Below are positions 1 to 64,000 of a stretch of 64,000 nucleotides of DNA, one piece after another. The position numbers and the translations under genes were made by a program. The stretch's first letter is position 1, and every line of letters begins with the position of its first letter. The notes below the pieces were generated by a model that saw nothing but the letters and a program-made list of their open reading frames with translations, was not told the DNA's origin and searched no databases. The stretch is from Candidatus Kuenenbacteria bacterium (GTDB taxonomy: Bacteria > Patescibacteriota > Patescibacteriia > UBA11705 > JABHMO01). The stretch spans positions 72,566 to 136,565 of the forward strand of contig JABMRF010000007.1 of assembly GCA_013202715.1 (NCBI GenBank). Direction: 5' to 3'.

Positions 1-446
1 TTATCCCTCTTTTTCGAGGAGGAACGGCTGATCTAAATACGACTTTGGCTCTCTCTCTAGTATCTGTGATTGTGGCTAATATTTTTGGTATGGTATCCGT
101 GGGTACATTCAAGCATCTTAATAAGTTTATTAATCTAAAAGCATTGGCCCAAATTCCCGTAAAATTCAGAAAAGATCCAACCATTATTGTGGTGAATCCA
201 ATCAAGTTTTTTGTCGGTCTGATTGAAATAATAGGTGAGATTGCCAAGGTTGCTTCATTGTCGTTTCGTTTATTTGGAAATGTTTTTGCCGGTGAAGTTT
301 TGCTCACGTCAATTGCTGTAATCTTTGCATTTGGACTACCGATTCCGTTTATGTTTTTGGAAATAATTGTCGGAATAATTCAAGCCTTGATATTTGCTAT
401 GCTCAGTTTAGTTTATTTTTCAATAGCTATGAGTGAAGAACATTAA
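1..446 (+). CDS. atpB: F0F1 ATP synthase subunit a, C-terminal part. The ORF is open to the window start (reading frame from nt 3).
   Basis: Hydrophobic C-terminal helices with the conserved LFGNVFAGEV stator motif; followed by atpE-F-H-A-G-D-C in canonical order. Confidence 0.85.
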   Translation, partial: IPLFRGGTADLNTTLALSLVSVIVANIFGMVSVGTFKHLNKFINLKALAQIPVKFRKDPTIIVVNPIKFFVGLIEIIGEIAKVASLSFRLFGNVFAGEVLLTSIAVIFAFGLPIPFMFLEIIVGIIQALIFAMLSLVYFSIAMSEEH

Positions 447-505
447 TTAATTAATAATATAGTTAACTTGATAACGACTTTAAAAACAACATTCCAGTCG
501 ATTAG

Positions 506-736
<231 letters not shown>

Positions 737-803
737 TATTTTTGTTCTGCCTCGATATTTGTTCATCGAGGTAGACTCAAGAATATTAATCCCTAATAGA
801 AAT

Positions 804-1316
804 ATGGATGATTTAATAAAAACATTTTTCATTGATTGGCGTCTTCTTATCGCTCAAGTTATTAACTTTACAATTGTTATTGTGGTTTTGGGTGTCTTTG
901 CTTTGAAGCCATTGGTAAAATTAATGAAAGAAAGAGAAGAAAAAATTAGCAAAGGAATCACTGACGCAGAAAAAATTGAAGAGAAAATAAAGCAAATAGA
1001 AGTAGAAAAAGAACAAGAAATAAAAAAAGGAAGACAGGAAGCCCAAACAATCATTGTCAAGGCAGAAAAACAAGGCGATGAAGTGCGGATTGAAAAAACA
1101 GCCAAAGCGCAAAAAGAAGTTGAAAAAGTTATTGCAGATGCGCGCGCTCAAATCAGATCCGAGAGAACCTTGATGGTTAAGGATGTCAAAGATGAGCTTG
1201 GCGGGTTAATTTCTCTTGCGCTCGACAAGATCGTTTCCGGATCAATTGACGAAAAACAGCACAAAAAATTAATAGAAAAAGCAATTGCGGATTTAAAAGG
1301 AGCGGAGCTTCAATAA
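804..1316 (+). CDS. atpF: F0F1 ATP synthase subunit b
   Basis: N-terminal TM helix then a long charged coiled coil (E/K/A-rich), between atpE and atpH. The ATG at 804 is in frame inside the 717 ORF. Confidence 0.8.
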   Translation: MDDLIKTFFIDWRLLIAQVINFTIVIVVLGVFALKPLVKLMKEREEKISKGITDAEKIEEKIKQIEVEKEQEIKKGRQEAQTIIVKAEKQGDEVRIEKTAKAQKEVEKVIADARAQIRSERTLMVKDVKDELGGLISLALDKIVSGSIDEKQHKKLIEKAIADLKGAELQ

Positions 1317-1318
1317 TT

Positions 1319-1858
1319 ATGAAAATTGCCAAGATAAAACATTACGCAAAATCACTCATAGAGATTGGACAAGGACACAATTGCTTTGAGGAAATTGTTG
1401 ACCAACTGAAAAACGTGGAAGAAAAACTTGCGGAAAATCCGGATTTCAAAAAGTATTTACTAAATAAACGAGTTGGTTTTATAAAAAAAAGAGAAGCGTT
1501 AGAGCACGTTTTTCAGGATTTTTTGAGCAAAAGGACATATAACTTTTTGTATTTATTGATTAAAAATAATAAATTAGTCAATCTTTCCGATATACTGAAC
1601 GAAACGAACAAGGTTAATCTTAAAAATAACAAAATTAAGGAAGTCTTGGTGGAGTCAGTCATTCCTTTGCCATCTGAAATAGAAAAAACAATTAAAAAAA
1701 TAATTGAGAAAAAAATTAACTCGGAAATTATTTTGCGCAATATTATCAATCAGGCGCTTCTCGGTGGGATGAAAATAACGATCGGAGATACGGTAATTGA
1801 TGGTAGTCTGTTCGGCAAGATTTCTAGGTTGCAGAGAAAAATGGAAAATTATGAATAA
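1319..1858 (+). CDS. atpH: F0F1 ATP synthase subunit delta (OSCP)
   Basis: Size, operon position and a C-terminal LLGGMKITIGDTVIDGSL-type motif typical of delta/OSCP. Confidence 0.8.
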   Translation: MKIAKIKHYAKSLIEIGQGHNCFEEIVDQLKNVEEKLAENPDFKKYLLNKRVGFIKKREALEHVFQDFLSKRTYNFLYLLIKNNKLVNLSDILNETNKVNLKNNKIKEVLVESVIPLPSEIEKTIKKIIEKKINSEIILRNIINQALLGGMKITIGDTVIDGSLFGKISRLQRKMENYE

Positions 1859-1892
1859 ATATATAAAATACTAATTGTTAAATAACTATATT

Positions 1893-3425
1893 ATGTCGAA
1901 AAATAAAGATTTTGTAATCGAGAGTCTAAAAAAACAAATAACAGACTTTGATGACCACGTGGCTGTTGATAAAACAGGGCATGTAGTTGAAGTGGGTGAC
2001 GGTATAGCAAAGATTACCGGCCTTGCCGAAGTTATGTCCGCGGAAATGCTTGATTTTGGTGATAACGTTTTTGGCGTTGCCTTGAATTTGGAAGAGGATT
2101 TGGTTGGAGCCATGATTTTGGGTGATTATCTCAAAATTAAAGAGGGGACGGTTGTAAAAAGTACAGGAAGAATTTTGCAGGTTCCTGTGGGAGAGGGGAT
2201 GATTGGCCGAGTTGTAGATCCTCTTGGCGCACCAATCGATGGCAAGGGAAAGATTGAGGCTGCAAAACATTATCCAATTGAAAAAATAGCGCCTGGAGTT
2301 ATTACTCGAAAATCGGTACACGTACCGGTTCAGACCGGAATTAAAGCGATTGACTCAATGATTCCAATCGGTCGTGGACAACGTGAATTGATTATTGGTG
2401 ACAGACAAACAGGAAAAACCGCCATTGCTATTGATACGATTATCAATCAAAAAGGCAAAGATTTGCTTTGTGTTTACGTCGCTATTGGTCAAAAAGAATC
2501 GAAGATCGCTAAAATCGTTGCGAAGTTGGAAGCCGAAGGAGCAATGGACCACACGATCATTGTTGTTGCAGGAGCTTCAATGCCTGCATCACTTAGTTAT
2601 ATTGCACCGCAAGCCGGTTGTGCTATGGCAGAATATTTTATGGACCAAGGTAAGGATGTTCTGATTGTTTATGATGATTTGTCTAAGCACGCTGTAGCTT
2701 ATCGAGAAATTTCACTTTTATTGAAACGGCCACCAGGTCGAGAAGCTTATCCGGGTGATGTGTTTTATTTGCATTCACGGCTTTTGGAACGCTCAGCTAA
2801 TTTGAATGAGGATTTTGGTGGCGGATCAATTACCGCTCTCCCAATTATCGAAACTCAAGCTGGAGATATTTCAGCATATATTCCAACAAATGTGATTTCC
2901 ATTACTGATGGTCAAATCTTTTTGGAAAGTGATCTGTTTTATCAGGGAATTCGCCCGGCTGTAAATGTTGGTTTGTCAGTTTCTCGTGTTGGATCCAGCG
3001 CCCAGATCAAAGCTATGAAAAAAGTGGCTGGAAAATTACGCTTGGAAGTTGCTCAATATCGAGAACTGGCTGCCTTTGCTCAATTTGGGTCTGATCTTGA
3101 CGATGCAACCCAAAAGCAATTGGAAACCGGTAAGCGTATTACAGAAATTCTAAAGCAAGGCCAGTATCAACCGGTAGAAGTGGAAAAACAGGTTATTATA
3201 ATTTACTCAGTTATTAATGGACTGCTTGATGATATTCAGGTGGAAAAAGTTAGTGAGTTTGAAAAGGGCTTGTATAAATATTTTGATAATAGCGCAAAAA
3301 ATGTTTTGTTGGAACTAAAGAAAAAAGGTGTTATGGATGAAAAACTGGAAAAAGATATCATCAAAATTGTGAATGAATACAAAGGAACGGTTGAGGAAAT
3401 GTTATTGAAACCAGAAAAAGAATAA
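1893..3425 (+). CDS. atpA: F0F1 ATP synthase subunit alpha
   Basis: Walker A GDRQTGKT and alpha-specific blocks ([46 protein letters not shown]). Confidence 0.95.
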
Positions 3426-3426
3426 T

Positions 3427-4386
3427 ATGGCAAAAGGCACAAGAGAAATAAAACGTCGATTGAAATCGGTCGGCAATACCCGCAAAATCACAAAAGCCAT
3501 GGAAATGGTTGCTGCAGCAAAAATGAGAAAGGCTGTTGATTCGGTTTTAGCGACTCGTGACTACGCCAATCTGGCCTGGGCAACGGTTTTGAATTTGTCT
3601 GAAAGAACTGATCAAGAGAAACACGTGCTTTTGGCCAAGAGAGACAAAGTAGAAAATGTTGCTTTGATTTTGATCGGTTCCAATCGGGGTTTGTGTGGAG
3701 GATTTAATCTTCAGGTTGTCCAAAAAGCCATAGCTTCAATAAAAAAACATGAAAAAAATATCAAAAACACAGAAGTGATTACACTTGGAGGAAAATCCAG
3801 AGATATTATTAAAGGGCTTGGTTATAATATTGTGGCTGATTTTGTAAAGGAAGATTTAACCACAAATTCTGATGAGGTTGCACCAATTGCGTCTATGATT
3901 ATAAAAGATTTTATAACGGGTAAATATGACAAAGTATTTGTCGCCTTTACTGACTTTGAATCAAGTATGAAACAGACTGCGAGAGTAAAGCAATTGTTGC
4001 CGATCGAATCTGAACCAGATGACTATCTTGGTGTCGTAGGTAAAAGTGATGGTGCGGGAGTGGGTACCAGAAAAGAATTTATTGACGAGAAAAGAGAAAA
4101 GTATTTGATCAAGGGAAAGTTTCAGTACGAGTATATATTTGAGCCAAGTGCAGAAGAAGTACTTGAGGAAATGCTTCCTCGTTTAATAGAAGTTCAGGTT
4201 TATCAAGCGGTGCTAGAATCAGATGCGTCTGAGCATAGTGCGCGCATGATCGCAATGAAAAATGCATCTGACGCTGCAGAGGATATGATTGATGACCTTA
4301 CATTATCGTTCAATCAAGCTAGGCAGGCCACGATTACTCAGGAAATTGCTGAGATCAGTTCCGGCGCCGTAGCATTGGGTAATTAA
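3427..4386 (+). CDS. atpG: F0F1 ATP synthase subunit gamma
   Basis: N-terminal MAKGTREIKRRLKSVGNTRKITKAMEMVAAAKMRKA, and a C-terminal AEISSGA..LG gamma-type helix. Confidence 0.9.
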   Translation: MAKGTREIKRRLKSVGNTRKITKAMEMVAAAKMRKAVDSVLATRDYANLAWATVLNLSERTDQEKHVLLAKRDKVENVALILIGSNRGLCGGFNLQVVQKAIASIKKHEKNIKNTEVITLGGKSRDIIKGLGYNIVADFVKEDLTTNSDEVAPIASMIIKDFITGKYDKVFVAFTDFESSMKQTARVKQLLPIESEPDDYLGVVGKSDGAGVGTRKEFIDEKREKYLIKGKFQYEYIFEPSAEEVLEEMLPRLIEVQVYQAVLESDASEHSARMIAMKNASDAAEDMIDDLTLSFNQARQATITQEIAEISSGAVALGN

Positions 4387-4426
4387 TTTGAAAATAATTT
4401 TTAATTTTATATATTTAAAACTTTAA

Positions 4427-5806
<1,380 letters not shown>

Positions 5807-5817
5807 AACCAGTTTAC

Positions 5818-6264
5818 ATGAAAATAAATTTTAAAATTGCTACACCTGAGCGAGTTGTGTTCAAGGATGACATAGATTCTGTCACCGTTCCCACTCAGAT
5901 GGGTGAAATTACGATCTTACCAAATCATATTCCATTGATTTCTATTTTGGTTGCCGGTGAAATTACGATTCGAAATGGTGAGGAGACGATAGCAATGTCT
6001 GTTGCAGGTGGTTTCCTCGAAGTTTTATCCACAAAGGTGGTGGTTTTGGCGGACAGGGCAGAGCGATCAGAAGAAATTGATGTAGAACGCGCAACAGAGG
6101 CCATGAAGAGGGCAAATGAACTTCGTGAGGAAAAAGCCGTTGATTCCCGTGAGTTTGCAGCTCTCAGTGCACAAATAGAAAAAGAGATGGCTCGAATCAG
6201 AGTCGGTCGAAAACATTCACGTCGAGTAGAACAACGTGGTTTTAATGTGAAAAAATATAAATAA
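5818..6264 (+). CDS. atpC: F0F1 ATP synthase subunit epsilon
   Basis: 148 aa with a beta-sandwich N-terminus and helical C-terminus, last gene of the operon. Confidence 0.85.
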   Translation: MKINFKIATPERVVFKDDIDSVTVPTQMGEITILPNHIPLISILVAGEITIRNGEETIAMSVAGGFLEVLSTKVVVLADRAERSEEIDVERATEAMKRANELREEKAVDSREFAALSAQIEKEMARIRVGRKHSRRVEQRGFNVKKYK

Positions 6265-6375
6265 CTCGGTTTCGTTATTCGTCTATAAGCTAACACCTAA
6301 CGCCTTCCGCCTACCAGTTATAACCTATAAACTAACAACCTAACAAGCTAACTTCCTAATTAGATATCTAACCTT

Positions 6376-6786
6376 ATGGCACACACATGTAATAATTTTT
6401 TAATGACCTGTATTGATTTCCGTTTTCACAGCGCAATTACAGATTGGGCTGAAAAGCAGGGGATTACGAAGGATTTTGATTTGGTGGCAATTGCTGGAGT
6501 TCAAAAAGCTATTTTGGATGACGATACTAGGAATGCCGCTATAAAACAACTGCACATTTCGGTCCGACTTCACAAGACAAGAACAGCAATTTTAATTGCC
6601 CATCAGGATTGCGGAGCATACGGTGGAAGTTCAGCCTTTGCCAACTGGGACGAAGAAAAAGCAAAATATACAGAAGACTTAAACGAAGCTGAAAAAGTCA
6701 TCAAAGAAAAATTCCCAGAACTGCAGGTCAAGAAGATGATTTTGACTTTTGATGAAAATGAAAAAGTTGAGATTATTGAAGTTTAA
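6376..6786 (+). CDS. Compact beta-carbonic-anhydrase-like zinc protein (paralog A)
   Basis: CIDFR and HQDCGAYGG match the beta-CA zinc-ligand and Asp-Arg dyad motifs (C-x-D-x-R ... H-x-x-C), closest to minimal Cab-type beta-CAs, but only 136 aa. Confidence 0.5.
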   Translation: MAHTCNNFLMTCIDFRFHSAITDWAEKQGITKDFDLVAIAGVQKAILDDDTRNAAIKQLHISVRLHKTRTAILIAHQDCGAYGGSSAFANWDEEKAKYTEDLNEAEKVIKEKFPELQVKKMILTFDENEKVEIIEV

Positions 6787-6810
6787 TTTGAAAATTAATT
6801 TGATATAAAA

Positions 6811-6857
6811 AAATCCCCCGTCTCGAGTTGATCGAGAGGCGGGGGTGTTTTTGTTTT
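6811..6857. terminator. Bidirectional rho-independent terminator between convergent genes
   Basis: cccccgtctcgagttgatcgagaggcggggg hairpin with an A-run before and a T-run after. Confidence 0.7.
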
Positions 6858-7335
6858 AGCGCATGAATGGATTTCTGCCGGGGCACATTCTCTCAGTGAG
6901 AATTTCATCAGCCATCTCCCTAAGTTCAAGAGAGTCGGCCTTGAATCGAATGAGTTTCAGTGTCTCGGTGTCTTTATTTACTAATTTTCGTGCTAACATC
7001 TTCGCCTCAATCGTAGAGCGAATCTCAGGACCGCCATCTTTCCAGAGCAGGAACTGCTTGATTCGGAGCGCATCGATAACCTCGTCAGAATTCATCTTCG
7101 TTTCCAAGTCAGCCTTGAGATGATCCAGTTTTCTCCATGCGTTTGGCATGGCATTGTCAAGCGCTCTTCGCGCAGGGTGCTTGTGACGGAGAATCTTCCA
7201 AAGGTTGTAAAGCTCCATTGGAGTATGTTCTTTTGATTCAACAACTTCGAGTGGCTTTGCAGCCATCACAACCTCGATTTGGAAATCGGTGAAATCGCCT
7301 TTAGCTTTTAATCTTTCTTTTGTGGTAAGTATCAT
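6856..7335 (-). CDS. Hypothetical cytoplasmic protein, divergent partner of the secreted nuclease
   Basis: ORF with an AAGGAGG RBS 5 nt upstream of the ATG at 7335; ~45% GC; no recognisable motif. Confidence 0.45.
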   Translation of the reverse strand: MILTTKERLKAKGDFTDFQIEVVMAAKPLEVVESKEHTPMELYNLWKILRHKHPARRALDNAMPNAWRKLDHLKADLETKMNSDEVIDALRIKQFLLWKDGGPEIRSTIEAKMLARKLVNKDTETLKLIRFKADSLELREMADEILTERMCPGRNPFMR

Positions 7336-7431
7336 TCTTCCTCCTTTTGTGAACGATTTACAATGAATCACTGCAATGCTGTATCTTAGCAGAGCCTAAT
7401 ATTTTTGTCAAGAGTTCGTTACAGATATTCC

Positions 7432-7460
7432 TTGACAAGCGTTTTGATTATGCTAAAATT
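7432..7460 (+). promoter_or_regulatory. Sigma70-type promoter (TTGACA-17-TGcTAAAAT) for the nuclease gene
   Basis: Exact -35 hexamer with an extended -10. Confidence 0.6.
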
Positions 7461-7509
7461 ATATTAATTTAGTTTGTCGATATCTAAAGATTCAACAAAG
7501 GAGGATGTC

Positions 7510-8109
7510 ATGAAAAGATTGGTTTTAATCGGATTGGCAACATTGACAGGACTTGTTCTTTTGGAAATGTTTGTTTTTGGTCCTGTTAATGAATGTTATG
7601 GTGGAGAAAGTGATACAAAGGGAGAAGGTTTTAAAATTGTTGAATTAATCGATTGCTCCGGCGATAAGTTTAGCCCTGATGATGGCGATTCGTTTTACTG
7701 CGTGATAAATGATAAAAAGGTTTTTGTCCGTGTCTTGGGAATTGATACTCCGGAGACAATGCATGAAGAGCATGGAATTTGCGAAAATCAAAAGCTGGGA
7801 CCTGAGGCAACTAAGTTTGCCAATAATATTTTGATGAATGCAAAAAACATTACACTTGTTCACAAAGTCGGTGATGTCGGATCTTACGGCAGACCATTGG
7901 TTCACGTCCTGGTTGACGGTAAATTGTTTGCGCCGATGCTGGTTAAAGCCGGCCTGGCTTATTCAACATTGGAACACTATGGCGATAACGGATTTTCCGG
8001 TTACGCGGCTGAGATTAATCACGTTTGGGCGAACATGACACCTCCTGAATTTGAAAATCCTCATAAGTTTCGGAAAAAGATGCGAGAAAAGTGTCCGCAA
8101 CCGGAATAA
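7510..8109 (+). CDS. Secreted or membrane-anchored thermonuclease (staphylococcal-nuclease-like)
   Basis: N-terminal signal/TM segment; VRVLGIDTPE matches the SNase R-L-x-G-I-D-x-PE calcium/active-site motif. Confidence 0.65.
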   Translation: MKRLVLIGLATLTGLVLLEMFVFGPVNECYGGESDTKGEGFKIVELIDCSGDKFSPDDGDSFYCVINDKKVFVRVLGIDTPETMHEEHGICENQKLGPEATKFANNILMNAKNITLVHKVGDVGSYGRPLVHVLVDGKLFAPMLVKAGLAYSTLEHYGDNGFSGYAAEINHVWANMTPPEFENPHKFRKKMREKCPQPE

Positions 8110-8167
8110 ATTAGTTTTCCCTGTATGTTACACTACATCCAGGGATTTTATTTTATCATTTTGCGCA

Positions 8168-8196
8168 TTGACAAGCTTTTTGGGGCGTGCTATTAT
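8168..8196 (+). promoter_or_regulatory. Sigma70-type promoter (TTGACA-17-TGcTATTAT)
   Basis: Consensus -35 and extended -10 about 35 nt upstream of the ATG at 8232. Confidence 0.55.
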
Positions 8197-8231
8197 CTCT
8201 CAAGTGTCACGGTTCTTTTTACGGAGGCAAA

Positions 8232-8672
8232 ATGTCACATAATTGTTCCGCTGTGATTATCACTTGTATGGATTTTCGGACTCAGCCTGCACTGCATAGG
8301 TTTATGAAAGAAAATGGCCTCATTGGTGATGCTGATGTACTATCATTTCCTGGTGGACCACAGCTTTTGGCCAATGATTTTAACAGAAACAGCAAATTTG
8401 CGTCCGAGATGGCGCTCCTGTCAGTTGGACTTCACAGTGTCAGGACGGTCTACTTGATTGCTCATGATGATTGTATGGCCTATGGCGGATCAGATGCATT
8501 CAAATCCAGAGCAGTTGAAAGAGAAGCATACATGACGGATCTCGTCGACGCTGCGGCTGAGATCAGGAGTTTAGCACCGAAACTTAATCTTGAGATTGTT
8601 TACAAGATTATTGTGATGGACGGCGATGGCTGGGTGGTGATCAATTTTACAGAGGGTGATCTCAATCCCTAA
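8232..8672 (+). CDS. Compact beta-carbonic-anhydrase-like zinc protein (paralog B)
   Basis: CMDFR ... HDDCMAYGG; ~40% identical to paralog A across the C-terminal half; GC ~45%, higher than paralog A. Confidence 0.5.
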   Translation: MSHNCSAVIITCMDFRTQPALHRFMKENGLIGDADVLSFPGGPQLLANDFNRNSKFASEMALLSVGLHSVRTVYLIAHDDCMAYGGSDAFKSRAVEREAYMTDLVDAAAEIRSLAPKLNLEIVYKIIVMDGDGWVVINFTEGDLNP

Positions 8673-8823
8673 GAAAGTAACTCTAGGTGGACAAATCCAC
8701 TTGGAGTTTTTTATTTTATAAAATAGTGTTATAATATGTATATTAAGAATATAAAGAGGTCTTCATAAGTCTAAATAATGCTTCGAATATACTTCTTTCG
8801 CCCTCTTTCGCCTTATTAATTTT

Positions 8824-9321
8824 ATGATAACGCTTGATTACATTTTACTTGGTTTAATTTTGGTAATTGCTTTTTTGGGCTACAAAAAAGGGTTTTTGGA
8901 ATCACTCGGTTCCATAATCGGAATTATTGCGGCCGTAATTGTGGCCGGTCGTTATTTCCCAAATGTAGCCGTCTGGTTTGGCGGTACAAATTTTTCTAAT
9001 ATTATTGCCTTCATTGTAATTTTCAGTTTAACAATAAAAATTGTCAGTTTACTGTTCTGGGTTCTGGGGAAAGTATTTAAAATTGTTACCGTTTTGCCAT
9101 TTATTTCCAGCTTTGATCGTTTACTTGGATTAATTCTTGGTTTTGTGGAGGGAATATTTGTCATGTCAATTATTTTGTATTTTATATTAAAATATCCTCT
9201 GAACGATTGGCTGATGTGGCAGATGTCAATTTCTGCGGTTGCAAAAGTTTTATTGACCGTCGGAAATATTTTTGTCCCTCTTTTTCCTGATGCGCTAAAT
9301 GCGGTGAAGTCGTTTATGTAA
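8824..9321 (+). CDS. cvpA: CvpA-family membrane protein (colicin V production protein-like)
   Basis: 165 aa with 4 TM helices and a CvpA-like helix arrangement (GLILVIAFLGYKKGFL ..., LLGLILGFVEG). Confidence 0.6.
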   Translation: MITLDYILLGLILVIAFLGYKKGFLESLGSIIGIIAAVIVAGRYFPNVAVWFGGTNFSNIIAFIVIFSLTIKIVSLLFWVLGKVFKIVTVLPFISSFDRLLGLILGFVEGIFVMSIILYFILKYPLNDWLMWQMSISAVAKVLLTVGNIFVPLFPDALNAVKSFM

Positions 9322-9416
9322 GTAAGAAGTTAAAAGTTTATAAAGTTCATAAAGTTGGAAAGTTTGAAAGAGAAAATTCAATTGCAACATTCTGAAAACG
9401 ACAATGGAGGTGGATA

Positions 9417-9638
9417 ATGAAAGTAAAAACAAAAGTGCTTGTGGGGAATTCATTTTACGCGCTGGCAATTTTATTGCTATTTGCTTTTAGTGCCGTTGAG
9501 GCCTTAGGGGGGCTAACTGCTTTAATTGGAGTCGCAGCATTGGCATTATGTTTTGGAACTATCGCCATAGTTGTTAAGTCCAATGTGCAGTGGAGTTTAT
9601 ACAAGTCGTTAACATTTGAAAATGGTAATGGCGGATAA
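9417..9638 (+). CDS. Small hypothetical membrane protein
   Basis: 73 aa with two hydrophobic helices; GGAGGTG RBS. Confidence 0.4.
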   Translation: MKVKTKVLVGNSFYALAILLLFAFSAVEALGGLTALIGVAALALCFGTIAIVVKSNVQWSLYKSLTFENGNGG

Positions 9639-9651
9639 TTAATTTGCATTT

Positions 9652-9688
9652 AATTCCGTGTCGAACGTGGCACGGAATTTTTATTATC
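9652..9688 (+). terminator. Rho-independent terminator
   Basis: attccgtg...cacggaat stem followed by TTTTTATT. Confidence 0.6.
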
Positions 9689-9694
9689 CCTTCC

Positions 9695-9724
9695 TTGCAA
9701 AATAGTGATATCTTGTGCTAAAAT
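9695..9724 (+). promoter_or_regulatory. Promoter TTGCAA-18-TGcTAAAAT placing the TSS at or next to the uvrD ATG (leaderless)
   Basis: The -10 ends 8 nt before the ATG at 9733; no SD sequence in between. Confidence 0.5.
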
Positions 9725-9732
9725 GAGAGCAT

Positions 9733-12690
9733 ATGAGTCTAATTTCTGAGTCAAACGAACAACAAAGGCAAGCGATTGTCCATGAAAATGGGCCTCAGCT
9801 GATAGTTGCTGGCGCCGGAACAGGAAAAACTCGCGTTATTACAGCGCGAATTGCTTATTTGATTACAGAAAAGGATGTTAATGTGGATGAAATTTTAGCT
9901 TTGACTTTTACCGAGAAGGCGTCTCAGGAAATGGAAGAGCGGGTGGATCAGATGTTGCCATACGGATATGTTGATTTGTGGATTTCAACTTTTCATGCCT
10001 TTTGCGATAAAGTTTTGAAAAGGCATGCGCTTGATATTGGCCTTGCTAATGATTTTAAACTTTTGGATCAAACTGAAACCTGGCTTCTCATTAGAAAAAA
10101 CCTGGACAAGTTTAATCTGGATTATTATCGACCAATGGGTAATCCTTCCAAGTTTATTCACGCCCTAATCAAACATTTTTCCCGGTGCAAAGACGAAGGG
10201 ATTTATCCGAAAGATTATTTGGAATATGCAGAAGAAATTAAGTTAAACAACGATGCTCGCGACCTGGTTAAAACTATAAAACTTGATAAGTTTTCTGATG
10301 AACAAAAAAAAGAGTTATACGCTACAGAAATTCTCCGCGTTGAAGAGGTTGCAAACGCTTATCATGTTTATCAACAAATTCTTTTGGAAAATAACAGTTT
10401 GGATTTTGCGGATTTGATAAATTGGACGATAAAACTTTTCAAGGATCGCCCATTAATACTGGAAAAATACAGACAACAATTTAAATACGTTTTGGTTGAT
10501 GAATTTCAGGACACAAATTTCGTACAGTATGAATTGATAAAACAGTTGTCTGCACCAAAAAATAATATCACAGTTGTGGGCGATGACGATCAGTCGATTT
10601 ATAAATTCCGTGGTGCGTCCATTTCAAATATCATGCAGTTCAAAGAAGATTTTCCGGATGCAAAAGAGGTTGTGCTTACTGACAATTATCGTTCATGCCA
10701 GGAAATACTGGATTTGTCATATAAATTCATTATCCAAAACAATCCGTATCGACTGGAAGAAAAGCTTGGCATTGATAAAAAATTGATTTCACACAAAAAA
10801 GAAAATTGTGAGATCGAACATATTCACCGGCAGTCGGTAGAAGAAGAGGCTGAGGCCGTTATTAAAAAAATTATCCAAATTAGAAATGATAAACAGGTGG
10901 AGTGGTCTGATTTTGCGATTTTAGTTAGAGCCAATAACAGCGCTGATCTTTTTATTAATTATTTGGAGCAAGCAAAAATTCCATATCAGTTTTTAGCCAT
11001 GAAAGGACTTTACAATAAACCGCTCATCGTCGATTTGATCAGTTATTTTAAATTACTTGTTGATTATCATGAAAGTTCAGCAGTTTTTCGAATTCTAAAC
11101 CTGCAGTTTTTAGATTTAGCACCAGAACAAGTTATCAAGCTGATTCATTATTCCAGAAGAAAGGCAGTTTCTCTGTATGAGACTTTGAAATTGGCCACAA
11201 GTATTCCTGGTGTGAATGAGAGTACAATTATTACTTTGAGTAAAATAATTGCTCAGGTCGAAAAAGATACAGCACTCGCACAAAATAAAAAACCATCTGA
11301 AGTTTTGCTCAGTTTTGTCTATGATTCAGGGTATTTGGAATATTTGAAAAACCTACCAGAAGCCAAAGCAAAAGAAAATTTGGATTATTTACAGCAGTTT
11401 TTTAAAAAAGTTCAAAATTTTGAAACCAGCGCAGAAGATCCTCGTCTAACAGAATTTATGGAAATGCTCGATATGGAAATGCAGGCCGGTGATAGTGGAA
11501 AATTAATGTTTGACGTGGAGACCGGTCCGGATATGGTTAAAATTTTAACAATCCACAGCGCCAAGGGTCTGGAGTTTGATTATGTTTTTATAGCAAACTT
11601 AGTTGATCGAAAATTTCCAACTGATGAGCGCAAAGAGCCAATCGAAATACCGAGCGCCTTGATCAAAGAAAGTATACCAGAAGGGGATTTTCATTTGGAA
11701 GAAGAAAGACGACTCTTTTATGTCGCCATGACCAGAGCCAGAATGGGATTGTATTTTTCTTCGGCTGATAATTATGGAGGCGCGAGAAAGAAGAAGTTGT
11801 CGCGTTTTTTGACGGAGCTCGGATACGAGAAGGAAAAGGTAATAGAAATGGGAAAGGAAAAGGGGATAAAAGTGGTAAAAGGGGAAAAAAAAGAAACCGG
11901 ATTTGTTTACGAAGTCCCGAAAAAGTTCAGCTTTTCTCAAATGCAAGCTTATGAAATGTGTCCGCTCAAATATAAGTATGCAAATGTGCTTAAAATTCCG
12001 ACTTTTGGCAGTCATTATTTAACATTTGGAATCACAATCCACAATACGTTGCAAAAATTTCTTGAACAAAGCTTTGCCGCGAATTTAGTTGCCCAGCAAG
12101 ATCTATTTGGAGGGAAGAAGAGTGAGGGCAGTACACTCCTGGGGCTTGAAAAGCTTAATGAGCTTTATGAAGAGTGCTGGATAGATGATTGGTATGAAAA
12201 TGAAACTCAAAAGCAGGAATATTATAAAAAAGGAAAAGAGTTATTAAATAATTTTCATGAGAATTTTAAAAGAAATAATCCCAAAGTGAAATTTTTAGAA
12301 CAATCGTTTAATATAAAGCTTGGCGGTTATTCTTTTGGCGGACGAATTGACCGAGTTGATGAACTTGAAAATGGTATGGCGGAAATTGTTGATTATAAAA
12401 CCGGACAGTCCAAGGAAAAACTTTCGACCGATGATCGTAGGCAATTGTTGTTTTATCAAATCGCGGCTGAAGAAGCTCTTAATTTAAAATTGGAAAAATT
12501 AACTTACAATTATCTTGAATCTGGAACTGAATTATCGTTTCTTGGAAAAGAAGCGGACAAGCAAAAATTAAAAGATCGATTTTTGGAAAATATTGAACAG
12601 ATCAAGGATCAAAATTTTGATCCGAAGCCCAGTGTTCACATTTGTGCGTTTTGCGATTACAAAAATATTTGCGATTTTAGGAAAATTTAA
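9733..12690 (+). CDS. UvrD/PcrA-family SF1 helicase fused to a C-terminal RecB/Cas4-like PD-(D/E)XK nuclease with a Cys cluster
   Basis: Walker A GAGTGKT, DEFQDTN, ILTIHSAKGLEFDYVFIA and VAMTRAR helicase motifs. C-terminal RIDRVDEL...EIVDYKTGQ nuclease motif plus CAFCDYKNIC. Confidence 0.85.
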   Translation: MSLISESNEQQRQAIVHENGPQLIVAGAGTGKTRVITARIAYLITEKDVNVDEILALTFTEKASQEMEERVDQMLPYGYVDLWISTFHAFCDKVLKRHALDIGLANDFKLLDQTETWLLIRKNLDKFNLDYYRPMGNPSKFIHALIKHFSRCKDEGIYPKDYLEYAEEIKLNNDARDLVKTIKLDKFSDEQKKELYATEILRVEEVANAYHVYQQILLENNSLDFADLINWTIKLFKDRPLILEKYRQQFKYVLVDEFQDTNFVQYELIKQLSAPKNNITVVGDDDQSIYKFRGASISNIMQFKEDFPDAKEVVLTDNYRSCQEILDLSYKFIIQNNPYRLEEKLGIDKKLISHKKENCEIEHIHRQSVEEEAEAVIKKIIQIRNDKQVEWSDFAILVRANNSADLFINYLEQAKIPYQFLAMKGLYNKPLIVDLISYFKLLVDYHESSAVFRILNLQFLDLAPEQVIKLIHYSRRKAVSLYETLKLATSIPGVNESTIITLSKIIAQVEKDTALAQNKKPSEVLLSFVYDSGYLEYLKNLPEAKAKENLDYLQQFFKKVQNFETSAEDPRLTEFMEMLDMEMQAGDSGKLMFDVETGPDMVKILTIHSAKGLEFDYVFIANLVDRKFPTDERKEPIEIPSALIKESIPEGDFHLEEERRLFYVAMTRARMGLYFSSADNYGGARKKKLSRFLTELGYEKEKVIEMGKEKGIKVVKGEKKETGFVYEVPKKFSFSQMQAYEMCPLKYKYANVLKIPTFGSHYLTFGITIHNTLQKFLEQSFAANLVAQQDLFGGKKSEGSTLLGLEKLNELYEECWIDDWYENETQKQEYYKKGKELLNNFHENFKRNNPKVKFLEQSFNIKLGGYSFGGRIDRVDELENGMAEIVDYKTGQSKEKLSTDDRRQLLFYQIAAEEALNLKLEKLTYNYLESGTELSFLGKEADKQKLKDRFLENIEQIKDQNFDPKPSVHICAFCDYKNICDFRKI

Positions 12691-12736
12691 AAAAGAAACA
12701 CGCCCGCAGTGAAGCAGGCGTGAAGTTGATTTTTCT
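12691..12736. terminator. Bidirectional terminator between uvrD and the convergent GC-rich gene
   Basis: GC-rich stem (cacgcccgcagtgaagcaggcgtg) flanked by A/T runs. Confidence 0.5.
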
Positions 12737-13363
12737 CTACAGGTTGAGCTGCAACCGGAAAAGGAACATGTTCGTTTCCTTGTCCGCTGGCGAAATGTCG
12801 TAACCCAGCCAGAACATTGCCGAACCGGCGGAAATTCCTCCTCCGAATGCGGCTTCGAACCAGTCATCTTCACTGAGGAAATGTTCTGTGAAGAGGCCGA
12901 CGCCCCATTTCTCGAAATTGTACATGAGGGTCGAGAGGATGTAGTACTGCCTGAACGTGTGCTCTCCATCTCCCTCTGTCGAGAGAGGAAAGTAAACGTC
13001 GCCTTCCAGGAAGAACAGCAGTTCATCAAGGCCGAGTGTCTGTTCCATCCAGACTGAGGCCAGCGCGCTCGTGCCACCGTCAGGTGACATGAATGTGCCA
13101 CCGAGTAGCCAGAGAGTTGTCTTCGGTAGACTCAGCTTCGGCCCTACGTAGGTGAAAAGCATCGGAGTCATGGTTCCGAAGTCCATCAGCGCCGTTCCGT
13201 GTACGTAACAGCTGAGATGTGCACTTTTGCTGAGCTCCGCATCGCCGATGTCCCTGCCGACGGCGATCATCAGTTGCCCGGTGGTCGTGTGCTCCTCGGC
13301 AAGAACTGACGACGAGAGACAGATCAGACAAAGAACAAACGTGAACAGTTGCAGTTTTCGCAT
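12737..13363 (-). CDS. Secreted protein of atypical composition (~53% GC), possibly a small beta-barrel
   Basis: Signal peptide MRKLQLFTFVLCLICLSSSVLA; alternating hydrophobic pattern; C-terminal FRLQLNL; GC far above the genome background. Confidence 0.5.
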   Translation of the reverse strand: MRKLQLFTFVLCLICLSSSVLAEEHTTTGQLMIAVGRDIGDAELSKSAHLSCYVHGTALMDFGTMTPMLFTYVGPKLSLPKTTLWLLGGTFMSPDGGTSALASVWMEQTLGLDELLFFLEGDVYFPLSTEGDGEHTFRQYYILSTLMYNFEKWGVGLFTEHFLSEDDWFEAAFGGGISAGSAMFWLGYDISPADKETNMFLFRLQLNL

Positions 13364-13475
13364 TTTTTCCTCCTAAGGTTGCGAAATCATCCATCGATCA
13401 AATCTTAATCACTTAATACAAGAGTATAGCATACCGTTATATAACTGTCAATAGGTAAGCTAAAATTAGATAAAT

Positions 13476-13793
13476 ATGCCGGATTCATTCAAAAATCTCG
13501 TAGCGGGTAGATTTCAAAAATCGCCCTTGGCCAATCAAATCCGGTCCAGTCTTGTGATTGAATATGCAAACGAAACTATTAGACAGTTCTGGGGAAAAAA
13601 GGGGGCAGAGCAAGCCAAAGCGGTTTCATTAAAAAGACAAATTATCAAGATAGTGTGTCAGAATTCTATAATTGCTCAGGAGCTGAATTTTAAGAAGACA
13701 AAGATTATTGAATTAGTAAATCAGAAATTTCTGGCAGATACCGTCAAAAAACTCCAAATTGTGCAAAAGGGGATTGAAAAAGACCCAGTTTAA
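13476..13793 (+). CDS. DciA-like (DUF721) small protein
   Basis: 105 aa; pattern resembles DUF721/DciA (VIEYANETI...SLKRQIIKIV...SIIAQELNFKKTKIIELVNQ). Confidence 0.35.
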   Translation: MPDSFKNLVAGRFQKSPLANQIRSSLVIEYANETIRQFWGKKGAEQAKAVSLKRQIIKIVCQNSIIAQELNFKKTKIIELVNQKFLADTVKKLQIVQKGIEKDPV

Positions 13794-13807
13794 TGATAGA
13801 ATGGAAT

Positions 13808-13884
13808 TAGTCTAGAGTCAAAAGTCAATAGTCTAGAGTTATTACAACTCAAGACTTATGACTCAAGACTTTTGACTTGAGTTA
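13808..13884. repeat. Palindromic AGTC/GACT repeat cluster (copy 1)
   Basis: agtctagagtcaaaagtcaatagtctagagt ... actcaagacttatgactcaagacttttgacttgagt; same family as 50228-50302. Confidence 0.7.
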
Positions 13885-14270
13885 TGAGTGTAGTCAAATA
13901 TTTAATCATTCTCGGAATTTGCACCGGTCTTTGTTGGGTGTCTTGGTTTTTTGTAGTGTTATTTATGAATCCATTTGAAACCGGGATTTTAGCTTTTTTG
14001 TTTTTTTATCTAAGTCTTGCTTTAGCATTGATCGGTACGTTTTCAATATTGGGATATTTATTTCGAATGATGATTTTGAAAAAAGATGAAATAGCTCATC
14101 GAGGTGTGAATATAGCATCTCGTCAGTCAGTTTTATTTTCAATTTTAATTATTGCTGCTTTATTTTTGCAAAGTCAAAGATTTTTAACCTGGTGGATTTT
14201 AGTGATTCTACTTGTATTTTTGGCATTTGTTGAACTATTTTTCATTTCATATAAAAAAGTTAATAAATAG
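13884..14270 (+). CDS. Hypothetical membrane protein
   Basis: 128 aa with four predicted TM helices. Confidence 0.45.
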   Translation: MSVVKYLIILGICTGLCWVSWFFVVLFMNPFETGILAFLFFYLSLALALIGTFSILGYLFRMMILKKDEIAHRGVNIASRQSVLFSILIIAALFLQSQRFLTWWILVILLVFLAFVELFFISYKKVNK

Positions 14271-14284
14271 CGGGGAAAGTTAAA

Positions 14285-14407
14285 CAAGCTAGACAAGCCA
14301 GACAAGCCAGACGAGTAAAGCGAATTTTGAAGTTAACTTAATTAACTCAATTCGCTCAATTCGCTCTCCTTCTTTTCTCGCTTTTCTCGCTTGTCTGGCT
14401 AGTCTTG
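14285..14407. repeat. Long imperfect palindrome in the proS 5' region
   Basis: caagctagacaagccagacaagccagacgag ... ctcgcttttctcgcttgtctggctagtcttg with an agttaacttaattaact centre. Confidence 0.65.
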
Positions 14408-14416
14408 CTTTTAAAT

Positions 14417-15661
14417 ATGAGACAAAGTAAACTATTTACAAAAACAATCAAGGACGCGCCAAAAGATGAAGTGAGTGTGAATGCTCAGCTTTTGATTAAG
14501 GCCGGCTTTGTTGATAAATTAATGGCCGGAGTTTATTCGTATTTGCCACTCGGCCTACTTACTCTTCGAAAAATAAATGATGTTGTTCGTGAAGAGATGA
14601 ATGCGATAGATGGGCAGGAAATTTTAATGCCAGCTTTGTCACCAAAAGAATTGTGGGACAAGACCGGACGTTGGGAAGACCCGGGGACGGAAGTTATGTT
14701 TCAGTTCAAGGGGCGAAGTGACAAAGAACTCGGTTTAGGCTGGACTCATGAAGAGGTTGTAACCCCACTTGTTCAAAAATTTGTTAAGTCGTATAAAGAT
14801 CTCCCAGTTGCCGTCTATCAAATTCAAGACAAATTTCGTAATGAACCGAGAGCAAAGTCAGGATTGATGCGCGGAATTGAGTTTTCCATGAAAGACTTAT
14901 ACAGTTTTCATACAACTGAAGAGGATATGTGGGATTATTATGAAAAATCAAAGCAAGCATATTTAAACGTGTTCAATCGCTGTGGATTGGACGCCAAAAT
15001 TGTGGAAGCAAGTGGTGGCGCATTTTCAAAATATTCTCACGAGTTTCAGGTTTTAACAGAATATGGAGAAGATACAGTATTTTATTGTTCAAAATGTGAC
15101 TTTGCCCAGAATTCTGAAATATCGAAAGTGAAAGCAGGCGATAAATGTCCGAAATGCGGCGAATCAATTTCAGAAGGAAAAGCAATTGAAGTTGGAAATA
15201 TCTTTCCTTTGAAAACCAAGTATTCTAGCGCTTTTAAATTTAAATATACTGCTGAAAATGGGAAAGAACAGGATGTAATAATGGGCTGTTATGGCATTGG
15301 GCCGTCAAGGGTAATGGGCTCTGTTGTTGAAATTCATCATGACGACAAAGGGATGATCTGGCCGGAGGAAATTGCACCGTTCAAGGTACATTTGCTTTTT
15401 CTCGGAAAAGACGATAAGATAAAGGCTGCAGCAGAAAAGCTTTATTTGGGCTTAAATGAGGCCGGTATTGAGGTTTTATTTGATGATCGAGATGTTTCAG
15501 CTGGTGTAAAATTGAACGATAGCGATTTAATTGGTCTTCCATATCGGATTGTGGTCAGTGAGAAGACCCTAGCTGAGGATAGTGTTGAGCTAAAAAAACG
15601 TGCCGATGAAAAGGTTGACCTGGTTGAGTTGAAAAAGGTGGTGAAAATGCTTAGTGCTTAA
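14417..15661 (+). CDS. proS: Prolyl-tRNA synthetase (short form with a Cys4 zinc ribbon replacing the INS editing domain)
   Basis: Class II motifs (FRNEPRAKSGLMRGIEF, GCYGIG); CSKCDF...CPKCGE insertion between motifs 2 and 3; anticodon-binding C-terminus. Confidence 0.85.
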   Translation: MRQSKLFTKTIKDAPKDEVSVNAQLLIKAGFVDKLMAGVYSYLPLGLLTLRKINDVVREEMNAIDGQEILMPALSPKELWDKTGRWEDPGTEVMFQFKGRSDKELGLGWTHEEVVTPLVQKFVKSYKDLPVAVYQIQDKFRNEPRAKSGLMRGIEFSMKDLYSFHTTEEDMWDYYEKSKQAYLNVFNRCGLDAKIVEASGGAFSKYSHEFQVLTEYGEDTVFYCSKCDFAQNSEISKVKAGDKCPKCGESISEGKAIEVGNIFPLKTKYSSAFKFKYTAENGKEQDVIMGCYGIGPSRVMGSVVEIHHDDKGMIWPEEIAPFKVHLLFLGKDDKIKAAAEKLYLGLNEAGIEVLFDDRDVSAGVKLNDSDLIGLPYRIVVSEKTLAEDSVELKKRADEKVDLVELKKVVKMLSA

Positions 15662-15758
15662 AATTTTAATAACAATAAATCACATTTAACTTTTGTTATT
15701 TGGTATTTGACATTAAATTGACATTTGTCATTAGGCATTTGTCATTTTGTCTATAACA

Positions 15759-16814
15759 ATGTTCAATAATTTCTTGAATAAATTTTCAAAGAAAATAGGT
15801 ATTGACCTCGGAACGGCCAATACCGTGATTTGTTTACAAGACAAGGGCATTATTATTCGTGAACCGTCTATTGTCGCGGTAAATAATCGCCTGGATCAAA
15901 TTATTGCTGTTGGCGAAGAAGCCAGAAAAATGGTTGGCAAAACTCCAGCCTACATTACTTTGGTTTATCCATTGGTCAATGGCGTTATTTCAGATTTTGA
16001 AGTAACGGAAAAGATGTTAAAGTATTTTTTTGATAAGATATTTCAGGAAAATTTTAATTTTACCGCACGGCCAAGCGTGATTATCGGTATCCCACTTGAT
16101 CTTACGGAAGTTGAAAAAAAGGCGGTAGAGGATGCGGCTCTGGGTGCAGGTGCGGGCAAGGTTTTCCTAGTTGATGAAATTATGGCTTCTGCGATTGGGG
16201 CGAGGCTTCCCGTTCAGGATGCATCTGGCAGTATGCTGATCAGTCTTGGCGGAGGAAAAACAGAAATTGCGGTTATCTCTCTTCATGGAGTTGTTCTCTG
16301 GAAGTCATTAAAAGTTGCAGGGGAGGAATTAAGCAAAAATATTGTTCAATATGCTCGTGATAATTTTAATTTATTGATTGGTGAAAAAATTGCAGAGACT
16401 ATTAAAATGAAAATCGGTTCTTCCCATGAGCAGACAGAGCAATTGACTGTGGAAATGAGAGGTCGAGATTTGATTTCCGGTTTGCCGCGAGAAATCATTA
16501 TCAACGATTATCAGGTGAGAGAAGCACTGTCCGATTCAATTGCCAGTATTGTGGATGCCATTAAATCCGTTTTGGAAATAACGCCACCTGAATTGGTCGC
16601 AGATATTTATGAGCGTGGAATTGTGCTGTGTGGCGGTGGGGCTCAATTGAAAGGAATCGATCAAACCATTGCAAAGGAAACCGAAATTCCGGTCAGGATC
16701 GCTGATGATCCAACAACTTGTTCTATTCGTGGAATAAATTTGTTGCTTGATGATGAAAAACTTTTGAAAGAAGTTTTATTGCCATCAGCAAATGATGAAA
16801 AGGTTGTTAGATAA
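15759..16814 (+). CDS. mreB: Rod shape-determining protein MreB
   Basis: IGIDLGTANTVI phosphate-1 motif, actin fold, followed by mreC-mreD-mrdA. Confidence 0.9.
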   Translation: MFNNFLNKFSKKIGIDLGTANTVICLQDKGIIIREPSIVAVNNRLDQIIAVGEEARKMVGKTPAYITLVYPLVNGVISDFEVTEKMLKYFFDKIFQENFNFTARPSVIIGIPLDLTEVEKKAVEDAALGAGAGKVFLVDEIMASAIGARLPVQDASGSMLISLGGGKTEIAVISLHGVVLWKSLKVAGEELSKNIVQYARDNFNLLIGEKIAETIKMKIGSSHEQTEQLTVEMRGRDLISGLPREIIINDYQVREALSDSIASIVDAIKSVLEITPPELVADIYERGIVLCGGGAQLKGIDQTIAKETEIPVRIADDPTTCSIRGINLLLDDEKLLKEVLLPSANDEKVVR

Positions 16815-16931
16815 AACCCAAAACCCAAGGGAAATTAGAAGCACGAAATCAAAAACATAAAGGAGCTTCTTGGAATTTAAAATTTTTAATTTATCATTTC
16901 CTTTGAATTTTGAGTTTTGTGCTTTGAATTT

Positions 16932-17744
16932 ATGCTTAAGAAGTCTTCAAAATTAATTCTGATTACAGTAGTTACAATTCTTCTACTGTTTTTTTTGCAT
17001 TACATAAGAGTGTTAAGTCCATTGGAAAATCTGATTGTCTCGACAACCAAACCTATATTTCATGGCGTTTATAAAACATCGAATTGGATTGGTGAAAATT
17101 ATCTTGACTATCAGTCCAGACAAAGACTTCTCCAAGAAAATAAGCAATTAAAAGATGACTTAGTTACATTGCTAAGAGAAAAAAGCCAATATTTAGTTGA
17201 AAAAGAAGAGAATGAATTTTTGAGATCTCAACTAAAAGTATTACAGGATAATAATTACGAATACGAAATAGCTAGAGTTATTGGAAAAAACGTAGACAAT
17301 ACGCAAAATTCTTTAGTCATTGACAAGGGAACCAAAAACAATATTTTGGTTGGTCAGCCGGTCTTGGCTGAACAGGGTATTTTGGTTGGAAAAATAATCA
17401 AGGTTACCAAGAATAGCGCCATGGTTTTATTAATTAACGATGATTTGTCAAAAGTAGCGGCAAAAATTCAAAATGACGCGAAAACGATTGGAATTGTAGA
17501 AGGGGAATATGGACTGGGCATCAAAATGAGACTGATTCCCAAAATTGAATTAGTAAAGGAGACAGATATTGTGGTAACGTCCGGACTTGAAAAGTACGTA
17601 CCGCCGAACTTGATAATTGGACAAATTGACAATGTGGTCGATCAACCGGAGGCCCTTTTTCAGGAGGCATCAATCAACTCGATTGTCGATTTATCCAAAG
17701 TGACTTTAGTTAATGTTATTATTGAAAAAATAGAGAATGATTAA
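16932..17744 (+). CDS. mreC: Rod shape-determining protein MreC
   Basis: TM anchor, coiled coil, then a beta-rich domain; operon position. Confidence 0.75.
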   Translation: MLKKSSKLILITVVTILLLFFLHYIRVLSPLENLIVSTTKPIFHGVYKTSNWIGENYLDYQSRQRLLQENKQLKDDLVTLLREKSQYLVEKEENEFLRSQLKVLQDNNYEYEIARVIGKNVDNTQNSLVIDKGTKNNILVGQPVLAEQGILVGKIIKVTKNSAMVLLINDDLSKVAAKIQNDAKTIGIVEGEYGLGIKMRLIPKIELVKETDIVVTSGLEKYVPPNLIIGQIDNVVDQPEALFQEASINSIVDLSKVTLVNVIIEKIEND

Positions 17745-18276
17745 ATTTATAAAACATTTTTTGTTACTGTTCAGTTTATTGATTGCCCAAATAGCTGTTG
17801 TGCCGGCCTTGCCAGGAAATTTTAAAAATTTGAATGTTATTTTGATTTCATTAGTTTTTATTTGTATCGTTTACAGATTTTATCTTGGGGTGAGTTATGC
17901 TCTGATTCTCGGTTTTGTTCTTGAATTATATTCAGCTCTGCCGTTTGGAGCCATGATTTTAAGTTTAATGTTGACTTTGTACGTGATTTATAAAATTTTT
18001 CAACATTTGCTTACTAATAAATCGTTTTACACACTGGCAGGCTTGAGTATTTTGGCAACGGTTATTTACAATGGGTTTATTTATGTTTACTTAGTGGCTC
18101 TTTACTTCAATCAAACAAAAGATCTTCAATTGATAAAACAGCTGTCAGTTTTGTCGGGAGTAAATATACTCTGGCAGTTGTTATTCAATATAATTTTTGT
18201 AACTATTTTATTTATTTTCTTTCATGTTTCAAGTACCAGATTTAAAGCAGTTTTTGTGGACACGGTCAAGAGGTAG
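17737..18276 (+). CDS. mreD: Rod shape-determining protein MreD
   Basis: Polytopic membrane protein overlapping the mreC stop, in the canonical position. Confidence 0.65.
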   Translation: MIKFIKHFLLLFSLLIAQIAVVPALPGNFKNLNVILISLVFICIVYRFYLGVSYALILGFVLELYSALPFGAMILSLMLTLYVIYKIFQHLLTNKSFYTLAGLSILATVIYNGFIYVYLVALYFNQTKDLQLIKQLSVLSGVNILWQLLFNIIFVTILFIFFHVSSTRFKAVFVDTVKR

Positions 18277-18282
18277 AAAATG

Positions 18283-18437
18283 AAGAGCAAAGATCAAAGT
18301 TCAAGGATCAAAGAAAGATTAAGGAGTAAAGCATAAAGAATAAAGGCAGGTGAAAAAAGAGCTCTATCTCTTTTTGCTTTAATCTTTAAGCCTTGCCCTT
18401 TCTTTGCTCTTTGCTCCTTGTCCCTTGACCCTTAATT
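18283..18437. repeat. Long imperfect purine-arm/pyrimidine-arm palindrome upstream of mrdA
   Basis: gaagagcaaagatcaaag...aaggcagg versus ccttgccctttctttgctctttgctccttg; central aaaaagag/ctcttttt hairpin. Confidence 0.65.
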
Positions 18438-18440
18438 AGC

Positions 18441-20471
18441 ATGTCAATTTTTTCACGAATCAAAATTAAATTCTTAAGACAAAGAAGTTCCGAAGGCGAG
18501 AATTTGTTTTTATTTTTAAAAGATGGATTGAGTTTACAAAGTAAAGATTTGGCTAATAGAAGGAGAGGGGACTGGGTTGAGTCCGCTTTTATTAATAATT
18601 CAGATGAAGATGTTGCGCGAACAGGGAAAAATTATTTGGGCTTGAGTTTGAGTAATAAGAAGTTGGTCTTGTTTTTGTTGTTTGTGTTAACAGGGATTGG
18701 TTTGTTGTTCGGGCGGTCAGCTTATCTTCAGGTTGTAAAAGGGGATTATTATTTGAATATAGCGGAAAAAAACAGAATTCGAATATTTAATATTACCGCT
18801 CCGCGTGGAATTATTTATGATGTAAATAATGAAGCGTTAGTGAAGAATGTCCCAAGTTTTGCTGTGTTCATTACTCCTTATGATATGAATTTTAATTCAG
18901 ACCAGATTGAAAACACCAAAAAATGGCTTTATGAAAATCTTGAAGAAATAGAAATAAAAGAGAATTTAGAAAAGATTTTGGAATTAAAACAAAATGTAAA
19001 GGAATATTTTGAGCCGGTAATATTAATTGATGGATTGGAATATGAAAAAGCATTAGCCATGCGGATAGATAGTATGAATTATCCAGGTGTGAATATTCAG
19101 GTGACTGCAAAAAGGCAGTATCTAACATATTTCAAATGGCAGCCGGTGAGTAGCTTGGCTCACGTTCTTGGTTATCAGGGAAAAATTAATCCGGATGAAT
19201 ATGAAGAATTACAAAATTCAGGTTATTTGTTAAATGACTATATTGGAAAAACCGGGATTGAAACTTCATACGAAGAACAGTTTCGTGGGAAATATGGAAA
19301 AGAGCAGGTGGAAGTTGATTCTTCGGGCAAGGCGGTCAAAATTATTGCTCGGGAAGAAATGCAAAAAGGCGATAATATATTCTTGAGTATTGATTTGGAA
19401 ATGCAGGCGAAATTGGAGGCAATTATACAGAAATATTTATGGAAATTAAATAAAACAAAAGCGTCCGCAGTAGTCATGAATCCTGAGACCGGAAAAGTAT
19501 ATAGTCTGGTGAGTCTACCTGGTTACGACAACAATTTATTTGCTCAGGGCATTTCTCAGGATAATTTTGACAATTTACTAAAAGACAAAGATCGCCCCTT
19601 GTTCAATCGCGTACTTAGTGGTGAATATCCGTCCGGGTCAGTTATCAAGCCGGTGATTGGCGCGGCAGCGTTAGAAGAAAACGTTATAAATGAAAACAGT
19701 TCATTTCTGAGTGTTGGTGGGATCAGAATTACGGAATGGTTTTTTCCCGATTGGAAAGCCGGTGGTCACGGAATTACGAACATCAGAAAAGCAATAGCAG
19801 ATTCGGTGAATACATTTTTTTATATAATTGGCGGCGGACATGGTGATTTTGAAGGGCTTGGTGTTTATAAAATGAAAGAATATGCAGAAAAATTTGGTTT
19901 GAGCAGTATTACAGGAATTGATCTGCCAAATGAACAGTCTGGATTCTTGCCAACACCGGAATGGAAGCTGGAAACAAAAAAAGAACGCTGGTATATTGGT
20001 GACACGTATCACATGGCAATTGGCCAGGGTGATTTGTTGGTCACACCGCTTCAGGTTGCAAATTACACTTCTGTATTTGCAAACAATGGTAAATTGATGA
20101 AACCTCAAATTGTTGATCGTTATTTGGATCAGGAAAGTGGACAAGAAGTTGTTTTGGGCTCACAAATTATCCGTCAGGATTTTATTGAGCAAGAAAATAT
20201 AAATATTATCAGACAGGGAATGCGCCAGGCTGTAACAAATGGTAGTGCGAAGATTTTGAATTCTCTACCGGTAACTTCAGCTGCAAAAACTGGAACTGCG
20301 CAGTGGGCGACTGACAAAACACCTCATTCCTGGTTTACCGCTTTTGCGCCTTACAATGATTCTGAATTGGTGATTACCATTCTTGTTGAAGAGGGCGGTG
20401 AAGGAAGCGCAGTGAGTGCACCGATCGCGTATGAGTTTTTGAGCTGGTACTTTCGGGAGTATAGAAAGTAA
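18441..20471 (+). CDS. mrdA: Penicillin-binding protein 2 (elongation transpeptidase)
   Basis: N-terminal TM anchor; SGSVIKP (SxxK) and KTGTAQ (KTG) motifs; downstream of mreBCD. Confidence 0.85.
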   Translation: MSIFSRIKIKFLRQRSSEGENLFLFLKDGLSLQSKDLANRRRGDWVESAFINNSDEDVARTGKNYLGLSLSNKKLVLFLLFVLTGIGLLFGRSAYLQVVKGDYYLNIAEKNRIRIFNITAPRGIIYDVNNEALVKNVPSFAVFITPYDMNFNSDQIENTKKWLYENLEEIEIKENLEKILELKQNVKEYFEPVILIDGLEYEKALAMRIDSMNYPGVNIQVTAKRQYLTYFKWQPVSSLAHVLGYQGKINPDEYEELQNSGYLLNDYIGKTGIETSYEEQFRGKYGKEQVEVDSSGKAVKIIAREEMQKGDNIFLSIDLEMQAKLEAIIQKYLWKLNKTKASAVVMNPETGKVYSLVSLPGYDNNLFAQGISQDNFDNLLKDKDRPLFNRVLSGEYPSGSVIKPVIGAAALEENVINENSSFLSVGGIRITEWFFPDWKAGGHGITNIRKAIADSVNTFFYIIGGGHGDFEGLGVYKMKEYAEKFGLSSITGIDLPNEQSGFLPTPEWKLETKKERWYIGDTYHMAIGQGDLLVTPLQVANYTSVFANNGKLMKPQIVDRYLDQESGQEVVLGSQIIRQDFIEQENINIIRQGMRQAVTNGSAKILNSLPVTSAAKTGTAQWATDKTPHSWFTAFAPYNDSELVITILVEEGGEGSAVSAPIAYEFLSWYFREYRK

Positions 20472-20553
20472 ATGTAAAATGCAAAAATCAAAACCACATA
20501 TAAAATAATTTATAAAAAAATATTTTTAATTTTGGTCTTTGATTGTGGTTTTA

Positions 20554-20583
20554 CCCCGCGCACCGGGGTCCCGCCACGCGGGA
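20554..20583. repeat. GC-rich 30-nt tandem-hairpin mini-element (copy 1)
   Basis: ccccgcgcaccggggtcccgccacgcggga, 25/30 identical to the element at 55225-55254. Confidence 0.6.
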
Positions 20584-20713
20584 CGTTTTTCATTTTGCAT
20601 TTTCCCTTTGTGAATAAGTTGACATTCTCCCAAAAATATACTATGTTCTTAATATATAGAAATAAATAAATAAGATCAGGCCTTTTTGGCCTGACTTTAT
20701 ATTGAATCAAATT

Positions 20714-21178
20714 ATGTCAAACCAAATTATTTTGACTGAAGAAGGAAAGTTAAAGTTAGAAGCGGAAGTGAAAGAGCTAAAAGAAGTTCGGCGCCCGGAT
20801 ATCATTTCAAAAATTGAACAAGCCAAAGAACTAGGAGATCTTTCTGAAAATGCAGAGTATCATGATGCCAAGGATCAGCAAGGCCTTATGGAAGCTCGAA
20901 TTTCTGAAATTGAAGGGATTCTGAAAAAGGCAGTGATTTCTCAGGTAAGTGATTCAAAAACTGAGATCGGACTTGGCTGCAAATTTATCGTTGAAAATGC
21001 TGATGGAGACAGAAGGGAATTGACCTTGGTTGGATTTAATGAAGCTGAACCACTGGTTGGAAAAATTTCCAATGAATCGCCAATGGGAGTCGCTTTTCAA
21101 GACAAAAAACCGGGAGAGACAGTTGAGGTGGAAGCGCCAAAGGGGATTATTACTTACAAGGTTATTGAGATACTTTAG
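20714..21178 (+). CDS. greA: Transcription elongation factor GreA
   Basis: N-terminal coiled coil (LTEEGKLKLEAEVKELK) and FKBP-like C-terminus; 155 aa. Confidence 0.85.
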   Translation: MSNQIILTEEGKLKLEAEVKELKEVRRPDIISKIEQAKELGDLSENAEYHDAKDQQGLMEARISEIEGILKKAVISQVSDSKTEIGLGCKFIVENADGDRRELTLVGFNEAEPLVGKISNESPMGVAFQDKKPGETVEVEAPKGIITYKVIEIL

Positions 21179-21188
21179 TTATAAGATA

Positions 21189-21223
21189 AAAAAGCAAAGC
21201 AATTGCGCTTGTGCTTTTTTGTT
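21189..21223 (+). terminator. Rho-independent terminator after greA
   Basis: aaagcaaagcaattgcgcttgtgctttttt. Confidence 0.6.
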
Positions 21224-21315
21224 TGGATTGATAATTGACTTGAAAATGTAGTTATGATAAGGTAAAATGATTATGAAATGAGTTCTGTTCTTTCTAAACC
21301 GCCTGGAGGTGTACA

Positions 21316-21783
21316 GTGGGCTATTTCCTGATTACGTTTCTCATGTTTCTTGTGATGTTGTTTTTTTCAAGCAGTGCTCAACAGGATAGAGCCGGCTGGG
21401 CAGGGATGTACGTTGTTCTTGGTACAGCCTTTTCTGCAATGGGATTTTGGTTTTCAGCTTCGCTTGAATATTCCTGGTTTGGTCCGCCAATGGGAATAAA
21501 TGAATTTTGGGTAATTTTTAGCTTAACAATGCTTTGGTATGCAGGATCACTTTTGACCTGGTATGGTTCCTGGAGAATATTTTTTCCGTCAGGAAAGTTC
21601 ATTTTTTCTCTTGATACTTTGAATGTTCCTGTTGCAGAAGGGAGAATTCATTCCCAAATGCAATATTTTGAATTTCGTGACAGAATGAATCAAGCTCACA
21701 GACAATTCAAAGATGCTGAACGTAGAGGAGAAATTCAATCAGGACCGACTATATCGGAACGATCTGATGATGAACATAGATAG
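21316..21783 (+). CDS. Hypothetical membrane protein with a cytoplasmic charged tail
   Basis: GTG start with a GGAGGT RBS; 3-4 TM helices; ~42% GC. Confidence 0.45.
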   Translation: MGYFLITFLMFLVMLFFSSSAQQDRAGWAGMYVVLGTAFSAMGFWFSASLEYSWFGPPMGINEFWVIFSLTMLWYAGSLLTWYGSWRIFFPSGKFIFSLDTLNVPVAEGRIHSQMQYFEFRDRMNQAHRQFKDAERRGEIQSGPTISERSDDEHR

Positions 21784-21818
21784 AGTAACATTTTTCTCAG
21801 TTTGAACGGAGGTACAAC

Positions 21819-22139
21819 ATGTTTATTTATTCCATTGTAACTTTCTGCCTGATTTTTCTATTGCTTCATCTTGACAAAGGTGAAAAGTGGGCATTTGCAA
21901 TTCAGTTTGGCTCAATGTTCTCCAGTGCGATTGTGTTTCTGTATATGGTTGAGTTCGGCTACTTTTTCCCAAGTTTAGCCGAGTCGGGATATATGCTTAG
22001 GCACGCTGATTATTTCACATCCCTCAAGGTTTGCGGTTTCATGTTTTCTCTGCTGAATTGGATTCTGCTTTTCAAGTTGACTAGGGGTGGATCAAATAAT
22101 AGAGCGAAGCCAGTAGGTCTAATGCTACCAACTGTCTAG
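21819..22139 (+). CDS. Hypothetical membrane protein
   Basis: RBS ACGGAGGT; 106 aa with 3 TM helices. Confidence 0.45.
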   Translation: MFIYSIVTFCLIFLLLHLDKGEKWAFAIQFGSMFSSAIVFLYMVEFGYFFPSLAESGYMLRHADYFTSLKVCGFMFSLLNWILLFKLTRGGSNNRAKPVGLMLPTV

Positions 22140-22151
22140 AAGGGGGGCTGG

Positions 22152-22526
22152 ATGAAATTTGGTATCCAGGACAGGCAAGATGGGGGATCAGACTGCATTT
22201 CACTTGGCGGTGGTATACCAGTGCCAATACCAACCAGGTTTACAGACGAGATAACTGTTGAAACTGCAGCTGAAGTTTGGCAAAAAATTCTCAAGGCTGC
22301 TGAAGATTTCGGTGAAATTTCAGGTTCTTTCACTGAAGAACAAATTGCTCAGGTTCTTGGCTTTTTGAATCTGAAATTGAGCGATTTCGTTCGGCAGTTT
22401 GGTGAACATTTCGAAATCTTCTATGCTATTCATGATGATTATGACCCGGGTGGAATTTTCTACCGTATTTGTCATGATGTAAATGCCGTATTGAAGAGAA
22501 TTGGTCGAGATGACCTAAGAGATTGA
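22152..22526 (+). CDS. Hypothetical soluble protein
   Basis: RBS AGGGGGG; 124 aa; followed by a hairpin terminator. Confidence 0.45.
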   Translation: MKFGIQDRQDGGSDCISLGGGIPVPIPTRFTDEITVETAAEVWQKILKAAEDFGEISGSFTEEQIAQVLGFLNLKLSDFVRQFGEHFEIFYAIHDDYDPGGIFYRICHDVNAVLKRIGRDDLRD

Positions 22527-22534
22527 GAAAAACA

Positions 22535-22558
22535 ATCCCGCCAAGCGGGGTTTTTTCT
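22535..22558 (+). terminator. Rho-independent terminator
   Basis: cccgccaagcgggg + TTTTTT. Confidence 0.7.
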
Positions 22559-22595
22559 TTGCAAAATTTTGTTATTTAAGTTATAATCTTTTTAT

Positions 22596-23174
22596 ATGAA
22601 CGCAGGAATTACTATCGACCAAGCTCGTGAAATATTAAACAAATACATCAAAAACCCGGCAAATGTTAACCATTGCCGGGAATCTGAGGTTATAATGCAG
22701 GCGTTAGCAAAACGACTTGGCGAAAATGAAGAGTTGTGGGGGATTGCTGGCCTTTTGCACGACATTGACTGGGAATTAGTTCAGGATGATGTTGAACAGC
22801 ATGGAATGAAAATGCAGGATATTTTGAAAGATGAGGGAGTATCTGGTGAACTAATTCAAGTGATTGTTTCGCACGTTGGTGGTTTTACGAAACATTTACC
22901 AGAGAATAATCGAGCAACTAAATTTGAACATGCGCTCGCAGCTGCAGAAACAATAACCGGGCTGATTTATGCCAGCGCTCTCGTTCGCCCGGACAAGAAG
23001 ATTGTCGAAGTGAAAGTCAAGTCAATCAAAAAGAAAATGAAGGATAAATCTTTTGCAGCAAAAGTTAATCGAGATGTTATAATGGAATGTGAGAAGCTGG
23101 AATTAAGTTTAGATGAATTTATTGAGATTTCGTTGAATGCGATGAAGGGGATCGCGAACGAAATTGGTTTGTAA
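22596..23174 (+). CDS. HD-domain (HDIG/YqeK-like) phosphohydrolase
   Basis: H..GLLHDIDWE HD motif; 192 aa. Confidence 0.6.
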   Translation: MNAGITIDQAREILNKYIKNPANVNHCRESEVIMQALAKRLGENEELWGIAGLLHDIDWELVQDDVEQHGMKMQDILKDEGVSGELIQVIVSHVGGFTKHLPENNRATKFEHALAAAETITGLIYASALVRPDKKIVEVKVKSIKKKMKDKSFAAKVNRDVIMECEKLELSLDEFIEISLNAMKGIANEIGL

Positions 23175-23255
23175 AATAAAAATTTCTACCTGACTTCAGT
23201 CAGCTCAACTGCCCAGGGTGGTGAGCCCACTGGAAGTGGGGCGGAAAATATCTAT

Positions 23256-24755
23256 ATGGAACAAAACGAAGAAGCGATTCGCTTACAAAAACTTGAAAAA
23301 ATTAAATCAATGGGAATGGAGGCATATCCGGCAAAGTTTGACAAAAAGCAAACACTGGCGGAATGTTTTGATTCCAAAGATGGCAAGAAAGTAAAAACTG
23401 CCGGCCGGGTGGTTATGTGGCGAGATATGGGAAAGCTCACTTTTGCGCATTTGAGTGATTTTTCCGGCAGAATGCAAATTGCTTTCAAGCAAGATGATCT
23501 TGGCCCCTCGGCAGGCTCGGGATTAAACAAAGATGAATATAAACAACTGCAAAAAATAATTGACCTTGGCGATTTTATTGGAGTTGAAGGTGGAATTTTT
23601 ACAACACACAAAGGTGAGCTGACTATTCTTGTTAAAAAGTGGACATTCCTTGGCAAGGCGTTGAAACCATTACCGGAAAAATGGCACGGCCTCAAAGATA
23701 TTGAAGCAAAGTATCGTCAAAGGTATTTGGATTTAATTTCAAATCAAGAAACAATGGAGCGATTTAAGTTGCGTAGTGATTTTATTAGGACTTTAAGAGA
23801 GTTTTACTGGAAAGAAAACTTTTTAGAAGTGGAAACTCCAACACTTTTGCATAGTGCAACCGGCGCTCATGCAAAACCTTACAAAACTCACAACAATGGC
23901 TTGGATATTGATGTTTTTCTTCGAATCTCGCACGAGTTGCCATTAAAACAACTTATTGTTGGAGGGTTTGATAAAATTTTCGAACTTGGTAAAGCGTTTC
24001 GTAACGAAGGTATTGATCCGTCTCATTTACCTGAGCATACTCATTTAGAACATTATTGTGCGTATTGGGACTTTGAAGACAATATCAAGTTTACAGAGCA
24101 GATGTTTGATTATATTTTTGATAAATTGAAAATTCCAAAGAAAATAAAAGTTACCGGCAAAGATGGTAAAGTTAGAGAAGTTGATTTTACAACTCCGTGG
24201 AAGCGGGTAGATTATATTGAACTGATCAAAAAAGATTGCGGTCTGGACGTCGCAAAATATGATAATCCGAAGGACCTAGTTAAAGATTTGAAAAAGAAAA
24301 AGATTAAAGTTGATGATATGGATAATATGGGCCTTGCAACTCTGATCGACAATCTTTACAAAAAGGTTTCCAGGCCGAAAATTGTTGACCCAGTGTTTTT
24401 GTATCACTATCCGATTGAGCTTCAACCTTTGGCTCGGCGGAATGACAAGGATTCTGAAATTGTTGACCAGTTTCAATTAGTTGTCGCCGGCTGGGAAATT
24501 GTCAAAGCGTATTCAGAGCTGGTTGATCCGCTGGATCAAGAAAAAAGATTCAAAGAACAAGCAAAGCTCAAAGAATCAGGAGATGATGAAGCAATGGAAG
24601 GTGACCCAGACTTTGTCGACTCCATGAAATACGGCATGCCGCCAATCTCCGGATGGGGGATGGGTATTGATCGGATTCTGACAATTTTGACTGAACAGGA
24701 AAATTTAAGAGATGTAGTTTTTTTTCCACTGATGAAACCAAAAGAAAAGGAATAA
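23256..24755 (+). CDS. lysS: Lysyl-tRNA synthetase (class II)
   Basis: N-terminal OB anticodon-binding domain; class II motifs (FRNEGID, GGIGIDRL-like GWGMGIDRIL). Confidence 0.9.
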   Translation: MEQNEEAIRLQKLEKIKSMGMEAYPAKFDKKQTLAECFDSKDGKKVKTAGRVVMWRDMGKLTFAHLSDFSGRMQIAFKQDDLGPSAGSGLNKDEYKQLQKIIDLGDFIGVEGGIFTTHKGELTILVKKWTFLGKALKPLPEKWHGLKDIEAKYRQRYLDLISNQETMERFKLRSDFIRTLREFYWKENFLEVETPTLLHSATGAHAKPYKTHNNGLDIDVFLRISHELPLKQLIVGGFDKIFELGKAFRNEGIDPSHLPEHTHLEHYCAYWDFEDNIKFTEQMFDYIFDKLKIPKKIKVTGKDGKVREVDFTTPWKRVDYIELIKKDCGLDVAKYDNPKDLVKDLKKKKIKVDDMDNMGLATLIDNLYKKVSRPKIVDPVFLYHYPIELQPLARRNDKDSEIVDQFQLVVAGWEIVKAYSELVDPLDQEKRFKEQAKLKESGDDEAMEGDPDFVDSMKYGMPPISGWGMGIDRILTILTEQENLRDVVFFPLMKPKEKE

Positions 24756-24771
24756 AATATTTAAATATTAT

Positions 24772-24796
24772 AAAAGAGCACCATGTGCTCTTTTGT
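24772..24796 (+). terminator. Rho-independent terminator after lysS
   Basis: aagagcaccatgtgctctttt. Confidence 0.65.
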
Positions 24797-24826
24797 GATT
24801 GTTGTATCAATGTGTGTTTAAAGATT

Positions 24827-25123
24827 CTAGCGATTTAGCCAAGAAGTTTGAACAGAGCTCAAAAAGCTAGGGGTTGCACCTTGTCCGACGCAAACTGCTA
24901 GAACTTCTTCTCTTGATTTGCAATGTGCGAGAGATCCTCTGATCTCTCGATGAAGTGAATTTACTTGATGTGCACTACGTCCCTGAAAATGTCCTACGGC
25001 TTCATTTCTGCTTAGAATTTTTTGAGTGACAAAAGTTTTGAATTGTCTTAGCGCAGCTCTTTCTCTCATGTTGGGCCTCCTTATGGCTAGTGAAAAGAAC
25101 AATTGAATAATTAAGTTTATCAC
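24827..25123 (-). CDS. Small hypothetical protein (uncertain; start probably internal at MRERAAL)
   Basis: ORF only; ~50% GC; no motif. Confidence 0.25.
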   Translation of the reverse strand: MINLIIQLFFSLAIRRPNMRERAALRQFKTFVTQKILSRNEAVGHFQGRSAHQVNSLHREIRGSLAHCKSREEVLAVCVGQGATPSFLSSVQTSWLNR

Positions 25124-25150
25124 AAGTAGAATAATATGTCAATATCGATT

Positions 25151-25181
25151 AAAAAAATAGGTCCGGGGCGAGGCCCGGACC
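25151..25181 (-). terminator. Terminator for the 25209-26675 gene
   Basis: ggtccggggcgaggcccggacc hairpin followed, on the minus strand, by a T-run. Confidence 0.6.
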
Positions 25182-25208
25182 ATGGAAGGAAGAAGTGTTT
25201 ATTGGTGT

Positions 25209-26675
25209 TTAATTTTCTGACTGAAACATCGAGATTTGGTTGTTTGCTATGATTGAAGCAAAGAATGCTTCAGAATCAAACATTTTCATGAGCATGGCAA
25301 AACGATACTCTTCAAGTTCAGCATCGTTTGAGTCATTAGTCCGTTCGTACCGGCTAGTCAATTCTCTGCTGGCTGTGGCTGACAATTGATATAAGTCCGG
25401 TTTAGCTATTTTTGTGTTTATCCTGAAGTATTTATTCCACAAAACTCGAAAATGAAATCTTCCAGGAGCAGAAAAACCATCACTGAAGCGTTTGTCTTGG
25501 CTGTAGAAAAGGCCCAGCTTGGTCTCTTCAAAATCAATGCAGGAAAGAAAAAGGTCTTTGAACTGAAATGAGAAAGTTTTTACAAAACTTGAGAAAGCAG
25601 AATGAACATCGTTCTCAATACCGTAGCTGTTAATAATGTAAGTAAATGAAACTCGTTGGCGGCCATCAAGTGGTGGTGGATGTACACTGCTTTTTTCAGG
25701 ATTAATTTCACATTTCCGATGAAGAAAGATCCAACTACTGTAAATCCGCAAATCAAGATTTGTCTCGGTAGTAAAGCGAAATTCCAGAGCATGACTTTGG
25801 TTGTTGTAAAGAATGTCATAAGAAGTTGTCTTTGGAAAATCTGGCATAAACATCAAAACGTGCCATGGTGTTTTATCTAGGTATTTGTACGTCGGGTTGT
25901 AATATTTAAACCATTGATCAAGAGAAGAAGGACCCTTGCTTGTTCTTAATTCAGATATACATTGGTTTTCAACTAGATAATTCACAAAGCGGGTTTGATC
26001 AATAAATTGCAGAATGTTCTTGAAGTGTATGGTTTCATCGCTGATTCCATATCCAGCAAAAGAAACAAGTTCTGGTTCTTCTGTACTTTCTTGTTCTGGA
26101 TTGAAGCTGTCTGTTTTGCAAGTACAAGGTTGTATCTCATGCATTTGCCATAGGACGTTTATTCTAAAACCGTTCTTGTGTTGGCAGGTCTTACAGTTGG
26201 GTGGAACAAAGGCAATCTCAATGTCTGTTTTGGTCCAATCAATATATTGATACCAGTCGATAAAAGTATCTTCATCAATCTTGTTTGGATTTATTTCGAA
26301 TTCGCTTGATCCTAATGAATTGACTCGACTAAAAGTGACTGTGTAGCTTTCTATGTATTCATAGGGAGTGTTCATTGAATAAGCAGTTTTGATTGAGCCA
26401 TTTTTGATTTCAAAACTTACATCATCTTGCAGTACGAGTTTAGCTTGATAAAGTACTACATTGCCCAGACTATCGTCTTCGAATTGTAAAATGACCGTGT
26501 TGTTTTCTAGCTCTGCACTGAGTTGCAGTTTGTTGCCATATGGGGTCGGGACGGCTAGATAGGCTGACCAGAATGCTGAGCACTGGTCATTGCTTTGAAT
26601 TAGTGATTCAGCAAGAGTGACTCTAGAAAAACCAAGAACCAACAAGAGAGCCAGAACAGTACGTAGCTTCTTCAT
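25209..26675 (-). CDS. Secreted cysteine-containing hypothetical protein
   Basis: Signal peptide MKKLRTVLALLLVLGFSRVTLA; 488 aa; GGAGG RBS; several Cys pairs. Confidence 0.5.
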   Translation of the reverse strand: MKKLRTVLALLLVLGFSRVTLAESLIQSNDQCSAFWSAYLAVPTPYGNKLQLSAELENNTVILQFEDDSLGNVVLYQAKLVLQDDVSFEIKNGSIKTAYSMNTPYEYIESYTVTFSRVNSLGSSEFEINPNKIDEDTFIDWYQYIDWTKTDIEIAFVPPNCKTCQHKNGFRINVLWQMHEIQPCTCKTDSFNPEQESTEEPELVSFAGYGISDETIHFKNILQFIDQTRFVNYLVENQCISELRTSKGPSSLDQWFKYYNPTYKYLDKTPWHVLMFMPDFPKTTSYDILYNNQSHALEFRFTTETNLDLRIYSSWIFLHRKCEINPEKSSVHPPPLDGRQRVSFTYIINSYGIENDVHSAFSSFVKTFSFQFKDLFLSCIDFEETKLGLFYSQDKRFSDGFSAPGRFHFRVLWNKYFRINTKIAKPDLYQLSATASRELTSRYERTNDSNDAELEEYRFAMLMKMFDSEAFFASIIANNQISMFQSEN

Positions 26676-26987
26676 TTCCCGCCTCCTGGGATTGAATTGT
26701 CAAGGACCAAAGTATATTGAAGTGTAGCATTATAAGTTGAATTGTCAACCCTTTGCTAAATTTGATAGATTTGGGTATAATATAAGTATGAATTGTGACG
26801 TATGAATTATGAATTAAGTAAATATAATTGGAACATCTCCCCTCGGGGGATTTATAAGAAAGTTAATTAGAAGTTAATTAAAGGTAATTTAAGTTACATA
26901 AAAGAAAGTTAATTAAAAAAAGGATTAAGGCCGAATATTTGGTTGTCTTGTTACACCTTGTTTCGCCCTTTTTCGCCTTATAAAAAT

Positions 26988-28256
26988 ATGTTAGATATCA
27001 AATATATCCGTGAAAATATTGAGCAACTGAAAAACGTTGCTCGCCACAAGAATATTGAAGTTGATTTAGAAAAATTGTTGGGGCTAGATGACCAGCGGAA
27101 GAAATTAACTCAAAAAATTGAAGAACTTCGAACAAAGAAAAATCAAGTTAGCAAAGAGATTCCGGGAATGCAGGAAGGTGAAAAGTCTGCTGCACTGAGA
27201 GAAATGAAAGAGGTTGACGCATTGCAGGGTGAATTGGAACAAAAATTCAAGCCAGTAATGGAAGAACTACAAACATTGTTACTAAAAGTTCCAATGTATG
27301 TTCATGAAGATGTCCCAGTTGGAATTGATGAGACTTCAAATGTTGAACTAGAGCGCATCGGCGAAGTTCCTAAATTCAAATTTGCGCCAAAAGATCATCT
27401 TCAACTTGGGAAGGATTTAGGTATCATTGACAATGAGCGTGCGGTCAAAATCGGTGGAACTCGATCTTATCTTTTGAAAGGTGACGGCGCGCGATTGGAA
27501 TTGGCACTCATGAAGTATGCTTCTGATTTTATTTCTAGAAAAGGTTATGACCTGATGAGCGTTCCGGTTATTGTAAATAGAGAAGCTCTCGAAGGAACAG
27601 GATTTTTTCCAGGCGCTGAGGAAGAAACGTATCATTTGGAAAAAGATGATAAATATTTGGTTGGTACCTCAGAAGTTGCGCTTGGCTCTTTTCATGCTGA
27701 TGAAATACTTGAAGAAAAGGATTTGCCAAAGAAGTTTGCCGGCTACTCAGTTTGTTTTCGTCGTGAGGCGGGAGCGTATGGCAAGGATACTCGCGGGCTG
27801 TATCGAGTTCATCAGTTTTTGAAAGTTGAACAGTTTGTGATTTGCAAAAATGATAATGAAGAAAGCATGAAAATGTTCAGCGAGCTTCTAGCCAATTCAA
27901 AAGAATTTTTACAAACATTGAATTTGCCATTTCGAACTCTGAATATTTGTACCGGTGATATGGGGCAGGGAAAATATTACATGAATGATCTTGAAACCTG
28001 GATGCCGAGTAGGGGAGACTATGGTGAAACTCATTCTTGTTCAGCTCTTCTTGATTTTCAAGCAAGGCGATTAAATCTTCGATACAAAGACAAAGAGGGC
28101 AAAGTTCAGTTTTGTCATACCTTGAATAATACTGTGATTGCCACACCGAGGGTTCTGATTCCGATTCTTGAATTAAATCAAACTGAAGACGGAAAGGTTA
28201 AGATTCCGGAGGTTCTTCAGCCGTATATGGATAATCAGCAAGTAATTGGAAACTAG
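26988..28256 (+). CDS. serS: Seryl-tRNA synthetase
   Basis: N-terminal coiled-coil arm; class II core (FRREAGAYGKDTRGLYRVHQF). Confidence 0.9.
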   Translation: MLDIKYIRENIEQLKNVARHKNIEVDLEKLLGLDDQRKKLTQKIEELRTKKNQVSKEIPGMQEGEKSAALREMKEVDALQGELEQKFKPVMEELQTLLLKVPMYVHEDVPVGIDETSNVELERIGEVPKFKFAPKDHLQLGKDLGIIDNERAVKIGGTRSYLLKGDGARLELALMKYASDFISRKGYDLMSVPVIVNREALEGTGFFPGAEEETYHLEKDDKYLVGTSEVALGSFHADEILEEKDLPKKFAGYSVCFRREAGAYGKDTRGLYRVHQFLKVEQFVICKNDNEESMKMFSELLANSKEFLQTLNLPFRTLNICTGDMGQGKYYMNDLETWMPSRGDYGETHSCSALLDFQARRLNLRYKDKEGKVQFCHTLNNTVIATPRVLIPILELNQTEDGKVKIPEVLQPYMDNQQVIGN

Positions 28257-28333
28257 AAACTGGAAACTTGGGTTGAGACTAATATAAAAAAGTAAGCAGG
28301 TTTTGTGAAAGCAGGGCCTGCTTTTTTATTGCA

Positions 28334-28362
28334 TTGACATTGTCAACTTTATTTGCTATATT
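28334..28362 (+). promoter_or_regulatory. Promoter TTGACA-17-TGcTATATT
   Basis: Consensus hexamers upstream of the 28390 gene. Confidence 0.5.
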
Positions 28363-28389
28363 AATATATTAACAATTAAACAGCGGGAG

Positions 28390-28749
28390 ATGGTTATGAT
28401 AATGGGAATTGTAGCTACAGTAATGCTCTCAATCCTAAGTCTGTGGATTGCACTGCGATTTGACTTGGAAAAAGTACCGGTTCAAACCTGGTCGGATCTA
28501 TTTGTGATTTTTTCTGCTGTGTTGTTTACTCCGTACATGTTCTTTGAATGGTGCTTGTTTTCAAAGGAAGAAGACAAGGAATGGCATAAAAATCATTTGC
28601 AATATCTTCTGTTGGTTGTTATTAATTTGTTACTTTTGGGTATTATCGGCAGATATGTATTTGATGCCCTCAATCTGTACATCGTTCCAATGGTTTGCTT
28701 TATTGTGTATGCATCGGGATTTGCTTACAAAAGAATGAGGCAATCATGA
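28390..28749 (+). CDS. Hypothetical membrane protein
   Basis: 119 aa with 3-4 TM helices. Confidence 0.4.
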   Translation: MVMIMGIVATVMLSILSLWIALRFDLEKVPVQTWSDLFVIFSAVLFTPYMFFEWCLFSKEEDKEWHKNHLQYLLLVVINLLLLGIIGRYVFDALNLYIVPMVCFIVYASGFAYKRMRQS

Positions 28750-28922
28750 TTCGGCAAGATATAATTAGGCTTGCTTCAATAGTAGCTTTCTTGGATACCT
28801 TGTTTATGGATCCCCAATACTTTTATGTGTCAGTATTGGCAATAGCGATGATTATCGCCGGCTTTGAATATTTTCAGTACAAAACTAAAGATAGAACAAC
28901 CCTAAGCAATGACCAGTTATAA
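28746..28922 (+). CDS. Small membrane protein, stop/start-coupled to the upstream gene
   Basis: ATGA overlap with the upstream stop; 58 aa with two hydrophobic helices. Confidence 0.35.
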   Translation: MIRQDIIRLASIVAFLDTLFMDPQYFYVSVLAIAMIIAGFEYFQYKTKDRTTLSNDQL

Positions 28923-28978
28923 AGTAGCTGGTTGTTTTTTTTGCGAAAATTTCATTTTTCAGGTAAAATGAACTGTAT

Positions 28979-30139
28979 ATGCAAGACAAGACCTGGGTCG
29001 AAATATCCCGAGAAAATTTAATTCACAATATCGAGCAATTCCGCCAAAGAGTAGGAGGGGAGGTTAAGTTGGCCGGAGTTGTGAAGTCGAACGCGTATGG
29101 ACATGGACTGGTGGATACGGTTAGCGTGATTGAGCAGTATGTAGATTGGATTGCGGTTGATAGTGTTGACGAAGCCTTGGAGTGTAACTCACTCCGTGAA
29201 GGCGACACGTCGACGTGTCGCCTTCACGTTCTTGTTTTAGGGTACACTTTATTTGACCGGTTGGAAGAGGTAGTTGAAAATGGATTTCATCAGGTCGTGG
29301 CGAATGTCGAAACGTTAGAAGAATTAATTCCGATTTGTGAGAAATTAAATAAGCCGGCTCACATCCATTTGAAAATTGAAACTGGAACTGCACGGCAGGG
29401 GATTTGGCAGGATGACTTACCAAGGTTTTTGGATAAATTTGATAATTGTGAACTTCTTAATATTGCTGGCGTTTCAACTCACTTCGCCAATATTGAAGAT
29501 ACCACTGATCATAGTTACGCTAAACAACAATTAGAAAAATTTAAACAAGCGGTTCAATTTATTGAGCAGTGGGGGAGTGGGAAGTATGAGGGACTAATTA
29601 AACACACCGCTTGCAGTGCTGCTACGGTTTTATTTCCAGAAACGTATTTTGATCTTGTCCGAATCGGAATCAGTATGTATGGCATGTGGTCGTCAACTGA
29701 AACTCAAGTCAGCGCCATGCAAAAGGGGATTCAGATAGATCTCAAGCCGGCTTTAACTTGGAAAACAAAAGTTGGGCATTTGAAAGTTTTACCAGCCGGA
29801 AGCGGAGTTAGTTACGGCTGTACTGAAAAAGTAACAACGGCAACAAAAATTGCCGTTTTACCGATTGGATATTGGGACGGATATGACAGAAAATTATCCA
29901 GTGTTGGGAATGTTTTAATTCGCGGTAAAAGATGTCGAGTTATTGGTCGAGTTTGCATGAATATGATTGTGGTTGATGTCAATCATGTGCCGGATATTCA
30001 GCTTGAAGACGAAGCTGTTTTACTAGGGAAACAAGGTGATGAAGAAATTACAGCGGAAGAGATTGCGCGCAAGGTTGGAACGATTAACTATGAAGTTGTA
30101 ACGAGAATTAATCCACAAATTAGAAGAGTGGCTGTATAA
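28979..30139 (+). CDS. alr: Alanine racemase (PLP-dependent)
   Basis: VVKSNAYGHG PLP-lysine motif; 386 aa; contains an in-frame perfect 34-bp palindrome (see findings). Confidence 0.85.
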   Translation: MQDKTWVEISRENLIHNIEQFRQRVGGEVKLAGVVKSNAYGHGLVDTVSVIEQYVDWIAVDSVDEALECNSLREGDTSTCRLHVLVLGYTLFDRLEEVVENGFHQVVANVETLEELIPICEKLNKPAHIHLKIETGTARQGIWQDDLPRFLDKFDNCELLNIAGVSTHFANIEDTTDHSYAKQQLEKFKQAVQFIEQWGSGKYEGLIKHTACSAATVLFPETYFDLVRIGISMYGMWSSTETQVSAMQKGIQIDLKPALTWKTKVGHLKVLPAGSGVSYGCTEKVTTATKIAVLPIGYWDGYDRKLSSVGNVLIRGKRCRVIGRVCMNMIVVDVNHVPDIQLEDEAVLLGKQGDEEITAEEIARKVGTINYEVVTRINPQIRRVAV

Positions 30140-30146
30140 AGTTAGG

Positions 30147-30196
30147 GAGGTGTAAGGGTTCAAGATTTTGAACCCTTACACCTCTATATCTTTTTT
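30147..30196 (+). terminator. Strong rho-independent terminator after alr
   Basis: 17-bp perfect stem gaggtgtaagggttcaa/ttgaacccttacacctc followed by a T-run. Confidence 0.8.
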
Positions 30197-30199
30197 CCT

Positions 30200-31024
30200 A
30201 TGTCTAAGATTAGTTCAAAGTATCAACACGATTACAAAAACATGGATTACAAAAATCCACGTCTGATTCGTGATAAAGAAAAGACTAAGAAAAGATTTAT
30301 GTCTTTTGTGTTTTGGTTGATTGGAATTGCTTTTTGTGGTGCGGTTTATGGTTTATTGTTTTCTCCTTTTTTTTATATTCAAAACATTCAAGTTAACGGT
30401 TTAGAAAAAGTTAAGCCGGAAAATATAAATAAAATTATAGATGAATACCGATTTAGTAAAAAATATTTTGTGTTTTCTAAGAATAATTTTTGGTTGTTTA
30501 ATAAAAATAATTTACAAGGAAAAGTTTTTGAGCATTATTATTTTGAAGAGTTCAAAATAAAAAAGAGATTGCCAAACAGAATCGAAATCAATTTAAAAGA
30601 AAAAGAATCTGCCATAAATTGGCTGACAAACAATTTGTGTTACCATCTGGATTTGACCGCCATGGCCATTGAATACTGTGAAGGCGGGAATGGTTTATTG
30701 ACTATTAAAGATTTAAGAAATGAAGAATTAAAAGTAGGGGACAGTCCTCTTGAAAAATCAGAATTGAAGTATATCGTTGAATTGAATAATCAAGTTAAAA
30801 ATATCGCCCTGGACAAGCTGCAATTAATAAATATTGAAAAAGATGACAATTTGCTTGACTTTACGACAGAGCAGGGGATTATGATTCGACTTAATTCCGA
30901 TTTAACTATTGGTGAGCAGATTGCGCGGCTGGATACTTTGCTCAATCAGCAGGAAATAAAAGACAATTTTGAAAACTTGAAATATATTGATTTGAGGTTT
31001 GGTGAAAAGGTTTATTGGAAGTAA
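30200..31024 (+). CDS. ftsQ: FtsQ/DivIB-like cell-division protein (POTRA domain)
   Basis: Cytoplasmic N-terminus, single TM (FVFWLIGIAFCGAVYGLLF), then a POTRA-like beta domain (IQNIQVNGLEKV). Confidence 0.55.
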   Translation: MSKISSKYQHDYKNMDYKNPRLIRDKEKTKKRFMSFVFWLIGIAFCGAVYGLLFSPFFYIQNIQVNGLEKVKPENINKIIDEYRFSKKYFVFSKNNFWLFNKNNLQGKVFEHYYFEEFKIKKRLPNRIEINLKEKESAINWLTNNLCYHLDLTAMAIEYCEGGNGLLTIKDLRNEELKVGDSPLEKSELKYIVELNNQVKNIALDKLQLINIEKDDNLLDFTTEQGIMIRLNSDLTIGEQIARLDTLLNQQEIKDNFENLKYIDLRFGEKVYWK

Positions 31025-31123
31025 ATTTTAGAAGGTCTTGACGGTCAAGTTAGTTTTTTCTAATCTCGTAAATCCAATAAAAAAGAGTCCAGTTCATTGA
31101 ACCGGATTCTTTTTGAGGTTTAT

Positions 31124-31639
31124 CTATTGTGCTGTAATACCATATAATTTGCAATTCACAGCTGCGCCATTACAGCGAACAATCTTTTTTGGATAAACTC
31201 GACGAAGGGTACCCTTGACGAACATCAGATGCGACCGAATCACTTCTGTTTCAAGGCTGAGCATAACATCATCTCTCCAAGTATAGGCTTCAAATGAACG
31301 ATCAGCCCATACTTCTCCTTTTTCAATGCACACCTTCACGGAAAAGCCCGCGCCAAAACCCTCGAAATACAGACAGTCATCAAGTGTCTCACTGGGGAAA
31401 ATCAGGCGTGCTGTCTTCTGCATCTCAGGGCCAGATACATGGTTGCCAGCATCTGGTACGTAGACCAGCTGGACGTCACGTAGATCTGCACTGTCCGGCT
31501 TGTCTGGCCAAGCCACAAAAAAACCGGGCTCTGTTTCCTTCTTGGTTTCAGTCTTGTCCTTGGCTACAGTCAGGGTTGTACCACCAAGCACCATCACCAA
31601 AGACAAAATTACCACCAAACAAGCTCTCAGACTCTTCAT
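31124..31639 (-). CDS. Secreted/lipoprotein-like hypothetical protein (~50% GC)
   Basis: AAGGAGG RBS; signal peptide MKSLRACLVVILSLVMVLGG. Confidence 0.45.
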   Translation of the reverse strand: MKSLRACLVVILSLVMVLGGTTLTVAKDKTETKKETEPGFFVAWPDKPDSADLRDVQLVYVPDAGNHVSGPEMQKTARLIFPSETLDDCLYFEGFGAGFSVKVCIEKGEVWADRSFEAYTWRDDVMLSLETEVIRSHLMFVKGTLRRVYPKKIVRCNGAAVNCKLYGITAQ

Positions 31640-31729
31640 GCATACCTCCTTTGCAAATATAGACACCAAAACCATTTCGCATAAGTATAGCATTATAATA
31701 ATATCCTGTCAATAGCATTTTTTTTGCCC

Positions 31730-31759
31730 TTGACATATTTAAATTAATTTGCTATAATA
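31730..31759 (+). promoter_or_regulatory. Promoter TTGACA-18-TGcTATAAT
   Basis: Consensus hexamers upstream of the 31796 gene. Confidence 0.5.
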
Positions 31760-31795
31760 TTTTGTGACCTTGATTTAAATCAAAAGGAGTACAAC

Positions 31796-32221
31796 ATGGG
31801 TCAATTTGACGAGTCAAGGACTGTTGACAAGATGGGTTTGGTTCGGAAGCTGGAAAGTGAACTTGGCTACCTTGAGGCACAGTACGGTTTTGTGATCGGA
31901 AGATCACTTGAATTCGTTTCACTGGCTGGCGCTCTCCTGGAAATGCGCAAGCGCGCACGAGAAGCGAACAAGAGGCGGGTTTTGTATTGGCGGAAAAAGG
32001 ACGTAGAGGCTTTCCTAAAGAATAGGGAAGTTGGAATCAAAATTTACTGTGTTTGTTTGGGCAGTGATTTTCGTATGCCAATGTATACAGATCCAGAAGA
32101 GATTGCCAACGCGGTCGGATATCTCAAACGCGAACTGCACATGGACGGCTTTCTTGTTGATTGGACAGGTGATACCAACGACCCAATCATGGTCAGGGAT
32201 AATGAGTATATTGAAGAATAG
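31796..32221 (+). CDS. Hypothetical protein
   Basis: AAGGAG RBS; 141 aa; no motif. Confidence 0.45.
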   Translation: MGQFDESRTVDKMGLVRKLESELGYLEAQYGFVIGRSLEFVSLAGALLEMRKRAREANKRRVLYWRKKDVEAFLKNREVGIKIYCVCLGSDFRMPMYTDPEEIANAVGYLKRELHMDGFLVDWTGDTNDPIMVRDNEYIEE

Positions 32222-32363
32222 GTTAGATAGACAGTACAATGAGCTGAGCATTCAGAATGCCCAGTTCTTTTTATTTATAAAATATTGTTGACAGTATCCG
32301 TAAATTTATATAAGCTTAAACAATGAGTCAGTGATAGTTCCTTGACAAAAAGGGGGAGTGGAG

Positions 32364-33422
32364 ATGTTAGAAGTAGACGTAGCTAGAAATGTTAAGACGG
32401 TTAAACCGCCAGTTATTGGACTGGACATTGGCACATCAAGTGTAAAACTGGTTGAGTTACAGTCAGTTGACGATGGGTTGAAGTTGAAAATTTTTGATTA
32501 TGTTCCTTTAGACCCTGGTGTAATTGTAGATGGAAAAATCATTAATGCTGAGAATGTGGCAGTTCCAATCAATTTAATGGTTGTACGCCATAATCTTCAT
32601 GGTCGAAAAGCAGTGATAAGCGTTGGTGGATTAAGTGTTATCCATAAATTGATCAATCTGCCGGAAATGAGTCAAGCAGATTTAAATGCTTTAATGGACG
32701 CGGAAGCTGAAATTTACATCCCATTTGATATTGCAGATGTATATGTTGATTCAGTAATTATAGGATCTGATACCTCTGGTCATATGAAAGTCCTCTTGAC
32801 CGCTGCCAAAAGGGAACTGGTGGATAAATACCTGAACGTTGTGATTGCGGCTGGCCTGGATCCAATTTATATTGATTCAGACATGTATGCCATGTTCAAC
32901 GTGTTTGCTACCACATCTGAGTACTCGACTGACGATAAGGTTATTTTGCTGGATATTGGTGACTCGATGATGCGAGTCGTGGCCGTTAAAAACGGTGTGA
33001 TTGAGTTCATGCGTGAGATTCCTTTAGGGGGCGCTTTGCTAACTGAAGAAATTGCTCGAGAGCGGGGAATCAGTTGGCTAAAGGCTGAACAAATAAAATT
33101 GGAGACGAGCTCTTTCCCAGATGCGCTAGATTTACAAAAGGTGTATAACCGTGTAGTTGGATCTCTAGTTGAGGAAATTAATCGCGCAGTGGACTTTTAC
33201 ACTGCAGTCACAGTTGATGGTGGCCCGAGTAAAGTATTTGCTTTTGGCGGTGGAGCAAAAACTCCAACCTTACGAGAAAAGCTCGCAGAAAAATTGGGCA
33301 TCCCAGTTGAGCTTGGTCAACCATTACAAAGCATCAGAATCGACACAAGTTGGGCTAAGTCGCTCGAGGAGAGACAGGCTGATTTGGCTGTAGTTATTGG
33401 CCTGGCCATGCGCCAAGAGTAG
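32364..33422 (+). CDS. pilM: Type IV pilus assembly protein PilM (copy 1)
   Basis: Actin-like ATPase fold; N-terminal IGLDIGTSSVKLVEL; PilM-type ADVYVDS...AAKRELVDKY...AGLDPIYIDSDMYAMFN block. Confidence 0.75.
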   Translation: MLEVDVARNVKTVKPPVIGLDIGTSSVKLVELQSVDDGLKLKIFDYVPLDPGVIVDGKIINAENVAVPINLMVVRHNLHGRKAVISVGGLSVIHKLINLPEMSQADLNALMDAEAEIYIPFDIADVYVDSVIIGSDTSGHMKVLLTAAKRELVDKYLNVVIAAGLDPIYIDSDMYAMFNVFATTSEYSTDDKVILLDIGDSMMRVVAVKNGVIEFMREIPLGGALLTEEIARERGISWLKAEQIKLETSSFPDALDLQKVYNRVVGSLVEEINRAVDFYTAVTVDGGPSKVFAFGGGAKTPTLREKLAEKLGIPVELGQPLQSIRIDTSWAKSLEERQADLAVVIGLAMRQE

Positions 33423-33553
33423 GTGAGTGACATAACCGTGTATCAGGGATATACGGTTTTTTATTTATAAAATATTATTGACAATTTTCGTAAATTTATA
33501 TAAGATTAAACAGTCAGTCAGTGGTAGTTCCTTGACAAAAAGGGGGAGTGGAG

Positions 33554-34795
33554 ATGTTAAAAACCAATCTGATTAACAGACGGGAAGAAAAAAACAAAAG
33601 TAGAACTTCTCGTAGATGGCATGAATCAAAAGCTGGTTTTGAGTTAGGTCTCATTATTGGTAAATGGCAGCCAAGAATTACATTCTGCAATCAAGGTTTT
33701 CCAGGTCTGTCGCGTATGACGCAATACATTACTCAATTACTCAAATTTCCTGCTCGACCACTTATCGGGATTGATATTGGTTCGTCGAGCATTAAACTTG
33801 TTGAATTAAAACAAGTCATGGGGAAAATGATCCTGAAGAAGTGTGATTGGATTTCTTTGGAAAGCGGAACTATTGTTGATGGCGCTGTGATGTATATTGA
33901 GATACTTCAAGATGCTATTGATGAACTTGTTGCACGTAATAATATCAAAGGTAGGCGAGTGGCCATTAGTGTTAGTGGAAACAGTGTTATTATAAAACGA
34001 ATTTGTCTGCCTGAAATGAACCAAGCTGAGCTCGAAAGTAGTATCATGTGGGAAGCTGAACAGTATATTCCATTTGATATTTCAGAATGCTACGTTGACG
34101 CTGTTATTACACAGCCGGACGTAGGTCAAGATCAAATGGCTGTACTTTTGTCAGCCGCCAAAAAAGTTGAGATTGATAATTATCTGGAGATTTTGAAGAA
34201 AGCAGGTCTTAAGCCAGTAGTTGTTGATATTGATACTTATACTTTGTTTAATCTATTTACCAATTCAGCTAACTATTCGGAAGATGAGACAGTGGTGCTT
34301 TTGAACGTTGGCAATTCTATGATGAATGTCATGGTTATTGAAAAGGGTCAGCTTGTTTTTACACGTGATATTACTGCTCTAGCTGGTAGTTTGTTGACTG
34401 AAGAAATCTCGCGTAAGTTTGCCCTGACCTATCAAGAGTCTGAGAGTTATAAAACCGGAGATTCAGAATCAGTTTTGTCGATTGGAGTTCAAAAAGAAAT
34501 TGATGGTCTGTCTGGGCGGGTAGCTTCAACTTTGACTACAGAAGTTCATCGGGCAATTGAATTTCACAAAGCGGTCTCAATTGGAGATAAAATTACAAAA
34601 GCCTATCTTTATGGTGGTGGATCAAACATGACCACTCTGAGAGAACAGATTGCTCAAAGACTGAAAATACCAGTTGAACTTGGTCAACCAATACAAGGAA
34701 TCGAAATTACTCATGGTCTTGCAAATAAAGAAATCGTAAAAGCCAAAGCCATTGAGTTTGGCGTAGCTATTGGCCTGGCCATGCGCAAAGGGTAG
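33554..34795 (+). CDS. pilM: Type IV pilus assembly protein PilM (copy 2, ~60-aa N-terminal extension)
   Basis: Paralog of copy 1 (GIDIGSSSIKLVEL; VDIDTYTLFN); carries a duplicated upstream module and terminator. Confidence 0.75.
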   Translation: MLKTNLINRREEKNKSRTSRRWHESKAGFELGLIIGKWQPRITFCNQGFPGLSRMTQYITQLLKFPARPLIGIDIGSSSIKLVELKQVMGKMILKKCDWISLESGTIVDGAVMYIEILQDAIDELVARNNIKGRRVAISVSGNSVIIKRICLPEMNQAELESSIMWEAEQYIPFDISECYVDAVITQPDVGQDQMAVLLSAAKKVEIDNYLEILKKAGLKPVVVDIDTYTLFNLFTNSANYSEDETVVLLNVGNSMMNVMVIEKGQLVFTRDITALAGSLLTEEISRKFALTYQESESYKTGDSESVLSIGVQKEIDGLSGRVASTLTTEVHRAIEFHKAVSIGDKITKAYLYGGGSNMTTLREQIAQRLKIPVELGQPIQGIEITHGLANKEIVKAKAIEFGVAIGLAMRKG

Positions 34796-34910
34796 GGAAG
34801 TGATATAACCGTGTATCAAGGATATGCGGTTTTTTTATTTATCCTATTGTAATATAATTTGATATGTGATTATATAAATACAGGCCACAATTTGAAAAGG
34901 AGCGTATAAG

Positions 34911-35390
34911 ATGTATCCCTTTGATCTCGAACTTTTAATCACTCTTTTGTGCAACTCTAAATTTTGGTGCGACAGACTTACGGATATCAACCTCGATAGA
35001 GTGTTTCCCGACTGGAACTTCATGGGAAGTGGGGGAGGGGCACATCCGATTGGCACAATCGACAACCACTGGAACTATGACGTAGTTGGATTTGAGAGAT
35101 GGAGACTGATCGTCTTTTGTCTCAAGTTCATCGCCCAGGGTGAGACACTTCAGCTCCCATACGAGCTTCTCCCACTGTGGTACCCAGATCGACCGGTACC
35201 CATCTGGAAAGTCCACCCAGACGGCCAGATCTCTATCCGTGGGCCACTGCCACCGTTACACGATCTGCAGCTTACCCTGGAGCCCTTTCAACTGAACCCG
35301 AAGTTGGGTATCTGTATATCCAACAGAGCGAAGTTTCTCCTCATCGAGGAAAGAATAGCCGCTCCTAGTGAATTTCCACTCTCTCTATGA
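34911..35390 (+). CDS. Hypothetical protein (~50% GC)
   Basis: AAGGAG RBS; 159 aa, W/P-rich. Confidence 0.45.
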   Translation: MYPFDLELLITLLCNSKFWCDRLTDINLDRVFPDWNFMGSGGGAHPIGTIDNHWNYDVVGFERWRLIVFCLKFIAQGETLQLPYELLPLWYPDRPVPIWKVHPDGQISIRGPLPPLHDLQLTLEPFQLNPKLGICISNRAKFLLIEERIAAPSEFPLSL

Positions 35391-35482
35391 AAGTGGCGAA
35401 AGAATCATCAGAACTGCTGGCGGAGCAGGGGATTGACTGGAAAACGCCCAGCGAGATGAATCCGGAAAGTCTTTTCGACTAG
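35387..35482 (+). CDS. Possible 31-aa small ORF, stop/start-coupled (ATGA) to the 34911 gene
   Basis: MKVAKESSELLAEQGIDWKTPSEMNPESLFD, followed immediately by the strong terminator at 35490. Confidence 0.2.
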   Translation: MKVAKESSELLAEQGIDWKTPSEMNPESLFD

Positions 35483-35489
35483 ACAAACG

Positions 35490-35523
35490 TATCGAGGCAA
35501 TCTTGTTGCCTCGATTTTTTATT
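35490..35523 (+). terminator. Rho-independent terminator
   Basis: atcgaggcaa tctt gttgcctcgat + TTTTTTAT. Confidence 0.75.
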
Positions 35524-36182
35524 TGCTTAATTTTCCACCCTCTTGAAATATTTTACGACACTTAACTTTTTGGAAATAAAAAAAAGAGAGTGGAGTAAAA
35601 AGTTAAGAAAAAGATAAAAAACACAAAAAAGGGGGGCAATAGAGAAGTTCAAAAAAATCTTTAAAAACCGTATATGGTTTTTAAATTTTAAATTTAAAAT
35701 TTTAAAAATTATTTTAAATATAAGAATGTAAATATATTTATTATAGATATAAATAGCCTGAGTCAATGATTGTCTAAAATTAGCACTAAATTGGTCATTA
35801 TAAAGGATCCAACAAAGCCCATATTACCCTATTTTGAAGGTTTGTTAAGGCTAATGTATTGCCTAAATTTAGCCAAAAAACAAGCCTCAAAACTGCGCTG
35901 TAAAGCGCCCAAATATCCTTTGAATACCATGGCACCTGTGAACTCTTGTTTTTTATCTAAATTTAGTACAAATTAACTCAATTTCCGCCATAGGCGGATC
36001 AGCCTTTGGCTGAAACTTAATCAACTGAGCCCTTACTTATCCACAGATGAATAGGTATAGTGCTTGGAGCTAGAATTCAACTGTATTACAATATAAATAG
36101 GTTAGCGTCTATAAATTAGTATTATGCGACACGGGCATACTTAATTTCTAATTAATCTAATTGCACTAATTTCTAATTTTCT

Positions 36183-37133
36183 ATGACTATCATAAAACTG
36201 ATCACCCACTTCCTCGATTATACTGACGTGGAAAAAGGATTGTCAAAAAAAACTCAGGAAAATTATGCCAGATGCCTGGAACGATTTAGGCGTTGGTTGG
36301 TTGACAGCAACATGCAAAATCTCCTCCCCCATGAGCTAACTAGCGAAATTGTTTGGCAATATAGACTTTTTTTGTCACGCAAAGCGATCTCAAAAAAAAC
36401 CAAAGCTGAACTGTCAAAAAAAACCCAAAATATGTATTTGATCGCACTCCGTGGGCTTCTCAGTTATTTCTCAGTGCGCGATATCCCTTCCCTCTCCCCT
36501 GACAAAATACGCCTTGCAAAACAAGAAAAAAATCATAGTGTACACTTTTTGTCTTTGGAAAAAGTCAAAAGATTACTTGATTCTCCGGCGGGAAATGATT
36601 TAACTTCAAAGAGAGATAAGGCAATTTTGGAATCATTGTTTTCTACAGGTTTTCGTGTTTCTGAATTAGTTCAATTGGATCGTGATCATATTAGTGTAAA
36701 AAATACAAATAAAGTGGTGGAGTATAGTGTCACGGGTAAAGGAAATAAAACTCGAACGGTCTATTTTTCTCTGAGAGCTCTCAGTGCAATACAGGCATAT
36801 CTTGGCGCACGCGAGGATATTGACCAGGCCATGTTCATAAATTATTCTCCAACTGCACCTGACGTTGGTTCTCGTCGGCTTACGGCCAGATCCATCGAAC
36901 GTATAGTAAAAAAGTATGTAAAATTAGCTGGTCTTCCCTTGAATACAACTCCTCATACTCTGCGTCATTCGTTTGCAACTGACCTACTAAATCAGGGCGT
37001 TGATATCCGTATGGTCCAGGAGTTCTTAGGTCACGAAGACATTTCAACCACTCAAATTTACACTCATGTTACCAACAAAAATCTTCGTGATATTTATACA
37101 AAATTTCACGGCGGGAAACGGTCTGAAAAGTAG
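36183..37133 (+). CDS. Tyrosine site-specific recombinase (XerC/XerD/phage-integrase family)
   Basis: C-terminal catalytic box HTLRHSFATDLLNQGVDIRMVQEFLGHEDISTTQIYTHV (R..HxxR..Y); N-terminal core-binding domain with K-rich insertions. Confidence 0.8.
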   Translation: MTIIKLITHFLDYTDVEKGLSKKTQENYARCLERFRRWLVDSNMQNLLPHELTSEIVWQYRLFLSRKAISKKTKAELSKKTQNMYLIALRGLLSYFSVRDIPSLSPDKIRLAKQEKNHSVHFLSLEKVKRLLDSPAGNDLTSKRDKAILESLFSTGFRVSELVQLDRDHISVKNTNKVVEYSVTGKGNKTRTVYFSLRALSAIQAYLGAREDIDQAMFINYSPTAPDVGSRRLTARSIERIVKKYVKLAGLPLNTTPHTLRHSFATDLLNQGVDIRMVQEFLGHEDISTTQIYTHVTNKNLRDIYTKFHGGKRSEK

Positions 37134-37289
37134 TTATTTTTATCCACAGTTTACTTCAATTTACTATGAAGAGAACGAAAAAAATGGTATAATAAATATG
37201 TGATAAAAACTATGAGCATTTACGTACCGCTCTACAAATTAAGTTTTAAAAAACTTATTAATTTATTTTGATTATTAAGCATATTTTTT

Positions 37290-37538
37290 ATGAAAAAAAT
37301 TTGGCAATTCATAGGAGGACTCTTCATCTTTTTCCGTAAACATACCTGGATCACTCCCCTACTCCTGGTAGGTGTGATAATAATTCAGTTTGTTTTGTTG
37401 GGATTAATTTGTTTTCGGGTAAATAATTTTCAAAGCGATTTTGAAATTTATCGTAATGATAATTCAAAAAGAACAAACCAGATTTATAGTCAGGTTTTTT
37501 TATTGAATCAGCGAGTAGGACAAGTTCTTGAAAAATAG
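37290..37538 (+). CDS. Small hypothetical membrane protein
   Basis: 82 aa with one or two TM helices. Confidence 0.35.
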   Translation: MKKIWQFIGGLFIFFRKHTWITPLLLVGVIIIQFVLLGLICFRVNNFQSDFEIYRNDNSKRTNQIYSQVFLLNQRVGQVLEK

Positions 37539-37669
37539 TAGGTAAACGGAGTACGAATATAAAATTATGATTATGAATCCATACATCCGTATCAATCCGT
37601 AATCCGTACAAAAAAAATAAAAAATTTATATATATAATAAAAAATAAAACTAAATTAAAATTTAAATTT

Positions 37670-40600
37670 ATGAAAAAAATCGCAAAAAACAAAATCTTTA
37701 CAGGGTTCATTGCTATGACAACAATTGTCTGGGCAATGGGTTTGGCTGGAGTTCTTACTCCCCTACTTCCCGCTCAGGCAGCAGTTACGGTTGCAACGGA
37801 AAACAGAATCTATTCGTCCTGGGATATGAGTGGCGGAATGATGAGTGATGTTGCAGCTTTTAAAGTTACTGCTGATTCTGGAGAAACATTGAATTCTATC
37901 AATGTCCGATTTAACAGCACTTATGGTACTGCAACTCCAGCTGCAATGCTTTCGGCTTTTAATGTGGCTGGTCAAGAAGGAGCAACTGACGTCCAAGGAT
38001 TGTCTATTTACAAAGATTCTAATGCAAATGGCTGGTTTGATCCGGGCGGAGGTGATATCGTAGTACCTTGGGAAGTTCAACCAACTTGGACTGATAATGG
38101 AAACGGTACGTTTGATACCTCCCTGAATATTGTTGATGATACTTTACCTACAAGTTATGCCGGTGATTGGAACTATTTTTTACATATGCAAATGGCCGCG
38201 TCCCCTGATGCAGGCAAATCATTTAAGTTTCAATTTGGTGCTGGCGCTGGTGGAGCAATTGTAACTTCTGGAACATCACCAAGTATTACTGCATTTGAAA
38301 CAAATTCAATTAATAGTAGTGGTGGTGGTGGTGGTGATTATACAGTTTCTCCTCGAATTACTGATATATTTTTCAAGAGTCCCACTTCATTAGTCCTAGA
38401 TTTTGATATGGACATGGATACTACTTCAGTAAACTGTAATGAAGTCCTTATTCCGGGTAGTTGTTCCAGTAAATATACTTTGTTTACTAGAGATGGTGCT
38501 GATAATCAAACAATTATTACTGCTGTCCGTGGAGTTGTTGGGGACAATACTATGGTAACTTTGACAGCACACGCTAATGCCAGAATAGGTTTGTCATCAC
38601 AGGATTATTTAGTTGTTAGTACTGATCCAGCACAGGCACCTAGAGATGCAACGAATGGTATGAGTTATAATGAGGACGGAGTGATTAATTTCCATATAAA
38701 CAACGGAAGTGCTGTTATTTCAGAAATTAAAATTGGTGGATCCGCTACCACGGATGAATTTATCGAGTTATATATAACAGATTCCGGTGGATCGGTCGAT
38801 TTGGATGGGTATAAAGTAACAGCATTGGTTTCAAATGTATATGTTACATTGGCAACGTTAGGACCAACCTCTTTAGATACTGGTAAGCATTATTTATTGG
38901 CAAATAAGGCAAATGATTATAATATGGCAGTAGATGGAGTTGCTATGTTGGCCGATTTTAACTTTTCCGGCGTGGACTTAGCAGATAATGATACTATTAT
39001 TTTAGTTGACAACAACGGTGTTGTTATTGATTTGGTTGGCTTTGGTGCAGCTGCCACGATTTATCAGGGTTACTCTCCGGCAGATTCTCCGGCTCCGAAT
39101 GGTTCAATTGAAAGAAAGGCTGTATATTCCTCTACTGGTCAGTCTATGTCAGAAGCAGATGTAGACGGTGGAAATGGTTATAATAGTTTGGATAATGGGT
39201 ATGATTTTGTGAGTAGAAACGTACTTGACTCTGATCCACAACCATCAACAGCCACAGCAGAAAGTTCCGGTATGCTGGAAGATGATTATGTAAATAGCAC
39301 TCCAACAATAGAACATATGCCTATTGCTATGGCAATAGCCGGACAAAGTATAACAATAGATGCCTATATTTACGATGTAGAAAATTCTTTTAATGCATTA
39401 ATAACAAAGCAATTGTGTTACAAAGCTCCAAATGGATCTTGGCCAGGAACTTGTGTGACCGGTACAGACGAAGGACAAAATAGAGTAGAGTTTTATATCC
39501 CAGCTTCAGAAGTCACTATAAGTGGGCTTAATTACTATATTGAAGTTATTGATTCAGGGACTTTTGCGGCTTATGCCTCTTCTAATCCTACGTCCACAAC
39601 CGCTGTCATGGCAAAATTAAGTCCTTTTTTAATAAATATTTCCGCTATTGCTGGCTCCAGGATGATTAGTGGTACAGTTTATCAAAGCGATTGCATAACA
39701 CCAATTTATAATGCGAATGTTTATGTGAAAGGCACAGGACTCAGTTCTATTAGTTCCGCTTCCGGTGTTTTCACAATTACCGGAGTTTCGGACGGAACAT
39801 ACAATTTAGAAGCAACAGCAAGTGGATATCTTTCCAGTGAAATTTGGGGAGCGTCTGTAGGTGTTAATAATCCAAATTCATCGGGCTGGGTATTTTGTCT
39901 ATCGTCAGGAACAGCTGGGCAAGGTGGGGATTCTGAAGCACCGCAGGTGATTATGTCAATGCCAGGTGATGGAATGATGGGAGCTCCAATTGATATAGTT
40001 ATTGATCGCGCTCCGATGTTTTTTATGCTTGATAAGGAAATTGATATGACCACCGTAAGCTGTACAGACTGTGATGCCGCTACAGATAATATTAAGTTGA
40101 AAAAGGTCAGCGGAGGTTCTATTACTAACATTACAGATTACAATGTTAGTTTCGATACTGGTCTGGGTGCAGCCAGTAGAGGGCAAACAGTCCAATTCGG
40201 AGGTAGTACTTCTAATCCTGTAATTGTTATTGATAAAGTTGCACTTTTGGAAATAGGAACAGATTATATAATTGAAATTACACCAGGGGTGAAAGATATG
40301 GCTGGTAATCCTCTTGAGGGAAACCGACCTGGTGGCGGACATACCATATCGTTTACTACTCAATCAACCAGTAATAATTTTAGTGGTAGTTCTGGGTTTG
40401 ACTTTACTGAAGATGAAACTTTTTGGCAAACTGGTGATTTCTCCAGTATGACCGAGGACGCTGGATACGCTACAATGATGGGAAATTTTGATGCAGACAA
40501 GGGTATGTGGGCCGGAGGTGCATATAGCCCTCTGTATGTTTATGGCTCCCAACCATCTCCTGGTAGCTGGAATGTACCTACAAATTTAACAAAAATTGTT

Positions 40601-43600
40601 ATAGAGTTTAGCGAACCAATTGATACCAATAGTGTTAATAAAGGAGCTTTTAATTTGTACTCTGTCAGTGGCGGTGTTTATACAGATGTAACCAGTACTT
40701 CTATTGTGGATGCTATATTGAGTTCAAATAAGTTATATGTAATTATGGACATTAATGGTACTTTGCCTGTTGGTGAATATGAAATAAGAGTCAAGGGTGG
40801 AGTCAGATCAATGTCAGGCATTACACTCGGCGATCCAAATAATCCGGGAAATGATCATTACATGTCAAATTTTACTGTTACCAATACAACTGATGTAACT
40901 GCCCCTACAATGAATGGTAGTTGGCCTGAAAATAATGATATGTCAGTACCAATGGACTTTGGCTTTATTGATATAGGATTTGCTGAAGCATTGGATCCAA
41001 CTAATATTAACACTACAAATGTCACTTTGAAAACTGGAACATCAACTGTGCCGACCAATGTTGAATACGATGCGATGAGACAGTCAATCAAAATTATACC
41101 TACTACCGGTTTGACTCCAGGTGTAGCATATACTGCAACTATTAGTTTTGGCGCTTCTGCCATTCAAGATTTAGCAGGATTACCCATGGATCTATCTGGA
41201 CTTCTACTCACATTCAAAATGACTACAACGGCAGATAGTACTCAGCCTGTGCTTGAGTTTGCGAATTGTGATAGCTATAGTTGTGCAATCACTTTTAATA
41301 AAGGCATGAGCGCACTCAAGCAAAGTGAAGCTTCATCAAACGCTAACCTTTGGACTGGCAGTGTGAGAAATCCGGCCAACTATGCTTTGACTTTTGGTCC
41401 AGGTGGAACTGATACCGTAGAAAGTCTTACGGCCAGTGGTGTGTCCTTTAATTATGAATATGATACCAATACCGTATTGGTTGAAGGATTATCATTTACA
41501 GGCTTAAATGCAGATACAGATAAATTTGTTTTAACAGTAACCAATGTATTAGATCTTTCAAATAATCCAATCAACACTAGTGCCAATACAGCCGGTGGAT
41601 ATATTATGGATTCATCCAAGTCCGGCGGTATGATGGGACCTGGTGGTGGTGGATTTATGGGAGGTGGTATGATGGGTGGCGGAATAATGACCGGTGGCCC
41701 AAGCGGATTTGGTGGATTTGGTGCCAAAGAAGCTATGATGATGGGCGCAGGTGTGATGCCAATGAATATGACAGCCGGCGCAACTACTACATACTTTATT
41801 GACTTCCCTATGCCTCCATCAGGTGGAACTGCTAATAAACTTGATGATGGTTCATATTTTAAATTGACCTTTCCAAAGGGAACTACTTTGACTGGTGCAA
41901 TTCCAGATCCATACAATCCAAGTAAGACTGATCTTAATATGAATGGTGATGCAGTGGTTGTTCTGTCTGAATCTGGAATCGCTGCAGATTCAGTTGCTGC
42001 AACTCAGGCTGGTGCTATCAATGATGGAGTTACAGTTTCAGGTCAAACTATGACCTTGTGGTTAGATACAAATAGCGGAACAACTAGTGATCCAGATATG
42101 TTCCACTTTGAAGTCAAGGGCATTGTAAATCCAAAGGCTCAGGATTTTAATTCTTCAGGATATACAGTAGATATGAAAGCATATAATAGTGGCGGTACAT
42201 TGATAGAATCTATGACTTCTATGCCGTACTTTATAAATGCCGCGGGGTCAAATAATATTACGATTAATGTAACTGCTGAAGATGGTCTTGGTGATATGAC
42301 TTTGATGATGGGATCACCAATGTCCGGTCCAATGGACGCAGATGTATCTCTCATGGCTGGTGTGGGAACTCAAACTTGGTCAAATTTGAATGATGGTTGT
42401 TATCATATTTTTACTGAGCCAACAATTACTCTTGGTATATATAAATATTCAGGTCAGATGAATCCGGAACCGATTTGTTTGCCGGGTTCCGGCGCAAACT
42501 GGACTGAAGCTACGAGTACATTAACCAAAGCACTTACCTTTACAAAACGTAGCGCTGCTAATTCAGCTCAGCTAGCAGTATTAGTCAGTGGTACCTTTGC
42601 AGACGCCGGTGAAGACGTAGATATTTTTGCTTTTGGCCCAAATGGTGGAACCGTTGAAACTGTGACTTTTGGCGGTGAAGTTGTAAATAATTCCACTACC
42701 CTCTTTCTTCCATCCAATGGTGATTACAATATTGGTATCGGTCCGGCAATGCCAAAGGGTCCGATGGCCGGTCCCCCACCAATGCCTGATTGGATGCCAC
42801 CTATGACAACTGCGATCACTGTCAGTGGTGTCGGTGGAACTCCGGTAATTAAACGAAACGACACCAATGCTACTATTACTGAATTACCTATATCAATTAC
42901 CAGCGCTACAAAAGAAATTCGTGGACTGGTGGTCTCCAAGGGAACAACTATAGGTGCAAGTTATACTGCAGCTGCGACAAGTCTAACCTTAACCAGTGGA
43001 AGTGGCTTTGCGGAAAATGACTTTATTTATATATCTGATGGAACAAATACCGCTACTGATAAGATTCTGTCTATCAGTGGTACAACTGTGCAATTAACCA
43101 GTGGAATGGGTACATCCTTTGCTTCTGGTAGCGCAGTCTATAACATCATTCCTGACACTGAATTATGGGCTAATCAGCCAATGGGCTTTGGTGGTATGGG
43201 ATCTCACGCAACTTCACAAGCTGATGGTTCATTTGTGTTAAAAGTTGCTTCAAATGGTACTTATGATATTGGTGCTTGGAAGTCAGGAATTGGTGATGCT
43301 CCTTCTAGTTCGGCAACTGTCAAAGATAATAATGGTGGTACAGTAGATGGAAATAGTACAGCCGACGTTAAGGTTAATGGAGCTAACATTACTACTGTAA
43401 ACCCGTTCCTAATAAAAATAGGTAGACCAGATTATGTAATCTCTGGGCGAGCTATTGATTCCAGTAATAATCCAATGCAATATACTCATGTGATGGCAGA
43501 AGAAACTACAACTCGCCAAATGGCACATTCAAATACAGATTCAGATGGTGATTATATCCTCAATGTTAGTGCAGGTACCTGGAGTATTCAGGTAGATACA

Positions 43601-46312
43601 CCTCCTAGCTTTGATGGCTGTGGATCGACCTCTGCTACTGTTGTTGTTGCCGAAGCAACTGGAGATATGAATAATCAGACATTGCAACCAGCCACTACAA
43701 CTTGTTATACAATTTCAGGAAATGTGTCTGTAGGTGGAAATCTTCAGACTAATGTGCCTATTATGGTGGAAGCCTGGGACACAGATAATGACTGGCCATC
43801 CGGAGGTTATAATCGACATGAAATGACTGATACTGCTGGTAATTATGCCGTAAAAGCTGGAGCTGGAACATACCGAGTTTCTATGTGGTCACCTGATTAC
43901 GGTGAGGTTGGATCCAATGTAGTAATTACCAGTGCTAATGTAACTCAAAATATTAGTTATGATGCTTCTGAGTTGAAAACATTGACTATTGCCTTTACCG
44001 GTGGAACAGCAAGTCAGAGAGGTTTTGTAGAAGCAAAATCAACTACAGGGTCAGGTCGTCGTGGTATACCAGTCGCTGATTTAAGTAGTAGCACAACAAT
44101 GAGTTTACCCGTCGATACATATAAAGTAATGGTGTTTGTTGATGGCCTTGGTGATTACTCCCCTTCTTCAGAGGTTGATCTCACAACAACTGATCAAACT
44201 GTAACTATAAATCTTTCAACTGAAACTTCACATGCAGTAAGTGGAACAATTTTAGATAGTAGTGATAACCCGGTTTCTGGTGCAGCAGTACTTCTTGTAA
44301 ATGAAACTACCGGGCTAGCTAAACAAGCAACTACTGATGCTAATGGTGATTATTCCGCCACTGTAAAGGAAGGAACATTTACTATCAAGGCAGAGCACAA
44401 GGATTATGCTTCATTACCAAAAGCAACTCTAGCTGTAACTTCTGATATTAACTATGATTTTGATAGTGATTCAGAAAATGAAGATATTGCTGTAGATAAT
44501 GATTTAGTTGAAAAAACTGTAAGTATTAGTGGTACGATTTATAAATCTGATGGTACAACTGAAATGAATACCGGCGGATTTGTTTACGCAACAGATTCAG
44601 TGACTGGATCAAAGGCTAAGGCCAATATTCAGGACGATGGAACATATATTCTTCCAGTTACTGCTGGAAATTGGACAGTCATAGCTGATGGACCACTTCA
44701 CTCCGAGACAACTCTTAGTACTGCTGTGTCAGTGTCAAGTACAAATGTAGCAAGTGAAGATATTACATTGACTGAAGATGCGACAGATATTAAAAAGTCA
44801 GAATCATCAACCTTTACCCCATCCTCGGGTGTTAATGTAAATGATGAAAACAATACCGGTTTTGAAATTACGGCCAGTTCAGGTTCGCTTGGTCAAAACA
44901 GCACAGCTACTTCTGGAACAATTACCCTCGAAGAAGTTGATATGCCTGCTTCTGATAATTTGGTGCCTGTTGGAAACTTTGTAGATGTTTCAATGAGAAC
45001 TACCACTTCATCAGGTACTTCAGATATTAATCAGTTGACCGGTAATGGTGCTGAAATCGTGTTTCACTATACAGCTGCTGATATGACTGCTGCCGGAATA
45101 ACAGATGAATCAATGATATCCTTGGCCTATTATGATGATACTACTGAAACTCTTATGCCACTCGATAATCTCGCCCGTGATACAACTAATAATACAGTAA
45201 CTGGTACAATTACTCATTTGACAGAAGTTGGTTTGGTTGCTCCGCCGTTGGTGTCGTCTTCAGCTCCGCGTAGTGTTATGCCAAGCGCGGGATCGGCTGT
45301 AATTACCACTCCAGCCACAGATGAAGTTACAGACGTAGTTGAAGATGATACATCTGTAGTTACAGATACAGATATTGATACTGTTACCACTGTTGTTACA
45401 GATGTCAAAGAAGTAACAAAAACAGTTATCGCTGAAACAACCGCTGTCACAAGCTTTGTTCCTGAAAAACCGGCAGATCGATCACTTGCTAAAGAAAGTT
45501 TAGCAGTCGGCGATTACATCAAGTTAACCAGAACAGCACCAGATTCAGCTGAGGAGTGGAAAGTGATTGATTACATGGCCTACGGAACAACTGCCAAGGT
45601 TAAATCAATGACTAACGGAGAAAGATTTGGACTGCTCGAAGATTACAAGATCGTTTACAACCGATTGCCTGCAGCTGATACTGACTGGGAATCACTTGGC
45701 AAGATGGCGCAAGGAACTACTCCGGCCCGAATTATCGGCCGGGAAGCTGAAGCGTTGAAAGCATTTGTCAAAGTATTTGGCCGAGTTGTAGACTTTAGTA
45801 AGTCAGCTGAAGAAAAGTTCATTCACAGCGTTGCTTATTACTTGCGCCCTGCTGAGCGTGATATGGCAAAAGAACAAGCAGCTTTGGGAACATTTGCTGA
45901 TGCTTATAACAAGCTTCCAAACACAAGTTTCTTCTGGTCAGTACTTCGAGGTGTTGCTTATTCTGGTGTAGAAAAGAATGCACCAGTCCCTGTCCCTGAA
46001 ATACCGGCAGTTGAAGTTACGGCTCCTGCTCTAGACAATGCGTCTAATGTTGTTCCAGCTCATCCCGCAACTGCTGACAGAAACTTGAAAGCTGAAATTA
46101 CCGCAGTTAGTGATTATTCAGCCTTGATGGGCGGAACTCCGGATTCAGCTGGTTGGAGTACAATTTACTTTATCTCTTACGGAAGTACTGATGCCAGCAT
46201 GGCCATGACTTCAGCTGAGAGATTGGAGATTATCAAGACTTACAAGAGTCAGAACGACAAATTGCCAACAACCGATAGTGACTGGCAAGCTGTAGCAGAT
46301 TTAGTTCAATAG
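37670..46312 (+). CDS. Giant secreted surface protein (2880 aa): signal peptide, lamin-tail domain, Ig-like/CarbopepD_reg-like beta domains, a Gly/Met-rich low-complexity linker, a Pro-rich segment and a C-terminal triple ~60-aa repeat
   Basis: Signal peptide MKKIAKNKIFTGFIAMTTIVWAMGLAGVLTPLLPAQA. LTD-like block SAVISEIKIGGSATTDEFIELYITDSGGSVDLDGYKV...DNDTIILVDNNGVVIDLVGFG. GGMMGPGGGGFMGGGMMGGGIM linker and PPPMPDWMPPM segment. Three C-terminal repeats with (A/I)YG(T/S)T...ER..(L/I)..YK...(D/N)KLP..D(S/T)DW. Confidence 0.85.
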   Translation: MKKIAKNKIFTGFIAMTTIVWAMGLAGVLTPLLPAQAAVTVATENRIYSSWDMSGGMMSDVAAFKVTADSGETLNSINVRFNSTYGTATPAAMLSAFNVAGQEGATDVQGLSIYKDSNANGWFDPGGGDIVVPWEVQPTWTDNGNGTFDTSLNIVDDTLPTSYAGDWNYFLHMQMAASPDAGKSFKFQFGAGAGGAIVTSGTSPSITAFETNSINSSGGGGGDYTVSPRITDIFFKSPTSLVLDFDMDMDTTSVNCNEVLIPGSCSSKYTLFTRDGADNQTIITAVRGVVGDNTMVTLTAHANARIGLSSQDYLVVSTDPAQAPRDATNGMSYNEDGVINFHINNGSAVISEIKIGGSATTDEFIELYITDSGGSVDLDGYKVTALVSNVYVTLATLGPTSLDTGKHYLLANKANDYNMAVDGVAMLADFNFSGVDLADNDTIILVDNNGVVIDLVGFGAAATIYQGYSPADSPAPNGSIERKAVYSSTGQSMSEADVDGGNGYNSLDNGYDFVSRNVLDSDPQPSTATAESSGMLEDDYVNSTPTIEHMPIAMAIAGQSITIDAYIYDVENSFNALITKQLCYKAPNGSWPGTCVTGTDEGQNRVEFYIPASEVTISGLNYYIEVIDSGTFAAYASSNPTSTTAVMAKLSPFLINISAIAGSRMISGTVYQSDCITPIYNANVYVKGTGLSSISSASGVFTITGVSDGTYNLEATASGYLSSEIWGASVGVNNPNSSGWVFCLSSGTAGQGGDSEAPQVIMSMPGDGMMGAPIDIVIDRAPMFFMLDKEIDMTTVSCTDCDAATDNIKLKKVSGGSITNITDYNVSFDTGLGAASRGQTVQFGGSTSNPVIVIDKVALLEIGTDYIIEITPGVKDMAGNPLEGNRPGGGHTISFTTQSTSNNFSGSSGFDFTEDETFWQTGDFSSMTEDAGYATMMGNFDADKGMWAGGAYSPLYVYGSQPSPGSWNVPTNLTKIVIEFSEPIDTNSVNKGAFNLYSVSGGVYTDVTSTSIVDAILSSNKLYVIMDINGTLPVGEYEIRVKGGVRSMSGITLGDPNNPGNDHYMSNFTVTNTTDVTAPTMNGSWPENNDMSVPMDFGFIDIGFAEALDPTNINTTNVTLKTGTSTVPTNVEYDAMRQSIKIIPTTGLTPGVAYTATISFGASAIQDLAGLPMDLSGLLLTFKMTTTADSTQPVLEFANCDSYSCAITFNKGMSALKQSEASSNANLWTGSVRNPANYALTFGPGGTDTVESLTASGVSFNYEYDTNTVLVEGLSFTGLNADTDKFVLTVTNVLDLSNNPINTSANTAGGYIMDSSKSGGMMGPGGGGFMGGGMMGGGIMTGGPSGFGGFGAKEAMMMGAGVMPMNMTAGATTTYFIDFPMPPSGGTANKLDDGSYFKLTFPKGTTLTGAIPDPYNPSKTDLNMNGDAVVVLSESGIAADSVAATQAGAINDGVTVSGQTMTLWLDTNSGTTSDPDMFHFEVKGIVNPKAQDFNSSGYTVDMKAYNSGGTLIESMTSMPYFINAAGSNNITINVTAEDGLGDMTLMMGSPMSGPMDADVSLMAGVGTQTWSNLNDGCYHIFTEPTITLGIYKYSGQMNPEPICLPGSGANWTEATSTLTKALTFTKRSAANSAQLAVLVSGTFADAGEDVDIFAFGPNGGTVETVTFGGEVVNNSTTLFLPSNGDYNIGIGPAMPKGPMAGPPPMPDWMPPMTTAITVSGVGGTPVIKRNDTNATITELPISITSATKEIRGLVVSKGTTIGASYTAAATSLTLTSGSGFAENDFIYISDGTNTATDKILSISGTTVQLTSGMGTSFASGSAVYNIIPDTELWANQPMGFGGMGSHATSQADGSFVLKVASNGTYDIGAWKSGIGDAPSSSATVKDNNGGTVDGNSTADVKVNGANITTVNPFLIKIGRPDYVISGRAIDSSNNPMQYTHVMAEETTTRQMAHSNTDSDGDYILNVSAGTWSIQVDTPPSFDGCGSTSATVVVAEATGDMNNQTLQPATTTCYTISGNVSVGGNLQTNVPIMVEAWDTDNDWPSGGYNRHEMTDTAGNYAVKAGAGTYRVSMWSPDYGEVGSNVVITSANVTQNISYDASELKTLTIAFTGGTASQRGFVEAKSTTGSGRRGIPVADLSSSTTMSLPVDTYKVMVFVDGLGDYSPSSEVDLTTTDQTVTINLSTETSHAVSGTILDSSDNPVSGAAVLLVNETTGLAKQATTDANGDYSATVKEGTFTIKAEHKDYASLPKATLAVTSDINYDFDSDSENEDIAVDNDLVEKTVSISGTIYKSDGTTEMNTGGFVYATDSVTGSKAKANIQDDGTYILPVTAGNWTVIADGPLHSETTLSTAVSVSSTNVASEDITLTEDATDIKKSESSTFTPSSGVNVNDENNTGFEITASSGSLGQNSTATSGTITLEEVDMPASDNLVPVGNFVDVSMRTTTSSGTSDINQLTGNGAEIVFHYTAADMTAAGITDESMISLAYYDDTTETLMPLDNLARDTTNNTVTGTITHLTEVGLVAPPLVSSSAPRSVMPSAGSAVITTPATDEVTDVVEDDTSVVTDTDIDTVTTVVTDVKEVTKTVIAETTAVTSFVPEKPADRSLAKESLAVGDYIKLTRTAPDSAEEWKVIDYMAYGTTAKVKSMTNGERFGLLEDYKIVYNRLPAADTDWESLGKMAQGTTPARIIGREAEALKAFVKVFGRVVDFSKSAEEKFIHSVAYYLRPAERDMAKEQAALGTFADAYNKLPNTSFFWSVLRGVAYSGVEKNAPVPVPEIPAVEVTAPALDNASNVVPAHPATADRNLKAEITAVSDYSALMGGTPDSAGWSTIYFISYGSTDASMAMTSAERLEIIKTYKSQNDKLPTTDSDWQAVADLVQ

Positions 46313-46321
46313 ATTTGAATA

Positions 46322-46366
46322 GAAAAAATAAAAAACGAGCCTCATTGTACGAGGCTCGTTTTTGTT
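46322..46366. terminator. Bidirectional terminator after the giant gene
   Basis: aacgagcctcattgtacgaggctcgtt with an A-run before and a T-run after. Confidence 0.8.
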
Positions 46367-46454
46367 ACCCATCACTTACCCCGCGTCTTTAGACCGGGAG
46401 TATAGTGTTCAGCTTCCTGTGCTTTTCATTCCCAGTCTGAAGACATGGGGTAAG

Positions 46455-46838
46455 TTAGATGTCGCGAAAATGCATTCCCAACACTGGGTCTTTTTTTATT
46501 TTTTCAATATTTTTATCAACCTGTTCATAAAATTCAGGATAATGTTGACGGGCAATCCATCTGCCTTGATATCGCTGTCGGTACGGCGGTTTTTGCAGGT
46601 GCGCAACTTCATGCGCCACTGTGCGGATCAAGCCGTTAAGGCTTTTTGGTTTCATTGTCTTGGGCGTATAAATATCCAGAACAACTGTTTTCGTTTGCAA
46701 ATTAATATAGCCAAGTGTATAGCGTTTATTACTCTTACTCCCCTTTCGGGCCATTATTTTTAATTTCAAACCTTTTACCTTTAGGATTTGGCAGATTTTC
46801 TGGAATAGGATTTGGGCCAGGTCTTCGTGATTTTGCAT
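46455..46838 (-). CDS. Small HExxH metallohydrolase-like protein (DUF45/YgjP/SprT-like)
   Basis: TVAHEVAHL (HExxH) followed by H..EFY; 127 aa. Confidence 0.4.
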   Translation of the reverse strand: MQNHEDLAQILFQKICQILKVKGLKLKIMARKGSKSNKRYTLGYINLQTKTVVLDIYTPKTMKPKSLNGLIRTVAHEVAHLQKPPYRQRYQGRWIARQHYPEFYEQVDKNIEKIKKDPVLGMHFRDI

Positions 46839-46913
46839 ATTGACAAATTGATCATTCTTTACTAAAGTATAGTAAATGATTGGTTCTTTGTAAACCCCAA
46901 CTTAGGAGAAAAC

Positions 46914-47324
46914 ATGAGACTTTTGCATCACATTCGTGAAGTGCTGGCGTTGGAAAGTGATACCTTTTTACTTATCGATCAGAGTCAATACGAAGAGTGC
47001 TCTGTATATCCGTTGTTTGGGATAGTTAACCGAGCCGTATGTTCTGGTTGTACTTCAATAAGTCAAGTTGAAGCTACACTTAATTTGCGAGATTCTAGAT
47101 TGAGTGGAACAGCTTGTAGTTTGTCAGGAGAAATTGTAGATGTTAATGTCGTAAGTGGTGTTTTCGGTTGGTATCGTATTTATGTCTTAACAGCGGCTGA
47201 AGCTATGCACGTTTTTATGCTTCTAACAAAAAAGGATACTACAACTTATTTTTCGAATCCGACCGTGTTTAGACAAAGAATGAAAATGAAAGAGCCAATG
47301 GCTCCTCTCCGTCACGTAACATAG
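46914..47324 (+). CDS. Hypothetical protein
   Basis: TTAGGAG RBS; 136 aa; terminator aagcctaatctaaggctt downstream. Confidence 0.4.
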   Translation: MRLLHHIREVLALESDTFLLIDQSQYEECSVYPLFGIVNRAVCSGCTSISQVEATLNLRDSRLSGTACSLSGEIVDVNVVSGVFGWYRIYVLTAAEAMHVFMLLTKKDTTTYFSNPTVFRQRMKMKEPMAPLRHVT

Positions 47325-47388
47325 AATCAAAGTTAATAAAATAAGCCTAATCTAAGGCTTATTTTTACGTTATATGAGGTTTATTCAT

Positions 47389-48582
47389 CTAAGGAAGGTA
47401 ATCGAGCGCATTGACCGGAATTCCGTTCACGCGGACTTCAAAGTGAAGATGAGCGCCAGTACTTAAACGTCCGGCCCCAGGTGTTCCTGGCATTCCGCCG
47501 GTCAAGCCGATCGTTTCGCCTTTGGCCACATATTCGTCTTCTTCGATCAGAATTTTACTGACATGACCGTAAACTGTTGAGATCCCTTTTGCGTGAATCA
47601 ATGAAATATAGCTGTAACCCATTCCAGAGTCCTTGGCTTTGAGAACATATCCTTCGGCAGGTGCCTTTATCACAGTCCCCTGTTTGGCTCGGACATCAAT
47701 GGCCGGATGTTCAAATAAATATCGAAATGGATAGCCCGGATCATGAAATGTTGAAGTAATCTTGTTTTGCGGAATAGGCCAGCTCAGCTGACTGTCAGTC
47801 AACTGAGGTTTGTCAGATTTGATTTGTTTAAGTTTCTCTCTTGCCTTTTTTTCAAGCTCAACTAAGTTGTTGCTGATCTGCTCCTGTTCTTTTTTTGCTT
47901 GCCAATAAAGAGTGGTAAACTTTTGTTCAGATTCCTGAGTGTCCACTAGGAGCTGATCCTTGAATTCATTTTCTCCCTGTAATTCAACAGTTTGCAATTC
48001 GAGGTCTTCTTTTAATTGTACAAACTGAATTTTTTTGTCTTCCAGTGCTTGTTTGTTTGCAAGTAAATCCTTTTTTTCTACCTTTACATTGCTGAGTGTT
48101 TTTTGAAGACTATTTTGCAGTTCTTTTGTATATTCAGCTTCATTAAAAAAATCTGACAAAGAATCATTGGACAAGAATATTTTTAATGGGTTTTGTGAGT
48201 CAGCCTGATGGATCTGCTGAACCGTTTCGGATAAAATAAGTTTTTGTCTGGAAATAGCGTCTTCAGTTTCCAATATTTGAAGTTCTTTGTTTCTGGTTTC
48301 AAGTTGAATTTGCTCAATCTCAATTGCGGTTGCTTTCACATCCAGTTCAGTTTTGGCAATTTGATTTTCCAGAATGCTAAGCTGGTTTTTCAATGACATT
48401 GCTTCTTCTTGCTTGGTTCTAATGTTTTTTTGATAAATTGCAGTTTGTTTTTTTAAATCATCAACTTCCTGCTTTTTTTCTTCAATTTGTTGATTTAGTT
48501 CAGTTACATCCTGTGCTAATAAAAACTTTGGCATTATCAAAATGCAAACGGCGATTATTAAAATTATGCCGAGTTTTTTCAT
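47389..48582 (-). CDS. Secreted M23/LytM-family peptidoglycan endopeptidase with an N-terminal coiled coil (EnvC-like)
   Basis: Signal peptide; ~250 aa of Q/E/K-rich coiled coil; C-terminal M23 motifs (GHVSKILIEEDEYVAKGETIGLTG ... GAHLHFEV). Confidence 0.8.
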   Translation of the reverse strand: MKKLGIILIIAVCILIMPKFLLAQDVTELNQQIEEKKQEVDDLKKQTAIYQKNIRTKQEEAMSLKNQLSILENQIAKTELDVKATAIEIEQIQLETRNKELQILETEDAISRQKLILSETVQQIHQADSQNPLKIFLSNDSLSDFFNEAEYTKELQNSLQKTLSNVKVEKKDLLANKQALEDKKIQFVQLKEDLELQTVELQGENEFKDQLLVDTQESEQKFTTLYWQAKKEQEQISNNLVELEKKAREKLKQIKSDKPQLTDSQLSWPIPQNKITSTFHDPGYPFRYLFEHPAIDVRAKQGTVIKAPAEGYVLKAKDSGMGYSYISLIHAKGISTVYGHVSKILIEEDEYVAKGETIGLTGGMPGTPGAGRLSTGAHLHFEVRVNGIPVNALDYLP

Positions 48583-48696
48583 ATATTAGTATTATAGCAA
48601 ATTATTTTGTAACTTGCTACACGTAATTTGCCTTTGGCGTAATTTAACTTCGTTGTAATTGATTGTACTTACTACCAATTACCTAATTACAATTAA

Positions 48697-50223
48697 TTAC
48701 ATCAATTTCGTTATCGCTAAATTAATCCGTTCGACCGTTTTTTCCTTGCCAAGAGCCTGTGCGATTTCAAACGGATCAGGAGAGTTGTCCCTCCCTGACA
48801 GAGCATAGCGCATTGGCCAGAGCATACTGCCGGTATCGATGTTATTTTCCTGAAGGAGGGCCGTAATAAGTTTTTTGAGATTTTCACTTGAAAAATCAGA
48901 TTCATTGATTTCATTCAGTAGCTTTTCAAGTAGTTTGAGGTTTTTAAGACTGTCAGTTTTATTTGATTTTTTCCAGACCAGTTTTTTTGGGTCATAATCA
49001 AGTTCTTTTTTGAAAAAGAATTCGAGAACTTCTCCCACTTCAGTAAATTTTTTTATTCTGGTTTGTTCCAGCGCCAGTATATTTTTTAAATAAGAAGATT
49101 TTATTTCTTCACCAGTATCTTTGATAACAAGTTTTTTGTTTTTTTCAATAATCAACTTTGCTTCAATTAAATATGGTAAACATTGTTCATAAAAATCATC
49201 AAGTGACAATTTTCTAATGTACATACCATTGATCCAGTCAAGTTTATCAACATCAAATACAGCACCAGATTTGTGGACATTATCGAGGCTAAACTGTTTT
49301 GTTAATTCATTCAAGGTATAAATTTCCTGTTCTGTCCCTGCGTTCCAACCGAGTAGAGCAATGAAATTAATAATCGCCTCTTTCAAATAACCTTTGTCAA
49401 TAAAGTCCTGAACTGAGACATCGCCGTCACGTTTACTCAGTTTTTTTCCATTTTTATTTAACAAAACCGGTAAATGAGCAAACACAGGCGCGTGCCAACC
49501 AAACGCTTCATAAAGTAGCGCATGTTTTGGCGTTGAGGCAATCCATTCATCACCGCGCAGGACGTGCGTGATTTTCATCAGATGATCATCTACGATGTTG
49601 GCAAAATGATATGTTGGAAAGCCGTCAGATTTTATGAGAACATAATCATCCATGTCTTTTGTTTTTACACTGATCTGGCCACGAATAAGATCCTCAAAAA
49701 TAACCTGTTTGTTTTCCGGCATCTTGAATCTGATCACGTGGGGTGTTCCGGAATTTAGTAGAGATTGAACTTCAGTTTTTGACAAGTTTCGGCAGAAGCC
49801 GTCATATTTTGGTGGCAGTTTTTGTTTGCGCTGTTCATCTCTCAGATCATCAATTCTTTGTTTTGTGCAAAAACAATAGTAGGCCTTATTTTTGTCCAAT
49901 AATGTTTTGATGTGTGTATTATAAATATCTAGACGCGCAGACTGAGTGTATGGTCCGAATTCTCCGCGTTCTTTTACTTTGTTGTCTTTTGTTAAATATG
50001 GGCCCTCCTCCCCTTCTATCCCCGCCCATTGTAGAGATTGAAGTAAATTTTCAATAGCTCCTGGCACAAGTCTTGACTGGTCTGTGTCTTCGATTCTAAT
50101 TATAAACTTGCCTTTTTCGTGGATTGCAAAGAGGTAATTATAGAGGATTGTGCGTAAATTGCCGACATGTACAAATCCGGTTGGACTTGGTGCAATTCGG
50201 ACGCGAATGATTGATGATTTCAT
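48697..50223 (-). CDS. gltX: Glutamyl-tRNA synthetase
   Basis: Class I core: RIAPSPTGFVHVGNLRT (HIGH-like) and KLSKRDG (KMSKS). Confidence 0.9.
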   Translation of the reverse strand: MKSSIIRVRIAPSPTGFVHVGNLRTILYNYLFAIHEKGKFIIRIEDTDQSRLVPGAIENLLQSLQWAGIEGEEGPYLTKDNKVKERGEFGPYTQSARLDIYNTHIKTLLDKNKAYYCFCTKQRIDDLRDEQRKQKLPPKYDGFCRNLSKTEVQSLLNSGTPHVIRFKMPENKQVIFEDLIRGQISVKTKDMDDYVLIKSDGFPTYHFANIVDDHLMKITHVLRGDEWIASTPKHALLYEAFGWHAPVFAHLPVLLNKNGKKLSKRDGDVSVQDFIDKGYLKEAIINFIALLGWNAGTEQEIYTLNELTKQFSLDNVHKSGAVFDVDKLDWINGMYIRKLSLDDFYEQCLPYLIEAKLIIEKNKKLVIKDTGEEIKSSYLKNILALEQTRIKKFTEVGEVLEFFFKKELDYDPKKLVWKKSNKTDSLKNLKLLEKLLNEINESDFSSENLKKLITALLQENNIDTGSMLWPMRYALSGRDNSPDPFEIAQALGKEKTVERINLAITKLM

Positions 50224-50227
50224 ATTG

Positions 50228-50302
50228 ATAGTCTAGAGTCTTGAGTCAATAGTCAAAAGTCGGAAATCTAACTCAGGACTTTTGACTCTAGACTTTTGAC
50301 TT
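50228..50302. repeat. Palindromic AGTC/GACT repeat cluster (copy 2)
   Basis: tagtctagagtcttgagtcaatagtcaaaagtc ... caggacttttgactctagacttttgac; same family as 13808-13884. Confidence 0.7.
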
Positions 50303-50408
50303 TATTATAGCGTAATTATATTTAATAGTAAATAGCCTTATGTTAGCTAAAACTAACGGGTTACCTAGTGTAAATTTAGATAATTTTATGAATATTAATT
50401 CATAGGTA

Positions 50409-50438
50409 TTGACAAATTTTTGAAACTATGCTATAATG
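50409..50438 (+). promoter_or_regulatory. Promoter TTGACA-18-TGcTATAAT driving the GC-rich gene
   Basis: AT-rich host-type promoter directly upstream of a 60% GC CDS. Confidence 0.55.
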
Positions 50439-50571
50439 CTGTATCAATTGGTTCTTTGAAAAATCGCTTGAGTACAACAGAAAGACCTTATTTACAATTA
50501 TCTATTGTATGTAGCGTCTTTTTGTTGTGTCGAGAGTCAACAATTTTTCAAAACCTTAATTGGAGGAAAGC

Positions 50572-52281
50572 ATGAAGAACGGAGAAAAGACGCTGAATGG
50601 AATCGTTGGTCTGTACAAGGAGTTTGGTCCCGACCTTCCGGTCGTGACCATCCAGGGAGTGCAGGTTGTCCGTCTGCCCAGCACCGTGACGGTGCTGGCG
50701 GACATGAAGGACGAGACGGTCCTCCAGCCCCTCAACCAGGCGAGGATTTTCCACGCCACTGACAGGCAGGGACAGTTTTTCCTGCTCCTCACCGAGGATG
50801 GCGCTGCCAAGATGGCATCGCTCATCGCAGAGGACCGGAACACCCGGGGTGAGGTTCTGACCGTGGCCGACGGCTACACCAAGTTCGTCACCTACACGGT
50901 GGCCATGGCAGCGGCAGCCGCCGCAGCCAAAGCCAAGAAGGCGGCAGCGGAAGCCAAGTCCCAGGCCAAGGCAGCAGCCACAGCCAAGCGGCTCGAGTCT
51001 TACAAGCTCATGGACCTGATCCGGTTCGGGCAGAGGGACTGCGTCCTCCTGCCCTCGGACGAGGTGGCGGAGATCCCGCTGCTAAAGGTCAAGCCCCTCC
51101 TGGGGACCATGGCTTCGTTCGTGAGGACCAAGCTGGAGGCAGTGGCCGAGCAGTACGAGGCCGACTACTCAACAGCTATCGCCGAGGCGCAGAAGGACAA
51201 GCCCTTCGCGCACGGCGGAGAGCTGGTCGACTGGGAGCGGGAGTTCCGTGCCCAGTGGGCTGACAAGAATGGCAAGTCCGCCCCGACGATGTGGGGTATG
51301 ACGGTTCTTCTCAGAAACTTCGACGATTACGGCGAGTTCGCCATGATCATCCGGTCGGATGACAAGGAGGCCATTCTGGGTCTCACCGGTTCGAGGTTGA
51401 TCTCTATGGGCGAGCCCATGCACTGGAGGCTCCGGAAGAAGTACTTCTTCGATCCGCGCGCAAAGGCGGCAGAAGAGGCGCGGAAGCTGGAGGCCAAGCT
51501 GGCTCGGGAAGCCAGGGCCAAGGAATCAGCGGAAAAGCTGCAGACCAAGGTCGAGGCCATGAAGGCCACCGGCAAGAACTTCCACACGTGTCAGGGCGAT
51601 ACCGTCTGGACACCTGTGGAATCCTTCGTGCGGATGTCCATGGACGATCTCGTCGTCTGCCCCGTCCTGGGGGAGATGAGCGAGGATGACGTCCTGGCCT
51701 GTATGGACGAGAAGTTCGTCGATGCGTACGAGTCCGCTCTGGACCAGGCGCAGAAGGCCGGCCCTCTCGGCGTGAAGGACTACTTCTCGTTCGAGGGGAA
51801 GTTCCGGAACGAGTATGCGAAGTCCAGCGGTGGTGCCACTCCCGGACTGGCGGACTTCGTCGTGGTGACGCGATACTTCCGTCGGGAAGGCGTGTGTTGC
51901 GCGGTCGTTCACAGGGACGATCTCGCGGCATTCAAGGCCATCGCGGGCAAGGGGACGAACCCCAACACCCGGGAGACCTACGAAGTTCCTCTTCGGGATC
52001 ACAGTGATCCCTTCTGGTGGATGCTCCGAAAGGAGCACTTCTTCGATCCCCTTTCCCAGCGAAAGGATCAGGAGAGGCAGGCAGAAGAAGAGGTCGTCGC
52101 GGTCCGGAAAGAACAGACGTTCGACCAGATGGGTGATCTCATCGGCGCTGAGCGACTGAAGGAGATGCGCGCATCGTTGGCTTCGGCCGACGAGGTCATC
52201 GATGATCACAAGTCTGCCGGCCGGCAGAAGTGGGACCGCCGGAAGAACGGTGGCGGCAAGAACCGCGGCAAGCGCGGCTAG
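50572..52281 (+). CDS. Hypothetical protein of foreign composition (~60% GC) with internal duplication, poly-Ala/Lys segments and a K/R/G-rich tail
   Basis: GGAGGA RBS; repeated P(M/F)xW(R/M)LRK(K/E)(Y/H)FFDP motif at two positions; AMAAAAAAAKAKKAAAEAK; C-terminal KWDRRKNGGGKNRGKRG. Confidence 0.6.
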   Translation: MKNGEKTLNGIVGLYKEFGPDLPVVTIQGVQVVRLPSTVTVLADMKDETVLQPLNQARIFHATDRQGQFFLLLTEDGAAKMASLIAEDRNTRGEVLTVADGYTKFVTYTVAMAAAAAAAKAKKAAAEAKSQAKAAATAKRLESYKLMDLIRFGQRDCVLLPSDEVAEIPLLKVKPLLGTMASFVRTKLEAVAEQYEADYSTAIAEAQKDKPFAHGGELVDWEREFRAQWADKNGKSAPTMWGMTVLLRNFDDYGEFAMIIRSDDKEAILGLTGSRLISMGEPMHWRLRKKYFFDPRAKAAEEARKLEAKLAREARAKESAEKLQTKVEAMKATGKNFHTCQGDTVWTPVESFVRMSMDDLVVCPVLGEMSEDDVLACMDEKFVDAYESALDQAQKAGPLGVKDYFSFEGKFRNEYAKSSGGATPGLADFVVVTRYFRREGVCCAVVHRDDLAAFKAIAGKGTNPNTRETYEVPLRDHSDPFWWMLRKEHFFDPLSQRKDQERQAEEEVVAVRKEQTFDQMGDLIGAERLKEMRASLASADEVIDDHKSAGRQKWDRRKNGGGKNRGKRG

Positions 52282-52325
52282 CTACCCAAACCTACCTAGG
52301 GACGTCCGTCCCAAAAGTCCCCCCC

Positions 52326-52360
52326 GCACTCGGGGGGGACATTTTTTTTGTCCGGATTTA
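52326..52360 (+). terminator. Rho-independent terminator (C7/G7 stem)
   Basis: gtccccccc gcactc gggggggac + TTTTTTTT. Confidence 0.85.
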
Positions 52361-52468
52361 AAAGGGGGCTCCATAGTTGCGGAGCACTGTGGAGTCCATA
52401 TAGGGATGTTTTAACGGTGATTTTGTGGAAGTTCTTTAAATTTTCCAACAGGACTATGGAGCCCCCTT
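52361..52468. repeat. ~108-nt element bounded by 16-17-bp perfect inverted repeats (possibly MITE-like or a structured RNA)
   Basis: aagggggctccatagt (52361-52377) ... actatggagccccctt (52452-52468) with internal ggagtccata/tatggagcc pairing. Confidence 0.55.
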
Positions 52469-52510
52469 TACTTTGTGTTTTTTGCGATTTTGCCTGTTTC
52501 GCGCTTTTGC

Positions 52511-52545
52511 GTTTATAGCTTGACAACTTAGCAATTTATACCTAT
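52511..52545 (+). promoter_or_regulatory. Promoter TTGACA-17-TATACT
   Basis: ttgacaacttagcaatttatacctatact upstream of the 52612 gene. Confidence 0.5.
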
Positions 52546-52611
52546 ACTAAGAAAAAGGACATGTTCGTTAAATTTGAGCCCCATGTTGCTAATTTGACTA
52601 GAGGAGGCTTG

Positions 52612-53286
52612 ATGATAAGGGTAAGTAAATCAAACTTGGTTTCGCCAATAAGCGATGCGTTTTGGCCGGTGTTTTTCTCAAGTGAATTGATTGTTCGTTT
52701 CGTTGCTCAGGCAGTTTGTTTTGCCTTGTGCGATAAAAAGAAAAAACCACAATTGATTTTTGTTTATCCATATGAAGGGTCTTCGAGTCGACCGACCGCT
52801 GGTCAGCTTTTGCAAGTTTTTCAGAACTGCAAAGATCCTTGGCGAGAGTTTAGACCATTTGCTCTGCCGGTAAAAATGTCTGACCTTCTCGATCTGACCG
52901 GCGTGAATATTGAATGTGTCCAGGATGATTCGCGAGAAGTGGTTATTCTGTATGCGAACAAACAACCGAAGGATGAAATTGATTTCTCTGATTCGATGCT
53001 TGTTAGCGGGTATGCAAAGGCCGATCTTATTGATATGAGATCGTGGCCAGAAAACCCGGAAGAATATACGGTTCATTCTGCGGGATTTGAACCTGATGGA
53101 TGGAACTCTGAACATTACAGGCTTTTCGTAGAAAACTACGTTGTTCAAGGGGATCATATTTGCAGGATTCTCGCCTTAGCCAGAATTGGCTGTGAGGTTG
53201 AACTCTCCCCCACTGTGCGTATCAACGCCAGGTCCAAGATCATGATTAACCCTCCAATCAAAGACGAACATCGAATTGTTCACTAG
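52612..53286 (+). CDS. Hypothetical protein (~45% GC)
   Basis: GGAGG RBS 6 nt upstream of the ATG at 52612; 224 aa; no motif. Confidence 0.45.
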   Translation: MIRVSKSNLVSPISDAFWPVFFSSELIVRFVAQAVCFALCDKKKKPQLIFVYPYEGSSSRPTAGQLLQVFQNCKDPWREFRPFALPVKMSDLLDLTGVNIECVQDDSREVVILYANKQPKDEIDFSDSMLVSGYAKADLIDMRSWPENPEEYTVHSAGFEPDGWNSEHYRLFVENYVVQGDHICRILALARIGCEVELSPTVRINARSKIMINPPIKDEHRIVH

Positions 53287-53292
53287 GAAATA

Positions 53293-53326
53293 AAAAGTCC
53301 CCCATCACTGGGGGCATTTTTCTTTT
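53293..53326. terminator. Bidirectional terminator
   Basis: gtccccc atcact gggggc flanked by A/T runs. Confidence 0.7.
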
Positions 53327-53336
53327 AAATATATAT

Positions 53337-54533
53337 CTATAAGTGTGCAATAATCTTTTTTGCGAATTCTTGACGGTGTGGATGAATGAATTGTAATATT
53401 TCATCTTTGCTCACCCACTTGATTTCCTCAACCTCTTCTGAATCTGAAAAGTCAATGTTTGAATCCTTACCTTGGAACTCCAACAGAAAGGCGGTTTGTT
53501 CTTGGCCTTTGAAACCTTTTAAAAGATTTTGATATTCAGCTGGATTGTCGTATCTGTGTTGTTCTGGGATTTTTTTTATTAATTTAAATAATTTTTCTGA
53601 CGCCCCAACCTCTTCGCTTGATTCTCGAACTACCGCTGTTTCTGGGGTTTCTTCTTGGTCAACTCCGCCTTGAGGAAATTGCCAATGATTTTTTCCAAAG
53701 CGTGGGTTTCTTATTATTAAAAATTTCCCTTCTTTGTTTTTAGTTACTCCAATGACATTTTGCCTGTATTCTGACTGAATTCTTTTTTTCCATTTGTGAC
53801 AAACAAGTAAGAAATCAGCTGTGGCGTTTTTGATTCGTTTCAATCGGCTTGGTTCCTGATAAAGTCGATAGGCCCATTCCAATCCCGAATCGCGAACAAG
53901 TTTTGGCGCTCGCTTGATTTTTTCTGTCAGAAAATCAATACTTCCACCTATTCCAATTGCGACTTTTACACCTGGAATTAGTTTTATATATTTGTTGATC
54001 CAAAACTCTTGTGCCGGCGCGCCCAAAGTTACAAATAGTATTTTTGGTCCAAAGGTATTGATAGAATTTAAAACTTCATCACAATTGTCTGGGTTTTTTA
54101 TGTCGATCTGGCTGATTTGGAAGTTTAGTTTTGGATATTTTTCCTTGAATAGTTTTTTTATGTCAGCTTCAGTGGACAGGGAGTCGTTTCTTAGAACGAT
54201 GAAGACTTTAGTTTCTGTATCTTTATATTTTTCCAAAATTTCTTTTGTTAAGTCTGAGCCTGCCACCCTGTTCTCGAGAGTTTCACCCAGAATCTTGGCG
54301 CCAAGTTTCAAACCGATCCCGTCAGGGATGTTTATATCGGCTCGATTCAAAACGTGTCGGTACTCATCATCTTTTTCCGCTTTTAGGCAGATTTCTGGAT
54401 TTGGAGTATATATTTTGTGCTGGTCATTGGAATTTAAAAATTGGTCAATTTTTTGTAATACAAAATCCATTGGCTGGTCGGTGATTTGAACGCCGAGGAT
54501 AATTGATTTGTTTTGGAACTCGGGAGGACGCAT
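53337..54533 (-). CDS. Fusion protein: WecG/TagA/CpsF-family glycosyltransferase (N-terminal) plus NUDIX hydrolase (C-terminal)
   Basis: N-terminal half matches WecB/TagA/CpsF-type glycosyltransferases (TPNPEICLKAEKDDEYRHVLNRADINIPDGIGL). C-terminal Nudix box GGVDQEETPETAVVRESSEEVG. Confidence 0.7.
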   Translation of the reverse strand: MRPPEFQNKSIILGVQITDQPMDFVLQKIDQFLNSNDQHKIYTPNPEICLKAEKDDEYRHVLNRADINIPDGIGLKLGAKILGETLENRVAGSDLTKEILEKYKDTETKVFIVLRNDSLSTEADIKKLFKEKYPKLNFQISQIDIKNPDNCDEVLNSINTFGPKILFVTLGAPAQEFWINKYIKLIPGVKVAIGIGGSIDFLTEKIKRAPKLVRDSGLEWAYRLYQEPSRLKRIKNATADFLLVCHKWKKRIQSEYRQNVIGVTKNKEGKFLIIRNPRFGKNHWQFPQGGVDQEETPETAVVRESSEEVGASEKLFKLIKKIPEQHRYDNPAEYQNLLKGFKGQEQTAFLLEFQGKDSNIDFSDSEEVEEIKWVSKDEILQFIHPHRQEFAKKIIAHL

Positions 54534-54624
54534 ATAGAAAAATAATTTCTACCCCACTTTCTGCGATCGCCGTAATTTTATATGAAGGCGATAGTGGGCT
54601 CACTAATGCTACCAGTTGAGCTGA

Positions 54625-55170
54625 CTAGAAGTCAGGCGGAAATTTTTTTAAAATTGAATAAATTGGGCCGGCTGGGGTAAGGTCGCTCTTTATAAGTTCA
54701 ATGGATTTCACCGTAAAGGAGAGTGCCTCAGTTTCCACTTGGTATCGAAGTTTGGCGCTGGCAGTTTTGATTCGTCCTAAAGTGATATGTGGCAAGAACG
54801 GACGATTGTCCACCTCAAGACCATTTTTTTGAAAAATATCTTTTACCGCTTCATGAATTTTTTTAAGTTTTTTTTCTGGGTCTAATATCTTAATTTTAAT
54901 TACCCGAGGTTTTTCTTTATTTGGGAATGATCCCGGCCTCTCAAGCGTCAAAATTAAATTCTCCGGAACACTAATGGATTCTAGATCTGTCTTTATCTTG
55001 TTTAGGGCTGCCTCTTTAATATTTTCAATAAAACCCAGAGTCAAGTGCAGATTCTCTGGCTCGACCCACTTGATGTTGACCCTCTGGTTTTCTTTGTCAA
55101 TTTTAAAAATAAGATCTTCGAGGTAATCCTGGACTTCTTTCGGTAAATTTATAGCTAGAAATGCTCGCAT
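54625..55170 (-). CDS. thpR: RNA 2',3'-cyclic phosphodiesterase (2H family, ThpR/LigT)
   Basis: Two H-x-T-x motifs (HLTLGFI; HITLGRI) at the correct spacing; 181 aa. Confidence 0.75.
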   Translation of the reverse strand: MRAFLAINLPKEVQDYLEDLIFKIDKENQRVNIKWVEPENLHLTLGFIENIKEAALNKIKTDLESISVPENLILTLERPGSFPNKEKPRVIKIKILDPEKKLKKIHEAVKDIFQKNGLEVDNRPFLPHITLGRIKTASAKLRYQVETEALSFTVKSIELIKSDLTPAGPIYSILKKFPPDF

Positions 55171-55215
55171 AATGTGATTGAATAATAGCATATTATCTGG
55201 TAAAATGGAAGTGAA

Positions 55216-55262
55216 GATAAGTTGTCCCGCGCGGCGGGATCCCGCTACGCGGGATAAGTTGT
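55216..55262. repeat. GC-rich 30-nt tandem-hairpin mini-element (copy 2) flanked by the 10-bp direct repeat GATAAGTTGT
   Basis: gataagttgt-cccgcgcggcgggatcccgctacgcgg-gataagttgt. Confidence 0.65.
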
Positions 55263-55293
55263 AGAGTTGTAAATAGCAATTTGGAAATAAAAT

Positions 55294-56172
55294 ATGAAAG
55301 AAGCACTACTTTATACAAAGGAATCAAATAGGATCGTTCACTGCCTTTGCTGTGAGCATCATTGTGTTATTCGGAATGGTGCCGTGGGTGTTTGTAATGT
55401 TCGGAAAAATGAGGATGGTAAACTGTACAGTTTAGTTTACGGAAAAATAATTGCTCAGCATGTGGATCCGATTGAAAAAAAGCCACTCTATCATTTTCTA
55501 AAAGGTTCACTCACCTATTCGATCGCCACAGTTGGTTGTAATTTCAAATGTAAGCATTGTCAAAATGCGGACATTGCGCAGTTCAGGGAGCACGTTGGTG
55601 AGGAGGACTGGATTCCCGGCGCTCTATTAAAGCCTGTTGATATTGTCCGATTTGCCGGGGAAAATAACTGCGAGAGCATTGCCTATACTTATACAGAGCC
55701 AACGATATTTGTCCAGTTTGCGCTCGAAACAATGAAGCTGGCGCGCCAAGCTGGATTGAAAAATGTTTGGGTGTCAAACGGATACTTTTCAAATGATACT
55801 TTTGAATTGATAAAATATTATTTGGATGCGATTAATATTGATCTTAAGTTTTTCAATGACCTGACTTACAAACAGATTTGCGGGGCGAAGTTGGAGCCGG
55901 TTTTGCGAAGCATCCGCTCGTGTGTTGCAAATAATATTCACACTGAAGTTACAACTCTTGTGATTCCTGGGATGAACGACAGCAATACTGAGCTTCATCG
56001 GATTGCAGATTTTCTGTACAATGTTGACCCGGAAATTGTTTGGCATTTGTCCGCATTTTACCCTGCGAGTGAAATGAAGGATGTTTCCCCTACTTCGATC
56101 GGAACTCTGAACCGAGCCTTGAAAATTGGCTTAGCCGCAGGCCTGAAAAACGTGTATTTAGGGAATGTTTAG
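55294..56172 (+). CDS. Radical SAM enzyme of the AmmeMemoRadiSam / PflA-like activase type
   Basis: CNFKCKHCQN (CxxxCxxC); upstream DPIEKKPLYHF and an N-terminal Cys-rich segment (HCLCCEHHCVIRNGAVGVC), characteristic of the AmmeMemoRadiSam-system radical SAM family. Confidence 0.65.
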   Translation: MKEALLYTKESNRIVHCLCCEHHCVIRNGAVGVCNVRKNEDGKLYSLVYGKIIAQHVDPIEKKPLYHFLKGSLTYSIATVGCNFKCKHCQNADIAQFREHVGEEDWIPGALLKPVDIVRFAGENNCESIAYTYTEPTIFVQFALETMKLARQAGLKNVWVSNGYFSNDTFELIKYYLDAINIDLKFFNDLTYKQICGAKLEPVLRSIRSCVANNIHTEVTTLVIPGMNDSNTELHRIADFLYNVDPEIVWHLSAFYPASEMKDVSPTSIGTLNRALKIGLAAGLKNVYLGNV

Positions 56173-56177
56173 TTTGT

Positions 56178-56203
56178 AGGTAAAATGTAAAAGTTAAAAG
56201 TAT
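56178..56203. repeat. 26-nt post-stop direct repeat AGGTAAAATGTAAAAGTTAAAAGTAT (copy 1)
   Basis: Recurs at 58949-58982 directly after the clpB stop. Confidence 0.7.
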
Positions 56204-56231
56204 GGACCCTGGAATGGGTTTTTAAAAATAC

Positions 56232-56259
56232 TTGACAAATTTCTAATTTCTTATATACT
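56232..56259 (+). promoter_or_regulatory. Promoter TTGACA-16-TATACT for clpB
   Basis: Consensus -35; about 70-nt leader. Confidence 0.5.
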
Positions 56260-56332
56260 GGGGTTGGCACTCTCTACTTCCGACTGCCAATATTACTATC
56301 AACTTTTACATAATAACTTTTACCTAATTTCT

Positions 56333-58954
56333 ATGGATATCAGAAAATTCACTACAAATTCACAACAAGCTCTTCAATCAGCGCAAGCGCTTGCTTTTGA
56401 GTACAAGCATTCACAAATTGATACAATTCATTTGCTTTGTGCACTACTTGAACAAGATGAAAGTATTGTTTTGACCGTATTAAAAAAACTGGAACTTCCT
56501 GTCGAGCAAATGATTCAGCAGGTCAAATCTATTTTGCATAAATTTCCAAAGGGCCGAACTCCTAGCGCTGCTGGCGGTCAAGTTGCCGTGACTCCGCCAA
56601 TGAATTATGTTTTGGTTAATTCGGAAAAAGAATCCAAGAAGCTGGGCGATGAATTTGTAAGTACAGAACATTTATTGCTGTCACTTTTGAAAGTTGACTC
56701 CCCTGCTTCTGAACTTCTGAAAATGTTTAATGTTGATTATGATACAGTTTTGAAAATTCTCTCTGATGTGCGCGGTGATGAAAAAGTTGACTCCCCTGAC
56801 CCAGAAAACAAAAGGGATGTTTTGGATAAGTTTACCATGAACTTGACTCAGGAAGCGCGGGAAGAAAAATTAGATCCAATTATCGGGCGAGACGACGAAG
56901 TTCGACGAATTTTACAAGTACTTTCTCGAAGAACAAAAAACAATCCAGTTTTAATTGGAGAACCTGGCGTTGGAAAAACTGCAATCGCCGAAGGATTGGC
57001 TCAGCGTATTGTTTCCGGCGATGTTCCGGAAAATCTTAAGAACAAGGAAGTTTTAAGTTTGGATATTGGCTCTCTTGTGGCCGGATCAAAATTTCGTGGT
57101 GAATTTGAAGAAAGAATGAAGGCTGTCTTGAAAGAAATTCAAAAGAACAAAGACAAATACATCATATTTATAGATGAATTGCATACAATTGTTGGAGCAG
57201 GCTCAATCGAAGGCTCACTGGACGCTTCAAATATGCTCAAGCCAGCGCTTGCTCGTGGAAATTTGAGATGTGTTGGCGCTACAACATTAAAAGAATATCA
57301 AAAATATATCGAAAAAGACGCCGCACTGGAGCGAAGATTTCAGCCCGTGATGGTATTGGAGCCTGATTTGGATGATACAATTGCAATCCTTCGTGGAATC
57401 AAGGAAAAATATGAAGTCCACCATGGTGTGCGCATTACAGATGATGCAGTTGTGGCAGCAGCAAAACTTTCTCAGAAATATATTACCGACCGATTTTTGC
57501 CTGACAAAGCTATTGACCTTGTTGACGAAGCAACATCAGCTCTTCGAATTGAGCTGAACAGTATGCCGATCGAGCTGGATCAATTGAAACGTAAGATTAT
57601 GAAATTGGAAATTGAAAAGCAAGCCATTGCCAGAGAAAAAACTGACACAGCAAAGGCAAAGCTGAGTGGCATCGACAAAGAATTAGAGGAACACAAGGAA
57701 AAAGCAAATCAACTCGAAATTCATTGGAAAAAGGAAAAAGAATTGATTGAGCAAATTCAATCTGCAAAAAAAGATATTGATAAATTAAAACAAGAAGCGG
57801 AAATTTTGGAAAGAAAAGCCGAATATGACCGAGTCGCGGAAATCCGTTACGGAACAATCCCTGAACTTGAGAAAAAGATCAAAAGTCTTCAAGCTCGTTT
57901 TCGAAAAGTGCAGTCAGGTCCTGGTGGTCGGAAAATTTTAAAAGAAGAAGTAACTGAAGAAGATATTGCTAGCGTAGTCTCAATGTGGACAGGCATTCCT
58001 GTTACAAAGATGCTACAAAGCGAAATAGAAAAATTGGCGCATGCGGAAGACGAGCTTGCCACTCGAGTAATTGGTCAGAAAAAATCAATTGCCTCGGTTG
58101 CCAATGCACTTCGTCGTTCCCGGGCTGGATTGTCAGAAGAAAATCGACCAATTGGTTCATTCCTCTTCCTCGGTCCGACCGGAGTTGGTAAGACTGAGCT
58201 GGCAAAATCGCTTGCTGAGTTTATGTTCAATAGTGAAGAAGCAATTATTCGCGTCGATATGTCTGAATACATGGAAAAGCATTCAGTTTCAAAGCTGATT
58301 GGATCTCCTCCAGGATACATTGGTCACGATGAAGGTGGGCAGTTAACTGAACGCGTTCGTCGGCGTCCTTATTCAGTAATCTTGTTCGATGAAATCGAAA
58401 AAGCTCATCCAGAAGTTTTCAATTCTCTATTGCAAATCTTGGACGACGGCAGGCTGACTGATTCAAAGGGCCGAACCGTTAATTTCAAAAATACAATTAT
58501 CATCATGACATCAAATATCGGCTCAGATACAATTCTGGATGCGATTAATAAATCTGATCTTGGCTTTGGAAATCAGGAAGCAAGTCAAAAAGAATCAATT
58601 GACAAAAAAATCCTTGGTCGCCTAAAAGAGCATTTCCGTCCTGAGTTTCTAAATCGAATTGATGAGATTATGATTTTTGATGCTTTGAATAAAAAAGAAC
58701 TGCGAAAAATTGTTGACCTTCAGCTGGAAATTGTTGGTAAACGTTTGGAAGAAAAAGAAATTCAGATCAAATTTAGCTCAGAAGTTAAAGATATGTTGGC
58801 GGAAAAGGGCTATGATCCACAGTTTGGAGCTCGGCCACTAAAACGATTGATTCAAACGATGATTCTCGATGAGCTTGCTTTGCAGATTATCGAAGGAAAG
58901 ACTAAGAGTAAAGTTAGCGTTGAGCTTTCGAAAGGAAAAGTAGTCTTTAGGTAA
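56333..58954 (+). CDS. clpB: ClpB disaggregase (two AAA+ modules, middle coiled coil)
   Basis: Two Walker A boxes (GEPGVGKT; GPTGVGKT); M-domain coiled coil; N-terminal Clp_N repeats. Confidence 0.95.
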
Positions 58955-58982
58955 AATGTAAAATGTAAAAGTTAAAAGTATA
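58949..58982. repeat. Post-stop direct repeat (copy 2, with an extra AAATGT unit)
   Basis: aggtaaaatgtaaaatgtaaaagttaaaagtat overlapping the clpB stop. Confidence 0.7.
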
Positions 58983-59065
58983 TAACAAAGGAGCTTGGAA
59001 AAAGCTCTTTTGTATTTGAATTAACGAGTCTTGCTAAAATTCCTCTTTTCCATTATAATTACAGT

Positions 59066-60436
59066 ATGCGAAATACAAAAAAGATCGTAATTTTTACTTT
59101 AATTTTAGGTTTGATTTTTCCTTTTCAAACCGTTTTTGCGGTTGATTTTAACAATGGCTATATAATTTCAGATCAGGATTTAGTGAATTCAAGTGCCATG
59201 ACTTTGGGCGAAATTCAGAATTTTTTAGATAGACGAAACGGGACACTTGATACTTATACAGCAATCGATGATGATGGAGAAATAATAACAGCAGCGGAAA
59301 TTATTTTTAATGCATCTGTTGAGCATGTTATCAATCCAAAGTTTTTGTTGGTCATGTTGCAAAAAGAACAAAGCCTGGTTGAAGATTCTTCACCAACTCA
59401 AAAACAGTATGATTGGGCAATGGGTTATGGAATTTGTGACAGTTGTGATATGGATGACCCGAGTCTTTTGAAATTCAAGGGGTTTGCAAATCAAGTTGAT
59501 AATACTGCCGGAGCAAACCGTTGGTACATTGATACCGAAGAAAACTGGATCAAACGTCCCGGCAATACATATGAAATTGATGGTGAGCAGGTCAATATTA
59601 TGAATCAAGCCACCGCCAATCTATATAACTTCACTCCTCATATTCACGGAAATTATAATTTTTGGAAAATCTGGAATCGCTGGTTCAATCAAAGTTATCC
59701 GGACGGATCATTGTTGCAAGGCGAAGGAGAACAAGGTGTTTGGTTGATAGACAATGGAATGCGCCGTCCTTTTCATTCGAAAAGTGCACTGGTTTCACGT
59801 TATGATCTAGATAATATTATTATTGTCAGCAAAAATGAAATAGATAAATATGAAATCGGTCGGGCGATTAAATTTGCAAATTATTCCCTTTTACAAATCC
59901 CAACTGAAGATGTTTATTTATTAGTAAATGACGAGCTTCGCAAGTTCGAATCAAAAGAAGTTCTGCGCACACTTGGATTTAATCCGGAAGAATATGAGCA
60001 GCTCAGCCTTGTAGACTTTGAGGAGTATGAACTTGGTGAACAGATCACAATGACAAGCGCGTACCCTGCTGGCGGATTGCTTCAGGATAATACTACTGGA
60101 GGAGTTTTCTTTGTTCAGGATGGACATAAATACGCGATTATTACCAAAGACATTTTTGAAATAAATTATCCAAACTACACCTTGACTTCAGTCACACCGG
60201 AAGAGTTGAGTAAATTTCCACGTTGGGGTGAAGTTCGACTGAAAAACGGAATTATTGTAAAGTCAGTTGAGTCACCTATTGTCTACGTTATTTCAAATGA
60301 AAAAAAGCGTCCTATTGTCTCTGCTGATGTTTACGAGCGACTTGGCTATAAATGGGAAAACATTAAAGTTGTAAGTGAGAAAAGTTTGTCGAACATGCCA
60401 CTGGGCAGTGCGGTGGATCTGGACTTTAAGAAATAA
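59066..60436 (+). CDS. Secreted hypothetical protein with four ~45-aa C-terminal tandem repeats
   Basis: Signal peptide MRNTKKIVIFTLILGLIFPFQTVFA; four repeats starting WLIDNGMRRPF, YLLVNDELRKF, FFVQDGHKYAI and VYVISNEKKRPI. Confidence 0.55.
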   Translation: MRNTKKIVIFTLILGLIFPFQTVFAVDFNNGYIISDQDLVNSSAMTLGEIQNFLDRRNGTLDTYTAIDDDGEIITAAEIIFNASVEHVINPKFLLVMLQKEQSLVEDSSPTQKQYDWAMGYGICDSCDMDDPSLLKFKGFANQVDNTAGANRWYIDTEENWIKRPGNTYEIDGEQVNIMNQATANLYNFTPHIHGNYNFWKIWNRWFNQSYPDGSLLQGEGEQGVWLIDNGMRRPFHSKSALVSRYDLDNIIIVSKNEIDKYEIGRAIKFANYSLLQIPTEDVYLLVNDELRKFESKEVLRTLGFNPEEYEQLSLVDFEEYELGEQITMTSAYPAGGLLQDNTTGGVFFVQDGHKYAIITKDIFEINYPNYTLTSVTPEELSKFPRWGEVRLKNGIIVKSVESPIVYVISNEKKRPIVSADVYERLGYKWENIKVVSEKSLSNMPLGSAVDLDFKK

Positions 60437-60438
60437 AT

Positions 60439-60530
60439 ATAACGCGAATGTCACTAATTTTAACGCGAATATCGCGAATCGCGAATGTTGCGAATAATAA
60501 TATTCGTGTTATTCGCGATTTGCCGTTCGG
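60439..60530. repeat. (C/T)GCGAAT repeat array with inverted ATTCGC units, upstream of the LigB-like gene
   Basis: aacgcgaatg...taacgcgaatatcgcgaatcgcgaatgttgcgaataataatattcgtgttattcgcgat. Confidence 0.7.
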
Positions 60531-60586
60531 CCACGAGCTCACGGCCGAGTGGCGTCATTCGCATATGTTCATATTCGTGTAAATCT

Positions 60587-61375
60587 ATGCTCACCTTTGC
60601 GGCCATTGTGCCTCATCCACCGGTCTTGATTCCAAGTATCGGTAAAGAAAATATAGATAAATTAAAAAAAACCATTAGTGCTTTGGATATTCTTGAGGAA
60701 GAATTAAATCAAGCGAATCCTGATACTATAATTGTGATTTCTCCGCATGGCGAAATTAATTTTGAAGCATTTACAGTTAATACTAATGAAAAATATACAG
60801 CAAGATTTGAAAATTTTGGCGATTTTACAACCAAGCTGGAATTTAAATCAGATCTGGGATTTATAAATCAGCTAAAAGCGACAAATGAAACAAAATTACC
60901 GGTCCAACTGATTTCACAAGAAAATCTTGATCATGGTGTGTCGGTCCCCCTTTATTACTTGACTCGAAAAAATCAAGATCGCAGAATTGTGCCGATCAAT
61001 TATAGTTTTTTGAATTTTAATAAACATTTAGAGTTTGGCGAATTGATAAAAGAAGCCATTTTTTCTTCAGACAAAAGAGTTGCAATTATTGCTTCCGGAG
61101 ATCTATCACACAAGTTGAGTTTGCGAGCGCCAGCAGGATTTTCTCCACACGCAAAAGAGTTCGACAAAAAGCTGATTCAGGTTTTGAAAAAGAAAAGTGT
61201 GCAGGGAATTTTGGATATGGATCCGGCCTTTATCGAAGAGGCTGGCGAATGCGGTCTACGCTCATTCCTGATCCTACTTGGAGCGATTAAAAACATGAAA
61301 TATGAATTTGAAGTTTTGAGCTACGAAGCACCGTTTGGGGTTGGCTATTTAGTCGGAGAGTTCAAGTTTGCGTAA
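60587..61375 (+). CDS. LigB/Memo-superfamily (class III extradiol-dioxygenase-like) protein
   Basis: N-terminal AAIVPHPPV (LigB-type metal His), VISPHGE, and ASGDLSHKLS (YgiD/DODA-like S-x-D-L-S-H). Confidence 0.55.
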   Translation: MLTFAAIVPHPPVLIPSIGKENIDKLKKTISALDILEEELNQANPDTIIVISPHGEINFEAFTVNTNEKYTARFENFGDFTTKLEFKSDLGFINQLKATNETKLPVQLISQENLDHGVSVPLYYLTRKNQDRRIVPINYSFLNFNKHLEFGELIKEAIFSSDKRVAIIASGDLSHKLSLRAPAGFSPHAKEFDKKLIQVLKKKSVQGILDMDPAFIEEAGECGLRSFLILLGAIKNMKYEFEVLSYEAPFGVGYLVGEFKFA

Positions 61376-61430
61376 TGCGAATATAGATAAATGCGAATGA
61401 CGCGAATCGCGAATGATGCGAATAAAGAAT
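61371..61430. repeat. (C/T)GCGAAT repeat array downstream of the LigB-like gene
   Basis: gcgtaatgcgaatatagataaatgcgaatgacgcgaatcgcgaatgatgcgaataaag; five units mirroring the upstream array. Confidence 0.7.
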
Positions 61431-61504
61431 AAAAGTACAAATATCGTCTTTTGGGGCGATTTTGTGATTCTAGGGCTTGTTTTTAGGTAAACTTAGTCAA
61501 CCCT

Positions 61505-61533
61505 TTGACAAATCAAGAAAAATCATGTATAAT
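61505..61533 (+). promoter_or_regulatory. Promoter TTGACA-17-TATAAT (TG directly upstream) for the GC-rich CSD-fusion gene
   Basis: ctttgacaaatcaagaaaaatcatgtataatg. Confidence 0.55.
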
Positions 61534-61658
61534 GCTACTTAAACAAGTTCCTTTCAAAGTATCGAAAACTGTGTGTTTCAGTGGACCCCTCCGGGTCTGT
61601 CTGTGGTTAGGGTTTGCATGTGCAAGCCCATCTGTTTGTTAACCGTATGGAGGTAGAG

Positions 61659-63182
61659 ATGACAGTAGATCGAGGAAGTATCGTTTCAGCTGAAGTGCTC
61701 AGAATGCTCATGTCCTCACCGGGCGAAGATGAAGAACTCAGCGGTGAGATTGTCAGCATTGGAGCCAAAGACTTTGCGTTCATTGGGAATGTGAAGGACT
61801 CACGGGGCCGGCCGGTTGATACCGGCGCTGGCGATGTGTTTCTTCACCAGGAGGAACTCCTTGGTGGAAAAATGGAAGTTGGGACGGTCCTGAAGTTCAG
61901 GGTTGTTCCCGATGAGAGGAGACTCGGTAAACTGCGAGCGCTTCAGGCGCACTCAGTCGATCTGGCTCTGGTGCCGGTGAAAAAGGAAGTTGTGTTTCCG
62001 GTGTCAGTCGTTACCGGCGCACAGTCGTTCTACCACGTGCGTGCCAAGAAGATTCTGCCGGAAATCGTTGACCAGGCTGACAACAACAAGCCGTTTGACG
62101 GTGTCTTCCGACCGACTTCCCAGGCAGATGCGATCAAGATTGCGAACCGAGATGTCCTGGCCGACGTGATCAACGTTTGGCTGAAGGCGAGCTTCGCGAT
62201 GTTCGAGAGCTTCGGTGTGAACTTCGATCTGCGCCAGCCAGTGACGGATGAAGAGCGGGACATGATCGAAAAGTACGCCCAGTCGTTTGGCAATGGTGGC
62301 ATGGATGCTGCAGCTCGGAAGCTCAAGCAGCAGTTCGAGACGTTCTTGAACACCAAGGATGTCTTCAACTACCTGTACAATTCAAATCGCCTCCTGCCCC
62401 AGAGCGTACTCAGTGTTGACTACCTGCCTGACATGATGATGGCCGCGCCGGTCTGGTTCGCACGAGGGAAAGAGGAATTCCCCAACAAACAGGATAGACA
62501 CGATCCAATGCCGGACGAGTTTGTTCAGTACATGTGCGGACTGGGCAAAACCCAGCGCATGGCAAACCTGATGCAGCTTTTCAATCGGCGCACACGGCCG
62601 TTTGACATGTATGAGGGAGACGTGATTCCTCCTCATATCTGGGAGACGATCCAGGCCTGCTCAAACAGAGACAACCTGTTGTCAAAGTTCGATTACCTGG
62701 TGATTGCCACTCCGTATCACAACATTGCCAGCAAGGAATGGGCTGATCCCAACTGGCAGGGCATGATTGATCCTTACCTGCTTGCATTCTCAAAGGATGT
62801 GCCTGAATTTTTCTTCGTGCTTGGTCGTTGGAGTGACACGGGGCTTCTGCCGCTAGTTAGCGAGATGACGGCCGATACCGTGAATTTCACGAGAGAGCAC
62901 CTTGAGGGAATTGAGAACTTTTCTCAGCCCTACTGGCACATTGAGGCTGGTGACAAAAAGGATAGTGATCCAGAGGATGATGAAGGGTCTCGGATTGCGG
63001 CTGATGGTACACATTATAATCAGAGTTTAAAAGACGGTGTTCCTGCTCCATATCTCAAGGATGGTTCATTGCCACAATTTGCCAGGGAATTGATCGAGCG
63101 TTTCGAAAAGGGTGACCTTTTCCCCTGGCTGACGGATGACACTTACACCGGAGAGCCGGATGAGACGACACCTGAAGGTTAA
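61659..63182 (+). CDS. Hypothetical protein of foreign composition (~58% GC) with an N-terminal cold-shock/S1-like OB domain
   Basis: GGAGGTAG RBS; N-terminal GEIVSIGAKDFAFIGNVKDSRGRPVDTGAGDVFLHQEEL...GTVLKFRVV parallels the CspA fold pattern (GxV..F...KGFGFI......DVFVH...L); about 400 aa of unknown domain follow. Confidence 0.55.
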   Translation: MTVDRGSIVSAEVLRMLMSSPGEDEELSGEIVSIGAKDFAFIGNVKDSRGRPVDTGAGDVFLHQEELLGGKMEVGTVLKFRVVPDERRLGKLRALQAHSVDLALVPVKKEVVFPVSVVTGAQSFYHVRAKKILPEIVDQADNNKPFDGVFRPTSQADAIKIANRDVLADVINVWLKASFAMFESFGVNFDLRQPVTDEERDMIEKYAQSFGNGGMDAAARKLKQQFETFLNTKDVFNYLYNSNRLLPQSVLSVDYLPDMMMAAPVWFARGKEEFPNKQDRHDPMPDEFVQYMCGLGKTQRMANLMQLFNRRTRPFDMYEGDVIPPHIWETIQACSNRDNLLSKFDYLVIATPYHNIASKEWADPNWQGMIDPYLLAFSKDVPEFFFVLGRWSDTGLLPLVSEMTADTVNFTREHLEGIENFSQPYWHIEAGDKKDSDPEDDEGSRIAADGTHYNQSLKDGVPAPYLKDGSLPQFARELIERFEKGDLFPWLTDDTYTGEPDETTPEG

Positions 63183-63194
63183 GTTGTAAAAACA

Positions 63195-63228
63195 GAGCCC
63201 CCCCGCATCGCGGGGGGGCCTTTTTCTT
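63195..63228 (+). terminator. Rho-independent terminator (C7/G7 stem)
   Basis: gcccccccgcatcgcgggggggc + TTTTT; same style as 52326-52360. Confidence 0.85.
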
Positions 63229-63280
63229 CCAAAAAATTGGACTGGATTTTTGTGTAATTTTTGTTATAATACAAGCACCT

Positions 63281-64000
63281 ATGAAAAAGATCGCTCAAAT
63301 TATTCCCATAAAAAAGCTGCCAAGGGGTATGCGGTTTTTTGATTACTGGGAAAAAGAAGGCGAAAGAGGGCGAAAGAAGGCGAAAGAAGATGGAGACATT
63401 GAAATTAAGGTTGGGGATATTGTGAACATTCCTTTTCGCAAGAATATGATGATCAAGGGAATTGTGCATTCTTTCAAGGATACAACCGATTTTCCAGAAG
63501 CAAAGGAGATTGACAGCTTGGATGAAGATTATGGCGGACTGCTCCCCTATCAGCTAGAATTAATTTTTTGGTTTTCCGAGTATTATTACCATTCTTTGGG
63601 CTCTACCGCTGACATGTTTTTTCCGGCCGTTCCGAAACGGGCGGTAAAGATTTCTGATGCAGAAGATGAAAAGATACCTACTTTGAACGACCAAAAAAGC
63701 GATTCAAAAGTGATCAGTTTATCTGAACAAATAAATAGTTCAAAAGAAAAAAAATATTTACTGTTTCCGTACGATTTGGAAATGAAAGAACAGTTTTATC
63801 TGGAACTGTGCCGACAGGCAATCAAAAACAAAAAGCAAATCCTAATTTTATTTCCGCAAGTATATAAAGTGGAAGAGTTTGCTCAGAAGTTACCAAATGA
63901 ACTTAAAGAAAAAACTGCCGTGCTCACTTCTGATTTATATACGGCCAAATCAAGATATTTTCGAACCTGGAAACAAATCAAGGAAAATCAAAAACAGATC
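63281..64000 (+). CDS. priA: Primosomal protein N' (PriA), N-terminal part; runs off the window
   Basis: N-terminal 3'-DNA-binding-domain pattern (F.DYW...G.IV.IPFRKNM.IKGIV), then LLFPYD and LILFPQVY helicase-entry motifs. Contains the in-frame GGCGAAAGA repeat insert. Confidence 0.6.
   Translation, partial: MKKIAQIIPIKKLPRGMRFFDYWEKEGERGRKKAKEDGDIEIKVGDIVNIPFRKNMMIKGIVHSFKDTTDFPEAKEIDSLDEDYGGLLPYQLELIFWFSEYYYHSLGSTADMFFPAVPKRAVKISDAEDEKIPTLNDQKSDSKVISLSEQINSSKEKKYLLFPYDLEMKEQFYLELCRQAIKNKKQILILFPQVYKVEEFAQKLPNELKEKTAVLTSDLYTAKSRYFRTWKQIKENQKQI

Follow-up and report, generated by a model that had tools for sequence, protein, structure and literature searches.

The carbonic anhydrase (CA)-like gene called paralog A is probably the terminal, ninth cistron of an F1Fo ATP-synthase operon, atpBEFHAGDC-A, for which co-transcription is predicted. 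The gene lies in a stretch of 64,000 nucleotides from a Candidatus Kuenenbacteria (Patescibacteria/CPR) genome, called the window here, and all positions are those of the window. An earlier, sequence-only reading of the locus had described two CA-like paralogs, A and B, an SNase-family nuclease and a protein designated X. All four open reading frames were found, with small coordinate corrections, but the main signal in the layout had been missed, namely that A closes the ATP-synthase operon as its conserved final gene. We favor, with a probability of about 0.6, a joint account in which A is a minimal zinc CA co-expressed with the H+-ATPase, B is a diverged copy, the nuclease is outward-facing and X is an orphan. 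The features of the locus are as follows.

45..6264, + strand: F1Fo ATP-synthase operon, all subunits with Pfam scores well over threshold
Cut by the window start, + strand: atpB, first gene of the operon
524-736, + strand: atpE
717-1316, + strand: atpF
1319-1858, + strand: atpH
1875-3425, + strand: atpA
3427-4386, + strand: atpG
4436-5806, + strand: atpD
5818-6264, + strand: atpC
6265..6375, + strand: atpC-to-A spacer, 111 nt, G-poor, six CTAAC motifs
6376-6786, + strand: paralog A, 136 aa, CIDFR at residues 12-16 and HQDCG at 76-80
6800-6857, both strands: predicted bidirectional intrinsic terminator, GC-rich hairpin flanked by an A-run and a T-run
6856-7335, - strand: X, 159 aa, AGGAGG ahead of its ATG
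7383-7459: divergent promoter region predicted by consensus scan, X promoter on the - strand and SNase promoter on the + strand
7510-8109, + strand: SNase-family nuclease, 199 aa, contains VRVLGIDTPE; best start ATG 7510, not TTG 7474
8168-8196, + strand: predicted B promoter, TTGACA-17-TATTAT
8232-8672, + strand: paralog B, 146 aa, best start ATG 8232 with GGAGG before it; CMDFR at residues 12-16 and HDDCM at 78-82
8679-8708: terminator-like hairpin after B
8824-9321, + strand: cvpA, Colicin_V family membrane protein (PF02674, 83 bits)

The start of B given by the mechanical ORF, GTG 8187, is probably too long because all homologues begin M-S/A-H-x-C. Database entries identical to window proteins exist as HQ571_01260 and HQ571_01265.

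Paralog A at the end of the ATP-synthase operon

The atp genes are close to those of other members of the lineage, as AtpD and AtpC share 84-89% and 71-77% identity, respectively, with the Pfam-labelled genes of the closest relatives. The c subunit contains E56-A57 and has no Gln in helix 1, a motif that suggests the H+ type. The spacer between atpC and A has no Shine-Dalgarno sequence, and neither a promoter nor a terminator is predicted in it, so that A is probably co-transcribed with the atp genes. The six CTAAC motifs of the spacer fall inside 83 nt, compared with 55 over the two strands of the entire window, and the spacer RNA folds less stably than its shuffles (z = +1.94). Downstream of A, the predicted terminator would end the transcript of atp and A as well as that of X, which converges on it; its hairpin has a folding energy of -26.6 kcal/mol (z = -4.6) and none of 200 shuffles folds as well. 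It was missed by the pattern scanner because the stem is bulged.

The same arrangement was found in other genomes carrying PF20393 (Pro_CA_2, "putative carbonic anhydrase"), the Pfam family of A. In 33 of 48 species-representative genome loci, almost all of them from Patescibacteria, atpD-atpC lies directly upstream of the Pro_CA_2 gene on the same strand, and the remaining 15 have no atp linkage; these loci were retrieved by one peptide pattern, HQDCGAYG, so that the sample is biased toward that motif. The order atpD-atpC-Pro_CA_2 was also present in all five further metagenome contigs examined, and orthologues of A with 61-74% identity hold the same place after atpC. The median atpC-to-CA gap in the relatives is 116 nt, close to the 111 nt of the window. 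Adjacency spans records labelled Saccharibacteria, Parcubacteria, Moranbacteria, Doudnabacteria, Falkowbacteria and Paceibacterota. Among ten annotated loci no other recurrent neighbor of Pro_CA_2 was seen, and members that are not linked to atp have heterogeneous neighbors. To our knowledge, no conserved placement after atpC has been described for canonical beta-CAs, and a literature search found no paper describing Pro_CA_2 at the end of an ATP-synthase operon.

In several classes uvrD, too, has stayed downstream at a distance of about 2-7 kb, and the linkage to atp could therefore in part reflect inherited gene order. Taken to its end, this would mean that the adjacency merely persists in small, slowly rearranging genomes, in which a housekeeping CA sits beside a hot spot of gene gain and loss. 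The slot after A is indeed clearly variable, being occupied by a second CA gene (CA2), an SNase gene, a gene for a 423-aa membrane protein, X or an IS200 transposase, and at five loci another ORF separates the CA gene from atpC. However, the adjacency persists across differently labelled Patescibacteria while the downstream genes vary between lineages, the gaps are short with both genes on one strand, and the window shows neither a predicted promoter nor a predicted terminator between atpC and A. Inherited order as the whole explanation is consequently regarded as rather unlikely.

The Pro_CA_2 family and the fold of paralog A

Both paralogs had been read as beta-CA-like with the motifs Cys-x-Asp-x-Arg and His-x-x-Cys, which was borne out by the Pfam Pro_CA_2 scores and, for A, by a fold match of the Cab type. 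Against the PF20393 gathering threshold of 30 bits, A scores 58.1 and B 54.5 bits, both match nearly the full 125-position model, and all listed homologues of A carry a precomputed PF20393 domain. Within this family A is a typical and B an atypical member. An alignment of 95 family sequences revealed ten invariant positions (D14, R16, D35, G41, H66, H76, C79, A81, Y82 and G83 in A numbering), with C12 conserved in 99%, and all ten invariant residues are present in A and in B. Judged from this alignment, the putative zinc motifs of A and B are not chance. No paper mentioning PF20393 was found in the literature search.

The relation to the canonical family is more distant. A scores 16.4 bits (E 0.011) against Pro_CA PF00484, under its threshold of 25.7, and the same profile gave no match for B; some Pro_CA_2 members have a precomputed PF00484 match. 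When the family profile was compared with PDB sequences, it matched only small beta-CAs, a CS2 hydrolase and a COS hydrolase, all weakly, and the CxDxR and HxxC segments align with the same motifs of the PDB beta-CAs. The AF2 model of A (pLDDT 96.1, pTM 0.90) places C12 after strand 7-11 (strand 1) and H76 at the end of strand 70-76 (strand 3). Foldseek against the PDB returned beta-CAs as the top matches of this model, led by the Cab beta-CA 1g5c (E 1.9e-4, probability 1.0, TM 0.58), and the structural match to beta-CAs is moderate overall, with TM 0.5-0.6 and rmsd 6-8 Å. With moderate confidence, the model points to a beta-CA alpha/beta fold for A with the ligands at the C-terminal ends of adjacent parallel strands.

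Among known enzymes, the Cab-type beta-CAs (Methanobacterium thermoautotrophicum Cab, 1g5c, and M. tuberculosis Rv1284, 1ylk) share with A and B aligned motifs and a common alpha/beta core, but they differ in size, having 164-172 aa compared with 136-146 aa, and A and B have about six residues before strand 1 and only a short part after HxxC. The claim that the paralogs are 30-40% shorter than canonical beta-CAs holds against those of ~210-220 aa, whereas the difference shrinks to ~15-20% against the smallest solved ones. Furthermore, H3, D35 and H66 are additional conserved residues of Pro_CA_2 for which beta-CAs have no assignable counterpart, and in an alignment-based view they might be a sign of different chemistry.

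Paralog B and additional copies

A and B share 36% identity (E 2e-27). Five family positions with a conservation of at least 93% are changed in B (I13M, F17T, K44Q, Q77D and G80M); of the 95 aligned members, B alone lacks the Gly after HxxC, and B alone lacks the Phe after CxDxR. No closer relative of B was found among 5.8e9 proteins; its best matches, with 36-43% identity, are the local A-type clade. The GC content of B (0.444) is higher than that of A (0.380), from which a xenologous origin had been suggested. The difference is real but unremarkable, with z = +0.8 against 55 window ORFs (mean 0.397, sd 0.058), and because the nearest relatives of B lie in the local A-type clade, a diverged duplicate is likelier than a distant import. 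In two relatives, however, the second CA copy is strongly GC-rich, and B might also stem from an old transfer.

Additional copies are not peculiar to the window. Tandem extra CA copies occur at the loci L002, L007, L010, L034, L039, L042 and L048, and a zinc-less paralogue was recognized in a Saccharibacteria locus, L040, by hhalign with a probability of 95.6%. B may accordingly be pictured as a fast-diverged extra copy with its own predicted promoter, of a kind common beside the first copy in the phylum.

Proposed function of paralog A

In the favored account, A would be a stripped-down beta-class CA fold that retains the catalytic core. With no more than six residues ahead of strand 1, A cannot accommodate the N-terminal helices found in the ~210-220-aa beta-CAs, and it is likewise short beyond HxxC. 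In this account the zinc ligands would be Cys12, where strand 1 ends, together with His76 and Cys79, where strand 3 ends, and the water on the zinc would be primed by Asp14 and Arg16. The likeliest reaction would be CO2 + H2O <-> HCO3- + H+. Given that its gene stays immediately behind atpC throughout the phylum, A would most likely serve the H+-translocating ATPase. It could hold the cytoplasmic CO2/bicarbonate buffer at equilibrium, for proton supply or removal and pH homeostasis in fermentative cells, or it could supply bicarbonate as an activator of F1 ATP hydrolysis. Carbonate has been reported to activate F-ATPase hydrolysis and to inhibit synthesis (PMC9583940).

A bolder model was proposed that Pro_CA_2 is a dedicated partner of the F1Fo ATPase, a minimal CA with dead or divergent paralogues as dimer partners that sets local bicarbonate and proton availability; we put it forward only tentatively. 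If true, in cells that have no respiratory chain Pro_CA_2 would decide if ATP is hydrolysed by the ATPase to build a membrane potential, and at what rate.

A different reading is that Pro_CA_2 is not a CA at all, but catalyzes another small-molecule reaction (COS/CS2 hydrolysis or else), or acts as a zinc-dependent accessory, assembly or regulatory factor binding ATP synthase. The CS2 hydrolase (3ten) and the COS hydrolase (3vqj) have the same zinc-motif architecture and are weakly matched by the family profile (E 0.33 and 3), and the conserved H3, D35 and H66 do not belong to the classic motifs of beta-CAs; however, the two hydrolases are much larger (204-219 aa), the likeness to them is weaker than to true CAs, and neither a neighboring gene nor the genomic context of A and B points to such a niche or to sulfur-compound metabolism. 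For an accessory role speak the zinc-less paralogues, which persist beside an intact copy as a structural or partner role would have it, and the strict positional tie to atpC, which resembles accessory subunits. Yet the beta-CA catalytic motif set is fully invariant, which argues for catalysis, and members outside Patescibacteria sit away from atp genes. Those of Geminocystis and Obscuribacterales have signal-peptide-like N-termini, which fits a free-standing enzyme and not an ATP-synthase subunit, and no fusion to an atp subunit was found among 149 homologues. A role other than that of a CA therefore appears unlikely.

The variable slot and the nuclease

The CA-like paralogs had been thought to bracket a module of nuclease and X, a layout that relatives do not share. 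There, the CA copies stand in tandem (L002, L007) or the nuclease directly follows the CA gene (L058), X is in none of these three, and in close relatives cvpA always comes next, whether after A and a tandem second copy or after A and the orthologous nuclease. Orthologues of cvpA with 57-77% identity follow CA, CA2 or SNase genes at L002, L006-L008, L010, L011, L055 and L058, and cvpA is thus the conserved downstream boundary of a variable slot in close relatives. Orthologues of the nuclease (44-51% identity) fill this same CA-to-cvpA slot in three other lineages, L006/L056/L057, L058 and L055.

The description of the nuclease as a membrane-anchored SNase homolog was well founded. It scores 45.4 bits with PF00565, for which the cutoff is 21, and D60, R74, D79, T80, E82 and R128 align to D21, R35, D40, T41, E43 and R87 of the S. 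aureus nuclease, so that the catalytic residues are intact. The N-terminus is hydrophobic (Kyte-Doolittle 2.3 over residues 4-22), with a signal or anchor at about residues 4-24, and a hydrophobic N-terminal segment is present in every full-length orthologue. With S. aureus Nuc it has in common the domain, which scores over threshold, the Ca2+ ligands, the catalytic residues and an N-terminal export or anchor segment. The nuclease of the window differs from it by an added N-terminal segment with the conserved pair Cys49-Cys64 (D-C-S-G ... Y-C) and by a C-terminal F-E-N-P-H-x-(F/W)-R motif common to the Patescibacteria orthologues; the invariant residues were taken from seven orthologous domains. 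It also lies far under the cutoff of the NCBIfam NucI equivalog (42 compared with 250 bits). By these features it appears to be an ordinary surface nuclease, an outward-facing, Ca2+-type SNase that probably degrades external nucleic acid for scavenging.

Protein X

Among 1.84e9 representatives, the relatives of X are limited to itself and one protein, P0122 (34% identity, E 1.3e-7), which is acidic (pI 5.8) and comes from a 766-bp contig without neighbors. X itself is basic (pI 9.18), and its model is all-helical with moderate confidence (pLDDT 72.6). Searches of Pfam, NCBIfam, PHROGs, PADLOC and PDB sequences, and Foldseek against the PDB, returned no match. On this evidence X is best described as a lineage-specific orphan gene that arrived in this variable slot.

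X and the nuclease gene are arranged divergently, with predicted promoters back-to-back: TTGACA-17-TAAGAT for X (- strand, 7411..7383, 10/12 consensus match) and TTGACA-16-TAAAAT for the nuclease (+ strand, 7432..7459, 11/12), each with an extended -10 TG. An extended -35 region, TTGACAAGCKTTTTG, is common to the predicted B and SNase promoters (repeat D7, 93% identity). As the two divergent -35 boxes are predicted to be only ~20 bp apart and X is predicted to be a basic, helical, cytoplasmic protein, it was considered that X is a small DNA-binding regulator of the nuclease gene. This is improbable: no helix-turn-helix or other DNA-binding family was detected in X, its only homologue is acidic, orthologous nucleases elsewhere have no such neighbor, and the model of X is only moderately confident.

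Still less can be said for the proposal that the secreted SNase and X, as its cytoplasmic inhibitor or immunity protein, form a pair bracketed by the CA-like genes, with B a foreign import. It draws on the adjacency of the two divergent genes with back-to-back promoters and near-identical ribosome-binding contexts (repeat I5), on X being predicted soluble and helical without a signal peptide, on a GC content of B and X that is ~5-7 points above that of A, and on the GC-rich second CA copies of relatives. However, X has one remote homologue without genomic context, an X-like gene is present at none of six other distinct loci with orthologous nucleases, and the searches linked X to no family or fold known from inhibitors, defence systems or phages. 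Nothing thus supports the reading of X as an immunity partner of the nuclease. The import of B likewise fits poorly with its best matches and its GC z-score given above. Characterized nuclease inhibitors (barstar, colicin Im proteins, NuiA) are acidic, unlike X, and an immunity gene usually shares a transcript with its toxin gene. SNase-type enzymes are exported and need millimolar Ca2+, so that no inhibitor is required. With barnase-barstar, colicin DNase-Im and NucA-NuiA, the locus has in common only the adjacency of a nuclease gene and a gene for a small cytoplasmic protein, whereas co-occurrence and likeness in sequence or fold are absent, and X is divergent instead of operonic and basic instead of acidic. 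As a whole, the proposal is very improbable.

Significance

A, B and the nuclease are ordinary members of families already in Pfam. The useful lead is that a very small family with beta-CA-like zinc motifs ends the ATP-synthase operon in most Patescibacteria genomes sampled, with extra or degenerate Pro_CA_2 copies frequent beside the operon-end copy. Pro_CA_2 also offers a near-minimal putative CA scaffold (~135 aa) for enzymology. In conclusion, the finding bears on how reduced, fermentative, host-dependent bacteria use their ATP synthase, for making ATP or for pumping protons, and a conserved CA that is predicted to be co-expressed with it provides a concrete handle on this question, either through pH and bicarbonate buffering or through activation of hydrolysis by bicarbonate.

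Gene models and family identity

The four genes at the 3' side of the ATP-synthase operon are all real open reading frames, and the motifs first quoted for them were all found in the following models.

Gene models of the four-gene region (window positions)
6376-6786, + strand: paralog A, 136 aa, motifs CIDFR and HQDCG
6856-7335, - strand: gene X, an orphan, 159 aa, ATG preceded by AGGAGG
7510-8109, + strand: staphylococcal-nuclease (SNase) homologue, 199 aa, ATG with GGAGGA upstream, motif VRVLGIDTPE
8232-8672, + strand: paralog B, 146 aa, ATG 3' of GGAGG, motifs CMDFR and HDDCM

A TTG at 7474 is less likely to be the SNase start than the ATG at 7510 with its upstream GGAGGA, and a GTG at 8187 is too early for B because the homologues all begin M-S/A-H-x-C. 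Identical entries in the database, with the locus tags HQ571_01260 and HQ571_01265, carry the name Candidatus Kuenenbacteria bacterium, a member of Patescibacteria (CPR). The predicted promoters of SNase and B have a common 15-nt extended -35 box, TTGACAAGCKTTTTG (7432-7446, 8168-8182), and the ribosome-binding contexts of X and SNase are near-identical (TTCAMAAAGGAGGA) in mirror orientation (7339-7353, 7491-7505).

Paralogs A and B are 36% identical (E 2e-27) and score 58.1 and 54.5 bits with PF20393, Pro_CA_2, "Putative carbonic anhydrase", whose curated threshold is 30 bits. By sequence both thus belong to a family that Pfam already lists, carbonic anhydrases (CAs) putatively and by name; a literature search found no paper naming PF20393. 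With the canonical PF00484 model A reaches 16.4 bits, under the threshold of 25.7 bits. In a 95-sequence family alignment ten positions are invariant (D14, R16, D35, G41, H66, H76, C79, A81, Y82 and G83) and C12 is 99% conserved. The family profile, searched against PDB sequences, matches small beta-CAs, CS2 hydrolase and COS hydrolase only, all weakly, with its CxDxR and HxxC segments aligned to the same segments of these proteins. The AlphaFold model of A (pLDDT 96.1, pTM 0.90) finds beta-CAs as its best structural matches in the PDB, at the top the Cab enzyme 1g5c (E 1.9e-4, probability 1.0, TM 0.58). The putative zinc ligands of A in this model, C12 directly after strand 1 and H76 and C79 at the end of strand 3, occupy the ligand positions of beta-CAs.

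A is thus shown to be a Pro_CA_2 member with the beta-CA motif set intact and a beta-CA-like predicted fold, and the description of both paralogs as beta-CA-like agrees with the PF20393 scores, the motif conservation and the fold predicted for A. The stated shortening of 30-40% holds against beta-CAs of ~210-220 aa, whereas against the smallest solved beta-CAs (164-172 aa) A and B are about 15-20% shorter. Among family members in cyanobacteria-related genomes, that of Geminocystis (L051 3393-3911) begins RRNFIK, a twin-arginine-like N-terminus, and that of Obscuribacterales (L050 9851-10474) begins with a hydrophobic Sec-like leader; these signal-peptide-like N-termini suggest exported forms outside Patescibacteria.

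Position of A at the end of the ATP-synthase operon

Directly 5' of A lies the whole F1Fo operon, atpB, E, F, H, A, G, D, C, with a spacer of 111 nt between atpC and A. Neither a promoter nor a terminator was predicted in this spacer, and a strong predicted bidirectional terminator (-26.6 kcal/mol, z = -4.6) follows 3' of A. When one genome per species was scanned with the single peptide pattern HQDCGAYG, 48 loci with a family member came up, a sample that, resting on one pattern, is therefore not unbiased. At 33 of these 48 loci the family member is immediately preceded, in the same orientation, by atpD-atpC, the median distance being 116 nt; 28 of the gaps measure 252 nt or less, and the other five, of about 820-863 nt, each contain one ORF. 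Record labels of the linked loci include Saccharibacteria, Parcubacteria, Moranbacteria, Doudnabacteria, Falkowbacteria, Paceibacterota and Patescibacteria group, and among the 15 unlinked loci are most of the records that carry labels of other phyla (Bacillota, Nitrospinota, Chloroflexia, Eisenbacteria, Obscuribacterales and the cyanobacterium Geminocystis). Furthermore, precomputed Pfam labels give atpA-G-D-C followed by Pro_CA_2 in 5/5 further contigs, in one of which an IS200 transposase is inserted between the atp genes and Pro_CA_2. By position A closes the atp operon, and this placement is kept across the phylum.

The genes 3' of Pro_CA_2 differ between loci. No functional clue was found among ten annotated neighbours at five unlinked loci, which are heterogeneous (amidohydrolase and transporter, LD-carboxypeptidase, transaldolase, NUDIX, amino-acid kinase, ComM-like ATPase, Na/Ca exchanger, HAD hydrolase), so that the atp adjacency is the sole recurrent association. 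Nothing relevant was found in the literature on PF20393 or on a linkage of CA and ATP synthase in CPR.

The atpC-to-A spacer itself (6265-6375) is G-poor, has six CTAAC motifs in 83 nt and no Shine-Dalgarno, and folds worse than shuffled sequence (z = +1.94); the equivalent spacers of relatives hold other short repeats, e.g. AAAGTCT (L008) and AAAGTT (L009). The spacer may be an unstructured translation-initiation leader. Nothing in the whole window matched Rfam, and the spacer with its CTAAC motifs therefore does not represent a known RNA element. One comparison locus (L043 8450-13492) is unusual in that its atp operon is interrupted: between the matches to atpD and atpC stands a Pro_CA_2 gene in opposite orientation.

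The variable slot between A and cvpA

The layout was compared in relatives whose A orthologues show 61-69% identity. In L002/L003, L007 and L010 the order is atp operon, first Pro_CA_2 copy (CA1), second copy (CA2), cvpA; in L058 it is atpC, CA1, SNase, cvpA, uvrD; and in the Falkowbacteria loci L006/L008/L056/L057 it is atpC, CA1, a 423-aa membrane protein, a double-domain SNase, cvpA, uvrD. These gene orders make the stretch from A to cvpA a variable slot in which CA2 and/or the nuclease recur and X occurs in the window only. The bracketing of a divergent pair by two CA paralogs, as first described, dissolves in relatives into a CA1-CA2 tandem or CA1 followed by SNase. No convincing flanking repeats, as scars of a mobile element, were found around X and SNase. 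The orthologous nuclease of Falkowbacteria L006 (6356-7429) consists of two SNase domains in tandem (357 aa), and the 423-aa membrane protein 5' of it has apparently two similar halves and no Pfam or PHROGs match.

The window SNase exceeds the PF00565 threshold, keeps counterparts of all of D21, R35, D40, T41, E43 and R87 of the S. aureus nuclease, and is hydrophobic near its N-terminus (Kyte-Doolittle 2.3 for residues 4-22), in support of the proposed SNase homologue with a putative membrane anchor or signal. Its Cys49/Cys64 pair is invariant among seven orthologous domains. The slot nucleases of relatives are 44-51% identical to it over the full length and have in common with it the N-terminal hydrophobic segment, the Cys pair and a C-terminal FENPH motif; judged by sequence, they are true orthologues. 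These features fit a nuclease that would be exported or membrane-anchored and Ca2+-dependent. Organisms of this kind are generally reported to lack nucleotide synthesis, and nucleic-acid scavenging by SNase would be the most economical reading.

Gene X had been proposed as a cognate inhibitor or immunity protein of this nuclease. A word-index search of 5.8e9 proteins matched X to itself alone, and with HMMER one remote relative (34% identity, E 1.3e-7) turned up among 1.84e9 representatives, on a 766-bp contig without neighbours, so that co-occurrence was tested from the nuclease side. There the result was negative as far as the data allow, with an X-like gene at none of six other distinct loci with orthologous nucleases (0/6), the outcome named in advance by the sequence-only reading as counting against it. 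X has no match in Pfam, NCBIfam, PHROGs or PADLOC, and its profile has no meaningful match among PDB sequences. Its model, from a two-sequence alignment, is all-helical (pLDDT 72.6), and Foldseek against the PDB gave nothing below E 0.16 and hence no significant fold match. X is basic (pI 9.2), unlike characterised protein inhibitors of nucleases, which are acidic, and it is transcribed divergently from SNase, not co-transcribed. The nuclease-immunity reading is unsupported and very improbable, and should be dropped; that X is a local regulator is equally unproven. X was also compared with the 423-aa Falkowbacteria protein of the same slot, and the two are unrelated.

Origin and character of B

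A xenologous origin of B had been proposed from its GC content, which is indeed higher than that of A (0.444 vs 0.380) but within one standard deviation of the window genes. No closer relative of B besides B itself was found in the large database, and its best BLASTP matches among all collected family members are the A-type clade of its own lineage (36-43% identity). These matches favour B as an old local duplicate that would have diverged rapidly. An old transfer is still possible, since in two relatives the second copy is strikingly rich in GC and a rough NJ tree keeps B on a long branch apart from relatives' second copies. The two GC-rich copies far exceed their surroundings (L007 10544-10966, 0.560 vs 0.405; L002 4936-5418, 0.507 vs 0.365), and their best protein matches are nonetheless the local first-copy clade.

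B keeps 10/10 family-invariant residues, yet alone among 95 sequences it is without Gly after HxxC and without Phe after CxDxR, and it departs further at K44, Q77 and I13. These departures at conserved positions suggest an altered activity or a partner role. Extra Pro_CA_2 copies are common across the phylum. In Saccharibacteria (L040 10427-10831) an intact Pro_CA_2 is directly followed by a 134-aa ORF that is clearly homologous (hhalign probability 95.6%, E 1e-8); of the zinc-site residues this ORF is missing Asp, Arg, His and the second Cys, and it is therefore a likely pseudo-enzyme paralogue. An upstream 209-aa ORF there was rejected as a third CA-like copy (hhalign probability 0.6%).

Other features of the window

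A 573-aa ORF at 50560-52281 (+) has GC 0.615 and GC3 0.805 in a window of 39.5% GC, no Pfam match and apparently two similar halves. Further GC-rich ORFs without a Pfam match lie at 12737-13363 (-), 61614-63182 (+) and 34911-35390 (+); all may be foreign or orphan genes. A surface protein is probably encoded by a giant ORF of 2880 aa at 37670-46312 (+), in which CarboxypepD_reg, Big_5 and Lamin-tail domains were found.

Proposed role of A

In the proposed mechanism, A would bind zinc, interconvert CO2 and bicarbonate, and be produced along with an ATPase that, judging from the motif of its c subunit (E56-A57, helix 1 without Gln), would be H+-coupled; A would then support proton or pH balance, or provide bicarbonate. 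Carbonate is reported to activate hydrolysis by F-ATPase and to inhibit synthesis (PMC9583940). Alternatively, Pro_CA_2 may act on another substrate, may be a non-catalytic accessory, or may neighbour the atp genes purely by historical synteny.

In conclusion, the observation made from sequence is confirmed and its interpretation partly supported, and the genes belong, as additional members, to families already known. The worthwhile lead, of which the literature search found no description, is the conserved and readily testable coupling of the ATP-synthase operon with Pro_CA_2 in Patescibacteria.

What the first reader, a model, noticed from the sequence alone, without database searches (positions are those of the whole stretch)
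37670..46312. 2880-aa secreted giant protein: lamin-tail domain, stacked Ig/CarbopepD_reg-like domains, a Gly/Met-rich linker and a C-terminal triple repeat
It occupies 13% of the window. The signal peptide and LTD (SAVISEIKIGG...DEFIELY...DNDTIILVDNNGVVIDLVGFG) are typical of giant adhesins or S-layer-type proteins in episymbiotic small-genome bacteria. The GGMMGPGGGGFMGGGMMGGGIMTGGPSGFGGFG segment followed by MPMNM and PPPMPDWMPPM is an unusual Met/Gly/Pro low-complexity module, possibly a flexible or phase-separating spacer. The last ~250 aa hold three ~60-aa repeats (YG(T/S)T...ER...YK...KLP..D(T/S)DW) of unknown fold that may anchor the protein to the cell envelope. The gene sits directly downstream of a Xer-type recombinase and a 660-bp AT-rich non-coding region.
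Basis: partly seen in the sequence, partly recalled or inferred. Interest (0 to 1): 0.55.

Follow-up and report, generated by a model that had tools for sequence, protein, structure and literature searches.

The report
Giant surface protein with uncatalogued anchor
This is a real 2880-residue secreted surface fibre of an ultra-small Patescibacteria (CPR) bacterium, ordinary in its chain of beta-sandwich domains, but it ends in an uncatalogued helical module that hundreds of secreted proteins of this lineage carry at their C-terminus and that probably fastens them to the cell envelope.

Summary
The ORF 37670-46312 (+) is real. It has a signal peptide, a lamin-tail domain, three Big_5 and six CarboxypepD_reg domains, and a terminator hairpin just after the stop. 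Full-length orthologues (44% identity) lie in the same gene neighbourhood in Patescibacteria/Falkowbacteria-type genomes.

The Gly/Met segment (aa 1319-1360) is predicted disordered. Its composition is conserved in orthologues but its length is not.

The C-terminus is not three ~60-aa repeats. It holds six ~42-aa helix-loop-helix units: one complete four-unit module (aa 2598-2769), a Pro/Val linker, and a half module (aa 2801-2880).

A profile of the unit finds 926 protein clusters. The module almost always sits at the extreme C-terminus, behind signal peptides and extracellular passenger domains (cohesin, fn3, PKD, LTD, protease, cellulase). AlphaFold models the module at pLDDT 95.8 as a compact all-alpha domain. 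Pfam, NCBIfam, PDB sequences and Foldseek against PDB and viral structures give no match.

Best reading: a C-terminally tethered giant adhesin-like fibre whose tether is an undescribed, lineage-specific, non-covalent envelope-anchoring domain that works like SLH. The anchoring role is inferred, not shown.

The "660-bp non-coding region" is a 536-bp gap that contains a conserved 82-aa membrane-protein gene.

The parts
37670..46312 (+). Giant gene, 2880 codons plus stop
   Evidence: ORF list and translation. The same protein with one substitution (I1727V) occurs on a 204-kb JGI contig and a Logan contig with identical neighbours. Orthologue P0032 is 44% identical over aa 1-2769.
37670..37780 (+). 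Signal peptide, aa 1-37 (Lys-rich start, long hydrophobic core, AQA|AV)
   Evidence: Read directly. The N-terminus is conserved in orthologues P0032, P0011 and P0039. No SignalP-type tool was available.
37781..38701 (+). N-terminal (distal) region, aa 38-344, no family assigned
   Evidence: No Pfam hit. 38-43% identical in orthologues, so not hypervariable.
38702..39046 (+). Lamin-tail domain (LTD), aa 345-459
   Evidence: PF00932, 39.4 bits (cut-off 34.3); 44.8 bits in a tile.
39662..39907 (+). CarboxypepD_reg-like beta-sandwich no. 1, aa 665-746
   Evidence: PF13620/PF13715 in tiles. Boundaries from the self-profile.
40004..41224 (+). Three Big_5 Ig-like domains (aa 779-898, 972-1070, 1075-1185)
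   Evidence: PF13205, 67.3 bits, 3 stretches. Boundaries.
41624..41749 (+). Gly/Met-rich disordered hinge, aa 1319-1360 (20 Gly and 9 Met in 42 residues)
   Evidence: Composition. AF2 pLDDT 26-35 over aa 1300-1358. Same position and composition, but variable length, in 9 relatives.
41750..42949 (+). Most conserved block, aa 1361-1760: tandem beta-sandwiches with near-invariant motifs GSPMSGPMD (42311-42337) and PPPMPDWMPPM (42773-42805)
   Evidence: 51-54% identity to orthologues, the highest of any region. AF2 strands throughout. Foldseek best hits are Gram-positive pilins and adhesins: BcpA 3rkp E 6e-9, SpaC, TIE protein, PitA, UafA, SdrD. TM-scores are low because the model has several domains.
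43148..44776 (+). Array of five CarboxypepD_reg-like domains (aa 1827-1905, 1923-2005, 2031-2100, 2189-2269, 2285-2369)
   Evidence: PF13620 stretches in tiles. Boundaries.
44777..45244 (+). Pre-stalk region, aa 2370-2525, no family assigned
   Evidence: No Pfam hit. Conserved in P0001 and L004.
45245..45460 (+). Val/Thr/Ser/Asp-rich low-complexity stalk, aa 2526-2597
   Evidence: Composition V16 T16 S8 D8 of 72 residues. Least conserved region.
45461..45976 (+). Complete four-hairpin C-terminal module (units u1-u4), aa 2598-2769
   Evidence: 199 bits against a profile that excludes this sequence. AF2 pLDDT 95.8, pTM 0.89, eight main helices. pI 8.3 against 4.07 for the passenger.
45977..46069 (+). 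Pro/Val/Ala-rich linker, aa 2770-2800
   Evidence: Translation. Absent from the 4-unit orthologues P0032, P0028 and P0021.
46070..46309 (+). Half module (units u1-u2 only), aa 2801-2880, ending at the stop codon
   Evidence: 60 bits to profile positions 4-83. The same extension is present in P0001, P0003, P0008, P0010-P0012, L004 and L005, but not in L006 or L008.
46331..46363 (+). Terminator-like hairpin (15-bp stem flanked by A and T runs) 19 nt after the stop
   Evidence: The scan lists it on the minus strand; the palindrome with a following T-run also reads on the plus strand.
37290..37538 (+). Conserved 82-aa ORF with one hydrophobic segment, between the recombinase and the giant gene
   Evidence: Called as a gene in L002. 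A homologue sits at the same position in L084 and L085. No Pfam hit.
36183..37133 (+). Xer-type tyrosine recombinase (neighbour; no functional link shown)
   Evidence: PF00589 and PF02899. The adjacency is conserved in the P0032 locus, together with the rest of the neighbourhood.

Best explanation
The gene encodes a Sec-exported, C-terminally tethered giant surface fibre of a Patescibacteria (Falkowbacteria-like) cell.

After signal-peptide cleavage, the acidic passenger (pI 4.1) projects from the cell. It is the N-terminal tip region, an LTD, and about a dozen recognisable Ig-like or transthyretin-like beta-sandwiches, with more unassigned beta-rich stretches. A disordered Gly/Met hinge sits in the middle and a Val/Thr/Asp-rich stalk at the base.

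The last 283 residues are 1.5 copies of a compact four-hairpin all-alpha module. This module is shared by many hundreds of secreted proteins of the lineage. I infer that it holds the protein non-covalently on the cell envelope, bound to peptidoglycan, to a secondary wall polymer, or to a surface-layer component. In that reading it does the job that SLH, CWB2 or SLAP modules do in Firmicutes.

Shown: the gene, its domains, the repeat anatomy, the family and its C-terminal position, the partner domains, the taxonomic range, the confident helical model, and the absence from catalogued families.

Inferred: surface display, orientation (N-terminus out), anchoring, the ligand, and an adhesive function of the tip.
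For: Gene and domains.

Orthologues and synteny: the order Xer - small ORF - giant - orf127 - M23 - GltX recurs in related loci.

Module family:
- The unit profile finds 926 representative clusters at E<=1e-3, and 264 at E<=1e-10.
- 120 of 135 hits, and 78 of 81 ORFs from GTDB genomes, end within 5 aa of the last unit.
- 103 of 118 apparently full-length members start with a strongly hydrophobic N-terminal segment.
- Passengers are all extracellular domain types: Cohesin 16, fn3 11+6, PKD, LTD, CarboxypepD_reg, Big_5, S8 protease, GH5, CARDB, beta-helix, LRR.
- At least 9 genomes carry several copies.
- Charge is split: family median pI is 4.55 for passengers and 9.35 for module regions, and the module is the more basic part in 94 of 114 proteins.

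Other points:
- A low-complexity stalk precedes the module.
- The protein has no C-terminal hydrophobic tail and no LPXTG (read directly).
- The module folds confidently: pLDDT 95.8.
- The middle block resembles Gram-positive pilin and adhesin stalks.
- The organism makes a wall: alanine racemase, an M23 peptidase and a WecG/TagA-family transferase are in the window.
Against: - Nothing here shows binding to any envelope component.
- No member seen so far fuses the module to a classical wall hydrolase (amidase, lysozyme, NlpC/P60), the usual signature of peptidoglycan-binding modules.
- The cohesin-linked subfamily has acidic modules (pI about 4.1), so a single electrostatic ligand model does not fit all members.
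- The window protein's half module is acidic too (pI 4.27).
- 15 of 135 members carry the module away from the C-terminus.
- The tip is not hypervariable, unlike many adhesins.
Confidence: 0.6

Rival explanations
1. The C-terminal module is a protein-protein docking device, dockerin-like or an S-layer attachment. It would plug these secreted proteins onto a proteinaceous surface scaffold rather than onto a wall polymer.
For: It is a compact helical repeat domain with conserved aromatic and charged residues. Copy number varies from 2 to 10 units. Module charge is heterogeneous, including acidic subtypes. Cohesin domains are present in the same lineage.
Against: The cohesin domains sit in the same polypeptides as the module. 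That is the layout of anchoring scaffoldins (cohesin plus SLH), not of dockerin-bearing cargo (the cellulosome comparison is from general knowledge). No partner protein was identified. No Pfam dockerin match was found.
Confidence: 0.2
2. The giant protein is itself a structural S-layer (surface lattice) subunit rather than a projecting adhesin.
For: CPR cells are reported to have surface layers (own knowledge, not checked here). The protein is Thr-rich (11.6% against 4.5%), acidic and nearly Cys-free, like many S-layer proteins. It has a dedicated terminator and an AT-rich leader. SLH-type anchors serve S-layer proteins too.
Against: 2880 aa is far above typical S-layer subunits. The architecture is a linear string of small beta-sandwiches with a disordered hinge, and the best fold matches are pilin and adhesin stalks. 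The same module sits on dozens of unrelated passengers per lineage.
Confidence: 0.1
3. The module is a C-terminal sorting or secretion signal, recognised and perhaps removed by a dedicated export or sorting machine, as with the T9SS CTD or exosortase and sortase signals.
For: Strict C-terminal position in about 90% of members, and a conserved terminal motif W-x-[IV]-[VL]-R-A-I-A-Y-S-G-A-[KR].
Against: The module is large (170 aa), stably folded and internally repeated in 2-10 units. It is sometimes internal and sometimes followed by a further half module, as here. No conserved neighbouring sorting enzyme was seen.
Confidence: 0.07
4. The Met-rich elements (the Gly/Met hinge, GSPMxGPMD and PPxMPDWMPP) are functional Cu(I)/Ag(I)-binding or oxidant-scavenging sites, not just spacers.
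For: Met is 3.5% here against 2.2% in 15 other window ORFs. The two short Met/Pro motifs are nearly invariant across relatives only 28-53% identical. One weak fold hit is to the copper-binding protein YcnI (7me6, E 1e-3). Met-rich Cu(I) motifs are known in CopA, PcoC, CusF and Ctr1 (own knowledge).
Against: There is no His or Cys partner pattern, and no metal-handling genes are nearby. The hinge is length-variable and disordered. Gly/Met-rich flexible regions with no metal role are known, for example the G/M region of Sis1-type Hsp40 (own knowledge).
Confidence: 0.1

Closest known systems
SLH (S-layer homology) anchoring modules of Firmicutes surface proteins and cellulosome anchoring scaffoldins
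   Same: A terminal, repeated, largely helical module. It is shared by many otherwise unrelated secreted proteins of one lineage (S-layer-like proteins, cohesin carriers, exo-enzymes), comes in several copies per genome, and is preceded by a linker. Here it is inferred to retain proteins non-covalently on the wall.
   Different: No sequence relationship: no PF00395 hit in the window protein or in 145 family members. The module has four ~42-aa hairpins rather than three ~55-aa SLH motifs. It is confined to Patescibacteria. Its ligand is unknown and its binding is untested.
Gram-positive fibrillar adhesins, MSCRAMMs and pilins (BcpA, SpaC, SdrD, UafA, Bap, TIE proteins)
   Same: Signal peptide, a long string of Ig-like / CnaB / transthyretin-like beta-sandwiches forming a stalk, and C-terminal attachment. 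Foldseek matches of aa 1361-1760 reach E 6e-9. SdrD_B gives a weak Pfam hit.
   Different: No LPXTG, hydrophobic tail or sortase signal. No recognised ligand-binding A domain. Isopeptide and thioester residues were not examined. TM-scores are low.
Giant LTD- and Ig-domain surface proteins reported in CPR, DPANN and other episymbionts or predators
   Same: Very large secreted multi-beta-sandwich protein in a small-genome, presumably host-attached bacterium, with an LTD present.
   Different: I found no paper in the held library that describes this orthologue group or its C-terminal module. This comparison rests on general knowledge.
Pseudomurein-binding repeat (PMBR, PF09373) and DUF4214
   Same: Short helical repeats with a helix-x-L-P turn. 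One of 20 modules gives a 13-residue PMBR match (E 0.0076, 16.7 bits). A DUF4214 protein appears among non-significant viral fold hits.
   Different: Both are below any threshold (the PMBR cut-off is 24.9 bits) and compatible with chance given the number of sequences tested. They are leads only.

Membership tests
Lamin tail domain (Pfam PF00932) | Profile match above Pfam's gathering score | tested here: met
   39.4 bits against 34.3, aa 345-459. 44.8 bits in a tile. Orthologue P0032 has it at the same place.
CarboxypepD_reg / transthyretin-like beta-sandwich (PF13620, PF13715) | Profile match above the gathering score, repeated | tested here: met
   133.9 bits against 32.3, 6 stretches. PF13715 gives 72.2 bits.
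Big_5 bacterial Ig-like domain (PF13205) | Profile match above the gathering score | tested here: met
   67.3 bits against 23.6, 3 stretches.
SLH domain (PF00395) | Sequence-profile match of the C-terminal repeats | tested here: not met
   The C-terminal 292 aa give no Pfam family at E<=1. 20 isolated modules give none at E<=10. SLH is not among the families listed for 145 family members.
SLH domain (PF00395) | Binding to pyruvylated secondary cell-wall polymer | not testable with these tools
   Needs biochemistry.
Choline-binding CW_binding_1, CWB2, LysM, SH3b and PG_binding families | Sequence-profile match of the C-terminal repeats | tested here: not met
   Same searches as for SLH. SH3_3 occurs in 2 members, but outside the module.
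   NCBIfam gives no such hit. The N-terminus reads MKKIAKNKIFTGF. The family is an N-terminal signal, so it cannot describe the C-terminal repeats.
Sortase-anchored LPXTG proteins | C-terminal LPXTG, then a hydrophobic segment and a basic tail | tested here: not met
   The protein ends ...KLPTTDSDWQAVADLVQ with no hydrophobic tail.
Pseudomurein-binding repeat (PF09373) | Profile match above the gathering score (24.9 bits) | tested here: not met
   One of 20 modules matches, at 16.7 bits over 13 residues. The window module has no hit.
Gram-positive pilin / CnaB-type adhesin stalk domains | Fold similarity of the beta-sandwich block | tested here: inconclusive
   Foldseek E 6e-9 and probability 1.0 to BcpA, SpaC and TIE, but TM 0.2-0.3 and a model mean pLDDT of 67.
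Gram-positive pilin / CnaB-type adhesin stalk domains | Intramolecular isopeptide or ester bond triads | not tested
Uncatalogued Patescibacteria C-terminal four-hairpin module (defined here, alignments A1 and A3) | ~42-aa units with the pattern R-x-L-x2-E-x2-A-[IL]-x2-[FY]-x5-7-P-x4-5-W-x2-[IV]-x3-A-Y-G | tested here: met
   Six units found. An independent profile gives 199 and 60 bits.
Uncatalogued Patescibacteria C-terminal four-hairpin module (defined here, alignments A1 and A3) | Position at the extreme C-terminus of a signal-peptide-bearing protein | tested here: met
   The last unit ends at the final residue. The same holds for 120 of 135 and 78 of 81 relatives.

The most novel reading that the evidence does not exclude
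The 170-residue four-hairpin module would be a previously undescribed, Patescibacteria-wide cell-envelope targeting domain with a fold not represented in the PDB. It would be the functional counterpart of SLH in this lineage, and its presence would mark the whole displayed surface proteome, from 250-aa proteins to 3500-aa fibres. Its ligand would be a CPR-specific wall component. The strictly conserved Met/Pro motifs of the giant's central block might add a second unrecognised function, such as metal or redox chemistry at the cell surface.
Probability: 0.4. Interest if true: 0.7.

Novelty: new variant of a known kind. Interest (0 to 1): 0.5.

Why it matters
Patescibacteria make up a large share of bacterial diversity. 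They live attached to other cells, and almost nothing is known about how their surface is built or how proteins are held on it.

A sequence signature that flags envelope-retained proteins would give three things:
- A computable surface proteome for hundreds of uncultured genomes, which narrows the search for host-recognition factors.
- A handle (module-GFP fusions) for labelling or capturing these cells.
- A new domain family for the databases.

The signature is at least 926 clusters at 50% identity, several copies per genome, and a highly confident structural model.

The giant protein itself is an expected kind of molecule for such organisms.

Tried and rejected
- **Invertible promoter (phase variation) driven by the adjacent Xer recombinase.** The best inverted repeat is 37258-37284 / 37632-37658, matching 21 of 27. 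It is marginal (3.5% of Markov shuffles do as well). The gap is 100% identical and in the same orientation in three independent assemblies. No evidence, so dropped.
- **Known wall-binding or sorting families for the C-terminus.** Pfam at E<=1 and E<=10, NCBIfam, PDB sequence and profile searches all came back empty. The only PDB hit was a designed helical repeat, 8fje, at E 0.09.
- **Fold matches for the module.**
  - Foldseek against the PDB gave a best E of 2.5 and TM<=0.23.
  - Foldseek against BFVD gave a best E of 0.69.
- **Phage use of the module**, for example on lysins. No pattern match in IMG/VR.
- **PMBR lead.** A 13-residue sub-threshold match in 1 of 20 modules. Treated as chance.
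- **Whole-protein PDB sequence search.** Nothing at E<=0.01.
- **Single-sequence, word-indexed homology search with the C-terminus.** It found only one relative. The family appeared only with the repeat-unit profile in the exhaustive search.
- **Other copies of the module in the window.** None.
- **Literature.** Seven keyword searches found no description of this protein group or module. That does not prove that none exists.
- **Rfam on the window.** No hits above gathering score.
Full report
**1. Is it there?**

Yes. A single ATG-initiated ORF runs from 37670 to 46312 on the + strand and encodes 2880 residues. With the local base composition, the chance of 2880 stop-free codons is about 1e-84. 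The reading frame ends 19 nt before a 15-bp GC-containing hairpin flanked by A and T runs (46331-46363).

The same protein, with one substitution (I1727V), is on record from a 204-kb JGI metagenome contig and from a Logan assembly, with identical neighbours. A full-length orthologue, P0032 (2714 aa), is 44% identical from residue 1 to 2769. Further relatives (P0012, P0028, P0021, P0151, P0011, P0039) share long collinear stretches.

The gene order Xer recombinase - small ORF - giant - orf127(-) - M23 peptidase(-) - GltX(-) recurs around P0032. Its downstream part recurs in four GTDB genomes. This is a real, conserved chromosomal gene.

**2. Whose gene is it?**

Loci encoding the C-terminal module come overwhelmingly from MAGs titled Patescibacteria group, Candidatus Falkowbacteria, Parcubacteria or Kuenenbacteria (lineage).

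The syntenic loci are L004 (Patescibacteria H51-bin326_1), L006 (Falkowbacteria CG10_39_11) and L008 (Parcubacteria GW2011_GWA2_40_23). Their GltX and M23 proteins are 54-67% identical to those of the window.

Some TPA records are titled "uncultured Gammaproteobacteria". One of them, L005, has the same synteny, so I treat that label as unreliable (inference).

The rest of the window is housekeeping: aminoacyl-tRNA synthetases, alanine racemase, FtsQ, two PilM, ClpB, an AddA-like helicase and a WecG/TagA-NUDIX fusion. The organism therefore has a peptidoglycan wall, probably a wall glycopolymer, and type IV pilus genes.

**3. Anatomy of the protein**

| Residues | Feature | Evidence |
|---|---|---|
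| 1-37 | Long Gram-positive-style signal peptide: Lys-rich start, hydrophobic core, AQA\|AV. Conserved in orthologues. | |
| 38-344 | No family assigned | |
| 345-459 | Lamin-tail domain, above Pfam's cut-off | |
| 665-746 | CarboxypepD_reg-like sandwich | |
| 779-1185 | Three Big_5 domains | |
| 1319-1360 | Gly/Met stretch | |
| 1361-1760 | Conserved beta block | |
| 1827-2369 | Five more CarboxypepD_reg-like sandwiches | |
| 2370-2525 | Unassigned beta-rich pre-stalk region | |
| 2526-2597 | Val/Thr/Ser/Asp-rich low-complexity stalk | |
| 2598-2880 | C-terminal repeat region | |

The whole passenger is very acidic (pI 4.07, net charge -167) and Thr-rich (11.6% against 4.5% in 15 other window ORFs). 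It has only 14 Cys.

**4. The Gly/Met element**

The segment aa 1319-1360 has 20 Gly and 9 Met in 42 residues. In nine relatives that are 28-53% identical, a Gly/Met-rich (Gly/Asp/Phe-rich in the more distant ones) segment of variable length occupies the same position. It always leads into a conserved ...PMN..AGATT.YFID.P strand.

An AF2 model of aa 1300-1760, built on that 10-sequence alignment, gives pLDDT 26-35 for aa 1300-1358 and beta strands from about aa 1361 onward. The flexible-spacer reading is therefore supported as far as prediction goes.

Two things go beyond a spacer:
- The block that follows (aa 1361-1760) is the best-conserved part of the whole protein, at 51-54% identity.
- It contains two near-invariant Met/Pro motifs, GSPM(S/T)GPMD and PPxMPDWMPP.

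Foldseek places this block next to Gram-positive pilin and adhesin stalks: BcpA E 6e-9, SpaC, the TIE protein, PitA, UafA, SdrD and Bap. TM-scores are low, as expected for a multi-domain model of moderate confidence. Why Met is favoured (3.5% overall against 2.2%) is unexplained.

**5. The C-terminal repeats**

A word-indexed search with the 292 C-terminal residues found only one relative. A 42-position profile of the unit, run exhaustively against 1.84 billion representatives, found 926 proteins at E<=1e-3, 264 at E<=1e-10 and 25 at E<=1e-30. Each had 2-10 units.

Across the family the units are organised as a four-unit module of about 170 residues. It usually ends ...W-[AS]-[IV]-[VL]-R-A-I-A-Y-S-G-A-[KR].

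The window protein has one full module (aa 2598-2769), a Pro/Val/Ala linker, and then only units 1-2 of a second module (aa 2801-2880). Against a profile built without the window sequence, these score 199 and 60 bits. Shuffled controls reach at most 6.3 bits.

The extra half module is shared with the closest relatives (P0001, P0003, P0008, P0010-12, L004, L005). It is missing from the more distant syntenic orthologues (P0032, L006, L008). It therefore looks like a recent partial duplication.

**6. What the family says about function**

- **Position.** The module ends within 5 residues of the C-terminus in 120 of 135 proteins and in 78 of 81 ORFs from GTDB genomes.
- **Export.** 103 of 118 apparently complete members begin with a strongly hydrophobic segment. 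The exceptions look like truncated gene calls.
- **Partners.** Every Pfam family found on the passengers of 145 members is an extracellular type:
  - Adhesin-like, Ig-like and binding domains: Cohesin (16), fn3, PKD, Big_5, CarboxypepD_reg, LTD, CARDB, TSP3, LRR, beta-helix, Laminin_G_3, CBM_4_9, SH3_3, Purple-acid-phosphatase N, CHB_HEX_C.
  - Enzymes: an S8 protease and a GH5 cellulase.
- **Size range.** Sizes run from about 250-aa proteins (signal peptide + YGYGGGG + module) to 3508 aa.
- **Copy number.** At least nine genomes have two or three module-bearing loci, even in a scan limited to one peptide pattern.
- **Charge.** Module regions are usually basic while passengers are acidic. Medians are pI 9.35 and 4.55, and the module is the more basic part in 94 of 114 proteins. 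In the window protein the values are 8.3 and 4.07.
- **Stalk.** A low-complexity stalk precedes the module.

This is the profile of a generic surface-retention module such as SLH, CWB2 or SLAP. The cohesin-plus-module proteins mirror cellulosomal anchoring scaffoldins (cohesin plus SLH; general knowledge).

Against a simple picture:
- The cohesin-type modules are acidic.
- No classical wall hydrolase fusions were seen.
- Binding has not been tested.

**7. Is the module known?**

I could not find it in any catalogue available here.
- Pfam (2025 models) gives nothing for the window C-terminus at E<=1, nothing covering the module in 145 members, and only scattered sub-threshold noise for 20 isolated modules at E<=10.
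- The most suggestive item is a 13-residue, 16.7-bit match to the pseudomurein-binding repeat in one module. That is compatible with chance.
- NCBIfam (June 2026) gives nothing.
- All 120 listed database relatives are "hypothetical protein" with no precomputed Pfam domain on the module.
- PDB sequence and profile searches give nothing, apart from a designed helical repeat at E 0.09.

AlphaFold2 on a 20-sequence alignment gives a very confident compact all-alpha model: pLDDT 95.8 and pTM 0.89, with eight main helices forming four helix-loop-helix hairpins. Foldseek finds no similar structure in the PDB (best E 2.5, TM<=0.23) or in BFVD (best E 0.69).

**8. Mechanism proposed**

- Shown: export signal, modular beta-sandwich passenger, disordered hinge, stalk, terminal helical module, and family-wide C-terminal position on secreted proteins.
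- Inferred: after Sec export, the basic C-terminal module binds a component of the Patescibacteria envelope non-covalently. The Val/Thr/Asp stalk spans the wall zone. The acidic chain of beta-sandwiches projects outward with the N-terminal region and LTD at the tip, and the Gly/Met hinge gives a flexible joint about halfway along.
- A role in contacting a host cell or substrate is plausible for an episymbiont but is not supported by any specific ligand-binding domain.

Confidence is high (about 0.9) that this is a secreted surface protein. It is about 0.55-0.6 that the module is an envelope anchor. It is low for any particular ligand. The rivals (protein docking module, S-layer subunit, sorting signal, metal-binding Met motifs) are listed separately with their tests.

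**9. Upstream region**

The recombinase is a standard Xer-type enzyme. The 536-bp gap contains an 82-aa ORF with one hydrophobic segment. That ORF is conserved between the recombinase and the giant gene in the P0032 locus.

I looked for an invertible switch. The best inverted repeat is marginal (p about 0.035), and three assemblies show the same orientation. Because the whole neighbourhood is syntenic, the adjacency gives no evidence of a functional link.

**10. Verdict**

As a giant surface protein of a CPR bacterium it is an expected kind of molecule. The part worth attention is the C-terminal four-hairpin module. It is a large, lineage-restricted, uncatalogued domain family with a confident structural model and a consistent signature of surface retention.

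Noticed in passing
window 37290-37538 (+): An 82-aa ORF with one transmembrane-like segment lies in the supposedly non-coding gap. It is conserved (30% identity, pairwise E 5e-13) at the same position, between the Xer recombinase and the giant gene, in the orthologous loci L084 and L085. An extended -10-like TGGTATAAT lies upstream at about 37185. It may be an accessory of the giant gene.
   Followed up: partly
window 46455-46838 (-): A 127-aa ORF immediately downstream of the giant gene is conserved (54-68% identity) at the same place in L005-L007 and in the P0032 locus. It has no Pfam hit. It overlaps the + strand ORF 46362-46763, which is therefore probably spurious.
   Followed up: partly
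window 50560-52281 (+), GC 0.54 against about 0.39 for the window: A GC-rich island holds a 573-aa TTG-started ORF rich in Ala, Lys and Glu, with an internally repeated ...HFFDP / YFFDP motif. It has no Pfam family and no Rfam family above threshold. It may be foreign DNA.
   Followed up: partly
window 53337-54533 (-): A WecG/TagA/CpsF-family glycosyltransferase is fused to a NUDIX domain. TagA-type enzymes start wall-polymer linkage units, so this hints at a secondary wall glycopolymer that could be the module's ligand.
   Followed up: no
window 32358-34795 (+): Two tandem PilM paralogues (354 and 415 aa) lie just upstream of the recombinase. They belong to a type IV pilus assembly set, a system implicated in episymbiosis in other Patescibacteria (abstract of PMC12206443, listed).
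   Followed up: no
family members P0004, P0006, P0009, P0017-P0019, P0022, P0024: One subfamily has a signal peptide, one Cohesin domain and 6-10 acidic units with the motif EQQALVYFGAFYARMPS..DW.ALHCIAYGGC. This is the layout of an anchoring scaffoldin and suggests cohesin-dockerin-like assemblies on CPR surfaces.
   Followed up: partly
family members P0198, P0220, P0265: These small proteins (250-300 aa) consist of a signal peptide, a YGYGGGG motif, a Thr/Pro/Ala linker and a three-unit module. They look like abundant short surface proteins that use the same tail.
   Followed up: no
window 37258-37284 and 37632-37658: An imperfect 27-nt inverted repeat (21 of 27 matched) brackets the small ORF between the recombinase and the giant gene. 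It is marginal against shuffles (p about 0.035), and three assemblies show the same orientation.
   Followed up: yes
L047 (JBLNBA010000001.1, titled Bacillota) and L079 (titled Methanobacteriaceae archaeon): A few module-bearing contigs carry non-Patescibacteria titles, as do the many "uncultured Gammaproteobacteria" TPA MAGs. These are probably mislabelled or mis-binned, but this was not checked except for L005, which shares synteny with the window.
   Followed up: partly

What the first reader, a model, noticed from the sequence alone, without database searches (positions are those of the whole stretch)
50409..52360. Single-gene island at 60% GC: internally duplicated protein with poly-Ala/Lys segments and a K/R/G tail under a host-type promoter
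The CDS 50572-52281 is ~60% GC, with codons such as ctg, gcc, ggc and cgg, in a ~36% GC genome. It is nevertheless driven by an AT-rich TTGACA-N18-TGcTATAAT promoter of the same style as housekeeping genes, and it ends in a C7/G7 hairpin terminator. The protein has two homologous halves, each ending in P(M/F)xW(R/M)LRK(K/E)(Y/H)FFDP. It also has an AMAAAAAAAKAKKAAAEAKSQAKAAA low-complexity region and a basic KWDRRKNGGGKNRGKRG tail. I cannot assign it to a known family. The architecture resembles a nucleic-acid- or chromatin-associated protein acquired horizontally from a high-GC donor and then domesticated. Palindromic repeat copy 2 (50228-50302) sits exactly at its left boundary.
Basis: seen in the sequence. 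Interest (0 to 1): 0.75.

Follow-up and report, generated by a model that had tools for sequence, protein, structure and literature searches.

The report
Conserved GC-rich orphan gene in Patescibacteria
This is a real gene of unknown family that has sat in the same chromosomal slot across a clade of tiny AT-rich (Patescibacteria) bacteria, changing its protein sequence very fast while staying extremely GC-rich, so its odd composition is being actively maintained and is not a leftover of recent gene transfer.

Summary
CDS 50572-52281 is 61.6% GC with GC3 0.805, against neighbour GC3 of about 0.34. It has a 12/12 consensus extended -10 promoter, a C7/G7 terminator, an internal duplication (z=22), an Ala/Lys tract and a basic tail. 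No family, solved structure or fold matches it.

The reading "recent island from a high-GC donor" is not supported. The window is a Ca. Kuenenbacteria MAG. Relatives with gltX 60-84% identical keep the synteny M23-gltX-[X]-orf241-wecG, and slot X always holds one GC-rich gene (GC3 0.64-0.95). That gene sits behind the same promoter, a clade-specific palindrome and a long leader hairpin. The six sequence-proven homologues also share a covarying 3' stem-loop.

All detectable homologues lie in this slot; none is in a GC-rich genome, phage or plasmid. X identity tracks gltX identity but falls about six times faster. Synonymous sites of flanking genes are saturated, so the high GC3 must be maintained.

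The GC step falls at the start codon. The CDS also folds more stably than synonymous-shuffled controls in 8 of 10 orthologues.

Best guess: an abundant, clade-specific, probably nucleic-acid-binding protein made from an mRNA selected to be highly structured and stable. Function is unproven.

The parts
50370..50379 (+). GTAAATTTAG, a one-mismatch copy of the clade-specific palindrome CTAAWTTTAG, 30 nt upstream of the -35. Candidate regulator binding site.
   Evidence: Exact copies lie at a comparable position upstream of X (106-251 nt before the assigned start codons) in L005, L008, L032/L033, L034 and L037. One-mismatch copies occur in WIN, L004 and L007, and a two-mismatch copy in L036. There are none in about 290 kb of loci from genomes lacking X. 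The window has 4 exact sites against 0.5 expected.
50409..50437 (+). Sigma-70 promoter TTGACA-17-TATAAT with an extended -10 TG.
   Evidence: 12/12 consensus. TTGACAAA...TGnTATAAT is invariant or nearly so in 9 orthologous loci (alignment A4).
50444..50571 (+). 128-nt AT-rich 5' leader. It forms a long, nearly perfect hairpin starting at or near the predicted 5' end. The Shine-Dalgarno GGAGG is at 50562-50566.
   Evidence: MFE -40 kcal/mol, z about -5. All 9 orthologues have 96-236-nt leaders with a long hairpin of unrelated sequence (z -2.3 to -7.2).
50572..52281 (+). CDS of protein X (569 aa; NCBI hypothetical protein HQ571_01450). Layout: N-terminal domain about aa 1-110, Ala/Lys helix 111-145, core repeat 1 at 146-296, charged helix, core repeat 2 at 336-494, helices, basic K/R/G tail 553-569.
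52299..52313 (+). Small 3'-UTR stem-loop GGGAC-GTCC-GTCCC, preceded by a pyrimidine-rich tract.
   Evidence: Conserved with compensatory changes: GGGAC/GTCCC in WIN, L032 and L034; GGGGC/GCCCC in L036 and L004, with L037 carrying the variant GGGC/GCCC; GGGAT/ATCCC in L041. It is the only such site in the window.
52317..52349 (+). Intrinsic terminator: C7/G7 10-bp stem plus a T-run.
   Evidence: The same C7...G7 design occurs only once more in the window, after the GC-rich ORF 61659-63182.
52361..52470 (+). 110-nt long hairpin between the X terminator and the promoter of the next gene.
   Evidence: The 18-bp GC-rich basal stem is part of a fold with z -4.3. By eye, L004 and L036 carry long inverted repeats of unrelated sequence at the same place; these were not folded.
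52561..53286 (+). Conserved partner gene (241 aa, no family) with its own promoter at 52520-52548. It always follows X.
   Evidence: Present next to X in all complete loci. Identity is 21-34% to WIN and up to 64% among the closest relatives. GC3 is moderately raised in several lineages, for example 0.54-0.61 against medians of 0.30-0.32 in L007, L008 and L043.

Best explanation
X is a vertically inherited, clade-specific gene, not a recent island. It is shared by the Kuenenbacteria/Falkowbacteria-like Patescibacteria that have gltX at least 60% identical to this genome.

Shown: a two-gene block (X plus the 241-aa ORF) entered the wecG-gltX junction in the clade's ancestor. Since then X has diverged about six times faster than gltX, while its expression signals and extreme GC richness were preserved.

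Inferred:
- The GC richness is held by selection on the transcribed coding body, not by donor ancestry.
- The mRNA looks built to be unusually structured and long-lived. It has a hairpin at or near the 5' end, a GC-rich CDS with more hairpins than its codon usage predicts, a conserved 3' stem-loop and a strong terminator.
- It is driven by a perfect consensus promoter under a palindromic operator-like site.
- The product is most likely an abundant, non-enzymatic nucleic-acid-binding or scaffolding protein. Its core alpha/beta domain is present once in the relatives and twice here, so the duplication may act as a covalent dimer.
For: Same slot, same composition:
- The same slot and synteny appear in 13 loci from at least 10 genomes. 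Slot gene GC is 0.50-0.70 and GC3 0.64-0.95, while the upstream 200 nt are 0.28-0.46 GC.

Homology and descent:
- BLASTP or phmmer links WIN to P0002, P0003 and P0004 (E 1e-8 to 1e-17). L004x links through P0002/P0004, and P0005 and P0006 were retrieved by the family profile. All lie in the slot.
- X identity tracks gltX identity: gltX 94/84/82/77/72% corresponds to X 66/38/40/45/29% (Spearman 0.52, p 3e-4).
- dN of X is 3-7 times that of gltX. For L007 vs L008, X has pS 0.40 and dN/dS about 1.1, while gltX pS is 0.68. Flanking genes are at or near synonymous saturation in most pairs.

Conserved noncoding elements:
- The promoter is invariant.
- The CTAAWTTTAG palindrome is confined to the clade.
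- A leader hairpin is present in 9 of 9 loci.
- The 3' stem-loop covaries.

Where the GC pressure acts:
- The GC step coincides with the start codon, and the first 12 codons are less GC-rich (GC3 0.58).
- The bias affects every codon family, including families read by a single tRNA, such as Phe.

RNA structure:
- The native CDS is more stable than synonymous shuffles: z -1.7 to -7.1 with global shuffles and -0.65 to -9.3 with local shuffles, and 8 of 10 are at or below -2.5. Control genes give -2.5 to +2.5.
- Folding energy per 200 nt is similar (-78 to -92 kcal/mol) across orthologues whose GC3 ranges from 0.64 to 0.95.

Protein:
- The family alignment has only a few invariant residues and no conserved catalytic-looking set of residues.
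- The last 30 residues have pI 9.8-11.6 in 8 of 11 orthologues.
Against: - No expression, half-life or binding data exist, so mRNA stability as the selected trait is an inference from design features.
- The excess structure is modest: 5-12% of the folding energy in most orthologues, and weak in L043 and L007.
- Long leader hairpins seem common in this genome (for example in the gltX leader), so that feature is not specific to X.
- The occupants in L005, L007/L008/L043 and L010 are not statistically linked to the WIN family (HMM scores are in the shuffle range; hhalign E 0.015-0.28). "One orthologous gene" is therefore proven for only part of the clade.
- The AF2 models rest on 6-7 sequences. 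The N-terminal domain and the full-length model have low confidence.
- Nucleic-acid binding rests only on low-complexity basic segments and weak helix-hairpin-helix hits.
Confidence: 0.4

Rival explanations
1. Horizontal acquisition from a high-GC donor, with the GC content a fading donor signature, or repeated re-acquisition of GC-rich cassettes into the same slot behind a resident promoter.
For: - Composition and codon usage are typical of a 60-70% GC organism.
- The X plus orf241 block is an insertion relative to more distant genomes.
- The occupants in L005, L007/8 and L010 cannot be shown to be homologous to the WIN family, which is what cassette replacement would look like.
Against: - No homologue exists outside this slot in 1.84 billion representatives, in the 5.8-billion-protein set, or in phages and plasmids.
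- X divergence follows gltX divergence.
- The GC step sits exactly at the start codon, with the promoter and leader conserved and AT-rich in 9 loci.
- Flanking synonymous sites are saturated, yet GC3 stays at 0.80-0.95. It is highest in the most AT-rich genomes (L007, L008 and L043).
- The weak similarities that do exist are collinear and fall at equivalent positions.
Confidence: 0.12
2. A local neutral process drives both the fast divergence and the GC enrichment. Candidates are GC-biased gene conversion at a recombination hot spot, or a locally GC-biased mutation process linked to very high transcription.
For: - Fast protein evolution with dN/dS of 0.5-1.1.
- GC1 and GC2 are also raised and the amino-acid composition is shifted: Ala 12-18% vs 5.9%, Ile 2.5% vs 7.8%. 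This fits a nucleotide-level pressure overriding weak protein constraint.
- The neighbouring orf241 is mildly GC-enriched in some lineages.
Against: - Conversion tracts or mutation bias should not stop at the start codon, yet the promoter and leader immediately upstream stay at 28-46% GC in all loci.
- gltX, 350 nt away, is unaffected.
- The excess RNA structure relative to synonymous shuffles is not predicted by a composition-only process.
- Known bacterial gBGC effects amount to a few percent of GC3, not +0.45 (general knowledge, not tested here).
Confidence: 0.15
3. The GC richness serves to escape an AT-directed process, not to stabilise the mRNA as such. One version is an AT-preferring nucleoid silencer, or X itself binding AT-rich DNA. 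Another is an AU-specific endoribonuclease or toxin active under stress, so that X is expressed when other genes are shut down.
For: - The features are the same as for the main model: the pressure acts on the transcribed body, in all codon families, and is conserved.
- The basic tail and Ala/Lys tract resemble nucleoid proteins.
Against: - No candidate silencer or toxin was identified.
- There are no PADLOC hits for X or its partner.
- The model does not by itself explain the excess of hairpins.
Confidence: 0.13

Closest known systems
Genomic islands and ORFans identified by atypical GC and codon usage (classical horizontally transferred 'alien' genes that ameliorate over time)
   Same: A single gene whose GC, GC3 and codon usage are far from the host's. 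It has no homologues of known function. It is an insertion relative to more distant genomes.
   Different: It is positionally conserved and vertically inherited across a clade whose synonymous sites are saturated. There is no amelioration: GC3 is 0.80-0.95 in most lineages. The compositional step is at the start codon, and the promoter and leader are conserved and native. No integrase, tRNA gene or direct repeats were seen at the boundaries.
Basic-tailed bacterial nucleoid proteins with Ala/Lys-rich repeats (actinobacterial HupB/Hlp C-terminal tails, chlamydial Hc1; recalled from memory)
   Same: An Ala/Lys-rich low-complexity helix and an R/K/G-rich C-terminal tail. High expression is inferred from the promoter.
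   Different: There is no HU/IHF or H1 domain (Pfam is negative). The overall pI is near neutral (6.8) in WIN. The core domain has no detectable fold relative. DNA binding is untested.
mRNAs stabilised by 5'-terminal stem-loops and 3' hairpins (E. coli ompA leader, B. subtilis aprE and ermC leaders; recalled from memory)
   Same: A long hairpin starts at or within a few nucleotides of the predicted 5' end. Stem-loops lie in the 3' UTR. The promoter is strong.
   Different: Here the whole coding body is also recoded to GC-rich, hairpin-rich sequence. That is not a feature of those examples. The 5' end has not been mapped.

Membership tests
Recently acquired genomic island (horizontal transfer from a high-GC donor) | Atypical composition relative to the host genome | tested here: met
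   GC 0.616 and GC3 0.805, against neighbours at about 0.38 and 0.34.
Recently acquired genomic island (horizontal transfer from a high-GC donor) | Patchy presence: absent from the same site in related genomes | tested here: not met
   A GC-rich gene occupies the same slot in all relatives examined with gltX 60-84% identical. It is absent only from much more distant genomes.
Recently acquired genomic island (horizontal transfer from a high-GC donor) | Homologues in a plausible donor lineage or mobile element | tested here: not met
   The only homologues are in this slot of AT-rich Patescibacteria. None is in phages or plasmids.
Recently acquired genomic island (horizontal transfer from a high-GC donor) | Mobility hallmarks at the boundaries (integrase, tRNA gene, direct repeats) | tested here: not met
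   There are no tRNA genes in the window and no flanking direct repeats. The palindrome at 50228-50302 lies in the gltX leader, not at the compositional boundary.
Histone-like / nucleoid-associated proteins (HU/IHF, H1-like Hc1, Lsr2, H-NS) | A recognisable DNA-binding domain of one of these families | tested here: not met
Histone-like / nucleoid-associated proteins (HU/IHF, H1-like Hc1, Lsr2, H-NS) | Binding to DNA and abundance in the cell | not testable with these tools
   Only indirect cues exist: the basic tail and the consensus promoter.
Structured non-coding RNA (a GC-rich island in an AT-rich genome that is really an RNA gene) | Match to an RNA family, or absence of coding signal | tested here: not met
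   There are no Rfam matches at the gathering threshold in the window. The 569-codon ORF shows the GC1>GC2<GC3 pattern. A protein-level duplication and motifs conserved in the homologues show that it is coding.
Anti-phage defence systems (PADLOC models) | Match of X or its partner gene to a defence protein model | tested here: not met
   No hits for X or orf241. L007x gave only a weak partial hit, E 0.001 over 35 aa.

The most novel reading that the evidence does not exclude
The gene is built for expression outside the symbiont's own translational context. Its parts are a universal 12/12 consensus promoter, a consensus Shine-Dalgarno sequence and a coding body with the codon usage of a 60-70% GC organism. 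The composition is conserved while the protein races ahead at dN/dS up to about 1. This is what one would expect if the DNA or mRNA of X were delivered to, and expressed in, a high-GC host cell of these episymbiotic bacteria, as a T-DNA-like effector. It would also fit if the GC-rich structured RNA itself were a second functional product. Nothing here shows transfer. The reading is simply not excluded.
Probability: 0.04. Interest if true: 0.95.

Novelty: categorically new. Interest (0 to 1): 0.68.

Why it matters
Atypical GC content is the standard flag for horizontally acquired genes. Here a gene keeps an extreme foreign-looking composition (GC3 0.80-0.95 in most lineages, against 0.3-0.5 for the host) across a clade whose synonymous sites have turned over completely.

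The compositional edge sits exactly at the start codon, and the promoter and UTR elements are conserved. Composition itself therefore looks like the selected trait, probably acting through mRNA structure.

If confirmed, three things would follow:
- It would caution against reading GC outliers as transfer in Patescibacteria (CPR) genomes.
- It would be a natural example of whole-gene recoding for RNA-level properties.
- It would give a handle (consensus promoter plus the CTAAWTTTAG operator-like site) on gene regulation in an uncultivated phylum.

The protein family has no known fold or function and appears to be highly expressed.

Tried and rejected
Sequence and profile searches for X found no family:
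- Pfam, PHROGs, NCBIfam, PADLOC and PDB sequences gave nothing.
- The word-indexed 5.8-billion-protein search returned only X itself.
- Profile searches added just P0005, P0006 and P0008.

Structure gave no assignment:
- AF2 with 6-7 sequences gave a usable core but poor N-terminal and full-length models.
- AFDB50 was unavailable.

Other searches:
- Phage and plasmid tblastn found no match.
- The search for related loci with the family alignments failed because no stretch was conserved enough.
- The metagenome scan with the partner-gene alignment returned mostly genomes already seen.
- Three literature searches found no description of persistently GC-rich genes in CPR/Patescibacteria.

Considered and rejected:
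- Assembly chimera: independent assemblies and orthologous loci argue against it.
- Non-coding RNA gene: there is a clear coding signal.
- Functional antisense ORFs: the long antisense ORFs lie in the codon-aligned frame and are a by-product of avoiding TTA, CTA and TCA.
- tRNA-isoacceptor or translational-selection explanations: the bias is equally strong in codon families read by a single tRNA and in both C- and G-ending codons.
- Replication origin or terminus: cumulative GC skew is monotonic.
- Relatedness of X to the other GC-rich ORF at 61659-63182: none detected.
Full report
**1. What is there**

The window is a 39.5% GC genome fragment. The only exact database match names the protein 'hypothetical protein HQ571_01450 [Candidatus Kuenenbacteria bacterium]', so this is a Patescibacteria/CPR metagenome-assembled genome.

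Between 50501 and 52500 the GC content rises to 55-62%. The ORF starting at ATG 50572 (GGAGG at 50562-50566) and ending at TAG 52281 encodes 569 aa. Its GC1/2/3 is 0.63/0.41/0.805, a normal coding pattern but with an extreme third position. The other roughly 50 ORFs of the window have GC3 of 0.27-0.50, mostly 0.30-0.39.

Codon choice is the mirror image of the neighbours in every family: AAG 0.96 vs 0.25, TTC 0.92 vs 0.18, ATC 0.86 vs 0.25, CAG 1.00 vs 0.44.

The promoter is a perfect TTGACA-17-TATAAT with an extended -10 TG. The terminator is a C7/G7 10-bp stem plus T8.

The protein contains a duplicated domain of about 150 aa. Residues 146-296 against 336-494 score 130, compared with 27.9 +/- 4.6 for shuffles (z=22). 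Both copies end in the P-x-x-W-x-LRK-x-x-FFDP motif. The Ala/Lys tract and the K/R/G tail are also present.

**2. Not an artefact and not a known family**

The identical gene occurs in independent assemblies (two JGI metagenomes and a Logan assembly). All three carry the same right-hand flank, and the 203.8-kb JGI contig spans both junctions.

Pfam, PHROGs, NCBIfam, PADLOC and PDB sequence searches find nothing. A full phmmer scan of 1.84 billion representative proteins finds only three distant relatives (E 1e-9 to 3e-8). Profile searches add three more proteins: two in this family and one in the L007/L008-type family. Phage and plasmid collections have no match.

**3. The decisive context**

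I fetched gltX loci from GTDB species representatives and the contigs encoding the distant homologues. The neighbourhood giant surface protein - M23 peptidase - gltX - [X] - 241-aa ORF - WecG/NUDIX - (LigT) - (radical SAM) - ClpB is conserved in genomes whose GltX is 60-84% identical to the window's.

In every one of them the slot between gltX and the 241-aa ORF holds a single GC-rich gene. Its GC is 0.50-0.70 and GC3 0.64-0.95, in genomes of 39-48% GC with upstream intergenic DNA at 28-46% GC.

All proteins that are detectably homologous to the window's protein (P0002-P0006, L004x, partial L006x) sit in this slot. P0004 is on a contig too short to show its flanks.

In more distant Patescibacteria, wecG and gltX are directly adjacent and no GC3 outlier is present (L011-L014, L017). 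The X plus 241-aa block is therefore an ancient insertion at the base of this clade.

**4. Vertical descent with a very high rate and a maintained composition**

X identity follows GltX identity. GltX 94% corresponds to X 66%; 84% to 38%; 82% to 40%; 77% to 45%; 71-72% to 25-29%. The groupings are the same for both genes (Spearman 0.52, p 3e-4).

dN of X is 3-7 times that of gltX. In the L007/L008 pair dN/dS is about 1.1, because synonymous change is restricted (pS 0.40 against 0.68 for gltX). In most comparisons the flanking genes are at synonymous saturation (pS 0.75-0.87). A foreign GC3 left to drift would therefore have equilibrated. Instead it is 0.80-0.95 in most lineages, and highest (0.94-0.95) in the most AT-rich genomes.

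The occupants in L005, L007/L008/L043 and L010 cannot be statistically tied to the WIN family. HMM scores fall in the shuffle range and hhalign gives E 0.015-0.28. The weak alignments are nonetheless collinear and fall on the same core element. L010x shares the '(K/R)GDRH' tail. The rate extrapolation predicts loss of detectable similarity at about 66% GltX identity. I treat orthology there as likely but unproven.

**5. Conserved non-coding architecture**

- The TTGACAAA...TGnTATAAT promoter is invariant or nearly so in nine loci.
- A palindrome CTAAWTTTAG, or a one-mismatch version, lies 2-30 nt upstream of the -35. Exact copies are rare, are confined to genomes of the X clade, and about half of them sit at X.
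- All nine orthologues have 96-236-nt AT-rich leaders dominated by a long hairpin of unrelated sequence (z -2.3 to -7.2). In the window it begins at the predicted 5' end.
- In the six sequence-proven homologues aligned (plus L041), a pyrimidine tract and a small stem-loop follow the stop codon. The stem-loop varies by compensatory changes (GGGAC/GTCCC, GGGGC/GCCCC, GGGAT/ATCCC), and the terminator comes after it.
- The GC step coincides with the start codon, and the first 12 codons are less GC-rich.
It abuts the gltX start codon, downstream of a plausible minus-strand promoter at 50332-50304. It is a leader hairpin of gltX, not an island boundary.

**6. Why GC-rich**

The bias affects all codon families. 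That includes families decoded by a single tRNA, and both C- and G-ending codons. It also drags GC1, GC2 and amino-acid composition: Ala 12-18% vs 5.9%, Ile 2.5% vs 7.8%. This points to pressure at the nucleotide level, not selection through tRNAs.

A mutational or gene-conversion process should not respect the start codon or spare the promoter 130 nt away. I therefore tested RNA structure. The native CDS folds more stably than versions with synonymous codons shuffled globally (z -1.7 to -7.1) or within 67-codon blocks (z -0.65 to -9.3, with 8 of 10 at or below -2.5). Control genes (gltX, ClpB, WecG, M23 and others) give -2.5 to +2.5.

Folding energy per 200 nt is similar across orthologues (-78 to -92 kcal/mol, against -32 to -47 for neighbouring genes of typical composition). 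This holds even for the L005 gene, whose GC3 is only 0.64. Several near-perfect hairpins of 11-15 bp lie inside the CDS.

Four features fit an mRNA selected to be highly structured and probably long-lived: the 5'-terminal hairpin, the 3' stem-loops, the strong terminator and the consensus promoter. This is an inference. No expression or half-life data are available.

**7. What the protein may do**

Only a few residues are invariant across the family, and there is no conserved catalytic-looking set of residues, so an enzyme is unlikely. Several features are compatible with nucleic-acid binding or scaffolding:
- an Ala/Lys helix;
- charged coiled segments;
- a basic R/K/G tail (last 30 aa at pI 9.8-11.6 in 8 of 11 orthologues);
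- sub-threshold helix-hairpin-helix matches in the L007/L008-type proteins, which also show a CxxC...CxxH pattern on inspection of the sequence.

The relatives carry one core domain where the window protein carries two. This suggests a covalent version of a dimer.

**8. Verdict**

What remains is a clade-specific, fast-evolving orphan gene whose extreme composition, RNA structure and expression signals are conserved better than its protein sequence.

I found no description of such a case in three full-text searches.

My confidence differs by claim:
- About 0.85 that this is a vertically inherited gene with actively maintained GC richness.
- About 0.4 for the specific mechanism: a structured, stable mRNA encoding an abundant nucleic-acid-binding protein.

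Noticed in passing
window 61506-63230: A second GC-rich orphan gene (61659-63182, 507 aa, GC3 0.60, no Pfam/NCBIfam hit). It has a TTGACAAA...TGTATAAT promoter, a leader of about 120 nt and a C7/G7 hairpin terminator (63199-63217) of the same design as X's. These are the only two such terminators in the window. It is not related to X in sequence.
   Followed up: partly
window 12737-13470 (- strand): A third GC-rich orphan ORF (208 aa, GC3 0.67, signal-peptide-like N-terminus). Immediately upstream it has an exact CTAATTTTAG palindrome and a TATTGACA-N17-TATGCTATACT promoter, the same style as X. This hints at a small regulon of GC-rich genes.
   Followed up: partly
window 35500-36180: A gap of about 690 nt without an ORF, following another mildly GC-rich ORF (34911-35390, GC3 0.56). 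It contains three exact copies of the CTAAWTTTAG palindrome (35774, 35863, 35957). It could be a regulatory region or an unannotated RNA. There is no Rfam match at the gathering threshold.
   Followed up: no
window 50228-50302 and 13808-13878; 60462-60497 / 61374-61425; 63348-63387 / 8792-8817; L004, L034, L036 intergenic regions: Intergenic and leader hairpins built from short repeated words (GAGTC/GACT words, GCGAATG words, GGCGAAAGA x4). Each locus and each related genome uses different words at equivalent places. They look like a general feature of transcripts or terminators in this clade.
   Followed up: partly
window 52561-53286 and orthologues (e.g. L007 5460-6077, L008 5423-6040): The 241-aa partner gene always follows X and has its own promoter and no known family. 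In some lineages it is itself GC-enriched (GC3 0.54-0.61 against a median of about 0.30).
   Followed up: partly
L004 5736-7046 (+), L007 6207-7787 (+), L010 5927-7204 (+); window 51526-52209 (-): Near full-length antisense ORFs overlap X in several orthologues. They lie in the codon-aligned antisense frame (their GC3 equals the sense GC1) and are explained by the avoidance of TTA, CTA and TCA codons. They can mislead gene callers.
   Followed up: yes
window 32268-34835: Two tandem paralogous genes (32358-33422 and 33548-34795). The upstream and 3'-flank sequences are duplicated at 86-91% identity (repeats D1, D2, D5).
   Followed up: no
window 37670-46312: A giant 2880-aa ORF (LTD, Big_5 and CarboxypepD_reg domains according to precomputed Pfam) with unusually low GC3 (0.27) and high GC2 (0.48). 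It is conserved upstream of the M23-gltX-X neighbourhood in relatives.
   Followed up: no

Follow-up and report, generated by a model that had tools for sequence, protein, structure and literature searches.

A 30-bp nested palindrome in a Kuenenbacteria genome belongs to a widespread family of probably mobile, REP-dimer-like mini-elements

We propose that the 30-bp palindrome at positions 55225-55254 of the stretch analysed here represents a mobile mini-element of non-autonomous type, akin to REP dimers and REPINs, which inserts without a target-site duplication (TSD) and whose movement would be of the HUH type; we give this reading a probability of roughly 0.6. The stretch (the window, 64,000 nucleotides) comes from a 203.8-kb contig of a Candidatus Kuenenbacteria MAG (CPR/Patescibacteria, ~39% GC). 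The palindrome belongs to a family whose members differ between close relatives by exactly 30 bp, leave no duplication at the two loci where empty alleles are found, lie beside a biased flanking motif and are tolerated in frame within genes.

The palindrome and its setting in the window

The element and its surroundings comprise the following features:

54625-55170, minus strand: ligT/thpR-type 2',5' RNA ligase family gene, the divergent neighbour of the element
55178-55206, plus strand: promoter-like site TTGAAT-N17-TAAAAT, TG-extended, conserved in relatives
55213-55293, plus strand: putative ~80-nt 5' leader of the radical SAM mRNA, absent from relatives, with the element near its 5' end
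55218-55224, no strand assigned: left flanking heptamer TAAGTTG, which on the minus strand reads CAACTTA and fits the family flank consensus CAAnTTn
55225-55254, no strand assigned: 30-bp nested palindrome, the element core, T-CCCGC-GCG-GCGGG-A / T-CCCGC-TAC-GCGGG-A
55255-55261, no strand assigned: right flanking heptamer TAAGTTG, followed by the related TAGAGTTG and TAAATAG in a short tandem array
55294-56172, plus strand: AmmeMemoRadiSam-system radical SAM gene, the downstream neighbour of the element

The element is TCCCGCGCGGCGGGA followed directly by TCCCGCTACGCGGGA, two 6-bp stems each with a 3-nt loop. It is the same in three independent assemblies, and the same-strain contigs L001-L003 carry the window sequence. 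The preliminary description had reported two tandem hairpins at 55226-55252. The sequence is as claimed, with its full extent at 55225-55254, but the units are inverted rather than tandem, and the predicted minimum-energy fold of this copy is one long hairpin in which the outer arms are paired, with a 1x1 mismatch and a GAUC loop. The two other copies in the window, at 20554 and 35984, are each predicted to fold as two hairpins. A flanking 10-bp direct repeat had been reported as well. The string GATAAGTTGT is indeed found exactly twice in the window (55216-55225 and 55253-55262), but three of its nucleotides, the last T of one copy and the first GA of the other, are the element's own terminal bases, so that the true flanking repeat is 7 nt long, TAAGTTG.

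The element starts 18 nt downstream of the promoter-like site, which is kept in five relatives (66-74% protein identity), all of them without the element. The ATG of three of these relatives (L005, L006 and L007) lies 6 nt past the -10 hexamer TAAAAT, a leaderless arrangement. When aligned with the relatives, the window shows ~80 extra nucleotides at the start of the radical SAM gene, and the element is contained in them. The leader RNA is predicted to fold with -34.6 kcal/mol (z = -6.5); if the conserved promoter is used, as we infer, the mRNA would open with a very stable hairpin, the effect of which could be stabilising or neutral. This copy stands between divergent genes with a tail, TAAGTTGT, that has no T-run, and it was not called by a terminator scan; it thus falls outside the definition of an intrinsic terminator.

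Since the closest relatives at this locus are just 74% identical, insertion here is deduced from their comparison together with the behaviour of the family. An empty junction without a TSD would read ...GATAAGTTG/TAAGTTGTAG... (the slash marking the junction), and its TSD version ...GATAAGTTG/TAGAG...; searches of JGI metagenomes for the empty allele gave 0 matches under the single-heptamer and the two-heptamer models alike. The suggestion that the element is inserted and non-native agrees both with the relatives, which keep the promoter without it, and with the presence and absence of the 30-mer between close relatives in uvrB and gltX, described below.

The same locus shows other features in the relatives. 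Relative L009 (2800-2960) carries an unrelated ~150-nt insert, with inverted repeats of its own, at the same point as the window's leader. Single GC-rich hairpins are present in the same-locus spacers of L004 and L007, at positions other than that of the window element (L004:2945-2959, L004:2207-2221 and L007:141-166; TCCGCCTATGGCGGA, TCCGCCAAAGGCGGA and GCCAGAGGACGcatcCGTCCTTTGGC). Directly 3' of the radical SAM gene of L007, a 67%-identical relative, lie IS630-like HTH_33 and DDE_3 ORFs (L007:1267-2287).

A scan of the window for adjoining 15-nt GC-rich hairpins recovered three 15+15-nt elements, all extragenic, compared with 0 in 50 block shuffles; the string CCCGCNNNGCGGG, with up to 1 mismatch, has 6 matches in the window against 0.31 expected. 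Besides the 55225 copy, these elements are:

20554-20583, plus strand: degenerate family member CCCCG-CGCAC-CGGGG / TCCCGC-CAC-GCGGGA, the second hairpin followed by a T-run, terminator-like, after the PBP2 gene
35984-36013, no strand assigned: third family member, TCCGCC-ATA-GGCGGA / TCAGCC-TTT-GGCTGA, with variant stems and the flanks AACTCAATT / AACTTAATC

The 20554 copy (CCCCGCGCACCGGGG + TCCCGCCACGCGGGA; flanks GGTTTTA / CGTTTTT) is identical to the 55225 copy at 25 of 30 positions and lies 83 nt past the PBP2 stop codon and 36 nt ahead of the greA -35 hexamer, which bears out the earlier report of a second copy upstream of the greA promoter. The accompanying claim that both copies occupy promoter regions has to be given up: a divergent promoter region surrounds the 55225 copy alone, and the 20554 copy is terminator-like. 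Its hairpin GTCCCGCCACGCGGGAC is followed by GTTTTTCATT, the terminator scan calls it and it fits the definition of an intrinsic terminator; it plausibly terminates the PBP2 transcript, and it may have been co-opted, or may persist, in that role. The 35984 copy (TCCGCCATAGGCGGA + TCAGCCTTTGGCTGA), which had not been noted before, includes in its stems a compensated C-G to A-T pair. It is situated in a 700-nt AT-rich gene-free spacer (35483-36182), 170 nt upstream of a Xer-like tyrosine recombinase gene at 36183-37133. A link to Xer was rejected as coincidence, no Xer homologue being found near any other copy.

Intrinsic terminators of the window at 22534-22552, 63197-63219, 52317-52340 and 20568-20584 are single CCCGC..GCGGG hairpins followed by T-runs, and the window's terminator hairpins often have extended C/G runs. 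The mobile hairpins and these terminators may have a common origin. No Rfam family reaches its gathering score anywhere in the window; around the 55225 element there is a sub-threshold match to SscA, with E = 0.58 and 18.6 bits where the gathering score is 60 bits. No tRNA genes were found in the window. Positions 50000-52300 form an island of 54% GC in this 39% GC genome, the ORFs at 50560-52281 (573 aa) and, next to it, at 52561-53286 have no Pfam match, and 37670-46312 is a single ORF of 2880 aa.

A palindromic family in distant phyla

A scan of one genome per bacterial and archaeal species with the query CCCGCNNNGCGGGATCCCGCNNNGCGGG found the core T-CCCGC-N3-GCGGG-AT-CCCGC-N3-GCGGG-A in at least 119 stretches of species-representative genomes, a sample in which the exact-match search favours intact stems. 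Among the matches listed are ~40 Patescibacteria loci from many candidate phyla, and some Lentisphaerota, Kiritimatiellae (GH20) and Dehalococcoidia MAGs with many copies each; the isolate Aquincola tertiaricarbonis has many copies as well. The copies among the matches listed come from many phyla; they occupy spacers between convergent, tandem and divergent genes as well as the interior of ORFs. Variant stems with the same architecture also occur, TCCGCC..GGCGGA and TCCGGC..GCCGGA. The core pattern has 0 matches in viral contigs, where one permuted-stem pattern had 2 matches (a TCCGCC-type variant that keeps the architecture) and another had 0, too few to control for specificity.

The conserved sequence extends beyond what the query specified. 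In 59 of 63 non-redundant copies the pattern is preceded by T, and in 59 of the 63 it is followed by A; the query specified neither base. The loops are polar, with a 5' loop RRA (mostly GAA, AAA, GGA or AGA) and a 3' loop TYY that is its complement; the two loops are exactly complementary in 13 of the 63 copies and differ from this by one mismatch in 16. Because of this complementarity the consensus is a perfect 30-bp palindrome, TCCCGCGAAGCGGGA + TCCCGCTTCGCGGGA. It reads TCCCGC-GAA-GCGGGA / TCCCGC-TTC-GCGGGA, which is two inverted units and not a tandem pair.

Some lineages embed the 30-mer in longer repeats. It is the centre of a lineage-specific repeat with the arms GGATATTGGATATT on both sides in Lentisphaeria (L021, L074, L033 and others), where the repeat units sometimes form ~80-bp tandem arrays. 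Kiritimatiellae GH20 loci (L014, L016 and others) also have a longer repeat around the 30-mer, with the arms ..cctttagcccgcgg / ataacttgcagtg...

The core string was found in the literature only as BamHI primers, and our literature search found no paper on such elements in CPR/Patescibacteria. This 30-base family of palindromic mini-insertions is widespread and apparently undescribed.

Copies inside genes, empty alleles and flanks

Approximately 24 of the roughly 120 listed copies fall in long ORFs. Eighteen of these 24 are in phase 0 and read S-R-x-A-G-S-R-x-A-G (p = 3.6e-5 against one third). The host ORFs include UvrB, LeuRS, PolX, RlmN and a YvcK-like protein; the copy in GluRS is in phase 2. 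Comparison with PDB homologues gives a clean 10-residue gap for UvrB and gaps of ~9-10 residues for RlmN and GluRS.

Two of these genes provide occupied and empty alleles. The UvrB of L095 carries the insert, and 13 relatives at 87-90% identity are without it. The occupied uvrB allele reads AGCCAG-(30-mer)-CAAGTGG, and the empty alleles read AGCCAA/CAAGTTG and AGCCAA/GCGGTAG. A 78%-identical UvrB has a variant element, with TCCGGC stems, at the same nucleotide position as the L095 insert; this position has either been hit twice or is a hot spot. The GluRS of L118 has 10 extra residues, an exact insert that the nine other homologues in the alignment (identity 74-86%) lack; one of these, P0248, has an insert of 12 unrelated residues in the same loop. 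Here the occupied gltX allele is ...TCAAAACT-(30-mer)-CAAAATTC... and the empty allele is ...CTCAAAACT/CAAAATTG..., in which the similar heptamers CAAAACT/CAAAATT are already adjacent. Taken together, the uvrB and gltX allele pairs indicate that the element comes and goes as exactly 30 bp.

Other hairpin sequences are found in GluRS genes. The gltX of a Gottesmanbacteria member (L136:720-800 and 1320-1400) contains a different hairpin element of ~36 nt, GCCTGCCCGCAATGCTACGCAAAGCGTTGCAGGCGGG, translated SPARNATQSVAGG, twice in frame; each copy is located between the tandem heptamers GAAAGTC / AAAAGTC, and one of them is in the loop that holds the 30-mer in L118. The GluRS relatives P0247 and P0249 have inserts or tails with ..DSRLRGND..., which resemble a translated hairpin repeat of the TCCCGC..GCGGGAATGAC type. 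Judged from this resemblance, they would represent a further type of in-frame hairpin element in CPR proteins.

The flanking repeat at 55225 had been taken for a TSD. At uvrB and gltX, the two loci with empty alleles, the occupied allele is longer by exactly 30 bp and nothing is duplicated, and the gltX empty allele has the two similar heptamers side by side without the element, which is the observation that the preliminary description had named as speaking against a TSD. The TSD is thereby refuted at the level of the family, though not at the window locus itself. The likeness of the flanks is nonetheless a general property of the copies: across the 63, the left and right 7-nt flanks have an identity of 0.435, where permuted pairs give 0.309 +/- 0.022 (z = 5.8), and 9 copies match at 6/7 or better against 0.8 expected, the 55225 copy being the sole perfect 7/7 match. 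The flanks are also self-similar at period 7 (0.359 vs 0.276). At gltX this 7-nt similarity arises because the tandem heptamers pre-exist. Heptamer arrays at the same GluRS loop differ by lineage with their length unchanged, and they accompany the different 36-nt hairpin element as well as the 30-mer.

The bases that adjoin the core are biased too. CA (or CAA) abuts it on at least one side in 33 of the 63 copies, against a background of 5%, and the outward flank consensus is C-A-A-w-T-T. The insertions in uvrB and gltX are both immediately 5' of CAA.

Movement, alternatives and known systems

We propose that the element is a 30-bp nested palindrome in which a pair of 15-nt hairpin units abut directly in inverted orientation. 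At the two loci with empty alleles insertion is precise and free of a TSD; copies often lie beside (A)ANTTG / CAANTT(n) and often between short tandem heptamers, and the element is tolerated in spacers and in frame within genes, where its SRxAGSRxAG reading would fall in the surface loops of essential proteins. Movement may proceed through a single-stranded hairpin intermediate, with a trans-acting HUH enzyme of the IS200/IS605 or RAYT type. IS200/IS605 transposases and RAYTs recognise hairpins and insert beside a short motif with no duplication (PMC6006769; PMC3116915), and the insertions described here likewise lack a TSD and adjoin a short target-like motif. The ~55 ORFs of the window, scanned against Pfam, include no HUH, RAYT, DDE or other transposase, and the one recombinase among them is the Xer-like enzyme of 36183-37133. 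When 1266 ORFs of the 119 listed loci were clustered all against all, no gene family was seen to recur next to copies and only housekeeping synteny (trmD, ruvA and similar) emerged. These results count against our proposal, as do the lack of GTAG and CGTC tags and of an empty 55225 allele in the metagenomes searched. REP/REPIN families, moreover, do not usually have one identical core in distant phyla, and the 7-nt flank similarity and period-7 flanks are not predicted by a simple HUH model.

It is also possible that the element spreads without an enzyme of its own, through ectopic gene conversion guided by short homology, through template switching or through the annealing of single-stranded DNA that the cell has taken up, the repeated AT-rich flanks acting as homology arms that are converted along with the core. 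This is the main mechanistic rival, and we consider it unlikely but deserving of weight. It accommodates the lack of both a TSD and an identified enzyme, the flanks common to unrelated loci (the right flanks of the 55225 copy and of L064 are 11/14 identical, and those of the Kiritimatiellae family 10/14), the ~35 nt of arms shared by L012 and L035, and the GluRS-loop heptamer arrays that vary by lineage without a change in length; co-conversion has been proposed for yeast mitochondrial GC clusters (PMC4478555). Weighing against it, the occupied and empty uvrB alleles differ by the 30-mer only, with no donor-like arms, homology of at most 7 nt is very short for recombination, and a polar, sequence-specific core kept across phyla suggests recognition by a protein. 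The flank similarity, the 7/7 match of the 55225 copy and the period-7 flank repeats could alternatively point to a cut-and-paste MITE with abutted terminal inverted repeats, a DDE transposase and a 7-bp TSD (TAAGTTG twice). This we regard as improbable, since the gain is exactly 30 bp where empty alleles exist, so that uvrB and gltX show no TSD of fixed length, the GluRS heptamers pre-exist, and in-frame copies in ORFs are incompatible with an insertion of +37 bp. No DDE transposase is present in the window, and no parent IS or other longer element with the same terminal inverted repeats was seen in the loci examined.

Two further explanations do without mobility. The preliminary description had considered operator sites, and selection by the host for an operator of a palindrome-binding regulator, or for an RNA element that evolved on the spot as a terminator, attenuator or stabiliser, would account for the perfect dyad symmetry of the core, centred on GGATCC, for the promoter or leader position of the 55225 copy, for the T-run with which the 20554 copy follows a gene and for the single CCCGC..GCGGG hairpins that are the usual terminators of this genome. 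The dyad symmetry is real, but it is not confined to the promoters of a regulon: copies are present in all spacer types and in ORFs of unrelated genes in many phyla, the outward flanks are CAA-rich and not T-runs, the 55225 copy stands between divergent genes and has no T-run, and the element is missing from the orthologous promoter of relatives. Host selection is therefore quite improbable, and operator function finds no support. Chance, or a terminator hairpin that was duplicated in tandem on the spot, without significance beyond this locus, could be invoked because the stems are the genome's common terminator stem and the two units are adjacent; it is very improbable given the three double hairpins observed against 0 in shuffles, the inverted architecture and the at least 119 loci with the core, and it is contradicted by the uvrB occupied and empty alleles. 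A bulge-helix-bulge intron, an RNase III site, a CRISPR repeat, attC and a telomere-resolution site were set aside as well, since their anatomy or context is a poor match.

If the HUH-type mini-element that we favour is the correct reading, CPR genomes, in which mobile DNA is usually thought to be scarce, harbour a selfish element of very small size that remodels promoters, leaders and terminators and has left a fixed decapeptide in UvrB, GluRS, LeuRS and RlmN. It would also offer clean pairs of occupied and empty alleles for the study of TSD-free insertion. The SRxAGSRxAG decapeptide would also be a recognisable marker for annotation and alignment artefacts in metagenome proteins. More tentatively, we can imagine a pan-phylum 'nano-transposon', a complete 30-bp unit that inserts precisely near AANTTG-like sites, is harmless when translated (SRxAGSRxAG on either strand), owes its movement either to an HUH-type enzyme that has escaped recognition or to a host function that is nearly universal, and supplies CPR terminators and leader hairpins. 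Such a unit would be among the smallest mobile units, and the heptamer arrays would be its landing pads or the traces of its activity.

Among described elements, the closest in kind are REP dimers and REPINs (PMC3733652, PMC3116915, PMC3337134). REPs are GC-rich palindromes of 20-40 bp, often found as inverted pairs with spacers down to 1-2 bp, and uvrA, uvrB, ligase and tRNA-synthetase genes stand out among those with published intragenic in-frame copies (PMC3733652). The 30-mer likewise consists of short GC-rich units in inverted pairs that can fold separately or as one hairpin, is dispersed in spacers and has copies in frame within uvrB and tRNA-synthetase genes; with its paired inverted units and its precise presence and absence in uvrB and gltX, the earlier designation as a REP-like palindromic mini-element stands in kind. 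Unlike those of REPs, its GC-rich palindromic units are just 15 nt long, below the usual range, with zero spacer, and they lack the GTAG/CGTC tag that defines a REP (of 244 flanks, taken as the 14 nt next to the core, 3 contain GTAG and 0 contain CGTC, with no enrichment). Also unlike REPs, the core is common to very distant phyla and has a large intragenic fraction with a strong phase-0 bias.

Elements of the IS200/IS605 'peel and paste' type and their hairpin derivatives (PMC6006769) share with the 30-mer the hairpins, a short target motif, the absence of a TSD and precise presence or absence. They differ in that the hairpins of the 30-mer are the whole element, symmetric and with no subterminal guide or linker sequences, that its target motif TTG^ / ^CAA is a statistical bias only, and that no TnpA is encoded among the ~55 ORFs of the window. 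Rickettsia palindromic elements (RPEs) and Coxiella MITEs (PMC1779305, PMC5896051, PMC10969869) are comparable as selfish palindromes that occur in frame in small AT-rich genomes. These are ~100-150 bp or longer and genus-specific, whereas the 30-bp core spans phyla.

The double-hairpin elements (DHEs) of Allomyces, reportedly described by Paquin et al. in 2000, resemble the 30-mer in their double-hairpin fold. Mitochondrial GC clusters (yeast GC42, PMC4478555) are, like it, GC-rich palindromes of 30-50 nt in AT-rich genomes with sporadic presence and absence. GC clusters and DHEs also have in common with the 30-mer that substitutions are constrained by structure. Unlike the 30-mer, both are organellar, have 2-3-nt flanking direct repeats (AG/ACT) and bear no sequence relationship to it, so that the comparison is one of analogy only. 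If our proposal is right, mitochondrial GC clusters, long without an explanation, would have a counterpart among bacteria in the family described here.
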